Assembly: GCA_029210695.1 (NCBI GenBank)
Contig: JARGFH010000018.1
Span: 1-62,820 of the forward strand
DNA from: Acidimicrobiia bacterium
GTDB taxonomy: Bacteria; Actinomycetota; Acidimicrobiia; Spongiisociales; JAHEDJ01
Direction: 5' to 3'
DNA length: 62,820 nt
The notes beneath the pieces were generated by a model. The model saw only the letters and a program-made list of their open reading frames with translations. It was not told where the DNA came from and did no database searches. The translations under genes were made by a program, and so were the position numbers. The first letter of the stretch is position 1. Each line of letters starts with the position of its first letter. Below, piece after piece: positions 1 to 62,820 of the stretch.

Positions 1-171
1 ATCCACAATCCGGCCCACCCGACCCCGATTCAACCCCCAAAACCACCACCAGCCAACCGAATCGGTGGATCCAGGCTAAGACGAAAATGGGACTGGAAGA
101 GTTTCTGCGCAGTTGCCCTTTTTTCGGCAGGGGTGGAGATCTGCCGGCGGCTCGTAGGCGAGTCTCTTCCC

Positions 172-1008
172 TTAGGACGAGCGGCCGCGAGTGCGGATCG
201 CCCACCAGATGGCCGCCGAGCCCAGGGCCCCGGCGAGGGCGGCTCCAGAAATGATCGGGACGGGTTTGGGAAGCGTCGCCAAACGAGTGCGCAGGGTGAC
301 CGGGCGTTCGAAATCCATCACCTGCCAGTCGCGGGCGGTGGCGATCTCCTCGAGTTCCTTGTCGGGGTTGACCACTACCGGATGGCCGACGGCTTCGAGC
401 ATCGGGAGGTCCGTGATCGAGTCGGAATAGGCGTAGGAATCTTCGAGGTTGAGGCTCTCGCGTTCGGCCATCTCCCTGATCGCCTCCGCTTTGCCGGGCC
501 CGTAGGCGTAGAACTCGAGTTCGCCCGTGTAGCGACCGTCCGGACCCGATTTCGAGCGGGTGGCGATCACATCGTCGACACCGAGATACACGGCCAGGGG
601 TCGCACCACTTCTTCGGGGCTGGACGAGATGATGACGACCTTGCGGCCGGCGCGATGGTGCTCGTCGATGATGGCCAGCGCTTCTGCGTAGACGAGCGGG
701 GCGACGATCTCATCAACGGTCTCCCGGACAAGTTCGCCCACCTGATGGCGATCCCAACCTTTGGTCAGTGCCAGGAGTTGCCCTCGCACCTTCTCCATCT
801 GATCGTGATCGGCACCAACCATGACATAGACGATCTGGGCGATTCCGGCCTTGAGCAGGGCGCGACGGTTCAGAAAGCCCGCCTTGTAGAGGGGCCTGCC
901 GAAGGCGAGGGTCGACGACTTGGCAATGATCGTCTTGTCGAGGTCGAAGAAGGCAGCTGGGCGCCCTTCCCCCGAAGCCCAGGTTGAATGTGTGTCGCGT
1001 TCGGTCAC
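172..1008 (-). CDS. HAD-IB family hydrolase (SerB-like, Rv3661-type) with C-terminal hydrophobic tail
   Basis: FFDLDKT motif I, ISSS motif II, K, YSDSITD motif IV. GTG start at 1008 preceded by TACAAT -10. Divergent from the Tad locus as in other actinobacteria. Confidence 0.88.
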   Translation of the reverse strand: MTERDTHSTWASGEGRPAAFFDLDKTIIAKSSTLAFGRPLYKAGFLNRRALLKAGIAQIVYVMVGADHDQMEKVRGQLLALTKGWDRHQVGELVRETVDEIVAPLVYAEALAIIDEHHRAGRKVVIISSSPEEVVRPLAVYLGVDDVIATRSKSGPDGRYTGELEFYAYGPGKAEAIREMAERESLNLEDSYAYSDSITDLPMLEAVGHPVVVNPDKELEEIATARDWQVMDFERPVTLRTRLATLPKPVPIISGAALAGALGSAAIWWAIRTRGRSS

Positions 1009-1140
1009 CGCATGAGATTGTACGTCGTGTGGAGGTCGGGCGGAGCCGACCCCCCATTGAGCCACGTAATTGCAGACGTGACAAGGGGTTGTCGCGCCGG
1101 TCGCCGCCCCATATGTTGCCTCTATTCGAGTGGAGGTGAT

Positions 1141-1683
1141 GTGACCGCGTTGACGGTGTGGACCCATGGAGACGGACTGCTGTCGGTGCTCGGACCGATT
1201 GGATTGGCTGCCGCAGCCGGAACGGCACTGGTGATCGACCTCGATCCGAACGGACCTTCGAATCGCGGCGCCGGCTCCCTCGCGGCCTTGGTGCGGTCGG
1301 GTCCGCGTCTCGACGATTTGCGGCCATCGGTGGCAGGCCCGGCGCTGCTGGCCAACGGTGGCATCGAACCCGAAGCGGCAGAGCCGGTGGTCCGGGCCCT
1401 GATCGGGGGGTGGCCTGCCGTCGTGCTGAGGAGTCCAGACGAACGCGGGCATTTCGCACCGGTTGTTCCGGTCTATCCGTTGATGCCGGGTCTGCTCGCT
1501 TCCAGTCCAGATCGATTCTGCGTCTTTCAGAGAACCGGGTTTCCCGCCGAGCCGGGCGGGGAAGGGATAGTGCTCCCGCGTCCGGGTTCGGGCACCATCC
1601 AGAGACTTCTGACCGGTTCGCTGCCCGTCGGCAGCAAGTGGATTCGAGCCTGGCGGCGGGTATGGGAGCACCCATGGCGCTGA
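1141..1683 (+). CDS. Degenerate Ssd/CpaE(TadZ)-like MinD-fold protein
   Basis: GGAGG RBS before GTG 1141. LVIDLDPNG resembles the ParA/MinD A' motif, but no Walker A is present. First gene of the Tad operon. Confidence 0.6.
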   Translation: MTALTVWTHGDGLLSVLGPIGLAAAAGTALVIDLDPNGPSNRGAGSLAALVRSGPRLDDLRPSVAGPALLANGGIEPEAAEPVVRALIGGWPAVVLRSPDERGHFAPVVPVYPLMPGLLASSPDRFCVFQRTGFPAEPGGEGIVLPRPGSGTIQRLLTGSLPVGSKWIRAWRRVWEHPWR

Positions 1684-2735
1684 TCGGGCGGCTTGTTGCC
1701 AGAATCATCGATTCCGATGTGCCGCTCGAGCGTGAGGGGCTCGCGCAGGTCATGCCACGATTGCTGGCAGAGGAGGCGCCGCTGGCGCCGCCGGGAACCT
1801 CGCAGGCCGTCATCGACGCTCTGGTAGGCATGGGGCCCATTGAACCCCTCCTCCGCGATGAGGGGGTAACCGATGTCCTGGTCAACAGGCCCGATGACGT
1901 GTGGATCGAGCGTGACGGCCGGCTCACCAAGACCACTGTTAGGTTCGAGAGCGGAGCGGACATCCGCGCCGCCGTTGAGCGAATCATCGGGCCGCTCGGT
2001 TTACGAATCGATCATGCTTCTCCCACCGTCGATGCCAGACTCCCGGACGGCAGCAGGCTCCATGCGACACTGCCTCCGGTGGCCGTCGACGGTCCCGTCG
2101 TCGCGATCCGGCGGTTCACGCGGGCAATCGGCGATCTAGAGGACCTCGTTGTCTCGGGGGCGGTGAGCGAGGCGGGTGCCCGAATGCTTGAAGAGGCTGT
2201 GGTTCAGGGCCAGAGCATTCTGGTTTCCGGTGGCACCGGGACGGGCAAGACAACCTTGCTGAACGTGCTATCGAGAGTGATCCCGGCGCACGAGCGGGTG
2301 GTCACCGTTGAGGACGCCGCAGAGCTAGCGCTGACCGGGCACGTGGTGCGCCTCGAAGCCCGACCGGCAAACGCAGAAGGGCGCGGCGAGGTCACCCTTC
2401 GCCATCTCGTCCGGGTGGCCCTGAGGCTCCGCCCGGACCGCATCATCGTCGGCGAAGTCCGCGGACCCGAAGCACTCGACCTGGTCGGGGCGCTGAACAC
2501 GGGACATCGCGGATCGATGGCGACGGTGCATGCAAACAGCCCTGAAGAGGCGCTGTTGAGACTCGAGACCCTTGCACTACTCGACGGCGGGGGAATGGAA
2601 GCCACCACGATCCGGGCGCAACTTCAAGCCGCAATCGACGTCATCGTGCAGATGGGCAGGTTTCGATCCCGGCGGCGGGTCGTCTCCATCGCCGCGCAGC
2701 GTGGAGGAGATCTCGAAGAGAGGTACCGGCAATGA
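1674..2735 (+). CDS. tadA: Tad pilus assembly ATPase TadA/CpaF
   Basis: Walker A GGTGTGKT, VEDAAEL Asp box, RPDRIIVGEVRG Walker B, TGHRGSMATVHAN His box. Confidence 0.93.
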   Translation: MALIGRLVARIIDSDVPLEREGLAQVMPRLLAEEAPLAPPGTSQAVIDALVGMGPIEPLLRDEGVTDVLVNRPDDVWIERDGRLTKTTVRFESGADIRAAVERIIGPLGLRIDHASPTVDARLPDGSRLHATLPPVAVDGPVVAIRRFTRAIGDLEDLVVSGAVSEAGARMLEEAVVQGQSILVSGGTGTGKTTLLNVLSRVIPAHERVVTVEDAAELALTGHVVRLEARPANAEGRGEVTLRHLVRVALRLRPDRIIVGEVRGPEALDLVGALNTGHRGSMATVHANSPEEALLRLETLALLDGGGMEATTIRAQLQAAIDVIVQMGRFRSRRRVVSIAAQRGGDLEERYRQ

Positions 2736-3391
2736 TGGAGGCACTCGCCGCCGGCCTGGTCATATTGTCCGGCGCCCCTCTGGTGTTCGTCCTCGTCATG
2801 GTCATCGGGTTGATCAATCCCTGGATCGGATTGGCGTCTATCTGGGCCTTCCATCTGTCGAAGCGTGGGCACCCGTCTCCCTGGTCGGTCGACGTGCGCT
2901 TCAGCCGTGGGGTGGCCGACGAACTACGCGGCGGATCGTCCCTACGGCAAGCGTTTGCGGAGGCGGCAGAGGACATCGGCGAGGGCCGTCTGGCGCGGGT
3001 CTGTCGGAGTGGGCGGCCCTACGAAGAAATGGCATCTGGGGTGGAGGCGTGTTTGCCGCTCACCGGCCAGGCGGCGGGCGCCGCCATCCGGATTGCCGGC
3101 GAGAGCGGTGGAAGGGTAGCCGACGCGTTCGAGGCCATCGCGCTGCTCGCCGAGGATGAACAAGCACTGAAGAATGAGCGGCGGGCGGCGTCCGCCCAGG
3201 CGCGTACCTCAGCCCTCATCATTGCTGTTCTACCGGTGCTTCTCGTCGTGCTGCTCGTTGGAGCCGGTCGGATGGATGTCTTGTTGTCCGGTGGCTCGCT
3301 CTCAGTCGGCCTCATGACGACGGGTTTCGGTCTCATCACAGTCGGGCTCGTCACTATCTGGCAGATGGTCCGGCGTGCGGAGCTGGCGTGA
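2732..3391 (+). CDS. tadB: TadB-like type II secretion system F-family membrane protein
   Basis: ATGA overlap with tadA; GspF-like pattern (ELRGG, ESGG, AQARTSA followed by TM helices). Confidence 0.75.
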   Translation: MMEALAAGLVILSGAPLVFVLVMVIGLINPWIGLASIWAFHLSKRGHPSPWSVDVRFSRGVADELRGGSSLRQAFAEAAEDIGEGRLARVCRSGRPYEEMASGVEACLPLTGQAAGAAIRIAGESGGRVADAFEAIALLAEDEQALKNERRAASAQARTSALIIAVLPVLLVVLLVGAGRMDVLLSGGSLSVGLMTTGFGLITVGLVTIWQMVRRAELA

Positions 3392-3966
3392 TGTGGACGG
3401 CCGCCATCGCAGTCGCGCTGTTCGTCGTTGCCAGACGAGGTGACACGACCTCTCTTCCGTCTCACCCGGCGCCGGGTGGAGCCGTCCGATCGTGGACGAT
3501 GGTTCCACGGCGGCGGCAACGGAACGCCTCCCTCCCGGAAGATCTGCAGGCGGTGGCCGCGGCTCTGGTGGTCGGCACGGCCGCCGGTTTGAGCCTTCAG
3601 TCCTCACTGGAGCTCGCCGCCACCCTCGGCCCCTCTCGAAGGGGCGAACTTGACGATGTGCTCAGGGATGCGCGAAATCTGGGTCTGGGTGTCGCGCTCG
3701 CCCGATCAGGCGGGAAGATGTCGCCGTTGTTCGCCAGGTTGGCCAGGGCGCAGGTGAGCGGCGCTCCGCTTGCGGCCACCGTCGCCGGCTTTGCCGCGGA
3801 AGAGCGCGAAATTCGCCGCTCCGCTCGCATCGAGGCGGCTCGAAAGCTGCCGGTTCGATTGACGATTCCACTGGCGCTGCTTGTCCTGCCCGGCTTCGTC
3901 CTGCTCACCGCCGGCCCGGCCGCGGTCGGGTCTCTGCAGCGAATGCTCGGACCGTTGATGCCGTGA
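3391..3966 (+). CDS. tadC: TadC-like type II secretion system F-family membrane protein
   Basis: AAGLS...SGAPLA...ARKLPVRLTIPLALLVLPGF pattern; operon position. Confidence 0.78.
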   Translation: MWTAAIAVALFVVARRGDTTSLPSHPAPGGAVRSWTMVPRRRQRNASLPEDLQAVAAALVVGTAAGLSLQSSLELAATLGPSRRGELDDVLRDARNLGLGVALARSGGKMSPLFARLARAQVSGAPLAATVAGFAAEEREIRRSARIEAARKLPVRLTIPLALLVLPGFVLLTAGPAAVGSLQRMLGPLMP

Positions 3967-4034
3967 GTTCCCCCCGGAGCCGGCCGGATACCGGTAGCCC
4001 GGCATGTGTCGGATTGGATGAAAGGAGTCCACCC

Positions 4035-4205
4035 GTGTGGACGAGAATCTCGAGCGATGATGGACAGAGCACCGTCGAATACGTGCTCGTGTTGCTGGCG
4101 GCGGCCGCCTTCGCGATGGCACTGGTCGCCTGGATCAGCGGCTCGAGCTTGATCCCGTCGTTCTTCGCCTCCGTAATCGACAAGGTGATCGGTTTCGTGC
4201 GTTGA
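4035..4205 (+). CDS. Flp-family type IVb pilin
   Basis: AAAGGAG RBS before GTG 4035; G|QSTVEY prepilin cleavage/Flp motif followed by a hydrophobic helix; 56 aa. Confidence 0.82.
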   Translation: MWTRISSDDGQSTVEYVLVLLAAAAFAMALVAWISGSSLIPSFFASVIDKVIGFVR

Positions 4206-4588
4206 GTGCTCCGTCGCCGTCGATCGACACCGGGCGGGGTTCGGCCACGGTCGAATTCGCGCTGGTGATCCCGGTCGTTCTGCTGGTACTGGTTGCCCTG
4301 GTCGAGGTCGCGGTGGTGGCGCGCGTTCAGTTGGAACTACTCGGCGCAGCCAGACAAGGGGCACGGGTCGCCGCCACCAACCCCGACCCGGCGAACGCCG
4401 TCGATGCGGTTCACGGAGCACTGAGCGAAGGAGCGGTCCAACAGGTCATCGTGACTGTTGAGCGGCCGGCGGTGGTGGGCAGGGAGGCAGTAGTCGAGTT
4501 GGCGATGACCCACCGCCTGGCGAGCGCACTGTTCGGAGGTGTGCCGGTCAACCTGTCTGCACGATCGGTCATGCGGGTCGAGCGATGA
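4202..4588 (+). CDS. tadE: TadE-like minor pilin
   Basis: RG|SATVEFALVIP motif and AARQGAR motif. Confidence 0.85.
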   Translation: MSAPSPSIDTGRGSATVEFALVIPVVLLVLVALVEVAVVARVQLELLGAARQGARVAATNPDPANAVDAVHGALSEGAVQQVIVTVERPAVVGREAVVELAMTHRLASALFGGVPVNLSARSVMRVER

Positions 4589-4992
4589 TCCGGGAAGACG
4601 GGTCTGCGACGGTTGTGGCCGTGTTCGTCGTCGGCATTCTGGCCGTCCTAACTGCCGCCCTCGGCGGGCTGGCGCAGATCCTGGTGGCCGGCGACATGGC
4701 GCAAACGGCGGCCGATGCCGCCGCTCTCGCCGCCGCTCCCGTGACGTTCAGGCCGTTCGGGGCGACTGGTTCCGCCGTCGAGGAAGCCGGCCGGTTCGCC
4801 GGGGCCAACGGTGGACGGCTCATCCGGTGCGCCGGTTGCGAACCGGATCCGTCGTGGAATAGGCGTGTGGTGGAAGTCGAGGTCCTGGTCGAGGTCGACG
4901 TTCTCGGATTCGGCAGGTCGGTCGTCTCAGCCTCTGCCGCCGCAGAGTTCGTTCCCGCGCAGTTACTCGGTCTCCCTGTGTTCGACGGCTGA
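4585..4992 (+). CDS. TadE/TadG-like minor pilin (Rv3654c-type)
   Basis: DG|SATV N-terminus, AQTAADAAALAAA motif, ANGG..C. Confidence 0.8.
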   Translation: MIREDGSATVVAVFVVGILAVLTAALGGLAQILVAGDMAQTAADAAALAAAPVTFRPFGATGSAVEEAGRFAGANGGRLIRCAGCEPDPSWNRRVVEVEVLVEVDVLGFGRSVVSASAAAEFVPAQLLGLPVFDG

Positions 4993-5022
4993 GCCGGATC
5001 CGGGATGCGGTAGCGTCAGAGG

Positions 5023-7668
5023 ATGACCGATTGGCATGCTCGAGACGCCGACGACGTCGTTGCCGGGTTGGAGACCGACTCCGAGCGCGGGTTGTCCGGC
5101 GTGGAATCCTCCCGGCGACTGGCGGAGACCGGTCCGAATGAACTCGGGGGCAGCCGGGGACCCGGCCGCTGGCGGATCCTGGTCTCGCAGTTCACCGACA
5201 TGCTCATCTTCGTCTTGCTCGTCGCCGCCGTCGTCAGTGGTTTCCTGCTGGGGGAGTGGATCGACGCGGGTGTGATCCTTGCCATCGTGGTCCTGAATGC
5301 TGTGATCGGGTACACGCAGGAAGTCCGTGCCGAGGATGCGCTCGCCCGGCTCAAGGAAATGGCGGCGCCAACCGCGCTCGTCATAAGGGACGGGGAGGAG
5401 GTGGACGTTCCCGCCGCGGAGGTTGTGCCCGGCGATCTGCTCGTTCTCGAGGCGGGCGACAAGGTGGCGGCAGATGCCCGGTTGGTGACCGCTGTGCATC
5501 TCCAGGCTGAGGAAGCCGCCCTCACCGGCGAGAGCCTTCCCGTTTCCAAGAACCTCAAGCCGTCTCCTCTCGATGCGTCGACCGGCGATCGGCGGTCCAT
5601 GGTGTTTGCCGGGACCGTGATAGCCGCCGGGCGCGGCCGGGCTGTCATCACAGCTACCGGGCCCTCCACGGAGATGGGGAAGATCGCCGAGATGCTCGAA
5701 CCTGAAGAGCAGCCTTCTCCGCTCTCGCTCGAGCTTGCCGAAGTCGGACGCCGGATCGCCTGGCTCACTTTGGGGATCGCCGTCATCGTCTTCATCCTCG
5801 GCCTGGCCCGCGACCGGTCGGCGGAGAGCGTTCAGACGATGTTCCTCATCGCCGTGGCGCTTGCCGTTGCCGCCATTCCCGAGGGACTGCCGGCTGTTGT
5901 CACCGTGACGCTGGCGAGGGGAGTGCAAGCCATGGCGAAGAACAACGCCATCGTTCGGCGGCTTCCTGCCGTCGAAGCGCTCGGAGCCGCTTCGGTCATC
6001 TGCACCGACAAGACGGGCACGCTGACGCGCAACGAGATGCGCGTGCAGGTCATCGATTTCGCTGACCTCGTCGCTCTGCCGGCGGACGTGGAGGGTACCG
6101 ATGGGAGGGTGTGGCGTTTCGCCCAGATTGCCGCGCTGTGCAGTGATGCTCGCCGGGTCACCGACGGTTATCAGGGTGACCCGACTGAGATAGCGGTTCT
6201 CCGATCCATCGATCCGACGATTCTCAAGGTAGACGACGTGCGGGCGGCCAGTCCTCGCCTGGACGAAGTTGCCTTCGACTCATCCCGCAAGATGATGACC
6301 ACCCTGCATCCGGCCGGTGAGCGATTTCTCGTAGCGGTCAAGGGAGCGCCCGAGGTCGTGCTGGGGCGCTGCGCGTTTTTCGAGCATGTCGGGGGGCCGG
6401 TCCCGATGGATGAACAGAGGCGCGCTTCTGCAGTGGAAACGGCCGACGGCTTCGCCGCCCGCGGGCTGCGCACGCTCGGTTTCGCCTACAGCATCATCGA
6501 TGCGCGTCCTGCCGATCTTGCCGGCGTCGAACGAGATCTCGTGTTCGTGGCGCTGGCCGGGATGAGTGATGAGCTTCGACCCGAGACCCGGCGTGCGATA
6601 GAGGACGCCAACGCCGCTGGAGTCCGGGTCGTGATGGTGACGGGAGATCACCTCGTTACCGCCAGGGCGATTGCCGCCGACCTCGGGCTGCTCGGAGAAC
6701 GCTCGGCTATGCCGGGAACCGAGTTGCGAGCGATGGAGCAGGAAGAACTGAATGCGATCGTCGAGGATGTGGCGGTCTACGCCCGTGTTGACCCGGCCGA
6801 CAAGGTGAAGATCGTCAAAGCATGGAAATCCACCGGTGGGATCGTTGCCATGACCGGTGATGGTGTGAACGATGCACCGGCCCTGCAGGCTGCGGACATC
6901 GGGGTAGCCATGGGGTCGGGCACCGACGTTGCGAAGGAAGCTGCAGACATGGTCCTGGCAGACGACAACTTCGCCACCATTCTTCGTGCGGTTTCCGAGG
7001 GGCGGGTGATCTTCTCGAACCTGAAGAAGGTCGTTTACTTCTTGCTCAGTGCCAACGCCTCAGAAGTGCTGGTGATGTTCCTCGGTTTTCTCTTCTTCGG
7101 GGCGCTGGGCGAGCCGTTGCTGGCCACCCAGTTGTTGTGGATCAATCTCGTTACGGATGGATTGCCGGCACTGGCCCTGGGCATCGACACGCCGGTGCCC
7201 GGGCTCATGCACCAGTCGCCGGACGAGCGGCGCGAGATCCTCAGTGTGCCCCACCAGCTGCGGATCCTCTGGCAGGGTGCCTTCCTGGCGGCCGGCGCGC
7301 TCGGTGCGTTGATCTGGGCGCACTACCTGCGAGAGGCCGAGTGGGAGTATGTCCGAACCATGGTCTTCACCACCCTGGTCACCGCCCAGCTTGCGCACAT
7401 CTACAACATTCGGGCGCAGGGCACGACGGTGTGGAAGATCGGCTTTGGCGGCAATCGAGTGCTGACGTGGGGCGTGATCGGGTCTTTGATGCTTCACGTC
7501 CTGGTCGTCTATACGCCGCTCGGCAATCGGTTGTTCGACACGGTGCCTATCGAGTGGATCGATTGGCCGGCGATCGTCGCGTTCACGGTGCTACCTTTTC
7601 TGGGCGTCGACGCGGTCAAGCGCAGGATCGTACGCCGCCACCCCGCCTGGGAGACGGTCGGGGACTGA
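5023..7668 (+). CDS. Cation-transporting P-type ATPase, P2A (Ca2+-type)
   Basis: TGES, IPEGL, DKTGTLT, KGAPE, TGD, GDGVNDAP motifs; M6 LWINLVTDG. Confidence 0.93.
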   Translation: MTDWHARDADDVVAGLETDSERGLSGVESSRRLAETGPNELGGSRGPGRWRILVSQFTDMLIFVLLVAAVVSGFLLGEWIDAGVILAIVVLNAVIGYTQEVRAEDALARLKEMAAPTALVIRDGEEVDVPAAEVVPGDLLVLEAGDKVAADARLVTAVHLQAEEAALTGESLPVSKNLKPSPLDASTGDRRSMVFAGTVIAAGRGRAVITATGPSTEMGKIAEMLEPEEQPSPLSLELAEVGRRIAWLTLGIAVIVFILGLARDRSAESVQTMFLIAVALAVAAIPEGLPAVVTVTLARGVQAMAKNNAIVRRLPAVEALGAASVICTDKTGTLTRNEMRVQVIDFADLVALPADVEGTDGRVWRFAQIAALCSDARRVTDGYQGDPTEIAVLRSIDPTILKVDDVRAASPRLDEVAFDSSRKMMTTLHPAGERFLVAVKGAPEVVLGRCAFFEHVGGPVPMDEQRRASAVETADGFAARGLRTLGFAYSIIDARPADLAGVERDLVFVALAGMSDELRPETRRAIEDANAAGVRVVMVTGDHLVTARAIAADLGLLGERSAMPGTELRAMEQEELNAIVEDVAVYARVDPADKVKIVKAWKSTGGIVAMTGDGVNDAPALQAADIGVAMGSGTDVAKEAADMVLADDNFATILRAVSEGRVIFSNLKKVVYFLLSANASEVLVMFLGFLFFGALGEPLLATQLLWINLVTDGLPALALGIDTPVPGLMHQSPDERREILSVPHQLRILWQGAFLAAGALGALIWAHYLREAEWEYVRTMVFTTLVTAQLAHIYNIRAQGTTVWKIGFGGNRVLTWGVIGSLMLHVLVVYTPLGNRLFDTVPIEWIDWPAIVAFTVLPFLGVDAVKRRIVRRHPAWETVGD

Positions 7669-7670
7669 GA

Positions 7671-7783
7671 CTTTCTCGGCAATGCAACGGAGTGTCACGG
7701 TTCACAGCATTGCTGAGAAAACTGAGGCGAGTTTCTGCGCAATACAACGACGTGTGGCGGTTCACTGCATTGCTGAGAAAACT
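7671..7783. repeat. Two tandem 60-bp imperfect palindromic units (REP-like), possible bidirectional terminator
   Basis: Units starting at 7671 and 7731 align with period 60. Each has a TTTCT..GCAAT start and a GCATTGCTGAGAAA end forming a hairpin. Lies between convergent genes. Confidence 0.8.
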
Positions 7784-8987
7784 AGGGAGTCTCGACGAGC
7801 CCGTTCGTGAGGTCTTCGAAGATCGTGAACGCCTCTTCGTCGAGGCGCACGACGGATGCCGCCCCCGCCGTTCCAACGGTGCCGGGCACGACGATGTTCG
7901 TCAGGGTGAGTGGATTCAGCTCGTAGGCAGAGGCCGCCAGCGTCAAGAGGTCCTCAGGCGACAGATCCGTCCACGTGTATTCGGTCAGAAGTTCGAGCAG
8001 ATGGGGAAGCTCCTCGATGCTCCGCCGTTGCGTCTCAAACAGGGCGGCCTTCATGATCAACCCGTGGTGGAGCTGTCGGGTCAGGTCGCCGCCGGCGATC
8101 GTCCGGTTGCGGGCAAAGGCGAGCGCCCCGGTCCCATCGATGTGCTGTTCGCCTGCATTGAAGTACGCCTTGGACTTCGGTTCGGACATCGCGAACGGAA
8201 TGTCGATCTCAAATCCGCCGAAGGCGTCTACCAGACCCACGAACCCTTTGAACCCGGTGAGGATGTAGCCCTCGAAGTCGAGCCCGGTGAGGATCTCGGC
8301 GGTCTCGACCACGACCTCCGGTCCCCGGGACGCCATCACGTTCGTGAACTTGGCGTTGCCGCCGTAGGAGGCCGCGACCCACGAGTCGCGCGGGATCCCC
8401 ACGATGGCACCGTCCCCGAGTCCCGGAACCGTCGAGACGATGTGAAGGCTGTCGGCCCGGAAGCGCAGGGGGTTCTCGCCCGGCCGCGCGTCGGAACCAA
8501 TGACGAACGCCAGGCGCGGCGTCTTCCCGTACACCGGCGGGGCATCGAACCTACTCAGCCGGGCGCCCACGATTCGCCATTCGCCGTCGTCGACTGCGAG
8601 TACCACATCGTCTCCGGCGGTCACGACGGCGATGGGGGTCTCGAAGATCGTCCCGAGGTAGGCCGTCCCCTCGACCTCGATCGAACGTTGATCGGTGTGA
8701 ACTCCTTCGAGTCCGGCGGCGAGGCTGTCGGCAATAGATCCAGGTGGGGGAGAACTCGGATCCAGAATCCAGGAGTAAAGGGCATCGATAGCAACAGCCA
8801 GTTCGGCAGGTGCGCCCTCGAGAACGACTGTGGCTTCGAGTTCGACGAGCGTCGTGGTAGCTGCCATCGTCGGCGTGGAGGTCGAGGCAATCGCGGTTGA
8901 ACTGGTGGTGGTGCTGGTTTCGGAGCCGCCGCATGCTGAGAGCAAGAGGGCCACGGCCAGCATCACACTGACACGGTGAGGATTCAT
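7782..8987 (-). CDS. Lipoprotein with C-terminal LCP (LytR-CpsA-Psr) domain
   Basis: Lipobox LLLSAC, S/T-rich linker, and LCP motifs IGSDAR, RADS, IPRD, ALAFARNR, GDLTRQ. Start uncertain (8987 chosen). Confidence 0.85.
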   Translation of the reverse strand: MNPHRVSVMLAVALLLSACGGSETSTTTSSTAIASTSTPTMAATTTLVELEATVVLEGAPAELAVAIDALYSWILDPSSPPPGSIADSLAAGLEGVHTDQRSIEVEGTAYLGTIFETPIAVVTAGDDVVLAVDDGEWRIVGARLSRFDAPPVYGKTPRLAFVIGSDARPGENPLRFRADSLHIVSTVPGLGDGAIVGIPRDSWVAASYGGNAKFTNVMASRGPEVVVETAEILTGLDFEGYILTGFKGFVGLVDAFGGFEIDIPFAMSEPKSKAYFNAGEQHIDGTGALAFARNRTIAGGDLTRQLHHGLIMKAALFETQRRSIEELPHLLELLTEYTWTDLSPEDLLTLAASAYELNPLTLTNIVVPGTVGTAGAASVVRLDEEAFTIFEDLTNGLVETP

Positions 8988-9100
8988 GAAGGCGGGAACA
9001 GTAGCCATGCGCCGAACCAAACCACAACGCCGGGTGGCATGGCGGGCATACGTCGCCTTTATACTCCCGGCCAGCTTGGTTACACGGGAGTGATCTGTCC

Positions 9101-11197
9101 ATGAACACCTTTTTCCTCATTGCCGCCCTGGTAGCCGGTCTGGCAGCTCTTGGGTTAGCGCTGTTCTACGCCCGGGTGGTGCTTGCCGCCAGCCAGGGAA
9201 ACGAGACGATGATCGAGATATCCTCGAACATCAGGGCCGGGGCTATGGCCTTTCTTCGGCGCGAGTACACCTGGGTTGCCGTCTTTGTGGCGGTGATGTT
9301 CATGCTCCTCGGGTTTCTTCTCGACGACGGCTGGCTGAGGGCGTTCGCGTATCTGGCCGGTGCGCTCCTCTCCGCGGGGGCAGGCTTCATCGGAATGCGG
9401 ATCGCCACTGCTGCCAACGCCAGAACCGCCGAAGCCGCCCGAACCGGCGGCATCAAGAAGGCACTTCCACTGGCGTTTCGCGGCGGAGCGGTGATGGGGT
9501 TCACCGTTGCCGGTTTCGGCCTCCTCGGCGTGACCCTGGGATACCTGATCTTCATCGAGTGGAGCGGATTCGACATCGGCCGTGGGGCCGAGATCGTGGC
9601 CGCCATTGGCCTCGGCGGTTCCTCCATCGCGCTGTTCGCTCGTGTCGGCGGCGGGATCTACACGAAAGCTGCCGATATCGGCGCCGACCTCGTCGGCAAA
9701 GTCGAAGCGGGAATCCCCGAAGACGATCCGCGCAACCCGGCGACGATTGCCGACAACGTTGGCGACAACGTCGGCGATGTGGCCGGCATGGGCGCCGACC
9801 TGTTCGAGTCGTATGTGGGCTCGTTGGTAGCCCCGATCGTCTTCGCCGCCCTGGCGTTCGGCGATGCAGTGTTTCAGGCAGAAGCGGTTATTTTCCCGTT
9901 GGCCGTCGGCACGGTCGGCATGCTGGCGTCGATCATCGGATCGTTCCTCGTCAAACCGAAGTCCGAGTCCGATCTCGCCTCTGCCCTGCACCGGGGAACG
10001 AACACCGCCATGGTTCTGGCTGCGCTCGGTGTGCTCGGGCTCTCGTACTGGATCTTCGGTTCGATCGACAGCGTGAATCCTCTCGGCCTGTTCATAGCGG
10101 TGTCGATCGGCCTGCTCGTCGGATTCGTGATCGGCAAGATCTCCGAGATCTACACCTCCGACCACTACAAGACCGTCAAGGAGATCGCGCGCCAGGCACA
10201 GACCGGACCCGCCACCGTGATCCTTGCCGGAATCGCACAAGGGAAGCGTTCGGCTGCCTATTCGGTCATCGTCACGGCAGCCGGAATCGGGGGTGCATAC
10301 TGGGCAGGAGATCTTGCGCTCGGGGCCGGGGGCGGGATCTACGGAGTGGCCATTGCCGCCATCGGGGTGCTCGCCACCCTCGGGATCGTGATCTCCGTCG
10401 ACGCGTACGGGCCGATCGCCGACAACGCCGGCGGCATTGCGGAAATGGCGCATCTCCCACCAGAGGTTCGCCAGGCGACCGACGCTCTCGACTCGCTCGG
10501 CAACACCACCGCGGCAGTCGCCAAGGGCTTTGCCATTGGATCCGCGGCCGTGACCGCTCTGGCCCTGTTCTCGACTTTTACCCAGGCGATCACCAACGCC
10601 GCGTTTGCCAAGGACGTCGTCAACCCACTGGCCGAAGGCATCAACATCATGAATGTCGAGACGACGATCGGCCTGTTCCTCGGTGCCATGTTCCCGTTCC
10701 TGTTTTCCGGGATGACGATCAACGCGGTCGGTCGCGCCGCCAATGAGATGATCGAGGAAGTGCGACGGCAGTTTCGCGAGATCCCGGGCCTCAAGGAGGG
10801 CAAAGAGGGAGTCAAGGCCGAGTACGCCAAGTGCGTCGATATCGCAACCGCCGGGGCCCTACGGGAAATGATTCTTCCCGGATCCCTCGCCGTCATCCTC
10901 CCGCTGCTGATCGGGTTCGTCAACGTCGAAGCGCTCGGCGGATTCCTCGCCGGAGCGCTGGTGACGGGCTTCCTGCTGGCCATCTACATGGCGAACGCGG
11001 GCGGCGCCTGGGACAACGCCAAGAAGTTCATCGAAGCCGGTGCCTATGGCGGCAAGGGCTCCGACGCTCACAAGGCGGCGGTCATCGGAGATACGGTTGG
11101 AGATCCGTTCAAGGACACCTCCGGCCCGGCGATGAACATCGTGATCAAGGTGATGACCATCGTCAGCCTGGTGTTCGCCTCAGCCTTTGTCGGCTGA
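9101..11197 (+). CDS. hppA: Membrane-bound K+-dependent cation-translocating pyrophosphatase
   Basis: GGIYTKAADIGADLVGKVE, DNVGDNVGD, GNTTAA, GDTVGDPFKDTSGP. Confidence 0.95.
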   Translation: MNTFFLIAALVAGLAALGLALFYARVVLAASQGNETMIEISSNIRAGAMAFLRREYTWVAVFVAVMFMLLGFLLDDGWLRAFAYLAGALLSAGAGFIGMRIATAANARTAEAARTGGIKKALPLAFRGGAVMGFTVAGFGLLGVTLGYLIFIEWSGFDIGRGAEIVAAIGLGGSSIALFARVGGGIYTKAADIGADLVGKVEAGIPEDDPRNPATIADNVGDNVGDVAGMGADLFESYVGSLVAPIVFAALAFGDAVFQAEAVIFPLAVGTVGMLASIIGSFLVKPKSESDLASALHRGTNTAMVLAALGVLGLSYWIFGSIDSVNPLGLFIAVSIGLLVGFVIGKISEIYTSDHYKTVKEIARQAQTGPATVILAGIAQGKRSAAYSVIVTAAGIGGAYWAGDLALGAGGGIYGVAIAAIGVLATLGIVISVDAYGPIADNAGGIAEMAHLPPEVRQATDALDSLGNTTAAVAKGFAIGSAAVTALALFSTFTQAITNAAFAKDVVNPLAEGINIMNVETTIGLFLGAMFPFLFSGMTINAVGRAANEMIEEVRRQFREIPGLKEGKEGVKAEYAKCVDIATAGALREMILPGSLAVILPLLIGFVNVEALGGFLAGALVTGFLLAIYMANAGGAWDNAKKFIEAGAYGGKGSDAHKAAVIGDTVGDPFKDTSGPAMNIVIKVMTIVSLVFASAFVG

Positions 11198-11262
11198 CGG
11201 GACAGCACGCGACAACCTTTTGCGTTTGGCGGAGGCGGTGAAACCGGGCATCCTGGCGGGCG

Positions 11263-12522
11263 ATGGAGATCTCGTTCTTGCGCCACGGAGAGACCGAAGC
11301 GAACGTTGCCGGAATATGGCAAGGGAGCAGACACGGCGGCCGATTGACCGGGCGGGGTGAGGCCCAGGCTCTTGTAGTCGCCGGGCGGATGGGCCGGAGA
11401 CCGTATGACCTCGTCATTACCAGTGGTCTGGATCGAGCCGTCGCCACGGGAGCCGCGCTCAACGTCGAGACGGAGATTGATACGGCGTGGCAGGAGATCG
11501 ATCTCGGGCAATGGGACGGACTGACCTTCTCGGAAATCTCGGAGATCTACGGCGATGAGTTGATGGCGGTAGTGACCGGCCAGCCGGTGCCGATGGGTCG
11601 GACCGGCGAGACGCTGGTCGGCCTTCGGGAGCGACTGCTCGATGGCGTAGAGCGATTGAAGGGCCGGCTGAATGACGATGAGCGGGCGCTCGTGATCACC
11701 CACGGCGGAGTCATCGAGCACCTCGTTCGTCTCCACTGGGGTATCGATACACCGACGCCTCCGTTCGCCGGGCCCGCCAACGCGTCGATCACGACCTTCC
11801 GGCATGCCTTCGGCAAGCTCCGTCTGGCCACCTACAACGACACGGGACACCTCGGGACACTCAACGAATGGGCAAAGGATCGCCTTGCCGGCGGTGATCC
11901 GGTGATCACATTCGTTCGCCACGGCGAAACCAACGCCAACCTCGAACGGCGTGTGCAGGGTCAAACAGACTGGGGTTTGAACGAAAATGGTCGACGCCAG
12001 GCCGACTTGCTCGCCTCCTGGTACGGGAGGCAGGACACGGTCTTCACCTCGCCACTCGGGCGGGCGATCGAAACGGCAGCAGCGGTCGCCGCAGACGGCG
12101 CTACCGAACTAGCCGAGCTCGCCGAATTGTCCTTCGGTTCCTGGGAGGGCAAGACGTTTGACGAGGTGCTGGCGGCTGCCGACGGCGATCTGGCCGATCG
12201 GATCTTTCAACGAGGCGAGGACTTGCCACGGGGTGGTGACGGCGAGACGTGGGCCCAGCTATCCGCGCGGATGACCGCAGGTGTAGTGAAGGCGATCAAC
12301 CATGCCGGGGGATCCCGCCGGATAACGGTCGTCTCGCATGGTGGGTCGATTCGGTCCTATGCACTTGGCAACATGGGGGTGGGCTGGCCGGAGGTTCTCG
12401 ACACCATCGTTCCACCCAACACCGCGATCACGCACGTCGTGATGACGCCGGATGGTCCCATTCTGGCGGACTATGCAGTAGCCGCCCATCTCGAGAGCAA
12501 CCCAGAACCTATAACCTCCTGA
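11263..12522 (+). CDS. Histidine phosphatase family protein with two tandem domains
   Basis: Two RHGET motifs, each followed by R, G.W(D/E)G and (T/S)HGG motifs. Confidence 0.88.
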   Translation: MEISFLRHGETEANVAGIWQGSRHGGRLTGRGEAQALVVAGRMGRRPYDLVITSGLDRAVATGAALNVETEIDTAWQEIDLGQWDGLTFSEISEIYGDELMAVVTGQPVPMGRTGETLVGLRERLLDGVERLKGRLNDDERALVITHGGVIEHLVRLHWGIDTPTPPFAGPANASITTFRHAFGKLRLATYNDTGHLGTLNEWAKDRLAGGDPVITFVRHGETNANLERRVQGQTDWGLNENGRRQADLLASWYGRQDTVFTSPLGRAIETAAAVAADGATELAELAELSFGSWEGKTFDEVLAAADGDLADRIFQRGEDLPRGGDGETWAQLSARMTAGVVKAINHAGGSRRITVVSHGGSIRSYALGNMGVGWPEVLDTIVPPNTAITHVVMTPDGPILADYAVAAHLESNPEPITS

Positions 12523-12525
12523 GTG

Positions 12526-13473
12526 ATGATTCCTTTGTCCGACATCGAAGCCGCCAGACACAGAGTCGCGCCGTACATCGTCGAGACGCCGGTCGTCTCG
12601 AGCCGGACCCTCTCGGACCAGCTCGGAACCAGGGTGCTGCTCAAGCTGGAGCTCTTCCAAAAGACCGGGAGTTTCAAGCCGCGCGGCGCCGTCAATCAGC
12701 TCCTTGCCTACGACGGACGCGCCGACGGCGTGGTCGGAATCAGCGGTGGTAACTTCGCCCAGGGCCTCGCCTACGCGGCGGGCCGGCTCGGTGTCCCGGC
12801 CCGGGTCGTAATGCCCGAATCCACTCCCAGCAACTACCTCGATGCCACCCGCGGCTACGGAGCCGACGTCGAGCTGGTCCCAACCATCGCCGACGCCTTT
12901 GTTCGTTACGGCGAACTCGTCGCAGAGGGGTGGGGTCCGATGCACCCCTTCGATGATCCGGACATGATGGCCGGGAACGGAACGCTCGGGCTCGAACTCC
13001 TGGAACAGGTGCCCGAGGTCACGGACGTGATCGTTTCCATCGGTGGCGGAGGGTTCATGGCCGGTGTCACGTCGGCGGTCAAGGCCTGCCGTCCCAACGC
13101 ACGGATCTGGGGTGTTGAGACCGAGGGAGCCGATGTGATGGCGCGTTCGCTGGCGGCCGGATCCCCTCAGACCATGACGCCGACTTCGATCGCCAAGACT
13201 CTGGGGTCGCCGTACGCGGGAGAGACAGCCTTTGAGATCGCCCGGGACCACCTCGAGGAGGTTGCCGTGGTCCCCGACGCGGAAGCGGTCGATTCGATGG
13301 TGTTCCTGTTCGAACGAGCCAAGCTCGTCACCGAGCCCGCCGCCGCCTGCACTCTCGCCGCCGCCCGGAGGCTACGGGGGCGCTTCGAGCCGACGGGAAC
13401 GCTCGTTCTGATTCTCTGTGGCGGCAATCTCTCCGTTGCAGATCTGTGTGCTTTCACCGATCGGTTTGGTTGA
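12526..13473 (+). CDS. PLP-dependent threonine/serine dehydratase family protein
   Basis: LKLELFQKTGSFKPRG PLP-lysine motif, SGGN, IGGGG, EPAAA, LCGGN. Confidence 0.9.
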   Translation: MIPLSDIEAARHRVAPYIVETPVVSSRTLSDQLGTRVLLKLELFQKTGSFKPRGAVNQLLAYDGRADGVVGISGGNFAQGLAYAAGRLGVPARVVMPESTPSNYLDATRGYGADVELVPTIADAFVRYGELVAEGWGPMHPFDDPDMMAGNGTLGLELLEQVPEVTDVIVSIGGGGFMAGVTSAVKACRPNARIWGVETEGADVMARSLAAGSPQTMTPTSIAKTLGSPYAGETAFEIARDHLEEVAVVPDAEAVDSMVFLFERAKLVTEPAAACTLAAARRLRGRFEPTGTLVLILCGGNLSVADLCAFTDRFG

Positions 13474-13563
13474 GATCCGGCATACCGGGCCGACAGGGTC
13501 CTTGTAATCGTCGTCCGGAACGAGTTTGCTACTGAGCGTGACGCCAGAGGAGGCCTTGACCCT

Positions 13564-14871
13564 GTGACCCGCTCGTATGTCCTCGACACCTGCGTGATCC
13601 TGGCCGATCCGAATTCGGTCCTTCGTTTCGATGAGCACGAAGTGATTCTCCCGCTCGTCGTGATCGAGGAACTCGACCGTATGAAGATCCGGCACGATGA
13701 GGTGGGCGCCAACGCCCGATCAGCTCTCCGGTTGCTCGAACGCCTCGGCGCTTCGCGTGCCGGCGGTCTGCGGGATCCGGTGCCACTGCCGAGCGGCGGC
13801 GCATTGAGGATCGAGCTCAACGGGATCGTGTCGCCTCGCCTCCCTGAGGTGTTCGATCCGACCACCCCTGATCACCGGATTCTCGCCACATGCCTGAACA
13901 TGTCAGATGCGGGGGGCGATCCGGTGCTCGTCACCAAGGATGCTGCGCTCCGGATCAAGGGCGCTCAGATGGGCGTACCAGTTGCGGACTACCGGGCAGA
14001 CACCATGCCCGTCGAAGAGCTGTATACGGGCATCCGCGAAGTGTCGGTCGACCGGGGCGTCATCGACCAGCTCTTCGAGGACCACAAAGTGTTGCTACCG
14101 GGCGTCGAAGCGCTGATCAACCAGTACGCCGTGTTGCGGTGCGGGTCGCAGTCGGCCCTGGCCAGAGTCGTCGAGATCAATCCAGAAACGGTCGTCAATC
14201 GCGTCCATGGTCATCCCAGGGCGTTCGGCGTTGAACCGAAGAACATGCAGCAAATCCTGGCTCTCGATCTCCTCCTCGATCCCGACGTTCCTGCGGTGTC
14301 GATCATGGGCATGGCCGGCGCCGGCAAGACGTTCCTCGCCCTGGCCGCCGCCCTCGAGCAAGTAGTCGAGTCGAATCGCTATCGGCGGGTCGCCGTGTAC
14401 CGGCCGCTGGTGGCGGTGGGCCGTCAGGAGGTCGGATTCCTGCCCGGCGATCTCGATGAGAAACTCGAACCCTGGATGGCCGCCATCTACGACAACTTGC
14501 ACGCGCTGTTCAGCGACCTCTCCTCGGATGATGCCCGCGACGCGGTCGATGAATTGCTCGAACGAAACGAAGTCGAGATGGCGGCGGTGACGTTCCTGCG
14601 AGGTCGCTCCATCACCGATGAGATCGTGATCATCGATGAGGCGCAGAACCTCGAGATGTCGACGCTCAAGGTGATCCTGACCCGGATGGGACGCGGATCG
14701 AAGGTCATCTTCTGTGGTGACCTCACTCAGGTGGATAACCCGTATGTCTCACCGTACGGCGGGATGGCTGCCCTGATCGAGAAGTTCAAGGGGTCGTCGC
14801 TGTTCGGCCACGTAACGCTGGAGCGATCGATCCGCAGTCCGCTGGCGGAGCTGGCCGCAACGATCCTCTAG
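13564..14871 (+). CDS. PIN-PhoH family protein (PhoH2/YlaK-type)
   Basis: N-terminal PIN (VLDTCV, EELD, TKD) plus PhoH (GMAGAGKT, GFLPG, RGRS, DEAQN, GDLTQVD). Confidence 0.92.
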   Translation: MTRSYVLDTCVILADPNSVLRFDEHEVILPLVVIEELDRMKIRHDEVGANARSALRLLERLGASRAGGLRDPVPLPSGGALRIELNGIVSPRLPEVFDPTTPDHRILATCLNMSDAGGDPVLVTKDAALRIKGAQMGVPVADYRADTMPVEELYTGIREVSVDRGVIDQLFEDHKVLLPGVEALINQYAVLRCGSQSALARVVEINPETVVNRVHGHPRAFGVEPKNMQQILALDLLLDPDVPAVSIMGMAGAGKTFLALAAALEQVVESNRYRRVAVYRPLVAVGRQEVGFLPGDLDEKLEPWMAAIYDNLHALFSDLSSDDARDAVDELLERNEVEMAAVTFLRGRSITDEIVIIDEAQNLEMSTLKVILTRMGRGSKVIFCGDLTQVDNPYVSPYGGMAALIEKFKGSSLFGHVTLERSIRSPLAELAATIL

Positions 14872-14898
14872 GTATCGAAGGCCGGGTACCAGGGTGGG

Positions 14899-17466
14899 CT
14901 ATTTGGCCAGCTTCGCTCTTCTATCGGCGAGTAGCTCATGCGCCCGCTCGGGTGTGATGGTGTCGGCATCGTCACCTTTGCGCAGGGAGGCGTTCGTGTC
15001 CCCATCGGTCACGTAGGGGCCGTATCGCCCGGATTTCAAGACGATGGGTTTGCCGGACGACGGATCGTCGCCGAGCTCCTTGAGGGGGGCGGTCGCCGCA
15101 GCCTGTCCTCTCCTCCGCTTCGGCTCGGCGAGGAGCTTCAACGCATCTTCGAGCGTCACGGTGAAGAGCTGCTCCTCTGCCTCGAGGCTTCGTGTCTCTT
15201 TGCCCTTGCGGACGTAGGGCCCGTATCGACCGTTGAGTGCCTCGATCGCTTCATCGTCGGCCGGGTCGGCACCCAGCAGGCGGGGCAGGGTCAAGAGCTG
15301 CAATGCCTGCTCCAGTGTGACCTCGTCCAGCGACATCGATTTGAACAGCGACGCCGTCTTCGGCTTATCCTTCGATCCCTCTTCCAGTTCACCGAGTTGT
15401 ACGTACGGTCCGAATCGACCCGCTTTGGCGATCACGGGCAGGCCCGTGTCTTTGTCGGTACCGAGAACCTGGTCTCCGCTTGGCATCGAGAGCAACTCGA
15501 GGGCTTTGTCGACCGTCAGCTCGTCGGGTGCAAGGTCTTTGGGAACGCTTGCCCGGTCTTCGCCACGCTCGAGGTAGGGGCCGTACCGTCCCACTCTGGC
15601 GACGATCTCGGCGCCAGATTCGTCGACGCCGATGGGGATCGAGTTGACGGCCCTGGCGTCGATCTCGGCGAGTCGCGTCGACACCATGTCCCGCAGCCCG
15701 GGACTCCCGTTACCGAAGTAGAAGCTCGACAACCAGGGCGTGGAGTCCTCGTCGCCGTTTGAGATCTTGTCGAGGTCGTCCTCCATCCGGGCGGTGAAGG
15801 CATAGTCGACGAGATCGGGAAAATGCGTCTCGAGGAGGGTCACCGTTGCGAAGGCCGTGAAGGTTGGGACCAGTGCAGTCCCCTTCTTCCAAACGTATCC
15901 GCGATCCAGGATGGTGGAGATGATCGAGGCGTACGTCGAAGGGCGGCCGACCCCGAGTTCCTCCAACTTCCGGACCAGTGAAGCCTCTGTGTAGCGGGCG
16001 GGGGCCTTCGTTTCATGTGCTCCGGCCTCGATGGCCGTGATTCTGGTGAGGTCACCCTCAGCCAGTGCAGGAAGAGGACGCTCCTGATCGTCGAGTTCTG
16101 CGTCCGGGTCGTCGGATCCCTCGACGTAGGCGCGGAGGAAGCCGGGGAACGTGATGGTGCGGCCGCTGGTGGTGAACTCGGCAGACCGGTCGCCCGCCGG
16201 CGCCTCGAGTTGAACCTGAAGTGTCTCTCCGGTGGCGTCGGCCATCTGGGAGGCGACCGTGCGCTTCCAGATGAGCTCATATAGGCGAGCTTGATCATTC
16301 TCGAGTTCGCTCGCCACGTCGGTCGGTGTCTTGAACCGATCGCCTGCCGGCCGAATGGCCTCATGGGCCTCTTGCGCGTTTCGTACCTTCTTCGTATATG
16401 TGCGCGGCTTGTCAGACAGGTACTTCGGGCCGTAGAGGTCTGCGATCTGTGACCTGGCCGCCACGATGGCGGTCTCGGACAAGGTGATTGAGTCGGTTCG
16501 CATGTAGGTGATGTAGCCACCCTCGTAGAGACGTTGGGCGACCGACATCGTCCGCTTGGCGGAGAATCGAAGCTTTCGTCCGGCCTCCTGTTGGAGTGTT
16601 GAGGTGCGGAACGGCGGATACGGGGAACGCCGGTACGGTTTGCGCTCAACAGATGTGACCGTGGCCGCCGCCCCTTCGAGTGACGAGGCCAGTTCGGTGG
16701 CCTGCGCCTCGTCGAGGATCAACACGTCTTCTCGGTTGACCTGTCCGAGTGAATCGAAATCCTTCCCGGTCGCGATGCGTACCTGGTCGACGGCAACGAG
16801 TGGGGCCTCGAAGGTCGTGTCGTCGTTGCCGGGCAAGAGGGTGGCATCGAGCCCCCAATACGAAGCGCCGCGGAAGGCGATTCGTTCGCGTTCGCGTTCG
16901 ACGACCACGCGGGTGGCGACGCTCTGGACGCGGCCCGCAGACAAGCCCTGGCGAACCTTCTTCCACAAGACCGGGGAAACCTCGTAGCCGTAAAGGCGGT
17001 CGAGGATGCGGCGGGCCTCCTGCGCATTGACGAGTTGTTGGTCGACCGAGCGTGGCGAGGCGAGAGCCGCACGGATCGCGTCCGGCGTGATTTCGTGAAA
17101 CACCATGCGCCGGACCGGGATCTTGGGTTTCAGCACCTCCAACAGATGCCAGGCGATCGACTCGCCCTCTCGATCCTCATCAGTCGCCAGGTATAGCTCC
17201 GACGCTTCTCTCATCAGCCGGCGGAGTTCCTTGACCGTGTCCTTCTTTTCTTTGGTCACGATGTAAAGGGGTTCGAAACCGGCATCTACGTTGACGCCGA
17301 GCCGCGCCCATGGTTCACCCTTGAGTTTCTCAGGCACTTCTTTGGCGTTGCGAGGAAGGTCCCGTATGTGGCCGACCGATGACGCAACGGCATAGTCGGC
17401 GCCGAGGTAGCCGGCGATGGTGCGCGCCTTGGCAGGCGACTCGACGATGATCAGGGGTTTGGGCAC
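14899..17466 (-). CDS. topA: DNA topoisomerase I
   Basis: IVESPAK, DEDREGE toprim, SAGRVQS, ITYMRTD catalytic Tyr, repeated GRYGPY/GRFGPY C-terminal domains. Confidence 0.97.
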   Translation of the reverse strand: MPKPLIIVESPAKARTIAGYLGADYAVASSVGHIRDLPRNAKEVPEKLKGEPWARLGVNVDAGFEPLYIVTKEKKDTVKELRRLMREASELYLATDEDREGESIAWHLLEVLKPKIPVRRMVFHEITPDAIRAALASPRSVDQQLVNAQEARRILDRLYGYEVSPVLWKKVRQGLSAGRVQSVATRVVVERERERIAFRGASYWGLDATLLPGNDDTTFEAPLVAVDQVRIATGKDFDSLGQVNREDVLILDEAQATELASSLEGAAATVTSVERKPYRRSPYPPFRTSTLQQEAGRKLRFSAKRTMSVAQRLYEGGYITYMRTDSITLSETAIVAARSQIADLYGPKYLSDKPRTYTKKVRNAQEAHEAIRPAGDRFKTPTDVASELENDQARLYELIWKRTVASQMADATGETLQVQLEAPAGDRSAEFTTSGRTITFPGFLRAYVEGSDDPDAELDDQERPLPALAEGDLTRITAIEAGAHETKAPARYTEASLVRKLEELGVGRPSTYASIISTILDRGYVWKKGTALVPTFTAFATVTLLETHFPDLVDYAFTARMEDDLDKISNGDEDSTPWLSSFYFGNGSPGLRDMVSTRLAEIDARAVNSIPIGVDESGAEIVARVGRYGPYLERGEDRASVPKDLAPDELTVDKALELLSMPSGDQVLGTDKDTGLPVIAKAGRFGPYVQLGELEEGSKDKPKTASLFKSMSLDEVTLEQALQLLTLPRLLGADPADDEAIEALNGRYGPYVRKGKETRSLEAEEQLFTVTLEDALKLLAEPKRRRGQAAATAPLKELGDDPSSGKPIVLKSGRYGPYVTDGDTNASLRKGDDADTITPERAHELLADRRAKLAK

Positions 17467-17514
17467 GGGCAGGGATACTAAGGCGATTGTGGGACTTGAG
17501 GTGAATCTTCCACA

Positions 17515-17626
17515 GGGTTGTGGGTTCTGAGTTCTGGGTTTACTGGTGGTGGCGGGGTCGAATTGTTGGTGCCGGCACTTGACGGTCCGGTGACCTCCAA
17601 CCTAGAACCTATGACCCGGAACTCCA
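17515..17626. repeat. Heptamer repeat element with inverted arms
   Basis: GGGTTGT GGGTTCT GAGTTCT GGGTTTA (17515-17542) and complementary-type GACCTCC AACCTAG AACCTAT GACCCGG AACTCCA (17592-17626). Confidence 0.7.
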
Positions 17627-17673
17627 GACGGCATCCTTTCGCGCCGGGCCCGCGTAGGCCGAGGATGGGGTAC

Positions 17674-17736
17674 TACTGGGTACTCGGTACTCGGTACTCG
17701 GTACCAGCTACCAGCTACCAGGTACTAGGTACCCGA
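17674..17736. repeat. Nine tandem TAC-initiated heptamers
   Basis: TACTGGG TACTCGG TACTCGG TACTCGG TACCAGC TACCAGC TACCAGG TACTAGG TACCCGA. Confidence 0.9.
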
Positions 17737-17787
17737 TGGCCTCGCAACCCGCCCTTGCTGATATCGTTTCGTACCGGAAAGGGTTTC

Positions 17788-19149
17788 ATCATCGAGTCAA
17801 TCCGGCTCATCCGAAAAGGTCCGTTCGCGCGACTGTGGTGGTCCGGCACGGTTTCATCGCTGGGGGACTGGGTGGCGTTGTTCGCCACCATTGCTCTTGC
17901 GAATGAGATCGCCGGCGTTACCGGCATCATCGTCCCCCTGGTTGGTCGGCTGCTCCCCGGTGTCTTCGGCGCGGTGGGAGGTGTCGTCGCAGACCGGTTC
18001 GATCGGAAATGGACCATGGTCATTGCCGACTTCGGACGCGGAGCTCTCGTCCTCTTTCTCATACTCGTGGACAACCTGTTCGAGCTCTTCGTCATCTCCT
18101 TCCTGCTCGAAGTGCTGACCCTGATCCGGCAGCCGGCGCGTGAGGCCAGCATCCCGAACATCGTCACCGAGGAGCAACTCGTCAATGCCAACAGTCTGAG
18201 CCTGGTCAGTGCCTACGGGACGTTCCCGCTGGGATCGCTGGGTTGGTCGGCCGCCACGAAAGTCGGCGAGTGGATTCCCGAGGCTTCGACCATCGCCAGC
18301 CGGAACCTGGCCTTCCTGCTCGACGCGGTGACCTTTGTCGTCAGCGCCCTCATCGTGGCGACCATGGTGCTCGAGACTCCCGAAGTGCCGGAAGAGCGCC
18401 AATCGGAACACAGGTTCGATTTCAAAGCTCCGTGGCGAGATCTCACGGAGGGGCTCCGATTCGTCTTGCGCGAGAAGCACGTGCGCATGATCATCGTCGG
18501 TATGGCAACCGCCTTGTTCGGAGGTGGCTCGCTCTTCGTGCTCGGTCAGCCGTTCAGCGTGAATGCTCTCCAGGCCGGCGACTCCGGTTTCGGGATCCTG
18601 CTCACCGCGCTGGGAACAGGTGTCGGCCTGGGCATGCTGGTCGTGGCGAGTCTGAGTATTTCTGGTCTCAGGTACGAGATCTTCTTCGCCGTGAGCCTGA
18701 TCGCCACGGGAACCGCCACCATGTTCACCTCGCTGGCCCAGACGGTGTTCGGTGCCGGTGGCTGGGTGTTCGTCGTCGGATTGGGGGCCGGTGGTGCCTA
18801 CGTGATGGGTTTCAGCGCTCTTCATCAGCAGGTCGCTGATGAAATTCGAGGTAGAACCTTTGCGGCTCTGTTCACGGTCGTGCGGACCGCCCTGCTGGCG
18901 TCGGTGGCACTCGCCGGAGCGGTGGCTGCGGCGGTCGACGGTCGGTTGCCCCATCCGCTCGACGATGGTGTCCGTGCAGTGTTGATGCTCGGCGGCATCA
19001 TCATCCTGTTGTCGGGCCTCTTCACCTTGTGGACGGTGCGCGGCATGATCAGGCAGCACCGGCTCAGTCCTGAGGCACGAAGAAAACTCCAGGATGCATC
19101 CGAGGCCTTTTCCTCGATGCGCGGGAAACGCCGCCACAAGGACCGTTGA
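17788..19149 (+). CDS. MFS transporter (12-TM, H+ antiporter-like) upstream of tmk
   Basis: GGVVADRFDRK MFS motif A, EIRGR, about 12 hydrophobic segments. Start uncertain: ATC 17788/17791 after RBS, or TTG 17755. Confidence 0.85.
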   Translation: MIESIRLIRKGPFARLWWSGTVSSLGDWVALFATIALANEIAGVTGIIVPLVGRLLPGVFGAVGGVVADRFDRKWTMVIADFGRGALVLFLILVDNLFELFVISFLLEVLTLIRQPAREASIPNIVTEEQLVNANSLSLVSAYGTFPLGSLGWSAATKVGEWIPEASTIASRNLAFLLDAVTFVVSALIVATMVLETPEVPEERQSEHRFDFKAPWRDLTEGLRFVLREKHVRMIIVGMATALFGGGSLFVLGQPFSVNALQAGDSGFGILLTALGTGVGLGMLVVASLSISGLRYEIFFAVSLIATGTATMFTSLAQTVFGAGGWVFVVGLGAGGAYVMGFSALHQQVADEIRGRTFAALFTVVRTALLASVALAGAVAAAVDGRLPHPLDDGVRAVLMLGGIIILLSGLFTLWTVRGMIRQHRLSPEARRKLQDASEAFSSMRGKRRHKDR

Positions 19150-19751
19150 TGGGTGGCCACTACATCGCCCTCGAGGGCATCGAAGGAACGGGAAAGAGCA
19201 CAGTGGCAAAGCGTCTCGCCGAGTACCTGCAGGGGAGCGGGCGAACGGCGATCATCGTTCGTGAACCCGGCGGCACCCCGGTCGGAGAGGGGATTCGGGA
19301 TGTGCTGCTGCACGGTGAGCATATGGAGCCGTGGACCGAAGCACTGCTGTTCGCGGCCCAACGCGCCCAACTGGCAGCCGAGGTGATTCGTCCTGCACTG
19401 GCCGCCGGAACCTGGGTCATCAGCGATCGGACGGTCTACTCATCGCTGGCATACCAGGGTGGCGCCCGGGGACTAGGTGTCGAGATGGTTCGAGCCGTGA
19501 ATGCGGCGGGGTTGTGTGGCACCTGGCCGGAGTTGGTCGTGCTCCTCGAACTCGACCCGCTCATCGGCCTGTCCCGTCAGGCGGTGGCCGATCGCATCGG
19601 GGCGGAAGGTATCGATTTTCAGCAACGGGTCGCCGAGACCTTTGCGACGCTGGCCGGGATCGAACCGGAGGTGTTTCGCAGGGTACCGGCCGATCGGACC
19701 CTGGACGAGGTAGTGGCGGCCGTGATCGGTGTCGTCGAGGAGCGTTGGTGA
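19149..19751 (+). CDS. tmk: Thymidylate kinase
   Basis: EGIEGTGKST P-loop, REPGG, SDR, SSLAYQG. Confidence 0.95.
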   Translation: MGGHYIALEGIEGTGKSTVAKRLAEYLQGSGRTAIIVREPGGTPVGEGIRDVLLHGEHMEPWTEALLFAAQRAQLAAEVIRPALAAGTWVISDRTVYSSLAYQGGARGLGVEMVRAVNAAGLCGTWPELVVLLELDPLIGLSRQAVADRIGAEGIDFQQRVAETFATLAGIEPEVFRRVPADRTLDEVVAAVIGVVEERW

Positions 19752-20824
19752 GGGACTTCTTTGGGGGCATCATCGGCCATGCACGGATAGCCGCGGTTCT
19801 GACCAGGGACGTGGCTCACCCCGGCCAGGCATACCTGTTCATCGGGCCCGGCGGCGTGGGTAAGGCGACCGTCGCCCTACGCTTCGCAGCCGCCATGCTC
19901 TGCCCCGGTGCCGGGGAGCACACCGAGCCGTGTTCGAGTTGCCGGCGGGTGGCCTCGGGCACCCACCCGGATCTCATTGCGATCGAACCGGCCGGATCGA
20001 CGATGCTCACCGTGGATCAGGCGCGCAGCACTGTGGCCCAATCCCGTCTGGCGCCCGTCGAAGGTGACCGGAAGGTATTCCTCCTCGCCGAGGCTGGAGC
20101 GATGAGTGACGGGGCCGCCAATGCGCTGTTGAAGACACTCGAAGAACCATCGCCCTCCACGGTGTTCCTCCTCGTAGCAGAAGCAGAAGAGGACCTCCCG
20201 ACCACGATTGCCAGTCGCTGCCGTACGGTGCAATTCGGTCGAGTCGATGAGGCGGAAATCATCGAAGGGCTCATCAGCCTCGGTGTGGTCGCTGAGCAGG
20301 CCGAACAGGTTGCCAAGATTGCAGGCGGACGGCCCGGCCTGGCGCTCACGCTGGCGACCCAACCGGAAGCCGCCGGGTACCGGCGCGTGTGGATGGGGAT
20401 TCCGCAACGCGTATCGCCGGTTCCCGGGCGAGCATTCGATCTCGCCGAGGAAGTCCTCGCTGCCGTCGAACCGATGCTCGGAGCACTCGAACAGCGACAT
20501 ACCGATGAACTGGCGGAAGCCGAGGACCATGGCATGGCGGGTAGGGCGCTGAAGGACCGGCAGGAACGCGAACGGAAACGATCATCCCAGGCGCTTCTGA
20601 TCTCCGGACTCGAGATGCTCGCCTCGTGGTATACCGATTCTGCTGCAGCTCAGTTCGGTGGTGAGGTTCGCAATCGCGACATCCCTGTGCACGACCTTGC
20701 CATGCTCACGCCGGCCGGGGCGGTCGGATCCGCCGAGCGCGTGCTTGGCGCCGTCGTGGCACTGCGCGCAAACCAACGCCCGAAGCTCGTCCTGGCGGAC
20801 CTCTTTGCCGATCTCGGCGCCTGA
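19748..20824 (+). CDS. holB: DNA polymerase III delta' subunit
   Basis: AYLFIGPGGVGK, C..C zinc module, HPD, ANALLKTLEEP, TIASRC; follows tmk. Confidence 0.92.
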   Translation: MRDFFGGIIGHARIAAVLTRDVAHPGQAYLFIGPGGVGKATVALRFAAAMLCPGAGEHTEPCSSCRRVASGTHPDLIAIEPAGSTMLTVDQARSTVAQSRLAPVEGDRKVFLLAEAGAMSDGAANALLKTLEEPSPSTVFLLVAEAEEDLPTTIASRCRTVQFGRVDEAEIIEGLISLGVVAEQAEQVAKIAGGRPGLALTLATQPEAAGYRRVWMGIPQRVSPVPGRAFDLAEEVLAAVEPMLGALEQRHTDELAEAEDHGMAGRALKDRQERERKRSSQALLISGLEMLASWYTDSAAAQFGGEVRNRDIPVHDLAMLTPAGAVGSAERVLGAVVALRANQRPKLVLADLFADLGA

Positions 20825-20855
20825 TCCAAGGACTCCGCCCTTCTCCGGGTGGCGT

Positions 20856-21458
20856 ATGGCATGGACCGTGGCTTTGCCGCCGGCCCGGCTGATCGCCCGG
20901 CTCGGCTGGCGGCTACGTGTCTCTGGGGAGGTCCCGCTCCCGGCCGGTCCGGTGATCCTGGCCGCCAACCATCTTTCACATCTCGACGGTCCGATGGTCG
21001 CGGTCGCCGCCGACCGGCCGGTGCGGTTCCTTGCGGTCGATGGCTTGTGGAGAGCTCACCGCTGGCTCAACGTTTTCTTGCGCACGTTTGGAATGATTCC
21101 AATCTCGCGGGAACGGGCACCGCTGGGAGCGATGCGGACCGCCTACGAGCATCTCCGCGCCGGCGGATCGATCGGAGTGTTCCCGGAGGGTGGGGTTGTA
21201 GACGGGTGGGGACGGGTAGAACCGAACGCCTCGGTCGCCTGGTTGAGCCTGAAGAGCGGGAGTCCGATTGTTCCGGTGGCGGTCATCGGGACAGGGGAGG
21301 CGTACGGCAAGGGCGCAACCCGTTTGCGTCGGAGCAGGGTGACCGTCGTGGTCGGCACCCCGCTGATGCCGGCCGATTTCAGCGATCGGGATGATCCTGC
21401 TGCGGCGATGTTGACTGCTTGGACGGACTGGGTCGGCCGGCAACTAGCAGGCGGCTAG
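20856..21458 (+). CDS. Lysophospholipid acyltransferase (PlsC family)
   Basis: NHLSHLD (HX4D) and FPEG motifs; start approximate. Confidence 0.85.
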   Translation: MAWTVALPPARLIARLGWRLRVSGEVPLPAGPVILAANHLSHLDGPMVAVAADRPVRFLAVDGLWRAHRWLNVFLRTFGMIPISRERAPLGAMRTAYEHLRAGGSIGVFPEGGVVDGWGRVEPNASVAWLSLKSGSPIVPVAVIGTGEAYGKGATRLRRSRVTVVVGTPLMPADFSDRDDPAAAMLTAWTDWVGRQLAGG

Positions 21459-21574
21459 CAATCGGCCCTCTGCATGCGGGAGTGGGCGGGTCTCCCGGCT
21501 CTGCTGATCCCTGGTACGAAGTGCGCTTCTTGCTTCGCCCCCCGACTGTTGAACGCCTAACATACCGGGCCGCC

Positions 21575-21646
21575 GCCGGAGTAGCTCAGGGGTAGAGCAG
21601 CTCACTCGTAATGAGCAGGTCCGGGGTTCGAATCCCCGCTCCGGCT
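21575..21646 (+). tRNA. tRNA-Thr(CGT)
   Basis: Acceptor GCCGGAG/CTCCGGC, D arm, anticodon arm GCTCA-CT CGT AA-TGAGC, T loop GGTTCGAATCC; no encoded CCA. Confidence 0.96.
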
Positions 21647-21725
21647 CTGAGACACACCACGGCCCTCAACCCGGCTTGTCGCCATCTGCCCGGTTGGTAG
21701 TGTCCACTCGGCGACAGGAGTGCTC

Positions 21726-22307
21726 GTGGCTGATCAGGCCAACTTCGAAAATGATGCGATGCAGTATGCGCCGCAGTTGTACGCGGCCGCGATGCGCATG
21801 ACGCGCAATACCTCCGACGCCGAAGATCTCGTTCAGGAGACGTTCCTGAAGGCCTACCGCGCCTATCACACCTTCACACATGGCACCAACCTCAAAGCCT
21901 GGCTCTACCGGATCCTCACGAACACCTTCATAAACCGTTACCGCAAGCAGGCCCGACGTCCCAAAGAGGTCGACCTCGGTGAGCTCGAGGACCTCTACAT
22001 GTACCGCCGCGTTTCCAGCGCGGGAACCCGGGCGGCGTCGCGCAGCGCCGAGGAGGAGCTGCTTGCCGGATTCGTGGACTCCGACGTGAAGCAAGCCGTC
22101 GAAGCCCTCCCCGAGCACTTCCGGCTCCCCGTTTTGCTGGCCGACGTCGAGGGGTTTTCCTACAAGGAGATCTCCGAGATCATGGATGTCCCGATCGGAA
22201 CGGTGATGTCCCGATTACACCGGGGAAGAAAGGCGCTCCAGAAAGCGTTGTGGGAGTTCGCCGGTGAACGCGGCCTGACCGGGTCAACGGGGGATCCCCA
22301 TGAGTAG
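21726..22307 (+). CDS. ECF sigma factor, SigR/SigH type
   Basis: [42 protein letters not shown]; followed by a ZAS anti-sigma; AGGAG RBS before GTG 21726. Confidence 0.9.
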
Positions 22308-22539
22308 GCGGACATGCGATCAGGCAGTCGAGAAGATCTACTACTTCCTCGATGGTGAGATCACGTGGTATCGGCGGTTGCGCATCAATTGGCACCTCCG
22401 GTCGTGCCCGCCGTGCGAAGGAGCCTTTCAATTCGAGAGCAAGTTGCGATCGGTTGTGCGGGAGAAGAGCGCAGAGGAGATTCCCGACGAGCTGATTGAA
22501 CGGCTCCGGCGCGTCTTGCGTGATGAGATGAACAGTTGA
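22300..22539 (+). CDS. Zinc-binding anti-sigma factor (RsrA/RshA type)
   Basis: N-terminal Cys, [13 protein letters not shown] (HxxxCxxC). Confidence 0.88.
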
Positions 22540-22561
22540 CCCGCGACCCGCGACCCGCGAC
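22538..22561. repeat. GACCCGC heptamer x3
   Basis: Three direct tandem GACCCGC copies after the anti-sigma stop. Confidence 0.75.
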
Positions 22562-22574
22562 TAGTGTCCCCGCC

Positions 22575-22850
22575 ATGTCGAACAACGGTCGTCGTATTGT
22601 TTTGCCCCTGCTGGTTTTCACCGCGGTCATGCTGATTGCACCGGCCGCGCTGGCCGTTGTTGATGTGGTCGCCCAGGGCGACGTCCCTGCGATCCAGGTC
22701 CCCGAACCGGCCCCATCCAACGACCTCCCCTCCTGGACCTACCGCTATCTCATTCCCACCTTGTTGGTCGTGGCGGTTCTCGTCATCGTGCTGACGGTGG
22801 TGCAGTACTTCGTCAGGGTGGTCGGCAAGCGGTACCGCGTCGTACGATGA
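22575..22850 (+). CDS. Small membrane protein (signal peptide plus C-terminal TM)
   Basis: TAGTGT -10 seven nt before ATG 22575; two hydrophobic segments; basic C-terminus; ATGA overlap with next gene. Confidence 0.65.
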   Translation: MSNNGRRIVLPLLVFTAVMLIAPAALAVVDVVAQGDVPAIQVPEPAPSNDLPSWTYRYLIPTLLVVAVLVIVLTVVQYFVRVVGKRYRVVR

Positions 22851-23899
22851 CGGACGGGATTCCCTGGTCCCTGGCCGTCAAAGTGGCCGACCGGGTCGCC
22901 GGCAGCCACCCCCTTGAATCCACCTACCACGTCGAGGCTCTACGCCGCCAGGCGCCCGGACTGATGGAACGTGCCGGTGTGCTGGTCGGCGAGGAGACCG
23001 GACTCGTCACCGCGACCCGGGTCGCCGTCGAGGTTGTGGGCCGAACCGACTGGGTTCGTCGCAACGTCGAGTTCTTCTCGCGTTTGATGGAACCGGCCGA
23101 GGAGAAGATCGCCGGACGACTCAGTCAGGCAGGCGTCCTCGGCTCGAAGGCCGCCGGATTTGCCAGAGGCATCGTGGCAGCCGAGATGGGGGCGCTGCTC
23201 GGCGTCATGTCGCGCCGGGTACTCGGCCAGTACGAACTGGTCCTACCCACGGATGAGTCGGCGGGCGACGTTGTCTTTCTCGTCGGGTCGAATGTCCTTG
23301 CCATGGAACGTGCTCATCAGTTCTCGCCGGATGAGTTCCGCTTCTGGCTGGCATTACACGAGTGCGCTCATCGTGCCCAGTTCACTGCCGTCCCGTGGAT
23401 GCAGGAGTATTTCTTATCGCTCGTTCAAGGCCTGGTTGAGAGTGCCGAGCCGGAGCGTGGCCGTCTCAAGAGGATCGTCGAAGAGATAAGAACGGCGGCA
23501 GAGGGCGAGGCCGACATCATCGGAGAGACGGGGCTGCTCGGCCTCTTCGCCGGGGAAGCTCAGCGCCAGCTGATCGACAAAGTACAGGCGCTCATGTCGG
23601 TGCTCGAGGGTCACGGGCATGTCATCATGGATCGTATCGGCGCCCGCCATCTCGTCACTCAGGAGCGGATGTCGGGGATTATCAAACGACGTCGTATGGA
23701 CGCCAGGACTGCCGCGTTCTTTCGCATCACCGGGTTGGAGATGAAACTCCGTCAGTACGAGCTGGGAGAGAAGTTCGTACTCGCAGTCGAACGAGAAGCC
23801 GGTTGGGAGACGGTCGATCTCGTCTGGCGGGATGTCGAATCGTTGCCAACTCTCGACGAGATCCGCAGCCCTTCAGCATGGCTGGCTCGCGTCGCCTAG
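22847..23899 (+). CDS. Zinc-dependent metalloprotease-like protein (actinobacterial, tilS-associated)
   Basis: LHECAHRAQF (HExxH), LEGHG, KLRQYELG..F, LPTLDEI..P..W; typical position upstream of tilS. Confidence 0.85.
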   Translation: MTDGIPWSLAVKVADRVAGSHPLESTYHVEALRRQAPGLMERAGVLVGEETGLVTATRVAVEVVGRTDWVRRNVEFFSRLMEPAEEKIAGRLSQAGVLGSKAAGFARGIVAAEMGALLGVMSRRVLGQYELVLPTDESAGDVVFLVGSNVLAMERAHQFSPDEFRFWLALHECAHRAQFTAVPWMQEYFLSLVQGLVESAEPERGRLKRIVEEIRTAAEGEADIIGETGLLGLFAGEAQRQLIDKVQALMSVLEGHGHVIMDRIGARHLVTQERMSGIIKRRRMDARTAAFFRITGLEMKLRQYELGEKFVLAVEREAGWETVDLVWRDVESLPTLDEIRSPSAWLARVA

Positions 23900-25185
23900 G
23901 TGTCCTGGCCGGGCGGGTGCTGGCCCAGGCGCCCGACCCTCCGGTTGGTCGTGTTGCTGTTGCCCTCAGCGGGGGCGCCGACAGTGCGGTGGCCGCCTGG
24001 CTGATGCTCGAACAGGGCACTTCTTGTCGGGCAGTCCATGTGGACCACGGTTTGGCCGGATCACCGATCGTGCGTGCGGCGGCCGTTGCGATTGCGGCAC
24101 GGCTTGGCCTCGATCTCGAAGTCCTCGAGGTGACGGTGCCGACCGGCGCCTCCCCTGAGAGTCAGGGCCGGGAGGTCCGCTACGCCGCCCTCGAAGCGTC
24201 CTGTGGTGAAGGTGAGTGGCTGGTGACCGGCCATACCAGCGATGACCAAGCGGAGACCGTGTTCCTCAATATCTTGCGGGGTACGGGTCCGACCGGCCTG
24301 ACCGGCATCCCGGCTCAGCGCGGCCGCCTTCTGCGGCCCATCCTGGGGGTAACCAGGTCTGAAACCAGGGAACTTGCCACGCTGCTCGGCCTCCCGTGGC
24401 GCGACGATCCATCCAATCGCTCTCTCGATCCGCGGCGGAACCAGATCCGGCGGGACGTCCTTCCGGATCTCGAGGCGCGGTTCAATCCGCGGCTGAGAGC
24501 GTCACTCGTGGAACTCGCAGGGTCGGTGGCGGACGGCATTCCGACCGGCTCGACCAGCGTGCAGATGCTGGACCTCGATGAAGGGATCGCGCTGGCGGCC
24601 CCCGAACTTCATGCGATCGGCCCGGCGGCTGCGTCCCATGCCATCCGGGACGCCCTCCGGAGGGTGCGAGGACCGTACGCGGGCACCAGGGCGGAGGTGA
24701 TGAGGGTATCCGAGGTCGCCTCCGGCGTCGTGTCCTCCGCTGAGCTGGCCGGCGGGTTGAAGGTGTTCCGGCGTGGGCCCTGGTTGATCATGTCGCCGGC
24801 GCGTCACCGGGACGCGCCGCCCCCCGTCGAATGGTCGCTTCCCGGCGCGGTCTCGTTCGGGCGGTGGGCGTTCGAATCCTGGGTCGATCAGCGTGCGCCG
24901 GTGGCGTTTCCGCTCTCTGCGTGGATGGCAGTGGCGGACGCGGCACAGCTGCCCGACGCCATGACGGTGCGAGTCGCCGAACCGGCCGATGAGGTGGACG
25001 GCGTATCCGTGGGCGAGGTGCTTCGCCGGCTCGGAGTCTCGCCAGGGCAAAGATCAAACTGGCCGGTAGCCGTTGCGTCCGGTTCCGTCGTGTGGGTGCC
25101 GGGAGCTCGAATTTCGCGAGCCGTTTGGGTCGGATCGACCACACGGCGCTACCTTTGGGTTCACGCCCAATGGGAGACCGTGTGA
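23878..25185 (+). CDS. tilS: tRNA(Ile)-lysidine synthase
   Basis: SGGADS PP-loop, HVDHGL, GHTSDDQAET, DDPSN, RNQIR. Confidence 0.93.
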   Translation: MAGSRRLGVLAGRVLAQAPDPPVGRVAVALSGGADSAVAAWLMLEQGTSCRAVHVDHGLAGSPIVRAAAVAIAARLGLDLEVLEVTVPTGASPESQGREVRYAALEASCGEGEWLVTGHTSDDQAETVFLNILRGTGPTGLTGIPAQRGRLLRPILGVTRSETRELATLLGLPWRDDPSNRSLDPRRNQIRRDVLPDLEARFNPRLRASLVELAGSVADGIPTGSTSVQMLDLDEGIALAAPELHAIGPAAASHAIRDALRRVRGPYAGTRAEVMRVSEVASGVVSSAELAGGLKVFRRGPWLIMSPARHRDAPPPVEWSLPGAVSFGRWAFESWVDQRAPVAFPLSAWMAVADAAQLPDAMTVRVAEPADEVDGVSVGEVLRRLGVSPGQRSNWPVAVASGSVVWVPGARISRAVWVGSTTRRYLWVHAQWETV

Positions 25186-25706
25186 AAGTTGGAAAGACGC
25201 TCATTTCCGCTGAGGAAATCGAAACCGCCCTCGTCCGGATGGGGGCGCAGATCGATGCAGACTACGAGGGTAGAGATCTGCTGATGATCGGCGTGCTCAA
25301 GGGCGCCTTCATCGTCATGGCCGACCTCGCTCGCCATGTGCACATCCCGGTGGATTTCGACTTCATGGCCGTGTCGTCGTACGGGGCTGCCACGCAGACA
25401 TCCGGCGTGGTGAGGATTTTGAAGGATCTGGATCAGGAGATCGCCGATCGCGATGTATTGATCGTCGAGGACATCATCGATTCGGGTCTCACCTTGAGTT
25501 ACCTGCTGAAGAGCTTGCGGGTGCGCCACCCGGCCAGCCTGGAAGTAGCCGCCATCCTGGTGAAGGAAGGGATCCAGCGGGTCCCGCTCGATGTGAAGTA
25601 CACCGGTTTCTCGATAGGTCCCGAGTTCGTCGTCGGGTACGGACTCGACTACATCGGCAAGCTGCGTAATCTCCCCTACATAGCCGTCATGGAAGAGGAT
25701 GACTGA
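25182..25706 (+). CDS. hpt: Hypoxanthine phosphoribosyltransferase
   Basis: VLKGA, SSYG, VEDIIDSGLT, FVVGYGLD. Confidence 0.96.
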   Translation: MKVGKTLISAEEIETALVRMGAQIDADYEGRDLLMIGVLKGAFIVMADLARHVHIPVDFDFMAVSSYGAATQTSGVVRILKDLDQEIADRDVLIVEDIIDSGLTLSYLLKSLRVRHPASLEVAAILVKEGIQRVPLDVKYTGFSIGPEFVVGYGLDYIGKLRNLPYIAVMEEDD

Positions 25707-25774
25707 AGCGAATGCGGTGTAATCCAGCGGGCTGCATACCATGGTCCGCCCGTGATACCGTTTAGCGAGTTTTC

Positions 25775-27691
25775 ATGAACAGAACTCTTCGTACGATCCT
25801 CGTCTACGGCGTAGTCGTCGTGCTCATGGTTGTGGTCGCCCAAACCTGGTTTGAAACAGGTGACAAGCCCGTTGAGATCACCACCAGCCAGTTCATCCAG
25901 GATGTCGAGGACGGCAAGATCGAAGAAGTCACGATGTTCACGCGCTCCGACATCGTCACGGGCGAGTACATCGACCAGGGTGACACGACGCCGGACTTCA
26001 CGTTCTCGTATCCGCCGGAGTACGAAGGGACGCTGACCGAGGTACTCGTGGCCAACGATGTCCCGATGTTCCCCGAATCCGACACCTCGCTGTGGGAAAT
26101 CGTGATCAGCCTGCTGCCGTGGCTCTTCTTGATCGGCTTCATGATCTTCATATTCACGCAGATGCAGGGCGGCGGAAACCGCGTCATGCAGTTCGGGAAA
26201 GCGAAGGCGAAACAGGTCACCCGCGATACGCCGAAGGTTACGTTCGAAGATGTGGCGGGGGTCGAAGAAGCCATCGAGGAGCTCGAGGAGATCAAGGACT
26301 TCCTTCAGAATCCTGCCAAGTTCCGCGCCTTGGGCGCCAAGATCCCCAAAGGGGTGCTGTTGTACGGACCACCCGGCACGGGCAAGACCCTGCTGGCGCG
26401 GGCCATCGCCGGTGAGGCCGGCGTTCCGTTCTTCTCGATCTCGGGCTCCGACTTCGTTGAGATGTTCGTCGGCGTCGGTGCGAGTCGTGTACGTGACCTC
26501 TTCGAGCAGGCGAAGGCGCAAGCTCCGGCCATCATCTTCATCGACGAGATCGATGCGGTTGGACGGCATCGCGGCGCCGGTCTCGGTGGCGGTCACGACG
26601 AGCGTGAGCAGACCCTCAACCAGTTGCTGGTCGAGTTGGACGGTTTCGATGTCAATACCGGTGTGATCGTGATCGCGGGCACCAACCGGCCGGATATTCT
26701 GGATCCGGCGCTGCTGCGTCCCGGGCGCTTTGATCGGCAGATCGTGGTCGACCGCCCCGACCTCAAGGGTCGCCAGGCCATCCTCGCAGTCCATTCCCGC
26801 GGCAAGCCCCTCGACGACGAGATCGATATCGCAGTTCTGGCCCGCCAGACTCCCGGTTTCACCGGGGCAGATCTCGCCAACCTCATCAACGAGGCTGCCA
26901 TTCTGGCCGCCCGTCGCGACAAGAAGCGGGTCGGGATGGAAGAACTCGAAGAGGCCATCGATCGCGTGATTGCCGGTCCGGAGCGGAAGAGCCGGGTCAT
27001 CTCAGAGAGCGAGCGGAAGCTGACCGCATATCACGAAGGTGGTCACGCGCTGGTCGGCTTTGCTCTGCCGAACCTCGACCCCATTCACAAAGTGACCATC
27101 ATCCCCCGTGGTCGCAGTGGCGGCTACACGATGGCTCTGCCCACCGAGGATCGCTTCTTCAAGCGGCGCAGCGAGATGGTCGACGAACTGGCCTATTCGC
27201 TTGGTGGGAGAACGGCAGAAGAGCTCGTGTTCGGCGACCCTTCGACTGGTGCCAGCAACGACATCGACACGGCGACCGATCTCGCTCGCAAGATGGTGAT
27301 GGAGTACGGCATGAGCGACCGCCTCGGCCCCATGAAGTACGGGAAGGCGGCCGGTGAGGTGTTCCTCGGTCGCGACTATTCCCGGCAGCCGGACTACTCC
27401 GACGAGGTCGCCTCTTTCATCGACGCAGAGGTCCGCAAGCTCATCAGTCAAGCGCACGACGAGGCCCGGCAGATCCTCAGCACTCATGAGGACGCTCTCC
27501 ATCGCATCGCGGCCGAGCTGATGGACAAGGAGACCGTCGACGCCGCCGAAGTCGCCAAGATCTTCTTCGACGTCCCCAAGTGGGAGCACACGGCAGATGG
27601 AGCGATGCGCATTCAGATGCCCAACTTGGCGTCGTCCGAGGACGCCGTCGCCGCCGTACACATCACGACAGACCCGGGTCCCAACGTCTGA
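25775..27691 (+). CDS. ftsH: ATP-dependent zinc metalloprotease FtsH
   Basis: Two TMs, [20 protein letters not shown]. Confidence 0.97.
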
Positions 27692-27701
27692 GGAGCAGCA
27701 C

Positions 27702-28286
27702 ATGGCCGACGCTGAGAACGGTGTTCAACTGGACGCAATCGCTGATGCCGTGCGAGTGATACTCGAGAGTATCGGGGAAGACGTCGAGCGGGAGGGCCTG
27801 CGCGACACTCCCCGGCGGGTTGCACGTATGTATGCAGAGGTGTTCGGTGGATTGAGCATCGATCCGGAGAGCATCGTCAGCACTGTATTCGATGACGAGA
27901 ACCACGAAGAGATGGTGATGGTCAAAGACATTCCGTTCTATTCGATGTGCGAGCACCACCTGATTCCATTCCACGGCAAGGCCCACGTGGCCTACCTGCC
28001 CAAGGGGCGCCTCACCGGCCTCTCCAAGCTCGCCCGCCTGGTCGAAGCGTTCGCGCGCCGGCCGCAGCTCCAGGAACGGTTGACGACCCAGATCGCAGAC
28101 ACCCTGATGGATGGGCTGGACCCACACGGCGTCCTCGTGGTGGTGGAGGCCGAGCACCTGTGCATGAGCATGCGCGGCGTGAGGAAACCGGGTTCGATCA
28201 CCGTCACCTCTGCGGTGAGGGGCAGTTTCTGTGATCGTGACGCAACGAGGGCAGAGGCCTTTGCGCTGATCTACGGCGGCCGTTGA
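27702..28286 (+). CDS. folE: GTP cyclohydrolase I
   Basis: [28 protein letters not shown]. Confidence 0.96.
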
Positions 28287-29146
28287 CGTTCGTGGACTGG
28301 CACCTGCGGACGAGAATTCTCAGCAACCGCCCGCACACACTCGTCATGGGCGTTGTCAACGTCACTCCCGACTCTTTTTCCGATGGCGGTGACTTCTACG
28401 AGACAGCCGGGGCCATTGCACGCGGACGGGAGATCTCCCGTCAAGGGGCAGACATCGTGGATGTTGGAGGTGAGTCGACCCGTCCCGGCGCCGCGCTCGT
28501 ATCAGAGGAAGAGGAATCGGCCCGCGTGATTCCCGTGGTTCGGGCGCTTGCAGAGGAGGGCATCGTCGTGTCGGTTGACACGGCCAAAGCGTCCGTTGCG
28601 GCGGGTGCCCTGGCCGCCGGTGCTGAGATCGTCAACGATGTTTCGGCGCTGGGGGATCCGGCGATGGCGGCGGTAGTGGCCGACTACGGAGCCGGAATCA
28701 TCCTCATGCACATGCAAGGCACGCCCTCGACAATGCAAGACGCTCCTCGCTACGACGACGTATCAATGGAGGTCCGACGATCGCTTTTGGCGAGTGCCGC
28801 CCTTGCCGAGTCGGAGGGGATCGATCGCAATCGCATCTGCCTCGACCCCGGTATCGGTTTCGGGAAGACCATCGACCATAACTTGACCCTGCTGCATGAT
28901 CTAGGTGAGTTTGTGTCGATCGGCTATCCGATCGTGGTAGGGATCTCGCGCAAATCCTTCATCGGGGCGATCGCAGGGCTGCCCGACGCTCGTGACCGAG
29001 ATGCCGCCACCGCCGGAACCACCGCGCTGGCGGTGGCAGCCGGAGTGTTGGCGGTTCGCGTCCATGATGTACCCGGGAACCTCCAATCTGCTCGCGTTGC
29101 CGACGCTATTGTGCGGCTGAAGGTCTTCGACGAGGTAGGGGGATGA
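28283..29146 (+). CDS. folP: Dihydropteroate synthase
   Basis: [36 protein letters not shown]. Confidence 0.96.
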
Positions 29147-29622
29147 CCGGTCTCAAGCCAAGAGAATTCGTGTGGGTGATCGCCGGTCGACTCGCCGTGT
29201 GTGAGCGCATCGGCGGCTACGGCTTTCAGCACCGCCGGGTGCGCCGCGAAGAAGAGATCAACTGGCTGCGCAATGAGGCCAAGATCACCACCGTCCTATC
29301 GCTTCTCCCGGGCAACCAGAATCTGAACTCTTACGCGGATGCCGGTTTCAAGGTTCTGCATCGTCCGTTTCTCCCCGAGAACGAAGACGGTGACCTCCTC
29401 CCATTCTTTGGACTGCTCGACGAGGCACTGGCCGACAGGAACTCGGTGGTGCTCGTGCATCGGGACTTCATAGACGAGGGGATGGGCGGTCTCCTCGCCG
29501 GATATCTGGTTTACGCTGCCTACGTCGACGGCCCCATCATGGCTTCGGCAATCATTCAGGAGATCCTCGGCCGGCCGCTTGGTCCGAGAGCACGGGCGAT
29601 GATCCGGGTGGCGGAGCGCTAG
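29143..29622 (+). CDS. Hypothetical protein, PTP/DSP-like fold lacking catalytic Cys/Arg
   Basis: FVWVIAGRLA...TTVLSLL...VVLVH layout typical of small DSPs, but HRDFIDEG replaces HCxxGxxR; ATGA overlap with folP. Confidence 0.6.
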   Translation: MTGLKPREFVWVIAGRLAVCERIGGYGFQHRRVRREEEINWLRNEAKITTVLSLLPGNQNLNSYADAGFKVLHRPFLPENEDGDLLPFFGLLDEALADRNSVVLVHRDFIDEGMGGLLAGYLVYAAYVDGPIMASAIIQEILGRPLGPRARAMIRVAER

Positions 29623-29640
29623 GCGCGCTCGGAGAGCTGG

Positions 29641-30000
29641 ATGACCGACTGCATTCGCCTGCGGGGTATCGAGGTCTTCGCCTACCACGGGGTTCTGGCG
29701 GATGAGCAAGAACACGGCCAGATCTTTGTCGTTGATGTCGATGTGTTCTTGGACCTTTCGAAGGCCGCGGCCTCTGATGACCTCGCCGCCACCGTTCACT
29801 ACGGGGAACTTGCGCAGGCAATCCATGACCGGGTGGCAGAAGAGCGGTGGGACCTGATCGAGCGGGTTGCCGGCAGGGTTGCCGACCTGGTGTTGGAGGA
29901 TGAGCGAGTGCACCGCGTCACCGTCACGGTTCATAAGCCGTCGGCTCCTATCAGCGTGCCGTTTTCGGATGTTGCAGTAACCGTCAAGAGGCCACGGTGA
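29641..30000 (+). CDS. folB: Dihydroneopterin aldolase
   Basis: YHGV..E...GQ.F, DDL..TVHYG, LIE, HKP.API. Confidence 0.95.
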   Translation: MTDCIRLRGIEVFAYHGVLADEQEHGQIFVVDVDVFLDLSKAAASDDLAATVHYGELAQAIHDRVAEERWDLIERVAGRVADLVLEDERVHRVTVTVHKPSAPISVPFSDVAVTVKRPR

Positions 30001-30959
30001 CCAGGGCGGCGATTGCGCTCGGCTCCAATCTGGGCGATCGACTCGAGAACCTCGAGTTTGCCGTTGAAGCCCTGGGCTCGCTCGGAGAACTCGTCGGCGT
30101 CTCCGACCTGTATGAGACGGCTCCCGTTGGAGGTCCGGAGCAGGGCGCCTACCTGAACGCAGTCGCGATTCTGGAGACCGGGATGGCGGCTCGGAACCTC
30201 CTCGCCGCATTGCACGACGTCGAACACCTGCGTGGGCGCACGCGGAGTTTCCGGTGGGAGGCCAGGACACTCGACCTCGATCTGCTTCTCTACGGAATGG
30301 AAACCCATTCCGACGAGGCCTGCACCATCCCGCACCCGCGCCTGCTCGAACGCCGATTCGTCATCGAGCCGCTCCTCAACGTATGGCCGGATGCCGTCCT
30401 TCCCGACGGAACCGGGGTTGCGACCTACGCGGCGGCCGTTGAGGATCAGGAGGTGACCGGTCTGGGAGCCTGGTGGTCGCTCGTCCCACCGTCGAAAGGC
30501 TTCCACGGTCGCGGTGGCTGGTGGGTCGTTGCCCAGGTTGTGATGATTCTGGCGGTGGTCCTGGCGCTCGGCGCGGGTGGGCCGTCGCTTCCGGGCGGAG
30601 ACGCACTCAGCCTGGCAGGCATCGCCGTCATTGCCGCAGGGGTGATCGAGTCTGCGCTCGGCTTGTTCCAACTCGGCGAGCGCCTGACGCCCTTTCCGGA
30701 ACCGCTTGATGGAGGCGGGATGGTGCACGGTGGTGTCTACGCAGCCGTCCGGCACCCGATTTACGGTGGAATCGTGGTCGCCTTGGTCGGCGCCGCCTTG
30801 TTCAAGTTGTCGGTTGTCGGCCTCGGGGCGGGAGTGATGGCAGGCGTGTTCTTCTGGTGGAAGGCGAGCAAGGAAGAGGCGCGTCTGCTCAGGCGGTTCC
30901 CGCAGTATGCCGACTATCGGGCCAGGACCAAGGCGCGCTTGATTCCCTGGGTCATCTAG
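29997..30959 (+). CDS. folK: HPPK (FolK) fused to ICMT/PEMT-family membrane methyltransferase
   Basis: N-terminal ALGSNLGDR, YLNAV, RTLDLDLL, IPHPR...RRFV; C-terminal TMs with YAAVRHPIY, EEARL, YADY, LIP. Confidence 0.88.
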   Translation: MTRAAIALGSNLGDRLENLEFAVEALGSLGELVGVSDLYETAPVGGPEQGAYLNAVAILETGMAARNLLAALHDVEHLRGRTRSFRWEARTLDLDLLLYGMETHSDEACTIPHPRLLERRFVIEPLLNVWPDAVLPDGTGVATYAAAVEDQEVTGLGAWWSLVPPSKGFHGRGGWWVVAQVVMILAVVLALGAGGPSLPGGDALSLAGIAVIAAGVIESALGLFQLGERLTPFPEPLDGGGMVHGGVYAAVRHPIYGGIVVALVGAALFKLSVVGLGAGVMAGVFFWWKASKEEARLLRRFPQYADYRARTKARLIPWVI

Positions 30960-32218
30960 CTGGCAGCCGGGTCGTCGTTGGGGCGGGGTTCGGCCAGGCG
31001 GGCGGCCACCAGCGATGTTCTCGGCGGAAGGCTGACGAACTGTTTCTGTCCGGGTCTGGCCTTCGTCATCAGACGGTAGAGCGAGTATGCGGCAACGGGC
31101 GCAAAGAACCCCGAGAGGCTCCACAGGTACCCGACCGGTCCGAGGAGCGTCATCATCAGCGAGGCGGCGATCGGCCCGGCAATCGAACCCACCCCGTATA
31201 CGAATAACACGCCGCCGGCAGTTGCCACCAGTTGATCGTCCGAGACGAGGTCGTTGATATGGCTGACGGCGAGTGAGTACATCGGGAAGGCAAGGCTGCC
31301 GTACAGCAGCGCCACGGCAAAGAGAAGGAGGCTGTCCGGATCGACCGCGGTTCCGGCCCCCGCAACACCGGCGGCGGCCATTGCCACGGCGAAGATCACC
31401 CGTCGGCGTGGGAATCGATCCGATAGGTGGCCGATCGGGTACTGCGTGAGGGTTGCGCCGACGATGGACGCTCCTACGAAGAGCCCTGCCCGACCCGGGT
31501 CCATGCCGATCCGGGTGGCGAAGACCGCTCCCAGCCCGAAGATCGCGCCGTTCGAGGCGCCGACCAGGGCCCCGGCAACGACGCCCAGCGGGGCCGCACG
31601 GAAGAGCGCTCGAATCGAGACCTTGGCGGGCGCTTCGAGCGCGGGTGCCGGCACCTGTGAAAGAGCCAGAGGCACGATGGCCAGCGAGATCAGGATCGAA
31701 GCGGTGATGAAGAGCCCGGGGCCGGATGGATCGGCGACTCCCAGGAGAAGCTGCCCGGACCCGACGGAGGTTGTCACGACCACCATGTACACGGCCAGCA
31801 GGCGGCCGCGAGTTGCGTTGGTGGCTCGTTCGTTGAGCCAGCTCTCGATCGTCACATACAGGCCCGACAGACACACCCCGGTGATGAAGCGCAGCAACGA
31901 CCAGGTGAAAACGCCGACGACCAGGTAGTGGATGAGAGCAACAGACGACGTGAGCGAAGCCAGCCCGGCAAACACCCGGATGTGTCCGACGCTGGCCAGT
32001 CTGGCCGGAATAGTGAGCGAGCCGACGAGAAACCCGGCATAGTAGGACGCCATGACGATGCCGATGGCAGGGGTGGCGAAACCTTCGATATCCGATCGAA
32101 TGCCCAGGAGCGAACCCTGAAGTCCGTTGCCTGCCATCACGAGGGCGGTGCCGAGGAATAGAACCCAGACCGACGCGACAACGGCGCCGGCCCCCTGGTT
32201 CTTAGCTCTTGATGACAC
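30956..32218 (-). CDS. MFS transporter (YcaD-like)
   Basis: GGAGG RBS before GTG 32218; ESWLNE...RGR, GHLSDRFPRR, 12 TMs. Confidence 0.88.
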   Translation of the reverse strand: MSSRAKNQGAGAVVASVWVLFLGTALVMAGNGLQGSLLGIRSDIEGFATPAIGIVMASYYAGFLVGSLTIPARLASVGHIRVFAGLASLTSSVALIHYLVVGVFTWSLLRFITGVCLSGLYVTIESWLNERATNATRGRLLAVYMVVVTTSVGSGQLLLGVADPSGPGLFITASILISLAIVPLALSQVPAPALEAPAKVSIRALFRAAPLGVVAGALVGASNGAIFGLGAVFATRIGMDPGRAGLFVGASIVGATLTQYPIGHLSDRFPRRRVIFAVAMAAAGVAGAGTAVDPDSLLLFAVALLYGSLAFPMYSLAVSHINDLVSDDQLVATAGGVLFVYGVGSIAGPIAASLMMTLLGPVGYLWSLSGFFAPVAAYSLYRLMTKARPGQKQFVSLPPRTSLVAARLAEPRPNDDPAAS

Positions 32219-32351
32219 CGCTTGGCCTCCACTCCATGGTCCGCAGATGCTACCGGTGGAGCAACCACGCCGACCGCCCGCTTTCGACAATTGGCCCACC
32301 TCCAATGGCCGACCGCCACCCGACCAGAAAACCTCCACTACCGTTCCGGGC

Positions 32352-33173
32352 ATGGACAATCCACTGCGCATCGTGATCGTCGGGCTGGGGCGCGCCGGGA
32401 CGTCGGTCGGGCTCGCCGCCCACCGGGCCGGCCACGACATCGTGGGCGTGCTCGGCCGGTCGAACGTCATTCCCGGGGCGGCAACGCTCGAGGCTCCGGT
32501 CCTCGAATGGGGCATCTCGCTGCCTTCGTGTGACCTGATCATCGTGGCAGTTCGCGACGACGCGATCACCGAGGTGGCTACGTTGCTGGTGCCGATAGCC
32601 TCAACCGCGGCCGCATCAGTTCATCTTTCCGGTCTCACCTCCGTTGATGCTCTCGATCCACTCCGGCAGGCCGGGTTGGAGATCGGTGGATTCCATCCGC
32701 TGCAATCGATGCCGAACCCACGTGATGGAGCGGCAGCCCTGGATGGAGCATCAGTTGGGATCACTGCCGACCCGCCCCTTCAGGGTGTGCTCGAGGGTCT
32801 GGCCATCAGCATCGGCGCTCACCCGTTCGAACTCCTGGACGCGCAGCGACCCCTCTATCACGCCGCGGCAGCCGCCGCCGCCAACTACGTGCTCACCGCG
32901 CTCGGGATGGCCGAGCGCTTGTTCGCAGCTGCCGGAGTTCCCTTTGCAGCATGCCGGCCGTTGGTCATCCAGATCGTCAACAATGCCTTCGACCTGGGCC
33001 CCCTCGTCTCGCTGACCGGGCCGATCGCCCGCGGCGATGTCGGCACCGTCGCCTCTCAACTGGCCGCAGTCGAAGCTTTCGATCCGGATCTAGCATCCGA
33101 CTTCAGGGCGCTCGGGCGGGCTACCGCTCGATGGGCCGGCTCAGGCGAAGCAATGCGCGAGGCACTCGGATGA
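32352..33173 (+). CDS. Rossmann-like + DUF2520 protein (PanG-type ketopantoate reductase candidate)
   Basis: GLGRAG, AVRDD, HLSG, FHPLQS, YHAAA, LTGPIARGD; directly upstream of panC. Confidence 0.85.
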   Translation: MDNPLRIVIVGLGRAGTSVGLAAHRAGHDIVGVLGRSNVIPGAATLEAPVLEWGISLPSCDLIIVAVRDDAITEVATLLVPIASTAAASVHLSGLTSVDALDPLRQAGLEIGGFHPLQSMPNPRDGAAALDGASVGITADPPLQGVLEGLAISIGAHPFELLDAQRPLYHAAAAAAANYVLTALGMAERLFAAAGVPFAACRPLVIQIVNNAFDLGPLVSLTGPIARGDVGTVASQLAAVEAFDPDLASDFRALGRATARWAGSGEAMREALG

Positions 33174-34057
33174 AGGTCGTAGGTACGTTTGCCGCCGTGC
33201 GTGACCTGGCGGCCGGCGTTATCGGTCTGGTGCCGACCATGGGCTTCTTACATGAAGGTCACCTGGCGCTCGTCGACACGGCGCGCCGGGAATGTGACAC
33301 GGTGGTGATGAGCCTGTTCGTGAACCCACTCCAATTCGACGAAACGCGCGACCTATCTCGCTATCCACGGGACTCCGGCCGCGATGCCCACCTGGCCGCA
33401 GAGCAAGGCGTCGACGTGTTGTTCGCTCCCGAACTCGAGGAGATGTACCCCCGTCCACAGCTCACCCGCGTCAGAGTGTCCGACGTGACGGAGGGTCTGG
33501 AGGGCCCTTTGCGACCGGGACATTTCGAGGGCGTTGCCACCGTTGTCGCCAAGCTCTTTATCGGCACGGGCGCCGATCGGGCCTACTTCGGAAGGAAGGA
33601 CGCACAGCAGTTGGTCACCGTGACGAGGATGGCGTTCGACCTTTCGATGCCGGTTGAAGTGGTGCCGGTGCCAATCGTCCGTGAGCCGGATGGCCTGGCA
33701 CTCTCCAGTCGCAACGTATTCCTGTCGCCGGAGGAGCGGGATCGGGCATCGGGCATATCCGCCGGACTCATGGCGGCAGCCGGAGCGGCCGAAGACGGAG
33801 AGCGATCTGCGGAAGAACTCGAAACGATGGTTGCCGGCCACCTCGGCGATCTCGAGGTCGACTATGTGACGCTGGCGGATGCCGATTCTGCGCAACCGGT
33901 CCGTCGCCTCGAGCAGGACAGCTTCCTGGCGGTGGCAGCCCGCGTAGGGAACACCCGGTTGATAGACAACGTGTTCTTCCGCGTGACCTCCGCCGGCATC
34001 GAGGCGGATCGAGGGCATCGATTGGAAGGTCCAAGCATTCTGTACGAGGGGAGATAG
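33170..34057 (+). CDS. panC: Pantoate-beta-alanine ligase
   Basis: VPTMGFLHEGH, FVNPLQF, RPGHF, FGRKDAQQ, GLALSSRN, RLIDN. Confidence 0.96.
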   Translation: MKVVGTFAAVRDLAAGVIGLVPTMGFLHEGHLALVDTARRECDTVVMSLFVNPLQFDETRDLSRYPRDSGRDAHLAAEQGVDVLFAPELEEMYPRPQLTRVRVSDVTEGLEGPLRPGHFEGVATVVAKLFIGTGADRAYFGRKDAQQLVTVTRMAFDLSMPVEVVPVPIVREPDGLALSSRNVFLSPEERDRASGISAGLMAAAGAAEDGERSAEELETMVAGHLGDLEVDYVTLADADSAQPVRRLEQDSFLAVAARVGNTRLIDNVFFRVTSAGIEADRGHRLEGPSILYEGR

Positions 34058-34109
34058 CGGCCGGCATTTGGCCACGGGCAGACGGTCGTTCACCGGCGGA
34101 TTCTCCCAC

Positions 34110-34157
34110 TACTGGTACCAGCTGCCGGGTACCGGCTACTCGGTTCCGGGTACCATC
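34110..34157. repeat. TAC-type heptamer array upstream of lysS
   Basis: TACCAGC TGCCGGG TACCGGC TACTCGG TTCCGGG TACCATC; same units as 17674-17736. Confidence 0.75.
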
Positions 34158-34164
34158 CCTTCCC

Positions 34165-35694
34165 ATGACTGACGACCCCACCCACCTCGGAAGTGCCGAA
34201 GTCCCGGACGAGGCCGGCCTCGCTGCGCATCCGATCACGGCGCGCCGTCTCGAGAAGCTCGGCGAGATCCGGGCTGCTGGCGGGGAGCCGTATGCCTACC
34301 GGTTCGAACGCACGGCGCTGGCCGCGGACCTCCATGCTGAATATGGAGAACTGGAACCGGGAGTCGAGACGGGTAAGACCGTGGCGGTGGCGGGTCGCGT
34401 TCTCAATGTCCGCAGCTTCGGCAAGCTCATGTTCCCGGTCGTTCTCGATCGGACCGGTCGAATCCAGCTGTTCGTTGCCAGAGACACGCTCGGGCAAGAG
34501 GAGTTCGATCGGTTCGCCGAGGTCGACGGAGGGGATTGGATCGGAGTCGAGGGCGAGATAATCACGACCAAGAAGGGTGAGCTGAGCATCCGCGTTCGGT
34601 CGTGGACCATGCTCTCGAAGTCGCTTCGCCCGTTGCCTGAGAAGTGGCACGGACTCAAAGACGTGGAGCGCCGCTACCGGCAGCGCTACCTCGATCTCAT
34701 CACCAGTGAGCAGGCCCGTGCTGTCGCACTCACGCGGGTCCAGATCATTGCCGAACTTCGCAAGCAGTTCACCGACCGAGGCTACGTCGAGGTCGAGACC
34801 CCGGTTCTGCAGGCGCAGGCAGGCGGAGCGCTGGCGCGGCCCTTCGCAACTCATCACAACGCCCTCGATGTGGACATGTACCTCCGCATTGCCACCGAGT
34901 TGCATCTCAAACGACTGGTAGTCGGCGGCATCGAACGGGTCTTCGAACTCGGCCGCATCTTTCGCAATGAAGGCGTCGACACCACGCACAACCCGGAGTT
35001 CACGACTTTGGAGGCCTACGAAGCCTTCGCAGACTACGGCGACATCATGGAGCTGATGGAACAAGTGATCGGTGCCGTTGCCGAAGCAGCGACGGGCTCG
35101 AGTCTGATCGAGTACGACGGAAAGCCGATTGACCTCACCCCACCGTACCGGCGCGCAACGCTGCTCGATCTTCTTGCAGAAGCGATCGGGCAACCGGTCG
35201 GGTTCGATTGGTCGTTGGAGCAACTGCGGGAACTGGCTGCCGGTAGGGGAATCACGCCGGAGGGAGGCTGGGGGAAGGGCAAGATCATCGCTGAGCTCTA
35301 TGAACACCTCGTTGAACCGGGTCTCTGGGATCCGGTTTTTGTGATCGACCACCCGAAGGAGACTTCGCCACTGGCCAGGATCCATCGCAACGATCCGAAT
35401 CTCACCGAGCGGTTTGAGCTGTTCGCGGGCGGGATGGAACTCTGCAATGCCTTCTCGGAGCTGATCGATCCCATCGATCAGCGGGACCGATTCGAGCAGC
35501 AGGCCCTGGCCAAAGCAGCCGGTGACGACGAGGCGCATCCGATCGACGAGGACTTTGTTCGTGCCCTGGAATATGGGATGCCTCCCACCGGCGGCCTCGG
35601 TATCGGCGTCGACCGCCTGGTCATGTTGCTCACCGACCAGACGACCATCCGCGAGGTCCTGTTGTTCCCGCACTTGAGGCCGGAGCAGCCCTAG
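34165..35694 (+). CDS. lysS: Lysyl-tRNA synthetase class II
   Basis: OB fold, LPEKWHG, YLRIATEL, FRNEG, HNPEF, YGMPPTGGLGIGVDRL. Confidence 0.97.
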   Translation: MTDDPTHLGSAEVPDEAGLAAHPITARRLEKLGEIRAAGGEPYAYRFERTALAADLHAEYGELEPGVETGKTVAVAGRVLNVRSFGKLMFPVVLDRTGRIQLFVARDTLGQEEFDRFAEVDGGDWIGVEGEIITTKKGELSIRVRSWTMLSKSLRPLPEKWHGLKDVERRYRQRYLDLITSEQARAVALTRVQIIAELRKQFTDRGYVEVETPVLQAQAGGALARPFATHHNALDVDMYLRIATELHLKRLVVGGIERVFELGRIFRNEGVDTTHNPEFTTLEAYEAFADYGDIMELMEQVIGAVAEAATGSSLIEYDGKPIDLTPPYRRATLLDLLAEAIGQPVGFDWSLEQLRELAAGRGITPEGGWGKGKIIAELYEHLVEPGLWDPVFVIDHPKETSPLARIHRNDPNLTERFELFAGGMELCNAFSELIDPIDQRDRFEQQALAKAAGDDEAHPIDEDFVRALEYGMPPTGGLGIGVDRLVMLLTDQTTIREVLLFPHLRPEQP

Positions 35695-35696
35695 CA

Positions 35697-35731
35697 GGCC
35701 TATGGCCTATGGCCCATGGCCTATGACCCAC
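35697..35731. repeat. GGCCTAT-type heptamer array
   Basis: GGCCTAT GGCCTAT GGCCCAT GGCCTAT GACCCAC just after the lysS stop. Confidence 0.8.
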
Positions 35732-35878
35732 AGACGGCAACACCCACTCACGTGACTAGATATGTCGTGCAGCGTGTTGCCTAGTCACTTAAATGGTTAC
35801 CTCGTGAACTATCTTTCGCGTTAAGTCCCGTCTCCGGCCTCCGACTGGCGCTATATGAGCCCAGGGAGGTACTTCGAG

Positions 35879-36769
35879 ATGCGAAAAGGAATGGCGCTGC
35901 TGGCAGGGGTTGCCATAGCCATTGTGACGATCAACCCCGTCCAGGCTTCCTCGATTTCATTCGATCCGGCCGGCGGAAGTGCAGAAGCCGTTGCGGCCGT
36001 GGACAGCGCCATTGGCGTCTTTGAAACATCGTTCTCCGCCAGGGCCTCATGTATCGGCTCGGCGTCAGTCATCTTCGAATCACTGTCGGGCCGCATGGGT
36101 GAGTACCGGACGGCTGAGGCAGTCGTAGCGGTCAACCCGGATCGTGAGGCCGGGACGATGGCGGCCACGGTCTACCACGAACTCGCCCACCACGTAATGC
36201 TCACCTGCCGGGCGCATCGGGATTCCGACTTCATGGCCGCCTTCTATGCGGCACAGGACATTCCCGTCGATCGTGGTTGGTTCGACGGTTCGGCGGGTTG
36301 GAGCGGAATTCCGGCCGAGCAATTCGCCGAGGCGGCCGTCGTCGTTGTGCAAGGAACTGCCGGTGGAGGGATCGCTGTCTCGAGCGAAGCCGTCGATACC
36401 GTGCGGCGCTGGCTGAACGGTCAGCCGATGCCGGTGGCTGCGACGCCGGTGGCTGAAGAGAATGCCGAAAAGCAGGACGCCACCCCCGCACCCGCAGGTG
36501 CATCCGTCACGGTGGCAACCACAACTGAGCCTTCGCCTGCTCCAGCGGCAACTGAAACCGCGGTCGCTCCCGTCGGGGCCGCTCCACTCCCAACGACTAC
36601 AACCGAAGTTCCACAGCCGGCCCCGGTCAAGGCGGCGGCCACACTGGCCTCACCCGCATCGCCGGCGCCCGAGGCCATTCAGGTGGTTGCCGCCGTGCCC
36701 GTAATCGATCGTCCGGCACTTCAAGGGCCGGCCGGCGCCAATCGGGGCGGTTGGATGAGGCCCGAGTAG
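35879..36769 (+). CDS. Secreted HExxH zinc-metallopeptidase-like protein with Pro/Ala/Thr-rich tail
   Basis: GGGAGG RBS; signal peptide ending VQA; YHELAHH plus downstream EQFAE; low-complexity C-terminal third. Confidence 0.7.
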   Translation: MRKGMALLAGVAIAIVTINPVQASSISFDPAGGSAEAVAAVDSAIGVFETSFSARASCIGSASVIFESLSGRMGEYRTAEAVVAVNPDREAGTMAATVYHELAHHVMLTCRAHRDSDFMAAFYAAQDIPVDRGWFDGSAGWSGIPAEQFAEAAVVVVQGTAGGGIAVSSEAVDTVRRWLNGQPMPVAATPVAEENAEKQDATPAPAGASVTVATTTEPSPAPAATETAVAPVGAAPLPTTTTEVPQPAPVKAAATLASPASPAPEAIQVVAAVPVIDRPALQGPAGANRGGWMRPE

Positions 36770-36919
36770 GGCGTCGTGTCACCGGACCTAGCCCCGAGGA
36801 CTCCCCTAGGGAAACGCACCGGTCCGTCCGGCGTGTCCGGATCCGCACCTAGAGGACCGGCGTCGACTACCGGTCTCCCTCGAGTCTGCTCGTGCGGCCG
36901 GCGGCCGGTGCGGCCGGGA

Positions 36920-37501
36920 TCACAGTTCAATGATGAGCGGGCTGCCCGGCGAGGATCTGGTCCGCAGCGCTTCGACTTGTTCGAGAAGGGAACCTGCCCG
37001 ATGAAACGGTCCCGGTTTGATGGAGACCAGCGTGAAGGCCGGATCCGTCGGAACCAGGCTCGCTCGCTCCGACTCCATTTGCAGGATCGCTCGCAGTCGC
37101 TCGAGGAGTACCTGATTTCCCTCGATCTTGAATTCCCGCAACACGGCCGCGAAGGTCGTGTGGTCGACGTGACCGACCCTGTCGACCTTGCGCAAGGCGG
37201 CCTCCAGCACGGCCTCCAGGTGCTGCTGGATGCCCTGGTGACGTTCGGCCGCGCTCGTGCTGATCGCCTGGAGGCCTGGAATCTCGACGGCGAGAATGGC
37301 GAAGGGGTCGTTGCGGCGAGTCAACCAGTCCAGGGCATCCTGGATGGCGTCGATCACGCCGTTGCGGTTGAGCGTTCCTGTGCTCGGGTCGATCGGTGAG
37401 AGCACGTCGAGCGCCAGGCGAAATTGCCGCAGCTCTTCCTCGCGCTCGGCAAGGAGCCCCTCGAGTTCGTTCGGGTCGCGAATCGGCGGCTGTGGTTCCA
37501 T
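36920..37501 (-). CDS. Degenerate GGDEF-domain protein with N-terminal coiled coil and RxxD I-site
   Basis: IDPSTGTLNR wide-turn motif; LRKVD-RVGHV-DHTTF in place of RxxD-x5-GGDEF. Confidence 0.75.
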   Translation of the reverse strand: MEPQPPIRDPNELEGLLAEREEELRQFRLALDVLSPIDPSTGTLNRNGVIDAIQDALDWLTRRNDPFAILAVEIPGLQAISTSAAERHQGIQQHLEAVLEAALRKVDRVGHVDHTTFAAVLREFKIEGNQVLLERLRAILQMESERASLVPTDPAFTLVSIKPGPFHRAGSLLEQVEALRTRSSPGSPLIIEL

Positions 37502-37655
37502 CCGTAATGATGAGGATAGTGGTGACTGGGGGGGCCCGGTCCGCTTATCGGTTGCACGGGACGGCCGACCGGGAAAGACGTGCCGGCCGAGTTGCGCAGA
37601 GTGACCCCGATATGCCGCCGGTTGGGACCAGTAGTCGACGTCCGGTGAGTTGGAT

Positions 37656-38453
37656 ATGAAGGTTCTACGGGAGATCCAGGCCTATTGCACACGGCACGGA
37701 CTCGACGGGCGCATCAATTCGGTAGATGATCTCGATTGGGGGATCGAATCCGATGGAGCAGGGTGGCGGGACGGGTGCACTCGAGCCAACCCGGGGCACA
37801 GCCTCCATGATGAGGTCAGCGGTTGGATACAGGAAGGGAATGATTCGGGAGAGGGACTGGCCTGGATCGAACTCGCCGATCTCCGGCTACGGGTCCTGGT
37901 AGAAGAACTCCAACGGGCGCGGCATCTGGCGACTCGCCTGCAAGGCGTGCTCGACGAGGATCAGCGGACCGCCGCCCGGCAAGAGATCAGCGTTCTAGCC
38001 GAGTCACTTCGAGAGGCGACCACCACGAGCATCGGCGGTGGGCCTGGGTCCCGGTCCGGCGCTGCTTGGGTCTACTGCAGCGGTTCGGGTCGTGTGGTCC
38101 GCAGGACGACGGCCAAAGAGCCGGTCGGCGATGACCTCCCCGATTGTCCCGACCCGGTCCGCCTCCTCGAAGGTCTCATCGATGCGCCGGAAGCCGTCGG
38201 TGCCTTTGAGCGATGCATCGACGAAGTGGGCAGGAGTTTTGCCGGGCTCTCGGATGCCCGCAGGCGTTTGATGGTCAGTCTCTCACGCAGCGTGATCGAG
38301 CAAAGCAAGATCCAATCGCGCTTGCCCGGATTCGACCACGCCTACGCGTCTGCGGTAATCGGTGAACTCCAGACGCAGACGGTCGTCTATCAGGTGACTC
38401 TCGAGGTGCTGTCAAGAGTACTTCAGCCGTCGTTGGTCGATTTTCTCCGCTAG
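37656..38453 (+). CDS. Diverged FlgL/flagellin-family protein
   Basis: GRINSVDD, GLAWIELAD...LQRAR, C-terminal YQVTLEVLSRVLQPSLVDFLR resembling the FlgL terminus. Confidence 0.7.
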   Translation: MKVLREIQAYCTRHGLDGRINSVDDLDWGIESDGAGWRDGCTRANPGHSLHDEVSGWIQEGNDSGEGLAWIELADLRLRVLVEELQRARHLATRLQGVLDEDQRTAARQEISVLAESLREATTTSIGGGPGSRSGAAWVYCSGSGRVVRRTTAKEPVGDDLPDCPDPVRLLEGLIDAPEAVGAFERCIDEVGRSFAGLSDARRRLMVSLSRSVIEQSKIQSRLPGFDHAYASAVIGELQTQTVVYQVTLEVLSRVLQPSLVDFLR

Positions 38454-38556
38454 ACCGGTTTGTGGTACATCGAAAGCGACGGTTCTCGTTGTCGATTACG
38501 GCTTCACCGTGGCGGGATCGGCATGCACGATGAGGGCCCGACCTTTTTCCCGGCTC

Positions 38557-39009
38557 TCACCCATCCAGGGGAGTGCCTGCGAGTCGCTCGATGCCGAGTT
38601 GCGCAGCCTCCAACCGTTCACGGGTTGACTGCTCGAGCGATGGCCTGAGCGAATCGATCTCATTCGTCAGAGCTACGAGTTCATCGAGGCGTTGTCCGAG
38701 AGCCTGTGCGTGATCGGGGTGGCCCCGGCTGATGATCGTGCGTAGGGAGAGGTCGTAGTCGTTTATGTGCCATTCCTCGGCGATTCCCGCAACAATCAGC
38801 GCACGCATCATCTCGGTGGTACCGAGCTGGTCTTCGAGGTTCGAGACCTGCCTGGCCGCGGAAGCCAGAGAGCGATCGGGGTGTGACAGGACCAGTTCAC
38901 CGACTTGGCGGAGTCGGGCCAAGAGGCTTTCGAGGATATCGCGTTCCCTACGCAGGATCTCCAGGAGCGGCTCGACCCCGGGTTGCAGCATGAGCATCAG
39001 TTCGTTCAC
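38557..39009 (-). CDS. flgN: FlgN-like flagellar export chaperone (actinobacterial type)
   Basis: LRRERDILESLL, IAEEW, LSLRTI, LVALTNEI patterns; divergent from a sigma-28 gene; GGAGG RBS. Confidence 0.7.
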   Translation of the reverse strand: MNELMLMLQPGVEPLLEILRRERDILESLLARLRQVGELVLSHPDRSLASAARQVSNLEDQLGTTEMMRALIVAGIAEEWHINDYDLSLRTIISRGHPDHAQALGQRLDELVALTNEIDSLRPSLEQSTRERLEAAQLGIERLAGTPLDG

Positions 39010-39056
39010 CTGAGGCCTCCATCGAATCTAGGCCGGCGCGGTTTCCTGCATTTGGC

Positions 39057-39083
39057 CTGTCGGCGGGCCGGCCGCCTGTTCAA
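39057..39083 (-). promoter_or_regulatory. Candidate sigma-28 promoter of flgN
   Basis: Minus strand TTGA-N15-GCCGACAG (or TGAA-N14). Confidence 0.45.
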
Positions 39084-39147
39084 GCTCCGGAGTAATAGCT
39101 CGCCTTTTCGCCTCGAAATCGGAATGTGACTAAACGCGAATAGCACT

Positions 39148-39175
39148 CAAGAACCCTGCATCCGGGTGCCGATGA
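39148..39175 (+). promoter_or_regulatory. Candidate sigma-28 promoter (autoregulatory) upstream of the fliA/whiG-like gene
   Basis: CAAG-N16-GCCGATGA versus consensus TAAA-N15-GCCGATAA. Confidence 0.6.
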
Positions 39176-39238
39176 CTAGAAAGTAGCTACAACAAAGAAC
39201 TAGTTACACACCAGGGACAACCGGACAAGGACAAGATC

Positions 39239-40075
39239 ATGGCCTATTCGGACCGGAATCAGCTTGCCACCGATCACCTCGAGCTCGTGGGTCACATCGT
39301 CGCAGAAGTATCGGTTCGCTATCCGCGTCACGTCGATCGCAACGAGTTGTGGAACGCCGGGGCACTCGGCCTTGTCGAAGCCTCCCGACGATTCAATGAG
39401 GATGCCGGCATTCCGTTTGCCCGATACGCCGCTATCCGGATTCGCGGAGCCATCATCGATTCCACCCGGACGCGCGACTGGGCGACGCGGTCGGTGCGGC
39501 GCAACCTCCGTGAGATCCAGCAGGCGACCTCGGATTTCGAAGAGCACACCGGCCGCCGCCCCAGCGACGATGACCTGGCCACGACGCTCGGCATCACCAC
39601 CATGGAGCTCTCCGCCCAGAAAGCCCAGGAGGGCCACAGCACCCTCCTGCATCTCGATCAGGAAGATTCCGATGAGTCGCCCTTGCGGGATCAGGTCGCC
39701 GAGCAGCGCTCACAGGCTCTCCCGGAGCAGGCGCTCGAGCAACGTGAGCTGTTCGGTACCCTCAAGACGGCAATCGAGCTTCTTCCATCGACGCAAGCAG
39801 AGGTTGTCACTCGCTACTACCTGCAGGGAGAATCCCTTCAGGACATTGCAGACGATCTGAAGGTCACCGAGGCCAGGGTTTCACAGATCCGGGCCGAGGC
39901 GCTGGCTGCCATCCGGGCATACTTTTCGACTCTCTACGAGGGTCTTCCGGAAGTTGCGGCCGCGACACCCGGCAGGCGGGCGCGAGCGTCATACCTGTCG
40001 GTCATGTCGGAGAACACCACGTGGCGCACACGCCTGGATGGCGGTCGCCGCCCGGATAACACGCTCGCAGTCTGA
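39239..40075 (+). CDS. FliA/WhiG-family (sigma-28) RNA polymerase sigma factor
   Basis: G.LGLVEA..F......F..YA..RIRGAIID..R..DW..RSVR region 2; region 4 VTEARVSQIR; actinobacterial-type C-terminal extension. Confidence 0.9.
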   Translation: MAYSDRNQLATDHLELVGHIVAEVSVRYPRHVDRNELWNAGALGLVEASRRFNEDAGIPFARYAAIRIRGAIIDSTRTRDWATRSVRRNLREIQQATSDFEEHTGRRPSDDDLATTLGITTMELSAQKAQEGHSTLLHLDQEDSDESPLRDQVAEQRSQALPEQALEQRELFGTLKTAIELLPSTQAEVVTRYYLQGESLQDIADDLKVTEARVSQIRAEALAAIRAYFSTLYEGLPEVAAATPGRRARASYLSVMSENTTWRTRLDGGRRPDNTLAV

Positions 40076-40172
40076 GGCAAAAGCTTCCGTTTCGCTCCAC
40101 GCAGATGACGGCCCCGGCTCGTGGCACCTGCCAAATCCCCCGACGATCAGCCGAATCTGATCTGGTGATCAG

Positions 40173-41645
40173 TTACGTATGGTCCGAGCCTTTCGTCGTC
40201 CGCAGATCGTCCGCAGTGAGATCGATCACCGCAGGCCGGGTGGACTCGACCGAAGGAGTGAAGCCGCGGCGATCCAGGCTTCCCCACGTGTGGTCGCCGC
40301 GCAACGCCGAGACTATGCCCTTGATGCGCCACCACGTTGACAGCTGCCGGTATCCGAAATTCTCGATCAGCGCCACCACGATCATTCGCCCCAAGTCGGC
40401 CGGTCTCGTGTACCGGCGAAACGACAACTCCTCCAGGGCCACCGCTGCTACCGACAGCGCAACGCCGGCAGCCACCGCCAGCGCTAGGAAAGCCAGCACA
40501 TATTGCAGAGGGGCATTTCCGGTGACCGCAGCCCACAGGAAGAACGCAAATCCGACGGCTTCGATGATCGGCCCGATGACTTCAAAGATCGTGTAGTAGG
40601 TGAATCCGATCAGACCGGGCGGACCGTAGCGCGGGTTGCCGAACATCCGCCGGTGGCGCCAGAGGGTCTGCACCAGACCCCGCTGCCACCGGTCACGCTG
40701 CCGGCCGAGGCTCTTGAGGTCTTCCGGGGCTTCCGTCCAGGCAACCGGGTCCGGCACGAAGTTGATCCGGTACTTGATCTCTTTCTCCCGGCAATATCGA
40801 TGCAGGCGGACGACGAGTTCCATGTCTTCTCCGACTGTGTCGGTGGAGAACCCGCCGACCTGCGCAACGATCGCCCGCTTGAACACACCGAATGCCCCGG
40901 AGATGATGAGGGTCGATCGCAGCACATCCCAGCCGACCCGGGTGGCGAGGAAGGCACGGAGGTATTCGATGACCTGAAAGCGGGCTACCAAGTTCGTCGG
41001 TAGCAACACCTGGCGAACGATGCCACCCTCGACGATGCAGCCGTTGGCGATGCGAACGATTCCTCCCGCCGCGATTGTCGTCCGGTCCTCGAGAAACGGG
41101 CGAACGAGGCGGGGCAGTGCCTCCGGTTCGAGCAGCGTGTCGGCGTCCATCGCGCAGAACAATGGAGTCCGGGCGTGGTTGAGGCCGGCGTTCAGGCTGT
41201 CGGCCTTGCCCCCGTTTTCTTTGTCGATTACCCACAGGTTCGGATGGCGGCCCGCCCGGTATACCGCCCGCACCGGAGCAGTTGAGAGCGACGAACTCGG
41301 GGTGCGTTCCGCCGTTTCCAGCTCGAAGGCCTCTATCAGGTGATCGAGTGTGCGGTCCGTTGAGCCGTCGTTCACGACGATGATCTCGTAGTCCGAATAC
41401 TGCAGGGTGAGTAGTGATCGGACCGACTCGACGATGCCGGCGACCTCATTGAACGCTGGCATGACCAGGGTGATCGGCATTCCCCCGGCTGCGTTGACGA
41501 GATCGCTGATGTGGAGTGACTCGAGGCGCCCGACGTATTTCTTGAGATGGAGGAAGGCCAGAATGCTCGTGGTCATGTAGATGACATTGAGAGCCAGGAA
41601 ATAGGCGAGGATCACTACGCTGACGACGGTGATCGCAGTGGTCAT
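40173..41645 (-). CDS. Processive GT2 polysaccharide synthase (PgaC/IcaA-like)
   Basis: NDGSTD, GGKADSLN, DAD, GEDM, QRDRW; N- and C-terminal TMs. Confidence 0.92.
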   Translation of the reverse strand: MTTAITVVSVVILAYFLALNVIYMTTSILAFLHLKKYVGRLESLHISDLVNAAGGMPITLVMPAFNEVAGIVESVRSLLTLQYSDYEIIVVNDGSTDRTLDHLIEAFELETAERTPSSSLSTAPVRAVYRAGRHPNLWVIDKENGGKADSLNAGLNHARTPLFCAMDADTLLEPEALPRLVRPFLEDRTTIAAGGIVRIANGCIVEGGIVRQVLLPTNLVARFQVIEYLRAFLATRVGWDVLRSTLIISGAFGVFKRAIVAQVGGFSTDTVGEDMELVVRLHRYCREKEIKYRINFVPDPVAWTEAPEDLKSLGRQRDRWQRGLVQTLWRHRRMFGNPRYGPPGLIGFTYYTIFEVIGPIIEAVGFAFFLWAAVTGNAPLQYVLAFLALAVAAGVALSVAAVALEELSFRRYTRPADLGRMIVVALIENFGYRQLSTWWRIKGIVSALRGDHTWGSLDRRGFTPSVESTRPAVIDLTADDLRTTKGSDHT

Positions 41646-42709
41646 GCGACCTTCTCCATGATCGCTTCTCGGGCCAGCGCCGCCATTGGGTGGCCGCTTT
41701 CCACCATGGCCTCGAGCCGCGCCGCGCCACCCGCCTCCACCATGGCTTGGGCCGAGTTGATGGCGACCCAGGGTTCGGGGTCTGCCATTCCTCGCTCGAG
41801 CAGCTCGAGGTCGACCGCTTCGCCGACGGTCCCCAGCACCCGCAAGGCCAGGGCTCGCAGCACGAAGTCCCTGCTGGTCGCGCAGCTCCTGGCGATCGGC
41901 AGGTGCTCCGGTCCGCCCACCGCTCTGAGCAGACGTAGTGAAGCCGCTGCGAGTTCCCGGTCGGGAGTTCCGTTGAGGATCCCGGCTGCAACGTCGGCGG
42001 CGGCGGGGTCGGTGAGGAGGCTGAGGGCGTCTGCGGCAACGGCCCGATCGAGGGGGTCACGGTTGCTCCGCAGGTACGACCGGAGTGCCGGAGCCACCTC
42101 GGACCCCATGGAGGCCAGCATGCTGGAGAGGAAGCGGCTGTTCCACCTGGCATAGCGGTGGAGATTGAAGAGGACGTCGTCGATGTACGCCGGCTGGCGC
42201 GATGCTGAGAGCGTCCGTGCCGCCACCATCGAAACGAGCGCTGAGGGATCATCGAGTGCCCCGGCGACTATCGGGCCGTATTGCGCCATACCGAGGGTCG
42301 CCAGCGTTTGCACGGCGAAGGCGCGCCGCTCAGGGTTCCGGGCCTTGAGGTCTCTCACGATCATCGGCAGGTGTGGTGTGGCGAGGTCGACGACCACCCG
42401 GCGGTCGCCGCCGGACAGGAGGCGGGCATAGCGGACGAGGAACTTCAGGAAGTGTCTCCTCGAGCGCGATGTGACGGTGGCGTGAAGCCGGGAGGCGGGG
42501 ATGGATCCGTCGATGACGTCGAGGAGCAAGGGCTCCCAGCTCGCCTCGTAGGAGTTGTAGCGGCGAGCACGAAGCACGTTGCGGATCCGCATTGAGAAGG
42601 CCACTCCGGCCAGATACAAGACGACTGCGACGATGGCGAGCGTCGACCAGAGCACGACGGTGATCAATGAACCCGTCGCCCACGCTGGAGAGGTTCCGCC
42701 GGACCACAT
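41642..42709 (-). CDS. Membrane-anchored HEAT-repeat protein
   Basis: N-terminal TM; repeats such as RRAFAVQTLATLG, ALDDPSALV, LRALALRVLG, MADPEPWV; ATGA overlap with GT2. Confidence 0.82.
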   Translation of the reverse strand: MWSGGTSPAWATGSLITVVLWSTLAIVAVVLYLAGVAFSMRIRNVLRARRYNSYEASWEPLLLDVIDGSIPASRLHATVTSRSRRHFLKFLVRYARLLSGGDRRVVVDLATPHLPMIVRDLKARNPERRAFAVQTLATLGMAQYGPIVAGALDDPSALVSMVAARTLSASRQPAYIDDVLFNLHRYARWNSRFLSSMLASMGSEVAPALRSYLRSNRDPLDRAVAADALSLLTDPAAADVAAGILNGTPDRELAAASLRLLRAVGGPEHLPIARSCATSRDFVLRALALRVLGTVGEAVDLELLERGMADPEPWVAINSAQAMVEAGGAARLEAMVESGHPMAALAREAIMEKVA

Positions 42710-42721
42710 GACGGTCGGCGG

Positions 42722-43549
42722 CTACTTCGCCAGCAGACGCTGGACCCGGAGGGCGAGCTCTGTCGGCGAGAACGGCTTCAGGATGTAGTCATCGGCTCCG
42801 CCGGACAGTGCGCGTACAACGTCCTGTTCGGCGCCCATCCCGGTGAGCATTACCACGGGAGTTGAGGCCAAATTCGGGTCTTCCTTGAATCGGCCAAGGA
42901 GTTCGAAACCGTCCATTCGTGGCATCTTCACGTCGAATATCGCCAGGGCATAGGGTTGGGGACCGGCTGCCTGAGCAGCTTCGAGCGCGCTCTGGCCATC
43001 CGGATGATGCACGACCACATAGCCCTCCCGTTGAAGGCGATGGATGATCAGCCGGTCGGTGAGGGTGTCGTCTTCGGCGAGAAGGATCGTGCGCCGGTCA
43101 CCGGTTGCTTCAGTTTGGATCTGCACTCTGTCACCTCCTTTCGCCTGTGCATCCGATCGAAGCAGTCTTGCAGTATCGAGGGTCAGTTGGCGGTCATCGT
43201 TCCTGGTGTCGGCGGCGAGACCCGCGGAGAAGCTGACCATCACGTCCGGGATATCTGCCCGGTTCCTGACCCGAAGGCGCGCCGTTTCCAGGAAACCGGC
43301 TGCTTCAGTCCGGTCGAGGTCGGGGAAAACGCAGACGATTTCGTCACCTACGCCGGGGAAACGTGTGGCCGGGGGTTCGAGGTGGGCGGCCAGCAATTCG
43401 TCCACCAGTTGCGCGGCAGTTTCTGTGTCGACCGGGGTCGCCGAGCCTTCCGAGGGGAACGCTTCGGGCATGATCGACGCTACCGTCATCAGCTGCCGCT
43501 TCGATGAGTGCGGGCGCGGCGGCTCGGTGCGGGCGCGGTCGTCGATCAC
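42722..43549 (-). CDS. Degenerate GGDEF-like domain plus C-terminal receiver (REC) domain
   Basis: GVGDEI...SFSAGLA...AQAKGGDRV; REC: AEDD, FDVKMP, MLTG, DDYILKPF. Confidence 0.8.
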   Translation of the reverse strand: MIDDRARTEPPRPHSSKRQLMTVASIMPEAFPSEGSATPVDTETAAQLVDELLAAHLEPPATRFPGVGDEIVCVFPDLDRTEAAGFLETARLRVRNRADIPDVMVSFSAGLAADTRNDDRQLTLDTARLLRSDAQAKGGDRVQIQTEATGDRRTILLAEDDTLTDRLIIHRLQREGYVVVHHPDGQSALEAAQAAGPQPYALAIFDVKMPRMDGFELLGRFKEDPNLASTPVVMLTGMGAEQDVVRALSGGADDYILKPFSPTELALRVQRLLAK

Positions 43550-43658
43550 GGGGCCGCCTCGCGCCCGATCGGGCCCGGAGTGCCCCTTCTGTTGGGGCTG
43601 ATCCGTTCAGTCGTGTGCGTGCGCATGATCGAGTCCGTCCGGTTGCGGTTGTGGACTC

Positions 43659-43685
43659 CTGTCGGCCGATCCCGCCGATAGCTTA
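43659..43685 (-). promoter_or_regulatory. Candidate sigma-28 promoter of the REC-HEAT-GT2 operon
   Basis: Minus strand TAAG-N15-GCCGACAG, consensus spacing. Confidence 0.6.
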
Positions 43686-43723
43686 TGGCTTATGGAGAAG
43701 AGGCGTTGGCCCGCGCCAAACGG

Positions 43724-44725
43724 CTAACCGGCCGATCGCCCCGCAGCCACCCGGTTGATGAGGTAGCCCCCGAGCGAGTTCAGGACGTCTTTCGCAGGTG
43801 AATCTGCCAGGTCGGCGATGGCGTTCCCGGCGACCTCTATCCGGCGGGACGCTTCATCGAGAGCGCTCTCCACGTATCCGCCTGCCCGCACGAGGTCAAT
43901 GACCTCCGAAACAGATTCCTGGGGATAAGGCCGGGGGCGGGCCAGCATCTCGCCGATCCGGCTTCCATCTGGACCTTGTAGCGCCGAGAGCACTGGCAGA
44001 GTGAACTTGCCCTCCGAAATGTCGGATCCGGCCGGCTTGCCGAGAAAATCGTCGGTGGCAACGAGATCCAGTGCGTCGTCACTGATCTGGAAAACGATGC
44101 CCAGCTCCCAGGCCCATCGGCTGAGGCGTTCCACATCGTCGGGAGACGCGTCCGCGGCCATGGCGCCGAGCCGGGCAGATGTGCGGATCAGGCTTGCCGT
44201 CTTTCCCTCGATCACCCGGAAATACTCGTCCGTGCCGTGGTGGATGTCCCAGTCGAGTTGGAGTTCCAGGGTCTGGCCTTCGACCAGTTCGGCGTAGGTC
44301 CTGGCCAGGATCTCGACCGCCCGCTGCCCCAGTGTGGCGGCCGCCACCTCAGATGCCCGCGCCATCAAGAAGTCGCCGGCCAGGATGGCAACGGTGTTGC
44401 CCCAGTTGGTGTTTGCGGAGTCTGTGCCGCGACGTGTGGTCGCTTCATCGATGACGTCGTCGTGATAGAGGCTGCCGACGTGGATGAGTTCGACGGCGAC
44501 GGCCGCGTCGATTGAGCGCTGATCGTCGGCCGGGCCAAACTCCGCGGCGAGTTGGGCCAGGAGGGGGCGGAAGCGCTTGCCACCGGCGATGAGAAGGTGC
44601 TGAGCCGCTTTGGTGAGGAACGCGTCACCCGATTGCGATACCTCGAGCAATCGCGTCTCGACGCGTTCGAGCCGCTGCCACACCGACGGCAGTGGAACGA
44701 GATCTTCGAGGGTTGGAGCGTCCAT
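43724..44725 (-). CDS. Polyprenyl diphosphate synthase (HepT/GrcC-like)
   Basis: GGKRFRP, HDDVID...RRG, GQ, KTA, FQISDDALD. Confidence 0.93.
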   Translation of the reverse strand: MDAPTLEDLVPLPSVWQRLERVETRLLEVSQSGDAFLTKAAQHLLIAGGKRFRPLLAQLAAEFGPADDQRSIDAAVAVELIHVGSLYHDDVIDEATTRRGTDSANTNWGNTVAILAGDFLMARASEVAAATLGQRAVEILARTYAELVEGQTLELQLDWDIHHGTDEYFRVIEGKTASLIRTSARLGAMAADASPDDVERLSRWAWELGIVFQISDDALDLVATDDFLGKPAGSDISEGKFTLPVLSALQGPDGSRIGEMLARPRPYPQESVSEVIDLVRAGGYVESALDEASRRIEVAGNAIADLADSPAKDVLNSLGGYLINRVAAGRSAG

Positions 44726-44921
44726 GCACGACCTTCTCAGCGGGTGCGGGTGCATGGTAGTGCGCTGCCGGTTAACGAAGCAGAGCAGATCACGCAGGTC
44801 CTGGACGGTCCGGCCGACCGGGCTTATGCAGGCCCGTCGGGTTTGGCGGGTACCGGGGTTATACTCAACTGCGCGGCCGGCGATTGGCCCGCTGGGGAAT
44901 TTGGTAGGAGGCCGAGAGACC

Positions 44922-47417
44922 TTGTTCGAACGCTTTACTGATCGGGCCCGAAGAGTTGTGGTGCTTGCACAGGAGGAGGCGCGCCTCCTCAATCACAACT
45001 ACATCGGCACCGAGCACATCTTGCTTGGCCTCATCCATGAAGGTGAGGGCGTTGCGGCCCGCGCCCTGGAGAGTCTGGGCATCAACCTCGACTCCGTCCG
45101 CCAGCAGGTGGTCGAGATCATCGGGCAGGGTCAGCAGGCGCCGAGCGGGCACATTCCGTTCACGCCCCGCGCTAAGAAGGTTCTCGAGCTGAGTCTGCGC
45201 GAGGCGCTTCAACTCGGCCACAACTACATAGGTACAGAGCACATTCTGCTGGGACTCATCCGGGAGGGTGAGGGGGTTGCCGCTCAGGTTCTACAGAAAC
45301 TCGGCGCAGATCTCCCGAAGGTTCGTCAAACCGTCATTCAGCTGCTGTCCGGAGTTCAGGGCGATGATCAGCCGTCTGGCCCCTCATCCGCCAAGGGCCG
45401 GGCCGAGCAACCGACGGGTGGATCGACGATCCTCGATCAGTTCGGAAGGAATCTCACCCAGTCTGCTCGTGAGCAGAAGCTCGATCCCGTGATCGGCCGC
45501 CAGACCGAGATCGAGCGAGTCATGCAGATTCTGTCCAGGCGGACCAAAAACAACCCGGTCTTGGTGGGAGAGCCCGGAGTTGGCAAAACGGCCATCGTGG
45601 AAGGCCTCGCCCAGCGTATCGTCGCCGGCGATGTCCCGGATACCTTGACGAACAAGCAGCTCTACACGCTCGACCTGGGCTCGCTCGTGGCAGGCTCGCG
45701 CTATCGGGGTGACTTCGAAGAGCGTCTCAAGAAGGTGCTGAAGGAGATTCGGACCCGGGGCGACATCGTCCTGTTCATCGACGAGATTCACACCCTGGTT
45801 GGAGCGGGCGCCGCAGAAGGCGCCATCGACGCGGCGAGCATTCTGAAGCCGATGCTGGCTCGCGGCGAACTGCAGACCGTCGGCGCCACCACGCTCGAGG
45901 AGTACCGCAAGTACCTGGAGAAGGACTCTGCACTCGAGCGACGATTCCAGCCGGTTAAGGTCGAGGAACCAACGGTGGCCGATACCATTCAGATTCTGCA
46001 CGGCCTTCGGGATCGGTATGAAGCGCACCACAAGGTGCGATTCACCGACCAGGCGCTCGTGAATGCCGCCAACCTGGCGGATCGCTATCTCGCCGATCGG
46101 TTCCTCCCGGACAAAGCCATAGACCTCATCGACGAGGCCGGCAGCCGCATGCGAATCCAGCGAAAAGGCAGCATGCCTGAGCTCGAGGATCTCGACGATC
46201 GTATCTTCGAAGTGCGGTCTTCCAAGTTGGAGGCCGTCCAGTCGCAGCAGTACGAACGGGCTGCCCAGCTCCGCGATCAGGAACGGAGCCTCACTTCAGA
46301 TCGTATGGAACATGAGCGCGAAGCGAGCGAGTCCGGCATCCAATCAACCTGGGTGATCGACGAAGAAGAAATCGCCGAGGTGCTGGCGCAATGGACGGGT
46401 ATCCCGGTGCACCGTCTGACCGAGGAGGAAACCGCCCGGCTGGTCCGCATGGAAGACGAGCTCCACAAGCGAATCATTGGTCAGCACGACGCCATCGGCG
46501 CGGTGAGCCGGGCCATCCGCAGGACCCGGGCCGGGCTCAAGGATCCGAAGCGTCCGGCCGGGTCGTTCATCTTCCTCGGGCCATCCGGCGTCGGCAAGAC
46601 CGAGACTGCCAAAGCGCTGGCCGAGTTCCTGTTCGGTGATGAGGCCGCCCTCATCCAACTCGACATGTCGGAGTACATGGAGAAGCACACTGTGAGCCGG
46701 TTGGTCGGTTCGCCTCCCGGGTACGTTGGCTACGATGAAGGTGGGCAGCTCACCGAAGCGGTCCGGCGCAAGCCATTTTCTGTCGTGCTCTTCGACGAGA
46801 TCGAGAAAGCCCACCCGGATGTCTTCAACACACTGCTCCAGATTCTCGAGGACGGCCGGCTGACCGACGCCCAGGGTCGGACGGTCGACTTCAAGAACAC
46901 GGTCATCATCATGACCTCCAACCTGGGTACCTCCGAGCTGCGGAAGAAGGCGGTCGGGTTCCACAAGGGAAACGAAGAGGTCACATACGAGTACATGAAG
47001 GAGCGCGTGACCGAGGCGCTCAAGAAGAACTTCCGTCCGGAGTTCCTCAACCGCATCGACGAAGTGATCGTGTTCCACGAGCTTCGCAAGGATGAGGTCA
47101 AGGAGATCGTCGATCTCATGCTGGCGAGAGTCCATCAACAGTTGAAGTCACAGAGCCTTCAACTGGCGTTGTCGGATGCCGCCAAAGGTTTCCTCGCAGA
47201 CAAGGGATACGATCCGGAGCTTGGTGCCCGGCCGTTGCGCCGAGCCATACAGCGGCGCCTCGAAGATGCCCTGTCGGAACGGGTCCTGCTCGGCTCCTTC
47301 AAGGCCGGGACCACCATCGTCGTGGACGTCGACACCGAAACCGACGAGCTCACCTTTGAGGAAGTCGAAGCTCCCGATCAACCGCCTGTGGTGCTGGCCG
47401 AGTCACAAGACTCCTAA
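44922..47417 (+). CDS. clpC: ATP-dependent Clp protease ATP-binding subunit ClpC
   Basis: TTG start after [16 protein letters not shown], two N-domain repeats, [11 protein letters not shown]-like middle, GPSGVGKT. Confidence 0.97.
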
Positions 47418-47418
47418 G

Positions 47419-47527
47419 AGGTTCTAGGTTCGAGGTTCTAGGTCAGTTGCCTGTCACCTTTCTTCGCCAATCGGTGCTTCCAGCACGAAAGTACCTAGAA
47501 CTCATGACCTAGTACCCGGAGACCCGG
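47419..47527. repeat. Heptamer repeat element with inverted arms
   Basis: AGGTTCT AGGTTCG AGGTTCT AGGTCAG (47419-47446) ... TACCTAG AACTCAT GACCTAG TACCCGG (47492-47519). Confidence 0.72.
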
Positions 47528-47590
47528 ATGCGCTCTTGGCTCCCAGCCTCAGAGGGCATGCGATCCGCTCTCGCTACACTCCCGAACCCT

Positions 47591-48268
47591 ATGACCGTTG
47601 CCTCGAGCGATCTGCGCCGCGCCTACCGGGTCCTCACGATTGTGGTGGCGGCCTACATCTCCGCCCAACTGCTGGCGGATATCGCCAGCCTCAGGATCGT
47701 GTCTGTGGCCGGGTTGTCCATGGACGGTGGAACGCTCATCTATCCGTTCACGTTCACGATTCGCGATCTGGTTCACAAGCTCGCCGGTAAACAGGTCGCC
47801 AGATTGCTCATCTTCCTGGCGGCGGGCATCAACCTCGTCATGGCGGGTGTGTTCCGGCTCGTGGCTGAGCTCCCGGCCGATCTCGAGGTCGGCACGCAGA
47901 CCGGGTTCGGTTCCGTACTGGCGCCGGTGTGGACGATCGTGGCCGCATCCATCATCGCCGAGGTCGTCGCGGAACTGATCGATACCGAGGTCTATCAGAG
48001 GTGGGCAGATCGGTTCGGGGAACGATGGCAATGGGGCCGGGTCCTCTCGTCAAATGGCATCGCCATTCCAATCGATTCTGCCCTGTTCGTGTGGCTCGCC
48101 TTCGGGGGGTGGCTGCCGGGATCAGAGGGTCTGGCGACTGGTGTGCTCCTGAGCATCTTCTGGGCGAACGTGCTCATCAAGGGAGCGGTCACCCTGGTTT
48201 CCATCCCCTGGATCTACCTCGTGAAACCTTCACCGCTCCCGCAGCCTCCAACCGGCGCAACGGCCTGA
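47591..48268 (+). CDS. VUT family (YhhQ-like, queuosine precursor transporter) protein
   Basis: GTLIYPFTF...D, IVAASIIA, R...SN...PIDSALF...AF, K pattern; about 6 TMs. Confidence 0.82.
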   Translation: MTVASSDLRRAYRVLTIVVAAYISAQLLADIASLRIVSVAGLSMDGGTLIYPFTFTIRDLVHKLAGKQVARLLIFLAAGINLVMAGVFRLVAELPADLEVGTQTGFGSVLAPVWTIVAASIIAEVVAELIDTEVYQRWADRFGERWQWGRVLSSNGIAIPIDSALFVWLAFGGWLPGSEGLATGVLLSIFWANVLIKGAVTLVSIPWIYLVKPSPLPQPPTGATA

Positions 48269-48340
48269 GGCGGCTTTCGGGAAGGTAGAATGGCAGAGGT
48301 GGGCATAGCTCTCACCATTCGTTAGGAAAGGACTCCCTTG

Positions 48341-49510
48341 ATGCAATCCAAGACATGGATGAAGATCGTGGCGTTGCTCGCGGTCTTCGCACTTGTATTG
48401 GCCGCCTGCGGCGACAGCACGACAGATACGACTGCTGCTCCCGATACGACGGATACGACTGCTGCCCCCGACACCACGGACACGACGATGGCGCCCGACA
48501 CCACGGATACCACGATGGCGCCCGACACCACGGACACGACCGCCGCCGCGATGGTCGATTACAAGGCCTGCGAGGTCACCGATACCGGCGGTGTCGACGA
48601 CCGCAGCTTCAACCAGAGCGCCTGGGAAGGCGCCCTGAAGGCCGAAGCGGAACTCGGTGTAGAGGTGAAGGTTCTCGAATCTCAGTCTGCAGCAGATTTC
48701 GAGCCGAACATCAACTCTCTGATCGCCGACGACTGCGATATGGTCGTCACCGTCGGGTTCCTGCTCGGCGACGCCACGCTCGCCGCCGCCCAGGCCAATC
48801 CGGATGTTGCGTTCTCGATCGTTGACTACGCGTACGATCCGGTTGTCGACAACATTGCCGCCCACGTCTACGCAACCGCAGACGGTGCATTCTTGGCGGG
48901 CTACGTTGCCGCAGCCATGACCCAGACCGGGACGATTGCCACCTACGGTGGTGTCGACATCGGCGGACCCGTGACCGACTTCATGGACGGTTTCGTTTGG
49001 GGTGCTCGTTACTACAACCAGGAGAAGGGCACCGATGTCCAGGTGCTCGGCTGGAATCCCGATACCAAGGAAGGTCTGTTCACCGGTAACTTCGAGAGCA
49101 TCGAGGACGCCAGGACGCTCAGCGTGAGTTTGGCGGACGAAGGTGCCGACATCTTCCTGCCCGTCGGCGGACAGATCGGGCAAGGCTCGGCGGCGCTGGC
49201 TCAGGAACGTGGGGATATGTGGGTGATCGGTGTGGACTCCGACTGGTTCCTGTCGGTTCCACAGTTCTCCGACGTCATCCTGACGTCCGTGCTGAAGAAG
49301 ATCGATGTGTCGGTCTACGACACCATCAAGTCGGCCGTCGACGGCATGTTTGCCGGCGGCACCGTCGTCAACACGATGGCGACCGGTGCCATCGACATCG
49401 CTCCGTTCCATGATGCCGACTCGTTGGTTCCCGCCGAATTGAAGGCTGAAGTCGAGGCGATCAAGGCGGCCATCATCGATGGTTCGCTCGACATCGTTAT
49501 CTCCGGCTAA
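48341..49510 (+). CDS. BMP-family ABC nucleoside-binding lipoprotein
   Basis: Lipobox LAAC; DTGGVDDRSFNQSAWEG, GFL, FLAGY.AA, IGVDSD, TSVLKKID. Confidence 0.93.
   Translation: MQSKTWMKIVALLAVFALVLAACGDSTTDTTAAPDTTDTTAAPDTTDTTMAPDTTDTTMAPDTTDTTAAAMVDYKACEVTDTGGVDDRSFNQSAWEGALKAEAELGVEVKVLESQSAADFEPNINSLIADDCDMVVTVGFLLGDATLAAAQANPDVAFSIVDYAYDPVVDNIAAHVYATADGAFLAGYVAAAMTQTGTIATYGGVDIGGPVTDFMDGFVWGARYYNQEKGTDVQVLGWNPDTKEGLFTGNFESIEDARTLSVSLADEGADIFLPVGGQIGQGSAALAQERGDMWVIGVDSDWFLSVPQFSDVILTSVLKKIDVSVYDTIKSAVDGMFAGGTVVNTMATGAIDIAPFHDADSLVPAELKAEVEAIKAAIIDGSLDIVISG
48419..48550 (+). repeat. 27-bp coding tandem repeat (TTDTT[A/M]APD, about 5 copies)
   Basis: Directly visible in DNA and protein. 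Confidence 0.9.
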
Positions 49511-49531
49511 AAGAACGCGAGAAGCACAAAC

Positions 49532-49567
49532 AACGAGAGCCCCCTCTTTCACGAGGGGGCTCTCGTT
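49532..49567 (+). terminator. Perfect 15-bp hairpin after the BMP gene (terminator or mRNA stabiliser)
   Basis: AACGAGAGCCCCCTC-TTTCAC-GAGGGGGCTCTCGTT. Confidence 0.8.
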
Positions 49568-49605
49568 CGTCTAGGCTGCCTCGTGCTGGTCGAGAGGAGG
49601 AGTGG

Positions 49606-51114
49606 GTGGAACTCGAGCTGAAGGGAATCACCAAACGGTTCCCGGGAGTCCTGGCCAACGATCGAGTCAATCTCGAAATCAAGTCGGGGGAGATTCTTGG
49701 CCTCCTTGGGGAGAACGGGGCCGGGAAGACCACGCTCATGAACGTCCTCTACGGTCTCTACTCGGCGACCGAAGGCGAGATCCTGATCGACGGGCGCGTG
49801 CAGGATTTCCAGTCGCCGGGCGACGCCATCGCCGCCGGGATAGGCATGGTCCATCAGCATTTCATGCTCGTTCCGGTGTTCACAGTCGCCGAAAACGTAG
49901 TTCTGGGCGTTGAACCGACCAGGGCAGCCGGCATCCTCAACATGGAGGAGGCCCGCCGCGACGTCCGCCAGATCTCCGCCAAGTACGGCCTCGAAGTCGA
50001 TCCAGAAGCCGTCATCGAAGACCTCCCGGTCGGTATCCAGCAACGAGTCGAGATCATCAAAGTGCTGTTCCGACAGGCGGAGATCATCGTGTTCGACGAG
50101 CCGACCGCGGTGCTCACCCCGCAGGAGGTCGAGGAATTCTTCGGCATCGTCCGGTCCCTTCGTGACGCAGGTAAGGGGATCATCTTCATCACCCACAAGC
50201 TCGACGAGATTCGCGAGGTAGCCGATCGTATCAACGTATTGCGGCGGGGCCGGGTTGTTGGGGAGGCCGATCCGAAGAGCGTTAGCAAAGAAGAACTGGC
50301 TGAAATGATGGTCGGCCGGCCGGTAGAGCTGGTGGTGGCAAAGGGGGAGGCGACTCCCGGTGCCCCCGTTCTCGAGGTGCAAGACCTGGTCGTCCTCGAC
50401 GACCGCAATCATCCCAACGTTGACGGAGTTTCATTCACCGTTCACGCCGGTGAGATCGTCGGTATCGCCGGTGTGCAGGGCAACGGTCAAACCGAGCTCG
50501 TTGAAGCGTTGACCGGGTTGCGGACGGCCCTGTCGGGAGTCGTCCGGCTGTCCGGTGAGGTGGTGACCGACGACACGCCGCGTGAGATCCACCGCAAGAG
50601 CGTCGCCCACGTGCCGGAAGATCGGCAGCGGTCCGGTCTCGTGCTGACCTTTACCGTTGCCGAGAACCTGGTGCTCGACAGCTACTACGACGAGCCGTTT
50701 TCTAGCGGCGTGGTCATGGACTGGGCCCGGACGAGAGAGAACGCCAGATCACTCGTGGAAGAGTACGACGTACGGACCCCCTCGATCGAGGTCGAAGTCC
50801 GCAATCTGTCTGGAGGCAATCAGCAGAAGGTGATCGTGGCGCGCGAGTTTTCACGCGACGTGAAGTTCACCGTTGCTTCGCAACCAACGCGTGGACTCGA
50901 TGTCGGTTCCATCGAGTACATCCACGAGCGAATCGTCAAGGAGCGCGACACGGGTGGGGCAATCCTCATTGTTTCGACGGAACTCGACGAGGTCATGGCC
51001 CTCTCCGATCGCATCCTCGTCATGTACCGGGGCAAGATCGTGGCCGAGCGCCGCCCGGACGAGACCGACACGACACAACTCGGATTGTTCATGGCAGGAG
51101 TGACTGAGAAATGA
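49606..51114 (+). CDS. ABC transporter ATP-binding protein (CUT2/nucleoside, tandem domains)
   Basis: GENGAGKT, DEPT, LSGGNQQK, QPTRGLD. Confidence 0.95.
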   Translation: MELELKGITKRFPGVLANDRVNLEIKSGEILGLLGENGAGKTTLMNVLYGLYSATEGEILIDGRVQDFQSPGDAIAAGIGMVHQHFMLVPVFTVAENVVLGVEPTRAAGILNMEEARRDVRQISAKYGLEVDPEAVIEDLPVGIQQRVEIIKVLFRQAEIIVFDEPTAVLTPQEVEEFFGIVRSLRDAGKGIIFITHKLDEIREVADRINVLRRGRVVGEADPKSVSKEELAEMMVGRPVELVVAKGEATPGAPVLEVQDLVVLDDRNHPNVDGVSFTVHAGEIVGIAGVQGNGQTELVEALTGLRTALSGVVRLSGEVVTDDTPREIHRKSVAHVPEDRQRSGLVLTFTVAENLVLDSYYDEPFSSGVVMDWARTRENARSLVEEYDVRTPSIEVEVRNLSGGNQQKVIVAREFSRDVKFTVASQPTRGLDVGSIEYIHERIVKERDTGGAILIVSTELDEVMALSDRILVMYRGKIVAERRPDETDTTQLGLFMAGVTEK

Positions 51115-52361
51115 GCGACGAGCACACGGGCCCGCAGGCTGAGGACCCGGCCAACGGGGAAGGAATGGCCACCGAGCCGGCTGCCAACGGCCCCGATCGG
51201 CGCATCTGGGCGCGCATCACAGGGGCAGAGGGTGACTGGCGGTCCCAGATCCTGGTCCCGGTACTGGCCGTCTTCACGGCCCTGGTGATCGGGGCCATCA
51301 TCATTGCACTCTCGGACATCGATCTGCTCGGCATGTGGGGCGATGACGCCGGTGAGGCTTTCCGGCAGACCTTCGCCCGGATCGGAGACGCGTACGGCGG
51401 CCTGTTCACCGGCGCCTTCGGTTCGGTTCGAGGCGTTTCGGAAACGCTCACCTGGGCAACTCCGCTCATACTCGCCGGGCTATCCGTCGCCATCGGATTT
51501 CGGGCCGGGCTCTTCAATATCGGCGCGGAAGGTCAGATGCTCATGGGCGGGATGCTGGCCCTCGTGGTCGGGTTTCAGTTCAACGTTACGATCTGGCTCC
51601 ATCTACCGCTGGCCATCCTGGGCGGCTTCATTGGTGGGGCCATCTGGGGTGGCATTCCCGGCTGGCTGCGCGCCAGGACCGGGGCACACGAGGTTATTAC
51701 AACCATCATGTTCAATTGGATCGCCATTCGGTTCGTCGACTACGCCCTCAAGACGACCTTCATTCAGCGGGAGGGTCGGCCCGATCGTATCTCCAAGGAC
51801 GTACTGGAATCTGGTCGGCTTCCCAAGTTGCTCGGCTGGATAGACCCGCAGTACCGGCTCAATGCCGGGATCATCGTGGCGTTGCTGGCTGCCTGGGGGG
51901 TGTACTGGTTGTTGTTCAAGTCAACGGTCGGTTTTGAGGTCCGGGCGGTAGGAGCCAATCCGGACGGAGCCAAATACGCCGGCATGAACGTCACGCGGGC
52001 CTACATCCTGGTCATGGCGGTTGCAGGTGGTCTCGGCGGATTGGCCGGCTCGACTCAGATCCTCGGGGTGCTCGGCAACGCCACCCCCGGCTTCAGCGCC
52101 AATCTCGGCTTCGACGCAATTGCCCTCGCCCTGCTGGGGCGGTCGCATCCGTTCGGCGTGGTTCTGGCCGGCATCTTGTTTGGTGCGCTGCGAGCGGGTG
52201 GGCAGCAGATGCAGGTGGCGAGTGATGTGGGGATCGACCTGATCCTGGTCATTCAGGCCCTCATCGTGGTGTTCATTGCAGCTCCGGAACTGATCCGGGC
52301 CATATTCCGGGTGAGGGCCGTCAAGGCGGCCGAGCAAATCACACGGGGGTGGGCAACATGA
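51111..52361 (+). CDS. Nucleoside ABC transporter permease
   Basis: GLFNIGAEGQ, HEVITTIM, GFEVRAVGANP, GFDAIALALLG. Confidence 0.93.
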   Translation: MSDEHTGPQAEDPANGEGMATEPAANGPDRRIWARITGAEGDWRSQILVPVLAVFTALVIGAIIIALSDIDLLGMWGDDAGEAFRQTFARIGDAYGGLFTGAFGSVRGVSETLTWATPLILAGLSVAIGFRAGLFNIGAEGQMLMGGMLALVVGFQFNVTIWLHLPLAILGGFIGGAIWGGIPGWLRARTGAHEVITTIMFNWIAIRFVDYALKTTFIQREGRPDRISKDVLESGRLPKLLGWIDPQYRLNAGIIVALLAAWGVYWLLFKSTVGFEVRAVGANPDGAKYAGMNVTRAYILVMAVAGGLGGLAGSTQILGVLGNATPGFSANLGFDAIALALLGRSHPFGVVLAGILFGALRAGGQQMQVASDVGIDLILVIQALIVVFIAAPELIRAIFRVRAVKAAEQITRGWAT

Positions 52362-53632
52362 CCGCCGCTACTGCAACTGCAACGGCACAGCGAGTGCTTC
52401 GATCTCCGGCGGAGATTCGACGGGCACGCATCATCGGAGTCATCTATCTCTTGCTGGCTGCCTTCGTGCTGGTCGTCTTCGCCATGGGGACCGAGGGTGA
52501 TGCGACCTTCCGGCTGGCCGCCGCAGAAGACCGGTTCCAGCTTCCGGATCTCATTCTGTCCGCGGCCGGGCTCTCCTACACCGCCGCCGCGCTTCTGGCC
52601 TTTCTGGGCGGCATGCAACTGACCCGAGGTTTTGGGAAAGCTACCAACATCGTGCTTGGCCTTGCCATGGCGCTGATCGCCTTCACGTTTCTTGGGTGGG
52701 CGGCGGCCGGCAAGTCTTTCAGCCTGGTGGGGATGCTGCAGCTGACGGTGGTCAAGAGCGTGCCGATCACGTTCGGAGCACTGTCGGGTGTGATGTGCGA
52801 ACGAGTGGCGGTGATCAACATCGGCATCGAGGGCATGCTGCTGTCTGGGGCCTTCCTAGGCGCCCTGATCGGGTCGGTGGCAGGACCATGGATGGGGATT
52901 CTGGCGGGAATCCTGGTGGGCGGATTGCTGGCGTTCGCTCTGGCTGTGCTGGCGATCAAGTACCGGGTCGACCAGATCATTGCCGGGGTGGTCATCAACA
53001 TCTTTGCGCTGGGCATAACCTCGTTTCTGACCAGTTCCATTCTCGTGGAGAATTCCGACACGTTGAACCGCGTCGATATCTTCCGGGCCTGGAAGGTTCC
53101 CCTGCTCGGCGATATCCCGTTCATCGGACCGATCTTCTTCAATCACAACTTCTTTGTTTACGGCATGTATGTGCTGGTGGCGGTGATCGCCTTCGCGCTG
53201 TTCAAGACCCGGTGGGGTTTGCGATCGCGGGCAGTGGGGGAGCATCCAAAGGCAGCCGACACGCTGGGCATCAACGTGTTCCGGTTCCGCTACCTCAACG
53301 TGATTCTCGGGGGGATGATTGCCGGTTTCGGCGGTGCATACTTCACGGTCGGTTCGGCGGGTGCGTTTGATGAGAACATGTCGGCCGGCCGCGGCTTCAT
53401 CGGCCTGGCAGCAATGATCTTCGGTCGGTGGCATCCCGTTGGAGCTCTCGGGGCAGCACTTGTCTTCGGCTTCGCCGATTCACTCCAGGCGAAGCTGGCC
53501 ATTCTTCAGACGCCCATACCGGGTGAGTTCCTGCTGATGGCGCCCTACATCGTGACGGTGATCGTGGTAGCCGGAGTGGTCGGCCGGGCCCGCCCGCCGG
53601 CGGCCGACGGTCAACCGTACGTGAAGGAATAG
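52358..53632 (+). CDS. Nucleoside ABC transporter permease
   Basis: ERVAVINIGIEG, GLRSRAVGEHP, GRGFIGLAAMIFG.W.P. Confidence 0.93.
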   Translation: MTAATATATAQRVLRSPAEIRRARIIGVIYLLLAAFVLVVFAMGTEGDATFRLAAAEDRFQLPDLILSAAGLSYTAAALLAFLGGMQLTRGFGKATNIVLGLAMALIAFTFLGWAAAGKSFSLVGMLQLTVVKSVPITFGALSGVMCERVAVINIGIEGMLLSGAFLGALIGSVAGPWMGILAGILVGGLLAFALAVLAIKYRVDQIIAGVVINIFALGITSFLTSSILVENSDTLNRVDIFRAWKVPLLGDIPFIGPIFFNHNFFVYGMYVLVAVIAFALFKTRWGLRSRAVGEHPKAADTLGINVFRFRYLNVILGGMIAGFGGAYFTVGSAGAFDENMSAGRGFIGLAAMIFGRWHPVGALGAALVFGFADSLQAKLAILQTPIPGEFLLMAPYIVTVIVVAGVVGRARPPAADGQPYVKE

Positions 53633-53654
53633 GCCCAATCAGGTAATCGGATAT

Positions 53655-53726
53655 GGGTTGTAGGTTCTTCCGGCGAGAACACCTGGCGGTTTGGGCACGA
53701 CCCACTACCTAGAACCTAGAACTCTG
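53655..53726. repeat. Heptamer repeat element with inverted arms
   Basis: GGGTTGT AGGTTCT ... TACCTAG AACCTAG AACTCTG between convergent genes. Confidence 0.6.
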
Positions 53727-53745
53727 AAGGGGCGTTGAGCGGTGC

Positions 53746-54663
53746 TCAACGCCCCGGTTTGCCGTAGAACTCCAACTCTGCCAGTGCCAACTCGGAAAAC
53801 GGGATGCCGACCTCTCCCGTCGCCGGATCGGTGTAGGCCTCCGCGGCATACACCCCGGTCACCCGGATCGTGAGTTCGGTCGTCGCCAGTGTCTGAATGC
53901 GAATCGACTGTGGCTGTGACTTGTCATCCAGCGTGAAGTTGAACGGCGAGGTCACGTCGTCGGCGACAATCTCCAGGTCCTTGATCCGGTAGTTCCGCCT
54001 GAACTTCGCCTCGTCGGTGACATTCATGATGACGATCGTCTCGAGTTGGACGGGGGTGCCGAAGGTGATCACGAACTCGGCGCCCTCACCTTTGAGGCTC
54101 AAGTCATTCCAGTAGGTCTCAACAGAACCGTCCTTGAGGTTGTCGCACGGCAGGCTGACGAACTCGGATGAACAGGTGATGAGCAGCACCGGCAGCTTCT
54201 GGGTGGCGGCGATCGTCGCCGATGTAGTGCTCGTACTCGATGCTCCATCCACGACGGTGTCATCGGTCGAGTCGCCGGTGAGAGCCCCGAAGATCCAGGC
54301 GATCAGCAGCACTCCGAGCAGGACGCCCGTGATCATTATGGCGGCCCTGACACCCGCCGACGCCTGGAGGAATGGTTGTGGGGCAACGGGAAGGGGGCCT
54401 TGCGCTAGCCTCGCTCCGCACTCCTCACAATGCCGGTTGGTCTCCGGGTTGGCGGCGCCGCACGACGGACACGTGAGGGAGGTATAGGGAATCGAGGCCA
54501 CTCCGTAGTCGCCTTCCTCCACGTAGTTGTCGGGTGGGGTGTCATCGAGATCGAATTGCTCGACCTCGCTGTCCGCAAGCGGATCGACCCATAGGCCGCA
54601 CTGCGGGCAGAACTGATCGTCCTTGAACTGGGCGCCACAGTTGGTGCAGGTATGTTCGCTCAA
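53746..54663 (-). CDS. Double zinc-ribbon, single-TM protein with extracellular beta-sandwich (discoidin-like) domain
   Basis: Four CxxCG motifs, one TM, S/T linker, NL.DG..ETYW...GEG pattern. Confidence 0.7.
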   Translation of the reverse strand: MSEHTCTNCGAQFKDDQFCPQCGLWVDPLADSEVEQFDLDDTPPDNYVEEGDYGVASIPYTSLTCPSCGAANPETNRHCEECGARLAQGPLPVAPQPFLQASAGVRAAIMITGVLLGVLLIAWIFGALTGDSTDDTVVDGASSTSTTSATIAATQKLPVLLITCSSEFVSLPCDNLKDGSVETYWNDLSLKGEGAEFVITFGTPVQLETIVIMNVTDEAKFRRNYRIKDLEIVADDVTSPFNFTLDDKSQPQSIRIQTLATTELTIRVTGVYAAEAYTDPATGEVGIPFSELALAELEFYGKPGR

Positions 54664-54702
54664 CCAGAGTCCTTCCTTCGGGCGTTATTGTGCCATGCAT
54701 TG

Positions 54703-54828
54703 ATGGTGCTGTGGGCGATCAGAACGACGGAAACCTGGACACCGGCAAATATCGTCGGTCTCGTAGTGTTGGTGGCCGCCTTGGCCGGCCTCGCTTTCTG
54801 GCATTTTCGAGGACGCGCGAAGCCCTAG
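54703..54828 (+). CDS. Small single-pass membrane protein (41 aa, below ORF-track cutoff)
   Basis: MVLWAIRTTETWTPANIVGLVVLVAALAGLAFWHFRGRAKP; TATTGT -10 at 54686-54691; fills an otherwise empty intergenic gap. Confidence 0.5.
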   Translation: MVLWAIRTTETWTPANIVGLVVLVAALAGLAFWHFRGRAKP

Positions 54829-54904
54829 CAAGGGCTCGCGGCTGGTGCGGGTTGGCAGATAGCTCACTTGCTCTTGTGTCCCATGCCGCCGATAGGATCG
54901 CTCC

Positions 54905-56212
54905 ATGACATTTCGATGTGGAGAGTGCGGATATCGATCCGGGAAATGGATGGGCTTCTGCCCGCAGTGCCGGTCCGATCTGGGCTTGATCGAAGACGAC
55001 CGTGCCAGGTCCGTTGCGCGAATCCCGGTGCCGACACCGTTGCAGGTTGCCGGCAACCGGACGATCGAGCGCGCCAGGATCGGGATCGGTGAAGTGGATC
55101 GTGTGCTCGGTGGTGGTCTCGTGCCGGGATCCGTGGTACTTGTCGGCGGTGAACCCGGCGTCGGCAAGTCGACGCTGTTGCTTCAGGTCGCCGGGAGCCT
55201 CGCCGATGCCGGCGGGAAGGTCCTCGTTGCCACCGCTGAAGAATCGGAAGACCAGGTGGGCCTCAGGGCCCGACGCCTCAGCGTTGCCACGGACAACGTG
55301 TTTCTCCTCGCGGAAGAGGACGTCGATTCCATCATCGCGGCTGCCGGGGAGTTGCGCCCGGACCTCTTGATCGTGGATTCCGTGCAGGCGGTGAGTGCCG
55401 CAGAGGTCGGGAGCGGCCCCGGCTCGATCGCCCAGGTGCGCGAGTGTGGGGCGCGCTTGACGCGGTTCGCAAAAGAACGGAACGTGGCGGTGATTCTGGT
55501 CGGTCATGTCACCAAAGATGGCGGCATCGCCGGACCCAAGTTGCTGGAGCATATGGTCGATGTCGTCCTCTATCTCGAAGGCGAGTCCGAGCATGGCCTC
55601 CGCACCCTGCGGAGTCTCAAGAACCGATTCGGGGCGACCCACGTCGTCGGCCTCTTCGAGATGGCGACCGTCGGGTTGGTCGAGGTCGATGACCCATCCG
55701 CAGTGTTTCTGGCCGGGTGGCGTCACACGGTGGCCGGGTCCGTCGTCGTTCCAGCTGTGCAGGGCCGCCGGCCGGTGCTGGTGGAGGTGCAGGCGCTGGT
55801 CGCTCCTACCAAGTTCGTCCAGCCGCGTCGTAGCACTCGTGGCATCGAGTCCGCCCGACTTCACCAGCTGATCGCAGTCCTGGCGCGCCACGGTGGGATT
55901 CCCTTCTACGACCGGGAGGTCTACGTCGGGCTGGTGGGTGGTCTCCGGATCGCCGAGCCTGCGATCGATCTGCCGCTGGCGCTCGCACTCGTCTCCTCGC
56001 TGCTCGATAAACCGCTCGGTCGGCTGGCTGCCTGGGGTGAAGTGGGCTTGACGGGGGAGATCAGGTCGGTGCCGCATGAGTCGAGGCGCCGGGAGGAAGC
56101 CAACCGGCTGGGCGTCGAGCGGATCGTCGCGCCCTCCGATGTGAGCTCGCTGGCTGAGGCCCTGGAGTGGGCGGGTTTGCTGCCCGACGGAGGCCATACG
56201 CCGGGGAGATGA
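54905..56212 (+). CDS. radA: DNA repair protein RadA/Sms
   Basis: C4 zinc finger, GEPGVGKST, DSVQ, KNRFG, GEVGLTGE. Confidence 0.96.
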   Translation: MTFRCGECGYRSGKWMGFCPQCRSDLGLIEDDRARSVARIPVPTPLQVAGNRTIERARIGIGEVDRVLGGGLVPGSVVLVGGEPGVGKSTLLLQVAGSLADAGGKVLVATAEESEDQVGLRARRLSVATDNVFLLAEEDVDSIIAAAGELRPDLLIVDSVQAVSAAEVGSGPGSIAQVRECGARLTRFAKERNVAVILVGHVTKDGGIAGPKLLEHMVDVVLYLEGESEHGLRTLRSLKNRFGATHVVGLFEMATVGLVEVDDPSAVFLAGWRHTVAGSVVVPAVQGRRPVLVEVQALVAPTKFVQPRRSTRGIESARLHQLIAVLARHGGIPFYDREVYVGLVGGLRIAEPAIDLPLALALVSSLLDKPLGRLAAWGEVGLTGEIRSVPHESRRREEANRLGVERIVAPSDVSSLAEALEWAGLLPDGGHTPGR

Positions 56213-56307
56213 GTGCCGGGTAGGTGCTTCGGAACCCTGGGAGGGAACGGAACCCGGTTCACATGACGCGACGCTGAGGCTCGGGTGGGTGTAGTAGATT
56301 CCTGTCG

Positions 56308-57375
56308 ATGGTTGCGCGTCTCACTCTCCAAGATGTCCTAGAGCGTCTGGCGCCGGGCACACCGCTCCGGCAGGCTGTGGAGCGAATCATTCAGCAGCGG
56401 AATGGTGCCCTCGTCATCCTCGGCTTCAACGCGGGAGTGGCAGATTTGTGCAGCGGCGGATTTGAACTCTCCGACTCCGCTTTCACTCCTGCCAGGCTGG
56501 CCGAGCTGGCCAAGATGGATGGGGCGATCATCATCGACGATTCCTTCGGACAAATCCTGCGTGCGAATGTGCACCTGCTGCCGAATCCCAAATACGGTAC
56601 GGATGAGACCGGCGCACGACACCGAACTGCGGAACGTACCGCACAGCAGACCCGCAGGCCGGTGTTGAGCGTGAGTGAGGACCGACGCATGGCGACCCTC
56701 TTCATCGATGGAACCAAGCACGAGCTCTTGAGTCCCACGCTTGTCGCCGCCAAGGTCAACCAATCGCTCCAGACGCTCGATCGGTTCCGCAGAAGGCTCG
56801 AAGACGCTGAGGAGATCCTCACTCGCTCCGAGATAGCCGACCTCGTTACCTTCCGGACGGTCCTCACGGTGTTGCAGCGGTCTGAACTCGTGCGCAGGAT
56901 CGGGCAGGAGATCAAGCAAGATGCGGTAGGTCTGGGTGACGAGGGGGGCCTGATCGTTCTTCAGATTGCCGACCTGATCCATGGTGTGGATGAGCTCAGG
57001 GAACTGACTTTGGCAGACTACGTTCGCCCCAATCGGGCCAATGTGATTCGTGGGGCTCTCAACGATCTCGAAGCAATACCGATGGCGGATTTGACCAGTG
57101 CCGAGCGGGTTGCGGAGGCACTCGGATTCGATCAACCCGACCAGCAGGCGGAAGCCCGCGGGGTTCGGCTTCTGTCCCATGTTCCAAGGCTTCCTGATTT
57201 CGTCCGGACCTCGTTGGTTCGTCACTTCCGCGACGTGCAGCGCTTGCTGGCCGCTTCAGCTGCTGACCTCGAGCGCGTGGAAGGCGTCGGCGCAGCCCGC
57301 GCTGAGCAGATCCGGCGTTATTTCGACCGCATGGTCGACCGCACCCAGATGTGGCAATCCACCTCGCTCGACTAA
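56308..57375 (+). CDS. disA: DNA integrity scanning diadenylate cyclase DisA
   Basis: APGT.LR, MDGA, GARHRTA, C-terminal HhH VEGVG; follows radA. Confidence 0.94.
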   Translation: MVARLTLQDVLERLAPGTPLRQAVERIIQQRNGALVILGFNAGVADLCSGGFELSDSAFTPARLAELAKMDGAIIIDDSFGQILRANVHLLPNPKYGTDETGARHRTAERTAQQTRRPVLSVSEDRRMATLFIDGTKHELLSPTLVAAKVNQSLQTLDRFRRRLEDAEEILTRSEIADLVTFRTVLTVLQRSELVRRIGQEIKQDAVGLGDEGGLIVLQIADLIHGVDELRELTLADYVRPNRANVIRGALNDLEAIPMADLTSAERVAEALGFDQPDQQAEARGVRLLSHVPRLPDFVRTSLVRHFRDVQRLLAASAADLERVEGVGAARAEQIRRYFDRMVDRTQMWQSTSLD

Positions 57376-57426
57376 CGAGCCCGGCTCTGCGCGAGGTACA
57401 CTGTTCCGCCCCCGACGAGAGTGTGC

Positions 57427-58293
57427 ATGGCCACGAAGAAACCCGCATCCGCAAAGAAACCTGCCGCCCCCAAGACGGCGACCGCTAAGAAGTCTGCGGC
57501 GAAGAAGCCTGCTGCCAAGGCGGCTGCGGCGAAGAAACCTGCTGCCAAGAAGCCTGCTGCGAAGACGGCTGCGGCGAAGAAACCTGCTGCCAAGAAGCCT
57601 GCTGCCAAGACGGCTGCAGCGAAGAAACCTGCTGCGAAGAAACCCGCGGCGAGGAAGCCGGCCGCCAAGGCCGAGCTGAGGCCGGCGGTGCTGAAGAAGC
57701 CCATTGCGAAGCGACCTGTTGCCGGCCAGCCTGATGCCACGGCCGATGCGGCGAGCGCTCCGGCCGCCAAACCTGCCCCTCGTCGCAAGAGGCCGTCGCC
57801 ATTCGGCCTGGGCGACAAGGTTGTGCACCCTCACCACGGTGCCGCGATCATCACCAAGAAGGTCAAGCAGGTGGTGGCGGGGGAGAAGCGTGACTACTTC
57901 GTACTCGAGATTGCCACCGACCAACTCACGGTTTTCGTGCCGGTCGACAACATCGAAGACACCATCCGCCCCGTCATCTCCAAGGCTGCCGCAGGGCGGG
58001 TGTTCAAGCTCTTCAAGGAGGAGCCCCAGGAAGCGGGCAGCAACTGGTCTCGCTGGTACAAAGTACTCAACGAGAAGATGACCAGTGGTGACATCTATCA
58101 GGTTGCCGAGGTCGTTCGTGACCTCACGTTCGCTCAGCAGACGAAGGGCATTTCGCCTGCCCTCAAACGCATGTTGAGCAAAGCCAGGCTAACCCTCACC
58201 AGCGAGCTTCAGTTCGCTTTGGCAATCGACGATGAAGAGGCAACGAAGAAACTCGATAGGGCACTACCCAAGGTCGAGATCGAAGAGAGCTAA
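57427..58293 (+). CDS. carD: CarD-family transcription factor with N-terminal histone H1-like (PAAKK) domain
   Basis: GDKVVHPHHGA, NWSRWYK (conserved Trp), SGDIYQVAEVVRDL; about 125-aa Lys/Ala/Pro N-terminal extension in frame. Confidence 0.9.
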   Translation: MATKKPASAKKPAAPKTATAKKSAAKKPAAKAAAAKKPAAKKPAAKTAAAKKPAAKKPAAKTAAAKKPAAKKPAARKPAAKAELRPAVLKKPIAKRPVAGQPDATADAASAPAAKPAPRRKRPSPFGLGDKVVHPHHGAAIITKKVKQVVAGEKRDYFVLEIATDQLTVFVPVDNIEDTIRPVISKAAAGRVFKLFKEEPQEAGSNWSRWYKVLNEKMTSGDIYQVAEVVRDLTFAQQTKGISPALKRMLSKARLTLTSELQFALAIDDEEATKKLDRALPKVEIEES

Positions 58294-58305
58294 CGGAGGT
58301 CTGCC

Positions 58306-59370
58306 GTGGTCGTTGAGGCCGTTCGCCTGCTGATCACGCTGGTCTTTACCGCCGCCGGTTTCCAACTGGGGGATTCGCTATCCGCCCGTTTCCCGGATGC
58401 ACTCGGCGTATCTGACACTGCTTCTGTGGTCGGAGCCGTCATCGGAGCCGGAGTCGGGTATGTCGGCGGGGGCATGTTTGGCCGGAGTTTTCGTTCTCGT
58501 CTCGAGACGGCGCCTGAACGCTTGGTGGCGAGGGTATCCGGCCCCAGCCTGTTTGCCGGGGCATTCGGGGTCGTGACCGGATTGCTGATCGGGATCGTCG
58601 CCTCGATTCCGATTGTGCTGCTGCTGCCTCCTGCCATCGGGTGGCCGTTGGCAGCCCTGGTTGCCCTCCTGCTGATCCTGGTGGCCGTCCGGGTCTTTAT
58701 GGCCCGCTCCGAGGATCTCCTCGCCGTGGCCGGCCTCAGGACCCGCGGGCCTCTGCGCAGCCACAGCCTTCTTGAGGGAGAGCGGGCCTACTTGATCGAC
58801 TCCTCGGCGGCTATCGACGGGCGCCTCCTGGCGCTCGTGCAGGCCGGCCTCGTGCAGGGCCGTCTGTGGGCTCCTGCCTTTGTTGTCGACGAACTCCAGG
58901 GCCTGGCGGATTCCGGTGACGGTGGTATTCGGAGGCGGGGCAGGAGAGGTCTCGAGGCGCTCGAAGCACTGCATTCCGCCACAGGCGAGTTCACGGTGCT
59001 CGAGGAGGACGTTCTCGAGTTCGAGCACGTCGATGCCAAATTGCTCCATCTGGCGGCGCTCTCCAACGCCCGGCTGGTGACGACCGACTACAACCTTTCA
59101 AAGGCCGCAGAACTGCGCGGCATTACCGTGCTGAATCCGAGTGTTCTTGGTGAGCGGCTGAAGCCGATCGTGAGTACCGGCGAGACCATGACCGTGACGA
59201 TCGCCAAGGCCGGGAAGGGGGCCGGACAGGGTATCGCCTATCTGGATGATGGAACGATGGTGGTGGTCGAGGAGACGTCCAATCTGATCGGCCAGGATCT
59301 CGAGGTGGTGGTGACGAGTACTACTCGAACTGCAGTTGGCCGGATGCTGTTTGCCCGACCAGCCTCATGA
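58306..59370 (+). CDS. PIN/TRAM-domain membrane protein (YacL-like)
   Basis: Four TMs, IDSSAAIDGR, RRRGRRGL, VTTDYNL, QGIAYLDDGTMVVVE, GRMLFA. Confidence 0.9.
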   Translation: MVVEAVRLLITLVFTAAGFQLGDSLSARFPDALGVSDTASVVGAVIGAGVGYVGGGMFGRSFRSRLETAPERLVARVSGPSLFAGAFGVVTGLLIGIVASIPIVLLLPPAIGWPLAALVALLLILVAVRVFMARSEDLLAVAGLRTRGPLRSHSLLEGERAYLIDSSAAIDGRLLALVQAGLVQGRLWAPAFVVDELQGLADSGDGGIRRRGRRGLEALEALHSATGEFTVLEEDVLEFEHVDAKLLHLAALSNARLVTTDYNLSKAAELRGITVLNPSVLGERLKPIVSTGETMTVTIAKAGKGAGQGIAYLDDGTMVVVEETSNLIGQDLEVVVTSTTRTAVGRMLFARPAS

Positions 59371-59972
59371 TCGTTTGGGGGGTGGTCGTTGCGGCAGGCC
59401 TGGGCCGTCGATTTGGCGGGATGAAGCAGCACATCGAACTCGGCGGTGTGCCTCTCTGGCGATGGGGACAGAAGGCCCTTCTCAGCGGTGGGGTCGATGG
59501 GGTGATCCTGGTCGGCCCGGTGGAGGGCGGCGTCCCGGGCGGGGAGCGGCGTCGAGATTCCGTGGCGGCAGGCTTGAGCCGGCTCCCTGAGGGTGTTGAC
59601 TATGTTCTCGTCCACGACGCGGCCCGTCCTCTGGCGAGTTCCGGGCTGGTCGCGCGTGTGATCGAACGTCTCGAGCAGGGCGATGTCGACGGTGTTGTCC
59701 CCGTCGTTCCGGTTCGCGACACCTTGAAAGAGATTGCAGGCGGGGCCGTCGTCGGTACCTGCGACCGGACGAATCTCGTTTCCGCTCAGACGCCGCAGGG
59801 TTTTCGATTGTCCGCGCTCATGGAAGCGCATGCGTTCTTCGTTGGTGATGCCAGCGACGATGCCTCCATGGTTGAAGCAATGGGAGGGGCAGTCGGGTGG
59901 GTCGACGGAGACCCGGGTAATCTGAAGCTGACCTATCCGGAGGATCTGCGCGTGCTCGAGTCGCTGCTGTGA
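59367..59972 (+). CDS. ispD: 2-C-methyl-D-erythritol 4-phosphate cytidylyltransferase
   Basis: AAGLGRRFG, GG.RR.DSV, VHDAARP, AQTPQGF, NLKLTYPED. Confidence 0.92.
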   Translation: MIVWGVVVAAGLGRRFGGMKQHIELGGVPLWRWGQKALLSGGVDGVILVGPVEGGVPGGERRRDSVAAGLSRLPEGVDYVLVHDAARPLASSGLVARVIERLEQGDVDGVVPVVPVRDTLKEIAGGAVVGTCDRTNLVSAQTPQGFRLSALMEAHAFFVGDASDDASMVEAMGGAVGWVDGDPGNLKLTYPEDLRVLESLL

Positions 59973-60448
59973 TACGAGTCGGATGGGGATACGACGTACA
60001 CGCCTTCGGCGGCGTGGGCCCCTTGTTGCTGGCCGGCAGGATAATCGACCCGGACCGCGGGCTGGTCGGTACGTCCGATGCAGATGTGGTGGCCCACGCA
60101 GTTTCCGACGCGCTGCTGGGAGCCGCCGCCTTGGGTGATCTCGGTTTGCTGTTCCCGTCATCCGACTCGAAGTGGTCGGGCGCAGACTCGATGGTGCTTC
60201 TTGCAGACGTGTTCAAGCGGTTCGCCGGTGCAGGACTGGCGATCGCCCATCTCGACGTCACGGTGATTGCAGAACGTGTCCGTATTGCTCCCCATCGCAC
60301 GGCAATGCGTGAACGACTGGCCGCAGTGCTCGAGACGGGAATCGAGTCGGTGTCCGTCAAAGCCACTTCGACGGATGGATTGGGTTTCATTGGGCGAGAC
60401 GAAGGAGTGGCGGCGGTGGCGGTGGTTACCGCCTCGGTGGTGCCCTAG
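59969..60448 (+). CDS. ispF: 2-C-methyl-D-erythritol 2,4-cyclodiphosphate synthase
   Basis: RVGWGYDVH, SDADVVAHA, GDLG, VKATSTDGLGF. Confidence 0.93.
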   Translation: MIRVGWGYDVHAFGGVGPLLLAGRIIDPDRGLVGTSDADVVAHAVSDALLGAAALGDLGLLFPSSDSKWSGADSMVLLADVFKRFAGAGLAIAHLDVTVIAERVRIAPHRTAMRERLAAVLETGIESVSVKATSTDGLGFIGRDEGVAAVAVVTASVVP

Positions 60449-60461
60449 GATCTGCTACCCC

Positions 60462-61862
60462 ATGCAGGTATTCAACACTCTCGGTCGGAGCCTCGAAACC
60501 TTTGTACCCCGGGATCCGGACCAGGTTTCTATGTACGTCTGTGGTCCTACCGTCCAGTCGGAACCACATCTAGGGCACGGCCGAGCCGGAGTTGCGTTCG
60601 ACGTCATCCGCCGCTACTTCCGATGGAAGGGTTTCGAGGTGACGCATGTGCAGAACGTCACCGACATAGAAGACAAGATCATCGCGGCTGCCAACGAACG
60701 CGGGATGGCGGTCGCCGACCTGGCGGCAGAGATGACGGCTCGATTCGACGCCTGCTACCGCGCCCTGGGTATTGAACGTCCGGATATCGAACCCCGCGCC
60801 ACAGAGCACATCGACCAGATGCTGAGTCTCATTTCGAACTTGATCGATCGGGGCTTGGCCTATGCGGCCGGCGGTGACGTCTACTTCTCTGTTCGCTCTC
60901 TTCCCGGGTACGGCAAGCTCTCGGGCCGCAACCTCGACGGTCTGTTGTCGGGGGCCAGGGTGGCGATCGGGGAGAACAAGCGTGATCCGCTCGACTTCGC
61001 ATTGTGGAAGGCGGCCAAGCCGGAAGAGCCCAAGTGGGCCTCGCCGTGGGGCGAGGGACGACCCGGATGGCACATTGAATGCTCGGCGATGGCGGCCCAG
61101 TACCTGGGAGACGGATTCGACATCCACGGTGGGGGAACCGACCTGATCTTTCCTCATCACGAGAACGAGATTGCCCAGTCGGAGGGTGCGGGTGCCTCGC
61201 CGTTTGCCCGCTACTGGCTGCACAACGAAATGCTGAACCTCGGCGGCGAGAAGATGGCGAAATCGACCGGCCATGTGATCGACCTAGCCACGGCTATCGA
61301 TCGGTTCGGCGGGATGACGGTGCGGCTGTTCTACCTGCGCGCCCACTATCGATCGCCGCTCGAGTACTCGGAGCAACTCCTGGAGGATGCAGCCGCTGCA
61401 CTCGAGCGCTTGCGCGCATTCGGCAGGCGGTCGGAGGTTGAGGGGGCCGTCGCGGACGAGGAACTGCTCGCACGCTTCACTGCCGCGATGGATGACGATT
61501 TCAATACTCCGGACGCGCTGGCCGCCATGTTCGAAGCGGTGAAGGAAGGCAACCGCCGGCTCGACGAGGGAGTCGAGGTGGGTCCGATCGTTGCGGTGTT
61601 CTCCACGATGGTGCAGGTGCTCGGCCTCGACCTTGCGCTGACGGATGGCGAAGATGTCGAGTCGGCGCTGGCCGCGCTTGCGGGCCGATTTGGGGTCGTC
61701 GCCGGACCCGTCGATCAGATGATGGAAGCCTTGCTCGCCAAACGTACGCAGGCGAGGGACGAACGAGACTGGGCTGCGTCCGACGCCATTCGCGACGATC
61801 TGGCCGAGCTGGGAGTGATCGTGGAGGATACGGCCGATGGCGCCCGCTGGCATCGGGGATAG
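60462..61862 (+). CDS. cysS: Cysteinyl-tRNA synthetase
   Basis: CGPTV, HLGH, PGWHIECS, HGGG.DL.FPHHENE, KMAKS. Confidence 0.97.
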   Translation: MQVFNTLGRSLETFVPRDPDQVSMYVCGPTVQSEPHLGHGRAGVAFDVIRRYFRWKGFEVTHVQNVTDIEDKIIAAANERGMAVADLAAEMTARFDACYRALGIERPDIEPRATEHIDQMLSLISNLIDRGLAYAAGGDVYFSVRSLPGYGKLSGRNLDGLLSGARVAIGENKRDPLDFALWKAAKPEEPKWASPWGEGRPGWHIECSAMAAQYLGDGFDIHGGGTDLIFPHHENEIAQSEGAGASPFARYWLHNEMLNLGGEKMAKSTGHVIDLATAIDRFGGMTVRLFYLRAHYRSPLEYSEQLLEDAAAALERLRAFGRRSEVEGAVADEELLARFTAAMDDDFNTPDALAAMFEAVKEGNRRLDEGVEVGPIVAVFSTMVQVLGLDLALTDGEDVESALAALAGRFGVVAGPVDQMMEALLAKRTQARDERDWAASDAIRDDLAELGVIVEDTADGARWHRG

Positions 61863-62562
61863 CGTCGAGGGCGTCCACGCCGTACGGGCCGCCGTCGAAG
61901 CAGGGCGGGTCGAGCGGTTGTTCGTCGATCGCCGCCGTCGCGATGATCTCGAGGGAATGGTGGGCAGCTCGGGCGTGCCGTATGAGGTCGTCGATGACAT
62001 TCGGGTCCATGCCCTCACCGAGGTGCCGCAGGGATTCGTCGCCAAATGCCGTCCGCTTGCCACCGTTTCGGTTGAAGATGCAATCGAGCTGGCAACGCCG
62101 GCTGCCCTCATGGTGCTCGACCATGTCGAGGATCCGCACAATCTCGGGGCGGTGGCGCGTTCGGCGCATGCGGCCGGCGTACAGGCGTTGATCACGGGAG
62201 GTCGGCGGTCGGCTCCGTTCGGGCCTGCCGCCTTCAAGGCCGCCGCCGGAGCCCTGGAACACGTGCGGGTATGCGTTGTCTCTTCGATTGCCGACACCAT
62301 CACCAGGTTGAAGAAGACCGGCGTTTGGACGGTCGGGTTGACTGCCGGCGCTTCGCAGAGCCTGTTCGGCCTCCCGCTTCTGACCGAACCCGTTGCGATC
62401 ATCGCCGGCGCGGAAGGCAGGGGTTTGAGCCGCTTGGTGGAGGATCGTGTCGATGTGGTGGCCTCGATCCCGATGCGCTCGGATCTCGAGAGTCTGAATG
62501 TCTCCGTGGCAGCCGCTCTGGCAATGTTCGAGATCGGCCGCGTTCGCGGGGAACTCGGTTAG
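61837..62562 (+). CDS. rlmB: 23S rRNA Gm2251 2'-O-methyltransferase (SpoU family)
   Basis: DPHNLGA..RSA, GAEGRG, IPM...ESLNVSVA; follows cysS. Confidence 0.92.
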   Translation: MAPAGIGDSVEGVHAVRAAVEAGRVERLFVDRRRRDDLEGMVGSSGVPYEVVDDIRVHALTEVPQGFVAKCRPLATVSVEDAIELATPAALMVLDHVEDPHNLGAVARSAHAAGVQALITGGRRSAPFGPAAFKAAAGALEHVRVCVVSSIADTITRLKKTGVWTVGLTAGASQSLFGLPLLTEPVAIIAGAEGRGLSRLVEDRVDVVASIPMRSDLESLNVSVAAALAMFEIGRVRGELG

Positions 62563-62597
62563 CCGGACTCTCGATTAGCACTATTCTCTCGGGCACC

Positions 62598-62670
62598 GCC
62601 GGGTTAGCTCAGTCGGTAGAGCGCTTCTCTTGTAAAGAAGTGGTCGTCGGTTCGATTCCGACACCCGGCT
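62598..62670 (+). tRNA. tRNA-Thr(TGT)
   Basis: Acceptor GCCGGGT/ACCCGGC, anticodon arm CTTCT-CT TGT AA-AGAAG, T loop GGTTCGATTCC. Confidence 0.96.
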
Positions 62671-62820
62671 CCGTTTGAAACCCCAGTTCAACTGAGGCTT
62701 CGTGGGCGTCATTCTTCTTCGATTCAACCTCGTGGAGGTATGCTGACGCCGCTCGCTGAAATTCCCCAGGGTTGCTCATCGAAATTCCTCACCTTGGGTT
62801 GGGTTTGGATGCTAGTTGTT

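Follow-up and report, generated by a model that had tools for sequence, protein, structure and literature searches.

Gene content of the lysS-clpC locus

The window analyzed here is a 62,820-nt contig (JARGFH010000018.1) of the Acidimicrobiia assembly GCA_029210695.1, hereafter G000 (completeness, 97.85%). It was compared with five genomes of the same genus, G001 to G005, of which G001 is a near-twin of G000 and G003 is a flagellated congener (77% complete, its locus assembled from three contigs). Wider co-occurrence was examined in a 41-genome set and then in a 301-genome sample of the order. All assemblies are of draft MAG grade. dN/dS was calculated by the NG86 method in two aflagellate pairs, G000-G001 and G002-G004.

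As the first-pass annotation described, an islet lies between lysS and the polyprenyl synthase and clpC genes, and Pfam domains confirmed these flanks. On the left, lysS (34165-35694, +; tRNA-synt_2) adjoins the islet, as in G001-G005, G030, and G183. On the right are the polyprenyl synthase gene (43724-44992, -; polyprenyl_synt and synteny) and clpC (44610-47417, +; Clp_N and AAA_2). The listed start of the clpC ORF overlaps the polyprenyl synthase gene; hence, clpC probably begins at a later start codon, and tblastn matches in G001 start at residue 75. Within the islet, an apparently secreted HExxH protein whose tail is rich in Pro, Ala, and Thr (35855-36769, +) is present as annotated. It has only weak metallopeptidase-family matches (DUF6782 and TIGR04338) and a G000-G001 dN/dS of 0.30; its gene occurs in G000, G001, and G003 and is absent from G002 and G004 by tblastn.

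The next gene (36920-37501, -) encodes a degenerate GGDEF protein of 193 aa, in which the RxxD I-site is kept as RKVD and the GGDEF motif is changed to DHTTF. Its Pfam GGDEF score is 21.5 bits, compared with 54.1 bits for the G007 orthologue, and R104, D107, and G110 are invariant across 18 GGDEF-like sequences. Of the two degenerate GGDEF proteins originally reported, this one is solid; the second could at most correspond to the N-terminus of the receiver protein described below, where the GGDEF_GdpP match is faint (E 0.03, 15 bits).

The reported FlgL-like gene (37650-38453, +; 267 aa) is real and is a 5'-truncated remnant of a hook-filament junction protein gene. Residues 61-267 of this protein, FlgL', share 26-31% identity with FlgL of flagellated relatives, the TIGR02550 match covers the last 33 residues only, the first ~60 residues are unrelated to FlgL, and no Flagellin_N domain was found in it. 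The neighboring flgN (38557-39009, -; 150 aa) also proved genuine, as a FlgN-family paralogue (FlgN2) that scores 22.6 bits against PF05130, below the cut-off of 30.5. FlgN2 is convergent with flgL, likewise in G007 and G038, its best hits in these two genomes lie at the syntenic position, and its identity to the flgN adjoining the GGDEF-like gene in G003 is just 27%.

The sigma gene (39239-40075, +) encodes a 278-aa FliA/WhiG1-type sigma-28 family factor with sigma70 r2, r3, and r4 domains. The FliA/WhiG assignment held: the protein scores 176.6 bits against TIGR02479, slightly below the cut-off of 189.6, and its closest solved structures are WhiG 6pfv and FliA 6pmi. Beyond it, the genes of the reported HEAT and GT2 synthase operon were verified, with a receiver gene in first place. 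The receiver protein (42722-43549, -; 275 aa) has a REC domain (Pfam Response_reg) at its C-terminus, preceded by ~150 aa of unassigned type. The HEAT-repeat gene (41642-42709, -; 355 aa; HEAT_2) overlaps by its stop codon the start of the gene for a processive, PgaC/cellulose-synthase-like GT2 synthase (40173-41645, -; 490 aa; Pfam GT2; TIGR03937, 135.7 bits against a cut-off of 422.3).

Sigma-28-type promoter boxes

The sigma gene is preceded by the box CTCAAGA...GCCGATGA (39146-39175, +; GCCGATGA at 39168-39175), a conserved block in 5/5 genus genomes compared, with GACGATGA instead in G003. The FlgN2 promoter, CTTGA-N15-GCCGACAG (39057-39084, -; GCCGACAG at 39057-39064), lies 48 nt upstream of the start codon and is conserved in G000, G001, G002, G004, and G003, while its spacer varies. 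The motifs originally noted before these two genes are real footprints in 5/5 genus genomes, and their -10 element is the flagellin -10 element of three flagellated relatives. A box that the first-pass annotation had missed, CTTAT-N15-GCCGACCG (37544-37571, +), lies upstream of the truncated FlgL ORF and is the relic promoter of a former flgN-flgK-flgL operon. It is also present in G002, G004, and, in degenerate form (CCTAT, GTCGACCG), G001; flagellated G003 and G007 carry the same box upstream of flgN.

CT(T/C)NW-N15-GCCGAC(A/G)G precedes both copies of the flagellin gene in G007 and the flagellin genes of G030 and G038, and CTTNA-N15-GCCGACNG is the clade pattern of flagellin promoters in flagellated relatives. 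GCCGACNG-type boxes precede flagellin, flgN, FlgN2, and fliM genes. The flagellin-promoter architecture is kept upstream of FlgN2 and FlgL'/flgN, and a flagellin-type box is conserved upstream of a GAF kinase gene in G000, G001, and flagellated G003. Across the genus, the three predicted sigma-28-type promoters of the islet are retained, and they match the flagellin promoters of flagellated relatives.

A further sigma-28-like box of unproven function, ATAAG-N15-GCCGACAG (43659-43686, -), lies 110 nt upstream of the receiver gene. The identical -10 elements described before flgN and the GT2 operon were located at 39057-39064 (-) and 43659-43666 (-), respectively. The box before the GT2 operon was seen in G000 and G001 and was not found in G002, G004, G003, or G005, and its -35 element falls outside the clade CTTNA pattern.

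The 8-mer occurs nine times in the window against 4.67 expected, a count reached by 4 of 100 shuffles and weak evidence alone. The classic TAAA-N13-17-GCCGAHA pattern had no match in the window. The genome-wide scan suggested earlier rose barely above the reversed-pattern control (26 vs 18 sites in G000 with a looser pattern; the strict pattern gave eight sites). No excess over this control was seen in G001-G005, and beyond the islet, the G000/G001 and G002/G004 pairs had no conserved target promoter in common.

Loss of the flagellar cluster and retention of the sigma/GGDEF-like pair

Domain searches of G000 returned no match for FlhA, Flagellin_N, Flagellin_C, FliF, or Flg_bbr_C. Of 30 called ORFs from the flagellar cluster of a relative, 24 had no tblastn hit in G000, four matched the window only, and two matched ATPase or HD paralogues. 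The lack of flagellar structural genes first noted around the sigma gene therefore extends to the whole genome, no complete flagellar cluster was found elsewhere by these searches, and the description of the islet as a flagellar regulatory remnant is borne out.

G003, which has FlhA, carries clpC-polyprenyl synthase-receiver-HEAT-GT2 followed directly by fliM, fliY, cheY, cheW, cheB, cheR, cheA, cheC, and cheD; on the other side, lysS-HExxH-(FlbD)-GGDEF-like-flgN continues to the contig end. These cluster genes were not found in G000, and the residual gene order of the window is common to G001, G002, and G004. In G005, a close relative of G003, the sequence 46 nt beyond the lysS stop is joined to HEAT codon ~17, and this deletion arose independently and is larger. 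Gene order shows the islet to be the scar left when a cluster of flagellar and chemotaxis genes was deleted in situ, of which only the FliA/WhiG1-type sigma gene, the FlgN paralogue, the 5'-truncated FlgL, and the degenerate GGDEF gene were kept. The old locus, found across the order, reads lysS / degenerate GGDEF - (FlgN2) - FliA/WhiG1-type sigma - receiver / polyprenyl synthase - clpC. The truncated FlgL and the FlgN paralogue are two scars left under old sigma-28-type promoters, the former flgNKL promoter and FlgN2's own promoter, respectively.

The retained genes differ in their constraint. The islet sigma gene (dN/dS 0.079 in G000-G001 and 0.115 in G002-G004; 0.05-0.09 for lysS as the comparison gene) is under purifying selection and is not decaying. 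The GGDEF-like gene (0.176 and 0.134, respectively) is likewise under purifying selection, and its product is predicted to be catalytically dead. For FlgN2 (0.20 and 0.53) and FlgL' (0.34 in G000-G001), selection is relaxed or the genes are shrinking. The signal is confined to the coding frame in the islet genes, including the GGDEF-like gene and FlgL'.

In the 41-genome set, the GGDEF-like family (E<=1e-28) and the sigma factor were present in precisely the same eight genomes. In the order sample, the GGDEF-like family occurred in 36/42 sigma-bearing genomes vs 17/259 others; these 17 genomes with the family and no sigma count against the pairing. FlhA was not found in 18 of the 42 sigma-bearing genomes; of these, 17 (nine genera) keep the GGDEF-like gene, and 11 have a completeness of 90% or more. 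In G030, G170, G068, G183, and G113 the two genes are adjacent; in G075, a single contig carries both, with ~1.3 kb between them. Since selection keeps both intact, the sigma factor and the dead GGDEF protein are probably regulatory partners with a function independent of any flagellum. This pair is co-conserved in relatives, and the GT2 block is separable from the sigma gene. Of the two earlier wordings, "satellite locus" fits better than "mini-regulon", as the pair recurs at the lysS...clpC locus in other families.

We consider it likely that the cluster was lost from an old order-wide locus and that the pair was retained and functions without a flagellum. The sigma factor would still direct RNA polymerase to CTTNA-N15-GCCGACNG promoters; its targets in G000 would be the two relic genes, the GAF histidine kinase gene on contig C170, and, perhaps, the receiver-HEAT-GT2 operon, recently recruited in G000/G001. 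The GGDEF-like protein is a candidate c-di-GMP receptor and a candidate sigma partner; with its intact I-site, it would bind c-di-GMP and modulate the sigma factor or its output.

Alternative readings and comparison with known systems

The first-pass annotation proposed a mini-regulon in which the flagellar sigma/chaperone module has taken on control of the receiver-HEAT-GT2 polysaccharide synthase operon as its dedicated regulator, a reading that we consider quite unlikely. The receiver box has the very -10 element found in the FlgN2 promoter and in the flagellin promoters of G007 and G030, G005 lost sigma and HEAT-GT2 together, and the receiver gene is a conserved neighbor of sigma (G030, G183, and G068; a receiver-domain gene in G075). 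However, the box occurs in just 2/6 genus genomes, and its presence carries no footprint information because these two are near-identical; its ATAAG does not fit CTTNA, and one deletion event accounts for the joint loss in G005. The adjacency of GT2 and sigma is mostly an accident, because the deletion removed the fliM...cheD genes between them, as the G003 order indicates. Moreover, receiver-HEAT-GT2 is collinear in 7/7 further loci of the order, including those of G009, G011, and G040, which lack both the islet-type sigma and FlhA. Conversely, four other genomes examined have sigma without HEAT-GT2 alongside: in G030, G183, and G068 the receiver homologue is beside sigma and HEAT-GT2 is not adjacent, and in G075 no HEAT or GT2 gene lies between sigma and the receiver-domain gene, which matches in REC only. 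Synteny points to receiver-HEAT-GT2 as an autonomous module. Under the deletion-scar reading, the GT2-HEAT synthase would be a receiver-switched module merely flanking the lost cluster.

It is highly improbable that a recent deletion left the whole islet as inert debris whose decay is still pending. FlgL' is truncated, with an open frame of ~73 codons left in G002 and a similarly short remnant in G004; FlgN2 dN/dS is relaxed, reaching 0.53; and the entire region is dispensable, as its loss in G005 shows. Against this, the sigma and GGDEF-like dN/dS values of 0.08-0.18 were obtained between genomes that already share the scars (dS 0.29-0.53), promoters are conserved while spacers vary, and the same pair is kept without FlhA in the 17 cases from nine genera.

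The boxes may instead be read by a canonical WhiG controlled by RsiG and c-di-GMP, with the islet sigma a downstream tier or a redundant paralogue; we regard this as unlikely. G000 encodes such a WhiG (NF004935, 355 bits vs a cut-off of 343; K/G/R kept) and an RsiG homologue (6pfj_T, E 3e-17) at other loci, on contigs C104 and C11. The promoter specificity of this WhiG overlaps that of the islet sigma, and some of the boxes, or even all of them, could be under its control, among them the GCCGATGA box of the sigma gene itself. The boxes of the sigma, type IV pilin, and CAP-SLH genes are all GCCGAT(A/G)A, the published WhiG2-type -10 element; in the passages concerned, WhiG1 and WhiG2 regulons were not separable by the authors (PMC12871210). 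The pilin box is kept in G005 despite the loss of the islet sigma. On the other side, GCCGACNG-type boxes are tied to flagellar genes (flagellin, flgN, FlgN2, and fliM), and the islet sigma gene is under purifying selection in both of the independent aflagellate pairs, which speaks for its use. The islet sigma has G/A/E at the WhiG c-di-GMP contact positions K57/G61/R62, and with WhiG and RsiG encoded elsewhere, the c-di-GMP-linked WhiG analogy drawn earlier holds only indirectly. The suggested genome search for anti-sigma genes yielded this RsiG homologue; for FlgM, there was no gene in the islet and only weak FlgM-domain mini-ORFs downstream of ychF on C95, present too in genomes without the islet sigma. 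In a tree of 10 sequences, the islet sigma groups with the lysS-locus copy of G030, outside the cluster FliA clade.

Salmonella and Bacillus control late flagellar genes through a FliA-FlgM-FlgN checkpoint. The flagellated relatives are similar in having FliA-type promoters before flagellin and flgNKL genes and a FlgN-family gene beside flgL. The islet differs in having no FlgM gene, and since G000 has no export apparatus, secretion-coupled control of this kind is impossible here.

The closest counterpart is the WhiG1 clade, with a reported consensus of CTCA-N16-17-GCCGAACT that the islet promoters resemble (Denis et al. 2026 preprint, PMC12871210). As described there for WhiG1, the islet-type sigma is linked to the flagellar cluster of flagellated relatives, lacks the residues that contact RsiG and c-di-GMP, coexists with a WhiG2/RsiG pair in one genome, and has no FlgM gene found in the flagellar cluster. 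From its residues, its synteny, and the tree, it is a putative WhiG1 member. Unlike WhiG1 (PMC12871210), it persists after loss of the cluster and travels with a degenerate GGDEF neighbor, which the Results and Discussion passages of that preprint do not mention. With the WhiG-RsiG-(c-di-GMP) switch of Streptomyces and Rubrobacter, as outlined in PMC8325347, it shares the sigma-28 family, non-flagellar outputs, and a possible tie to c-di-GMP; it differs in the contact residues and in the separate location of the true WhiG/RsiG of G000, and the candidate c-di-GMP sensor here is a GGDEF fold with an I-site, not a coiled-coil RsiG. A published account likewise has flagellar genes lost lineage by lineage in a class with many flagellated species, and FlgM missing from later-branching classes; remnants ("remnant" and "residual", 0 occurrences) and a sigma retained after the loss, as in the islet, are not mentioned in the passages concerned.

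Gene content of the islet

The islet lies on contig C91, whose 62,820 bases make up the entire window. Its left flank is lysS (34165-35694, +), which is followed by genes for an HExxH protein (35855-36769, +), a degenerate GGDEF protein of 193 aa (36920-37501, -), a 5'-truncated FlgL-like ORF of 267 aa (FlgL'; 37650-38453, +), an FlgN-like protein (FlgN2; 38557-39009, -), a FliA/WhiG-type sigma factor (39239-40075, +), a GT2 synthase (40173-41645, -), a HEAT protein (41642-42709, -), and a receiver (42722-43549, -). The polyprenyl synthase and clpC genes close the islet on the right.

The sigma factor scored 176.6 bits on TIGR02479 (cut-off 189.6). Its sigma70 regions 2 and 4 exceeded the Pfam cut-offs, region 3 reached 23.9 vs 25.3, and WhiG and FliA were its best PDB matches. 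Its tie to the flagellum comes from the flagellated congener G003, in which the orthologue (80% identical) is the sole FliA-type sigma found, and from sigma-28-type boxes upstream of flagellin, flgN, and fliM in flagellated relatives. The FlgN-like protein scored 22.6 bits on PF05130, under the gathering cut-off of 30.5; in G007, a flagellated genome of the same order outside the genus, the syntenic FlgN paralogue scored 20.9 bits and the true flgN product 39.2. The possibility that FlgN2 is an RsiG was rejected: the motif E-x3-S-x2-R-x3-Q-x3-D was unmatched by eye, and a real RsiG was found elsewhere in the genome. FlgL' matched TIGR02550 over its final 33 residues only (31.8 bits vs a cut-off of 127.2) and gave no match to Flagellin_N or Flagellin_C even at E<=5; homology to the FlgL of relatives begins at residue 61. 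An origin of its N-terminus from FlgN was also considered and dropped, as blastp of the N-terminal fragment of G003 FlgN against FlgL' gave no match. By eye, the shorter FlgL' remnants of two congeners (G002 and G004) seem to open with an flgN-like start. The GT2 protein is a predicted GT2 synthase; its assignment to the PgaC/IcaA poly-GlcNAc equivalog (TIGR03937) fails, at 135.7 bits vs a cut-off of 422.3.

The first-pass annotation counted two degenerate GGDEF proteins. One is solid; the second amounts to a faint GGDEF_GdpP match (E 0.03) in the N-terminal part of the receiver. In the solid one, the GG(D/E)EF active-site motif is replaced by DHTTF, and none of the 18 aligned family members has an intact motif. 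The RxxD inhibitory site (R104 and D107) is invariant in 18/18 sequences, and by this retained site the window protein would be a putative c-di-GMP receptor of the degenerate-GGDEF kind. An antisense ORF of 207 aa (36776-37399, +) was dropped, since family matches and a frame-specific substitution pattern identify the GGDEF-like gene as the genuine one. Upstream of the receiver, a conserved ATG starts a 26-codon frame (43549-43627, -) with a GTGA overlap with the receiver GTG start. With 343 aa, the receiver ORF of G003 is longer, and species may therefore differ in the start or frame of this gene.

The islet as the deletion scar of a flagellar cluster

No match to FlhA, Flagellin_N, Flagellin_C, FliF, or Flg_bbr_C was found in the source genome (G000), a draft of 97.85% completeness in which gene absence is not proof of absence. 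Thirty called ORFs of the G007 cluster (fliA to the GGDEF gene) were used as tblastn queries, a set that left out FlgK, FlhB, and the hook region, whose ORFs were uncalled. Twenty-four had no match, and four (FliA, FlgL, FlgN, and GGDEF-like) matched only this window; the FliI query found ATP-synthase paralogues, and the HD-GYP query HD paralogues. Ten G003 ORFs downstream of GT2 gave no match (seven) or receiver/kinase paralogues only (three), and none of 12 ORFs from another G003 contig (C354) matched. FlhA was also not found in three congeners (G001, G002, and G004). The flagellar machinery is thus absent from the source assembly, as the first-pass annotation had seen from the window for the structural genes.

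Downstream of ychF (C95:58998-59418), two mini-ORFs (60 and 71 aa) stand in tandem, each with an FlgM-domain-like C-terminus. They scored 23.1 bits on PF04316, under the cut-off, and similar matches occur in genomes without a FliA-type sigma. In G007, guaA and a CheA-like hybrid kinase gene flank the entire flagellar cluster (C29:89158-129915); in G000, these two genes are adjacent, about 195 nt apart (C112:5907-10191, L039). Flagellar clusters therefore occupy differing chromosomal sites across families of the order.

Comparison with congeners revealed what the islet derives from. G003, of the same genus, has FlhA. On one of its contigs, clpC-polyprenyl synthase-response regulator-HEAT-GT2 is 70-88% identical to the window and is followed by fliM, fliY, cheY, cheW, cheB, cheR, cheA, cheC, and cheD. 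A second carries lysS-HExxH-FlbD-GGDEF-like plus the 5' end of a true flgN, whose product shares 43% identity with G007 FlgN and 27% with the window FlgN-like protein; a third carries the sigma gene, then an HDOD gene. Because these contigs are unjoined, we infer one locus from the common flanks. The residual gene order of the window is common to G001, G002, and G004; in G002 and G004 the HExxH gene is missing and FlgL is reduced to its last 34-42 residues. The window arrangement GGDEF-like(-), FlgL'(+), FlgN-like(-) is collinear with GGDEF, flgN-flgK-flgL, and the convergent FlgN2 gene in G007 and G038, another flagellated genome outside the genus. This collinearity identifies the window FlgN-like gene as the second FlgN paralogue and shows that the deletion took flgN, flgK, and the 5' part of flgL. 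A close relative of G003 (G005; lysS dS 0.21) represents a separate deletion that removed everything: codon ~17 of HEAT is fused 46 nt beyond the lysS stop, with a flank identity of 91.5%.

The islet is thus mostly the deletion scar of a flagellar cluster, and only the loss of roughly a whole cluster of intervening genes brought the synthase operon next to the sigma gene. In G003, CTTTA-N15-GCCGACCG lies within the last GT2 codons, just upstream of fliM (contig C284; L017:6250-6277), so that the sigma-28-type promoter of the fliM-che operon would overlap the end of the synthase gene.

Retention of the sigma and GGDEF-like genes

In a sample of 41 genomes, the sigma orthologue was found in eight, namely four flagellated genomes plus G000, G001, G002, and G004. 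The GGDEF-like gene was present at E<=1e-28 in exactly these eight; one other genome (G040) gave a weak match (4e-11). In flagellated G030, the GGDEF-like gene and a second FliA copy are 284 nt apart, in the order lysS-FlbD-GGDEF-like|sigma-RR-RR-polyprenyl-clpC, far from the flagellar cluster of that genome. A tree of 10 sequences placed the cluster FliAs of G007, G038, and G030 in a clade of their own (support 88/99); the window sigma fell with the lysS-locus copy of G030 in a weakly supported grouping.

A sample of 301 genomes of the order was also surveyed, in which related genomes are non-independent and a gene missing from a draft may still be present in the organism. The sigma family was found in 42 and FlhA in 27, with both in 24 and sigma without FlhA in 18. 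These 18 span 10 genera, and 11 of them, spanning six genera, are at least 90% complete; 17/18 keep the GGDEF-like gene. Across the sample, the gene occurs in 36/42 sigma-bearing vs 17/259 sigma-less genomes. Two single rows, from genomes flagged as unpublished, carry no claim on their own: G249 (GGDEF-like positive; sigma and FlhA negative) and G010 (negative for FlgL, FlhA, sigma, and GGDEF-like; weakly positive for the FlgM family). Five sigma-bearing loci of this sample were inspected (G170, G068, G075, G183, and G113). The GGDEF-like gene is beside sigma in four; in G075 the two share a contig, with the GGDEF-like gene about 1.3 kb upstream. A receiver of the window type lies beside sigma in G068 and G183, and a receiver-domain gene in G075; the flank is lysS in G183 and the polyprenyl synthase gene in G075. 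In G170, flgN remains, as does a flagellin fragment of 40 residues in G113. The sigma/GGDEF-like pairing is thus recurrent.

Selection was assessed by dN/dS (NG86) within close pairs, of which the genus has three (G000/G001, G002/G004, and G003/G005); the compared pairs already share their scars. For G000-G001 and G002-G004, respectively, dN/dS was 0.079 and 0.115 for sigma, 0.176 and 0.134 for GGDEF-like, 0.20 and 0.53 for FlgN-like, and 0.34 (265 codons) and about 1.08 (34 codons) for FlgL'. For comparison, lysS gave 0.05-0.09 and GT2 0.11. pN/pS was low only in the coding frame of the islet genes. From both patterns, the sigma and GGDEF-like genes are maintained under purifying selection, whereas constraint on FlgN2 is relaxed and FlgL' is being eroded. 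The FlgL' remnant of G002 is an open frame of ~73 codons, and that of G004 is similarly short.

Promoter boxes and control of the islet sigma

Boxes of the form CT(T/C)NW-N15-GCCGAC(A/G)G precede the flagellin genes of G007 (two copies), G030, and G038, and boxes are also found upstream of flgN and fliM in flagellated relatives. The flagellin 5' leaders (L020:7960-7990 and 9040-9070 in G007; L021:9755-9780 in G030; L023:95-120 in G038) contain a near-palindrome, GTCGACATGGATGTCGA, with a GGA centre, which might fold into a hairpin recognised by a translational regulator, for instance CsrA. The flagellin boxes resemble the WhiG1 consensus CTCA-N16-17-GCCGAACT given in the excerpted text of PMC12871210.

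Putative promoter footprints are conserved within the islet. The boxes of the sigma gene, CTCAAGA...GCCGATGA (39146-39175, +), and of FlgN2, CTTGA-N15-GCCGACAG with a varying spacer (39057-39084, -), are kept in G000, G001, G002, G004, and G003, which bears out two of the three sigma-28-like motifs of the first-pass annotation. The third, before the GT2 operon, does share the identical -10, GCCGACAG, with the FlgN2 box. This ATAAG-N15-GCCGACAG box before the receiver (43659-43686, -) was seen in G000 and G001 only and was not found in G002, G004, G003, or G005. Outside the window, a box with the architecture of the flagellin promoters precedes a GAF histidine kinase gene (C170:2397-4310) in G000, G001, and flagellated G003. 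Before FlgL', CTTAT-N15-GCCGACCG (37544-37571, +) has counterparts, some of them degenerate, in G001, G002, and G004, and a box of this type precedes flgN in flagellated G003 and G007. No conserved promoter target of sigma outside the islet was found in G002 and G004.

The classic TAAA-type pattern, TAAA-N13-17-GCCGAHA, had no match within the window, and the bare 8-mer occurred nine times vs 4.67 expected, without significance. Across the genome, pattern counts were close to, and not clearly above, those of a reversed-pattern control, and promoter inference therefore rests on the cross-genome footprints. A short repeat that ends in ...GGGGAAGTACCGCTCGCCGACAG was noted three times in G000 (C134:11103-11135, C134:11961-11993, and C66:57091-57118); it resembles the -10 box and so inflates motif counts. 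Elsewhere in the window, GTTGA-N15-GCCGACAG (13464-13496, +) lies 68 nt upstream of a PIN-PhoH gene (13564-14871).

A sigma-controlled polysaccharide mini-regulon had been proposed for the islet. The receiver box is present in 2/6 genus genomes. HEAT homologues occur in 32/121 order genomes, and the receiver-HEAT-GT2 order is kept in 7/7 further loci, one of them without a separate HEAT tblastn match; three of these seven genomes (G009, G011, and G040) have neither sigma nor FlhA. Conversely, the sigma genes examined in G030, G183, G068, and G075 have no such module as neighbour, which goes against the supposed co-occurrence of the two. Receiver-HEAT-GT2 appears to be an autonomous module, and the mini-regulon is not upheld. 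The sigma/synthase case cautions against taking the neighbourhood of genes for regulation.

Another reading was that FliA is kept to drive a type IV pilin and a surface protein. The major type IV pilin gene (G000 C59, L036:133-651, -; G001 C41, L060) lies in a pilB-pilT-pilC-pilin-pilin-pilD-pilM-pilN-pilO cluster and is preceded by CT(T/C)AAGT-N15-GCCGATAA, with a varying spacer, in 5/5 genus genomes holding the gene (G000, G001, G002, G004, and G005). A gene for a CAP + three-SLH surface protein (G000 C117:23027-24060, L033) has an isolated conserved footprint, CCCTTTAGGTTT..TTGAGG.GCCGATAACC, in an intergenic region otherwise unalignable among G000, G002, and G004; its box is of the GCCGATAA type in 3/3 genomes. 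This reading was given up as the leading explanation when a canonical WhiG was found in the dprA-xerC-whiG-rpsB context (C104, L076:2240-3028, -; NF004935, 355 bits vs a cut-off of 343); in addition, the boxes are of the GCCGATAA type, and G005 retains the pilin box although it has no islet sigma. The pilin box is likely a WhiG target, and both boxes would more simply be WhiG targets, in line with published work on Rubrobacter (PMC8325347).

The genome also encodes an RsiG homologue (C11, L075:2802-3332, +) that matches PDB 6pfj_T at E 3e-17 and has the two signature motifs, the first with H replacing Q. WhiG contacts c-di-GMP through K57, G61, and R62, according to excerpts of PMC12871210. 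At these positions the C104 sigma has K, G, and R, and the islet sigma has G/A/E in all five genus sequences. By these residues, the islet sigma appears to fall outside the RsiG/c-di-GMP-controlled WhiG2 clade and is therefore predicted to behave as a WhiG1/FliA-type factor.

The retained pair suggests a mechanism in which the islet sigma would still read GCCGACNG promoters. The GGDEF-like protein would bind c-di-GMP, as may be expected because RxxD is invariant in 18/18 sequences, and it could act on the islet sigma. A broader proposal is that sigma and the degenerate GGDEF protein, with its I-site intact, form a self-standing c-di-GMP-responsive switch, the missing RsiG counterpart for WhiG1-type sigmas, that outlives the flagellum in at least nine genera and is rewired by lineage, in G000/G001 to the GAF sensor kinase and possibly to receiver-HEAT-GT2. 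We regard this proposal as speculative and rather improbable. According to the excerpted text of PMC12871210 (a 2026 preprint), no regulator is known for WhiG1 sigmas and almost every actinobacterial flagellar cluster lacks FlgM, leaving the control of WhiG1-type flagellar sigmas of Actinomycetota without FlgM as an open question. Among the papers listed on Acidimicrobiia flagellar FliA and on degenerate GGDEF/sigma-28/anti-sigma, no title or abstract opening dealt with a GGDEF-like partner of a FliA-type sigma. Degenerative flagella loss has been described (PMC10746217), and the excerpted text of that paper has no occurrence of 'remnant' or 'residual'.

Flagella loss is in itself ordinary. 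The value of the islet lies in a natural deletion series that reduces a flagellar cluster to what selection keeps. The remainder is a sigma factor and a catalytically dead GGDEF protein whose putative c-di-GMP-binding site is conserved, and this pattern recurs in several genera. For the control of WhiG1-type sigmas without FlgM, the pair offers a concrete candidate, and the FlgN paralogue a weaker one.
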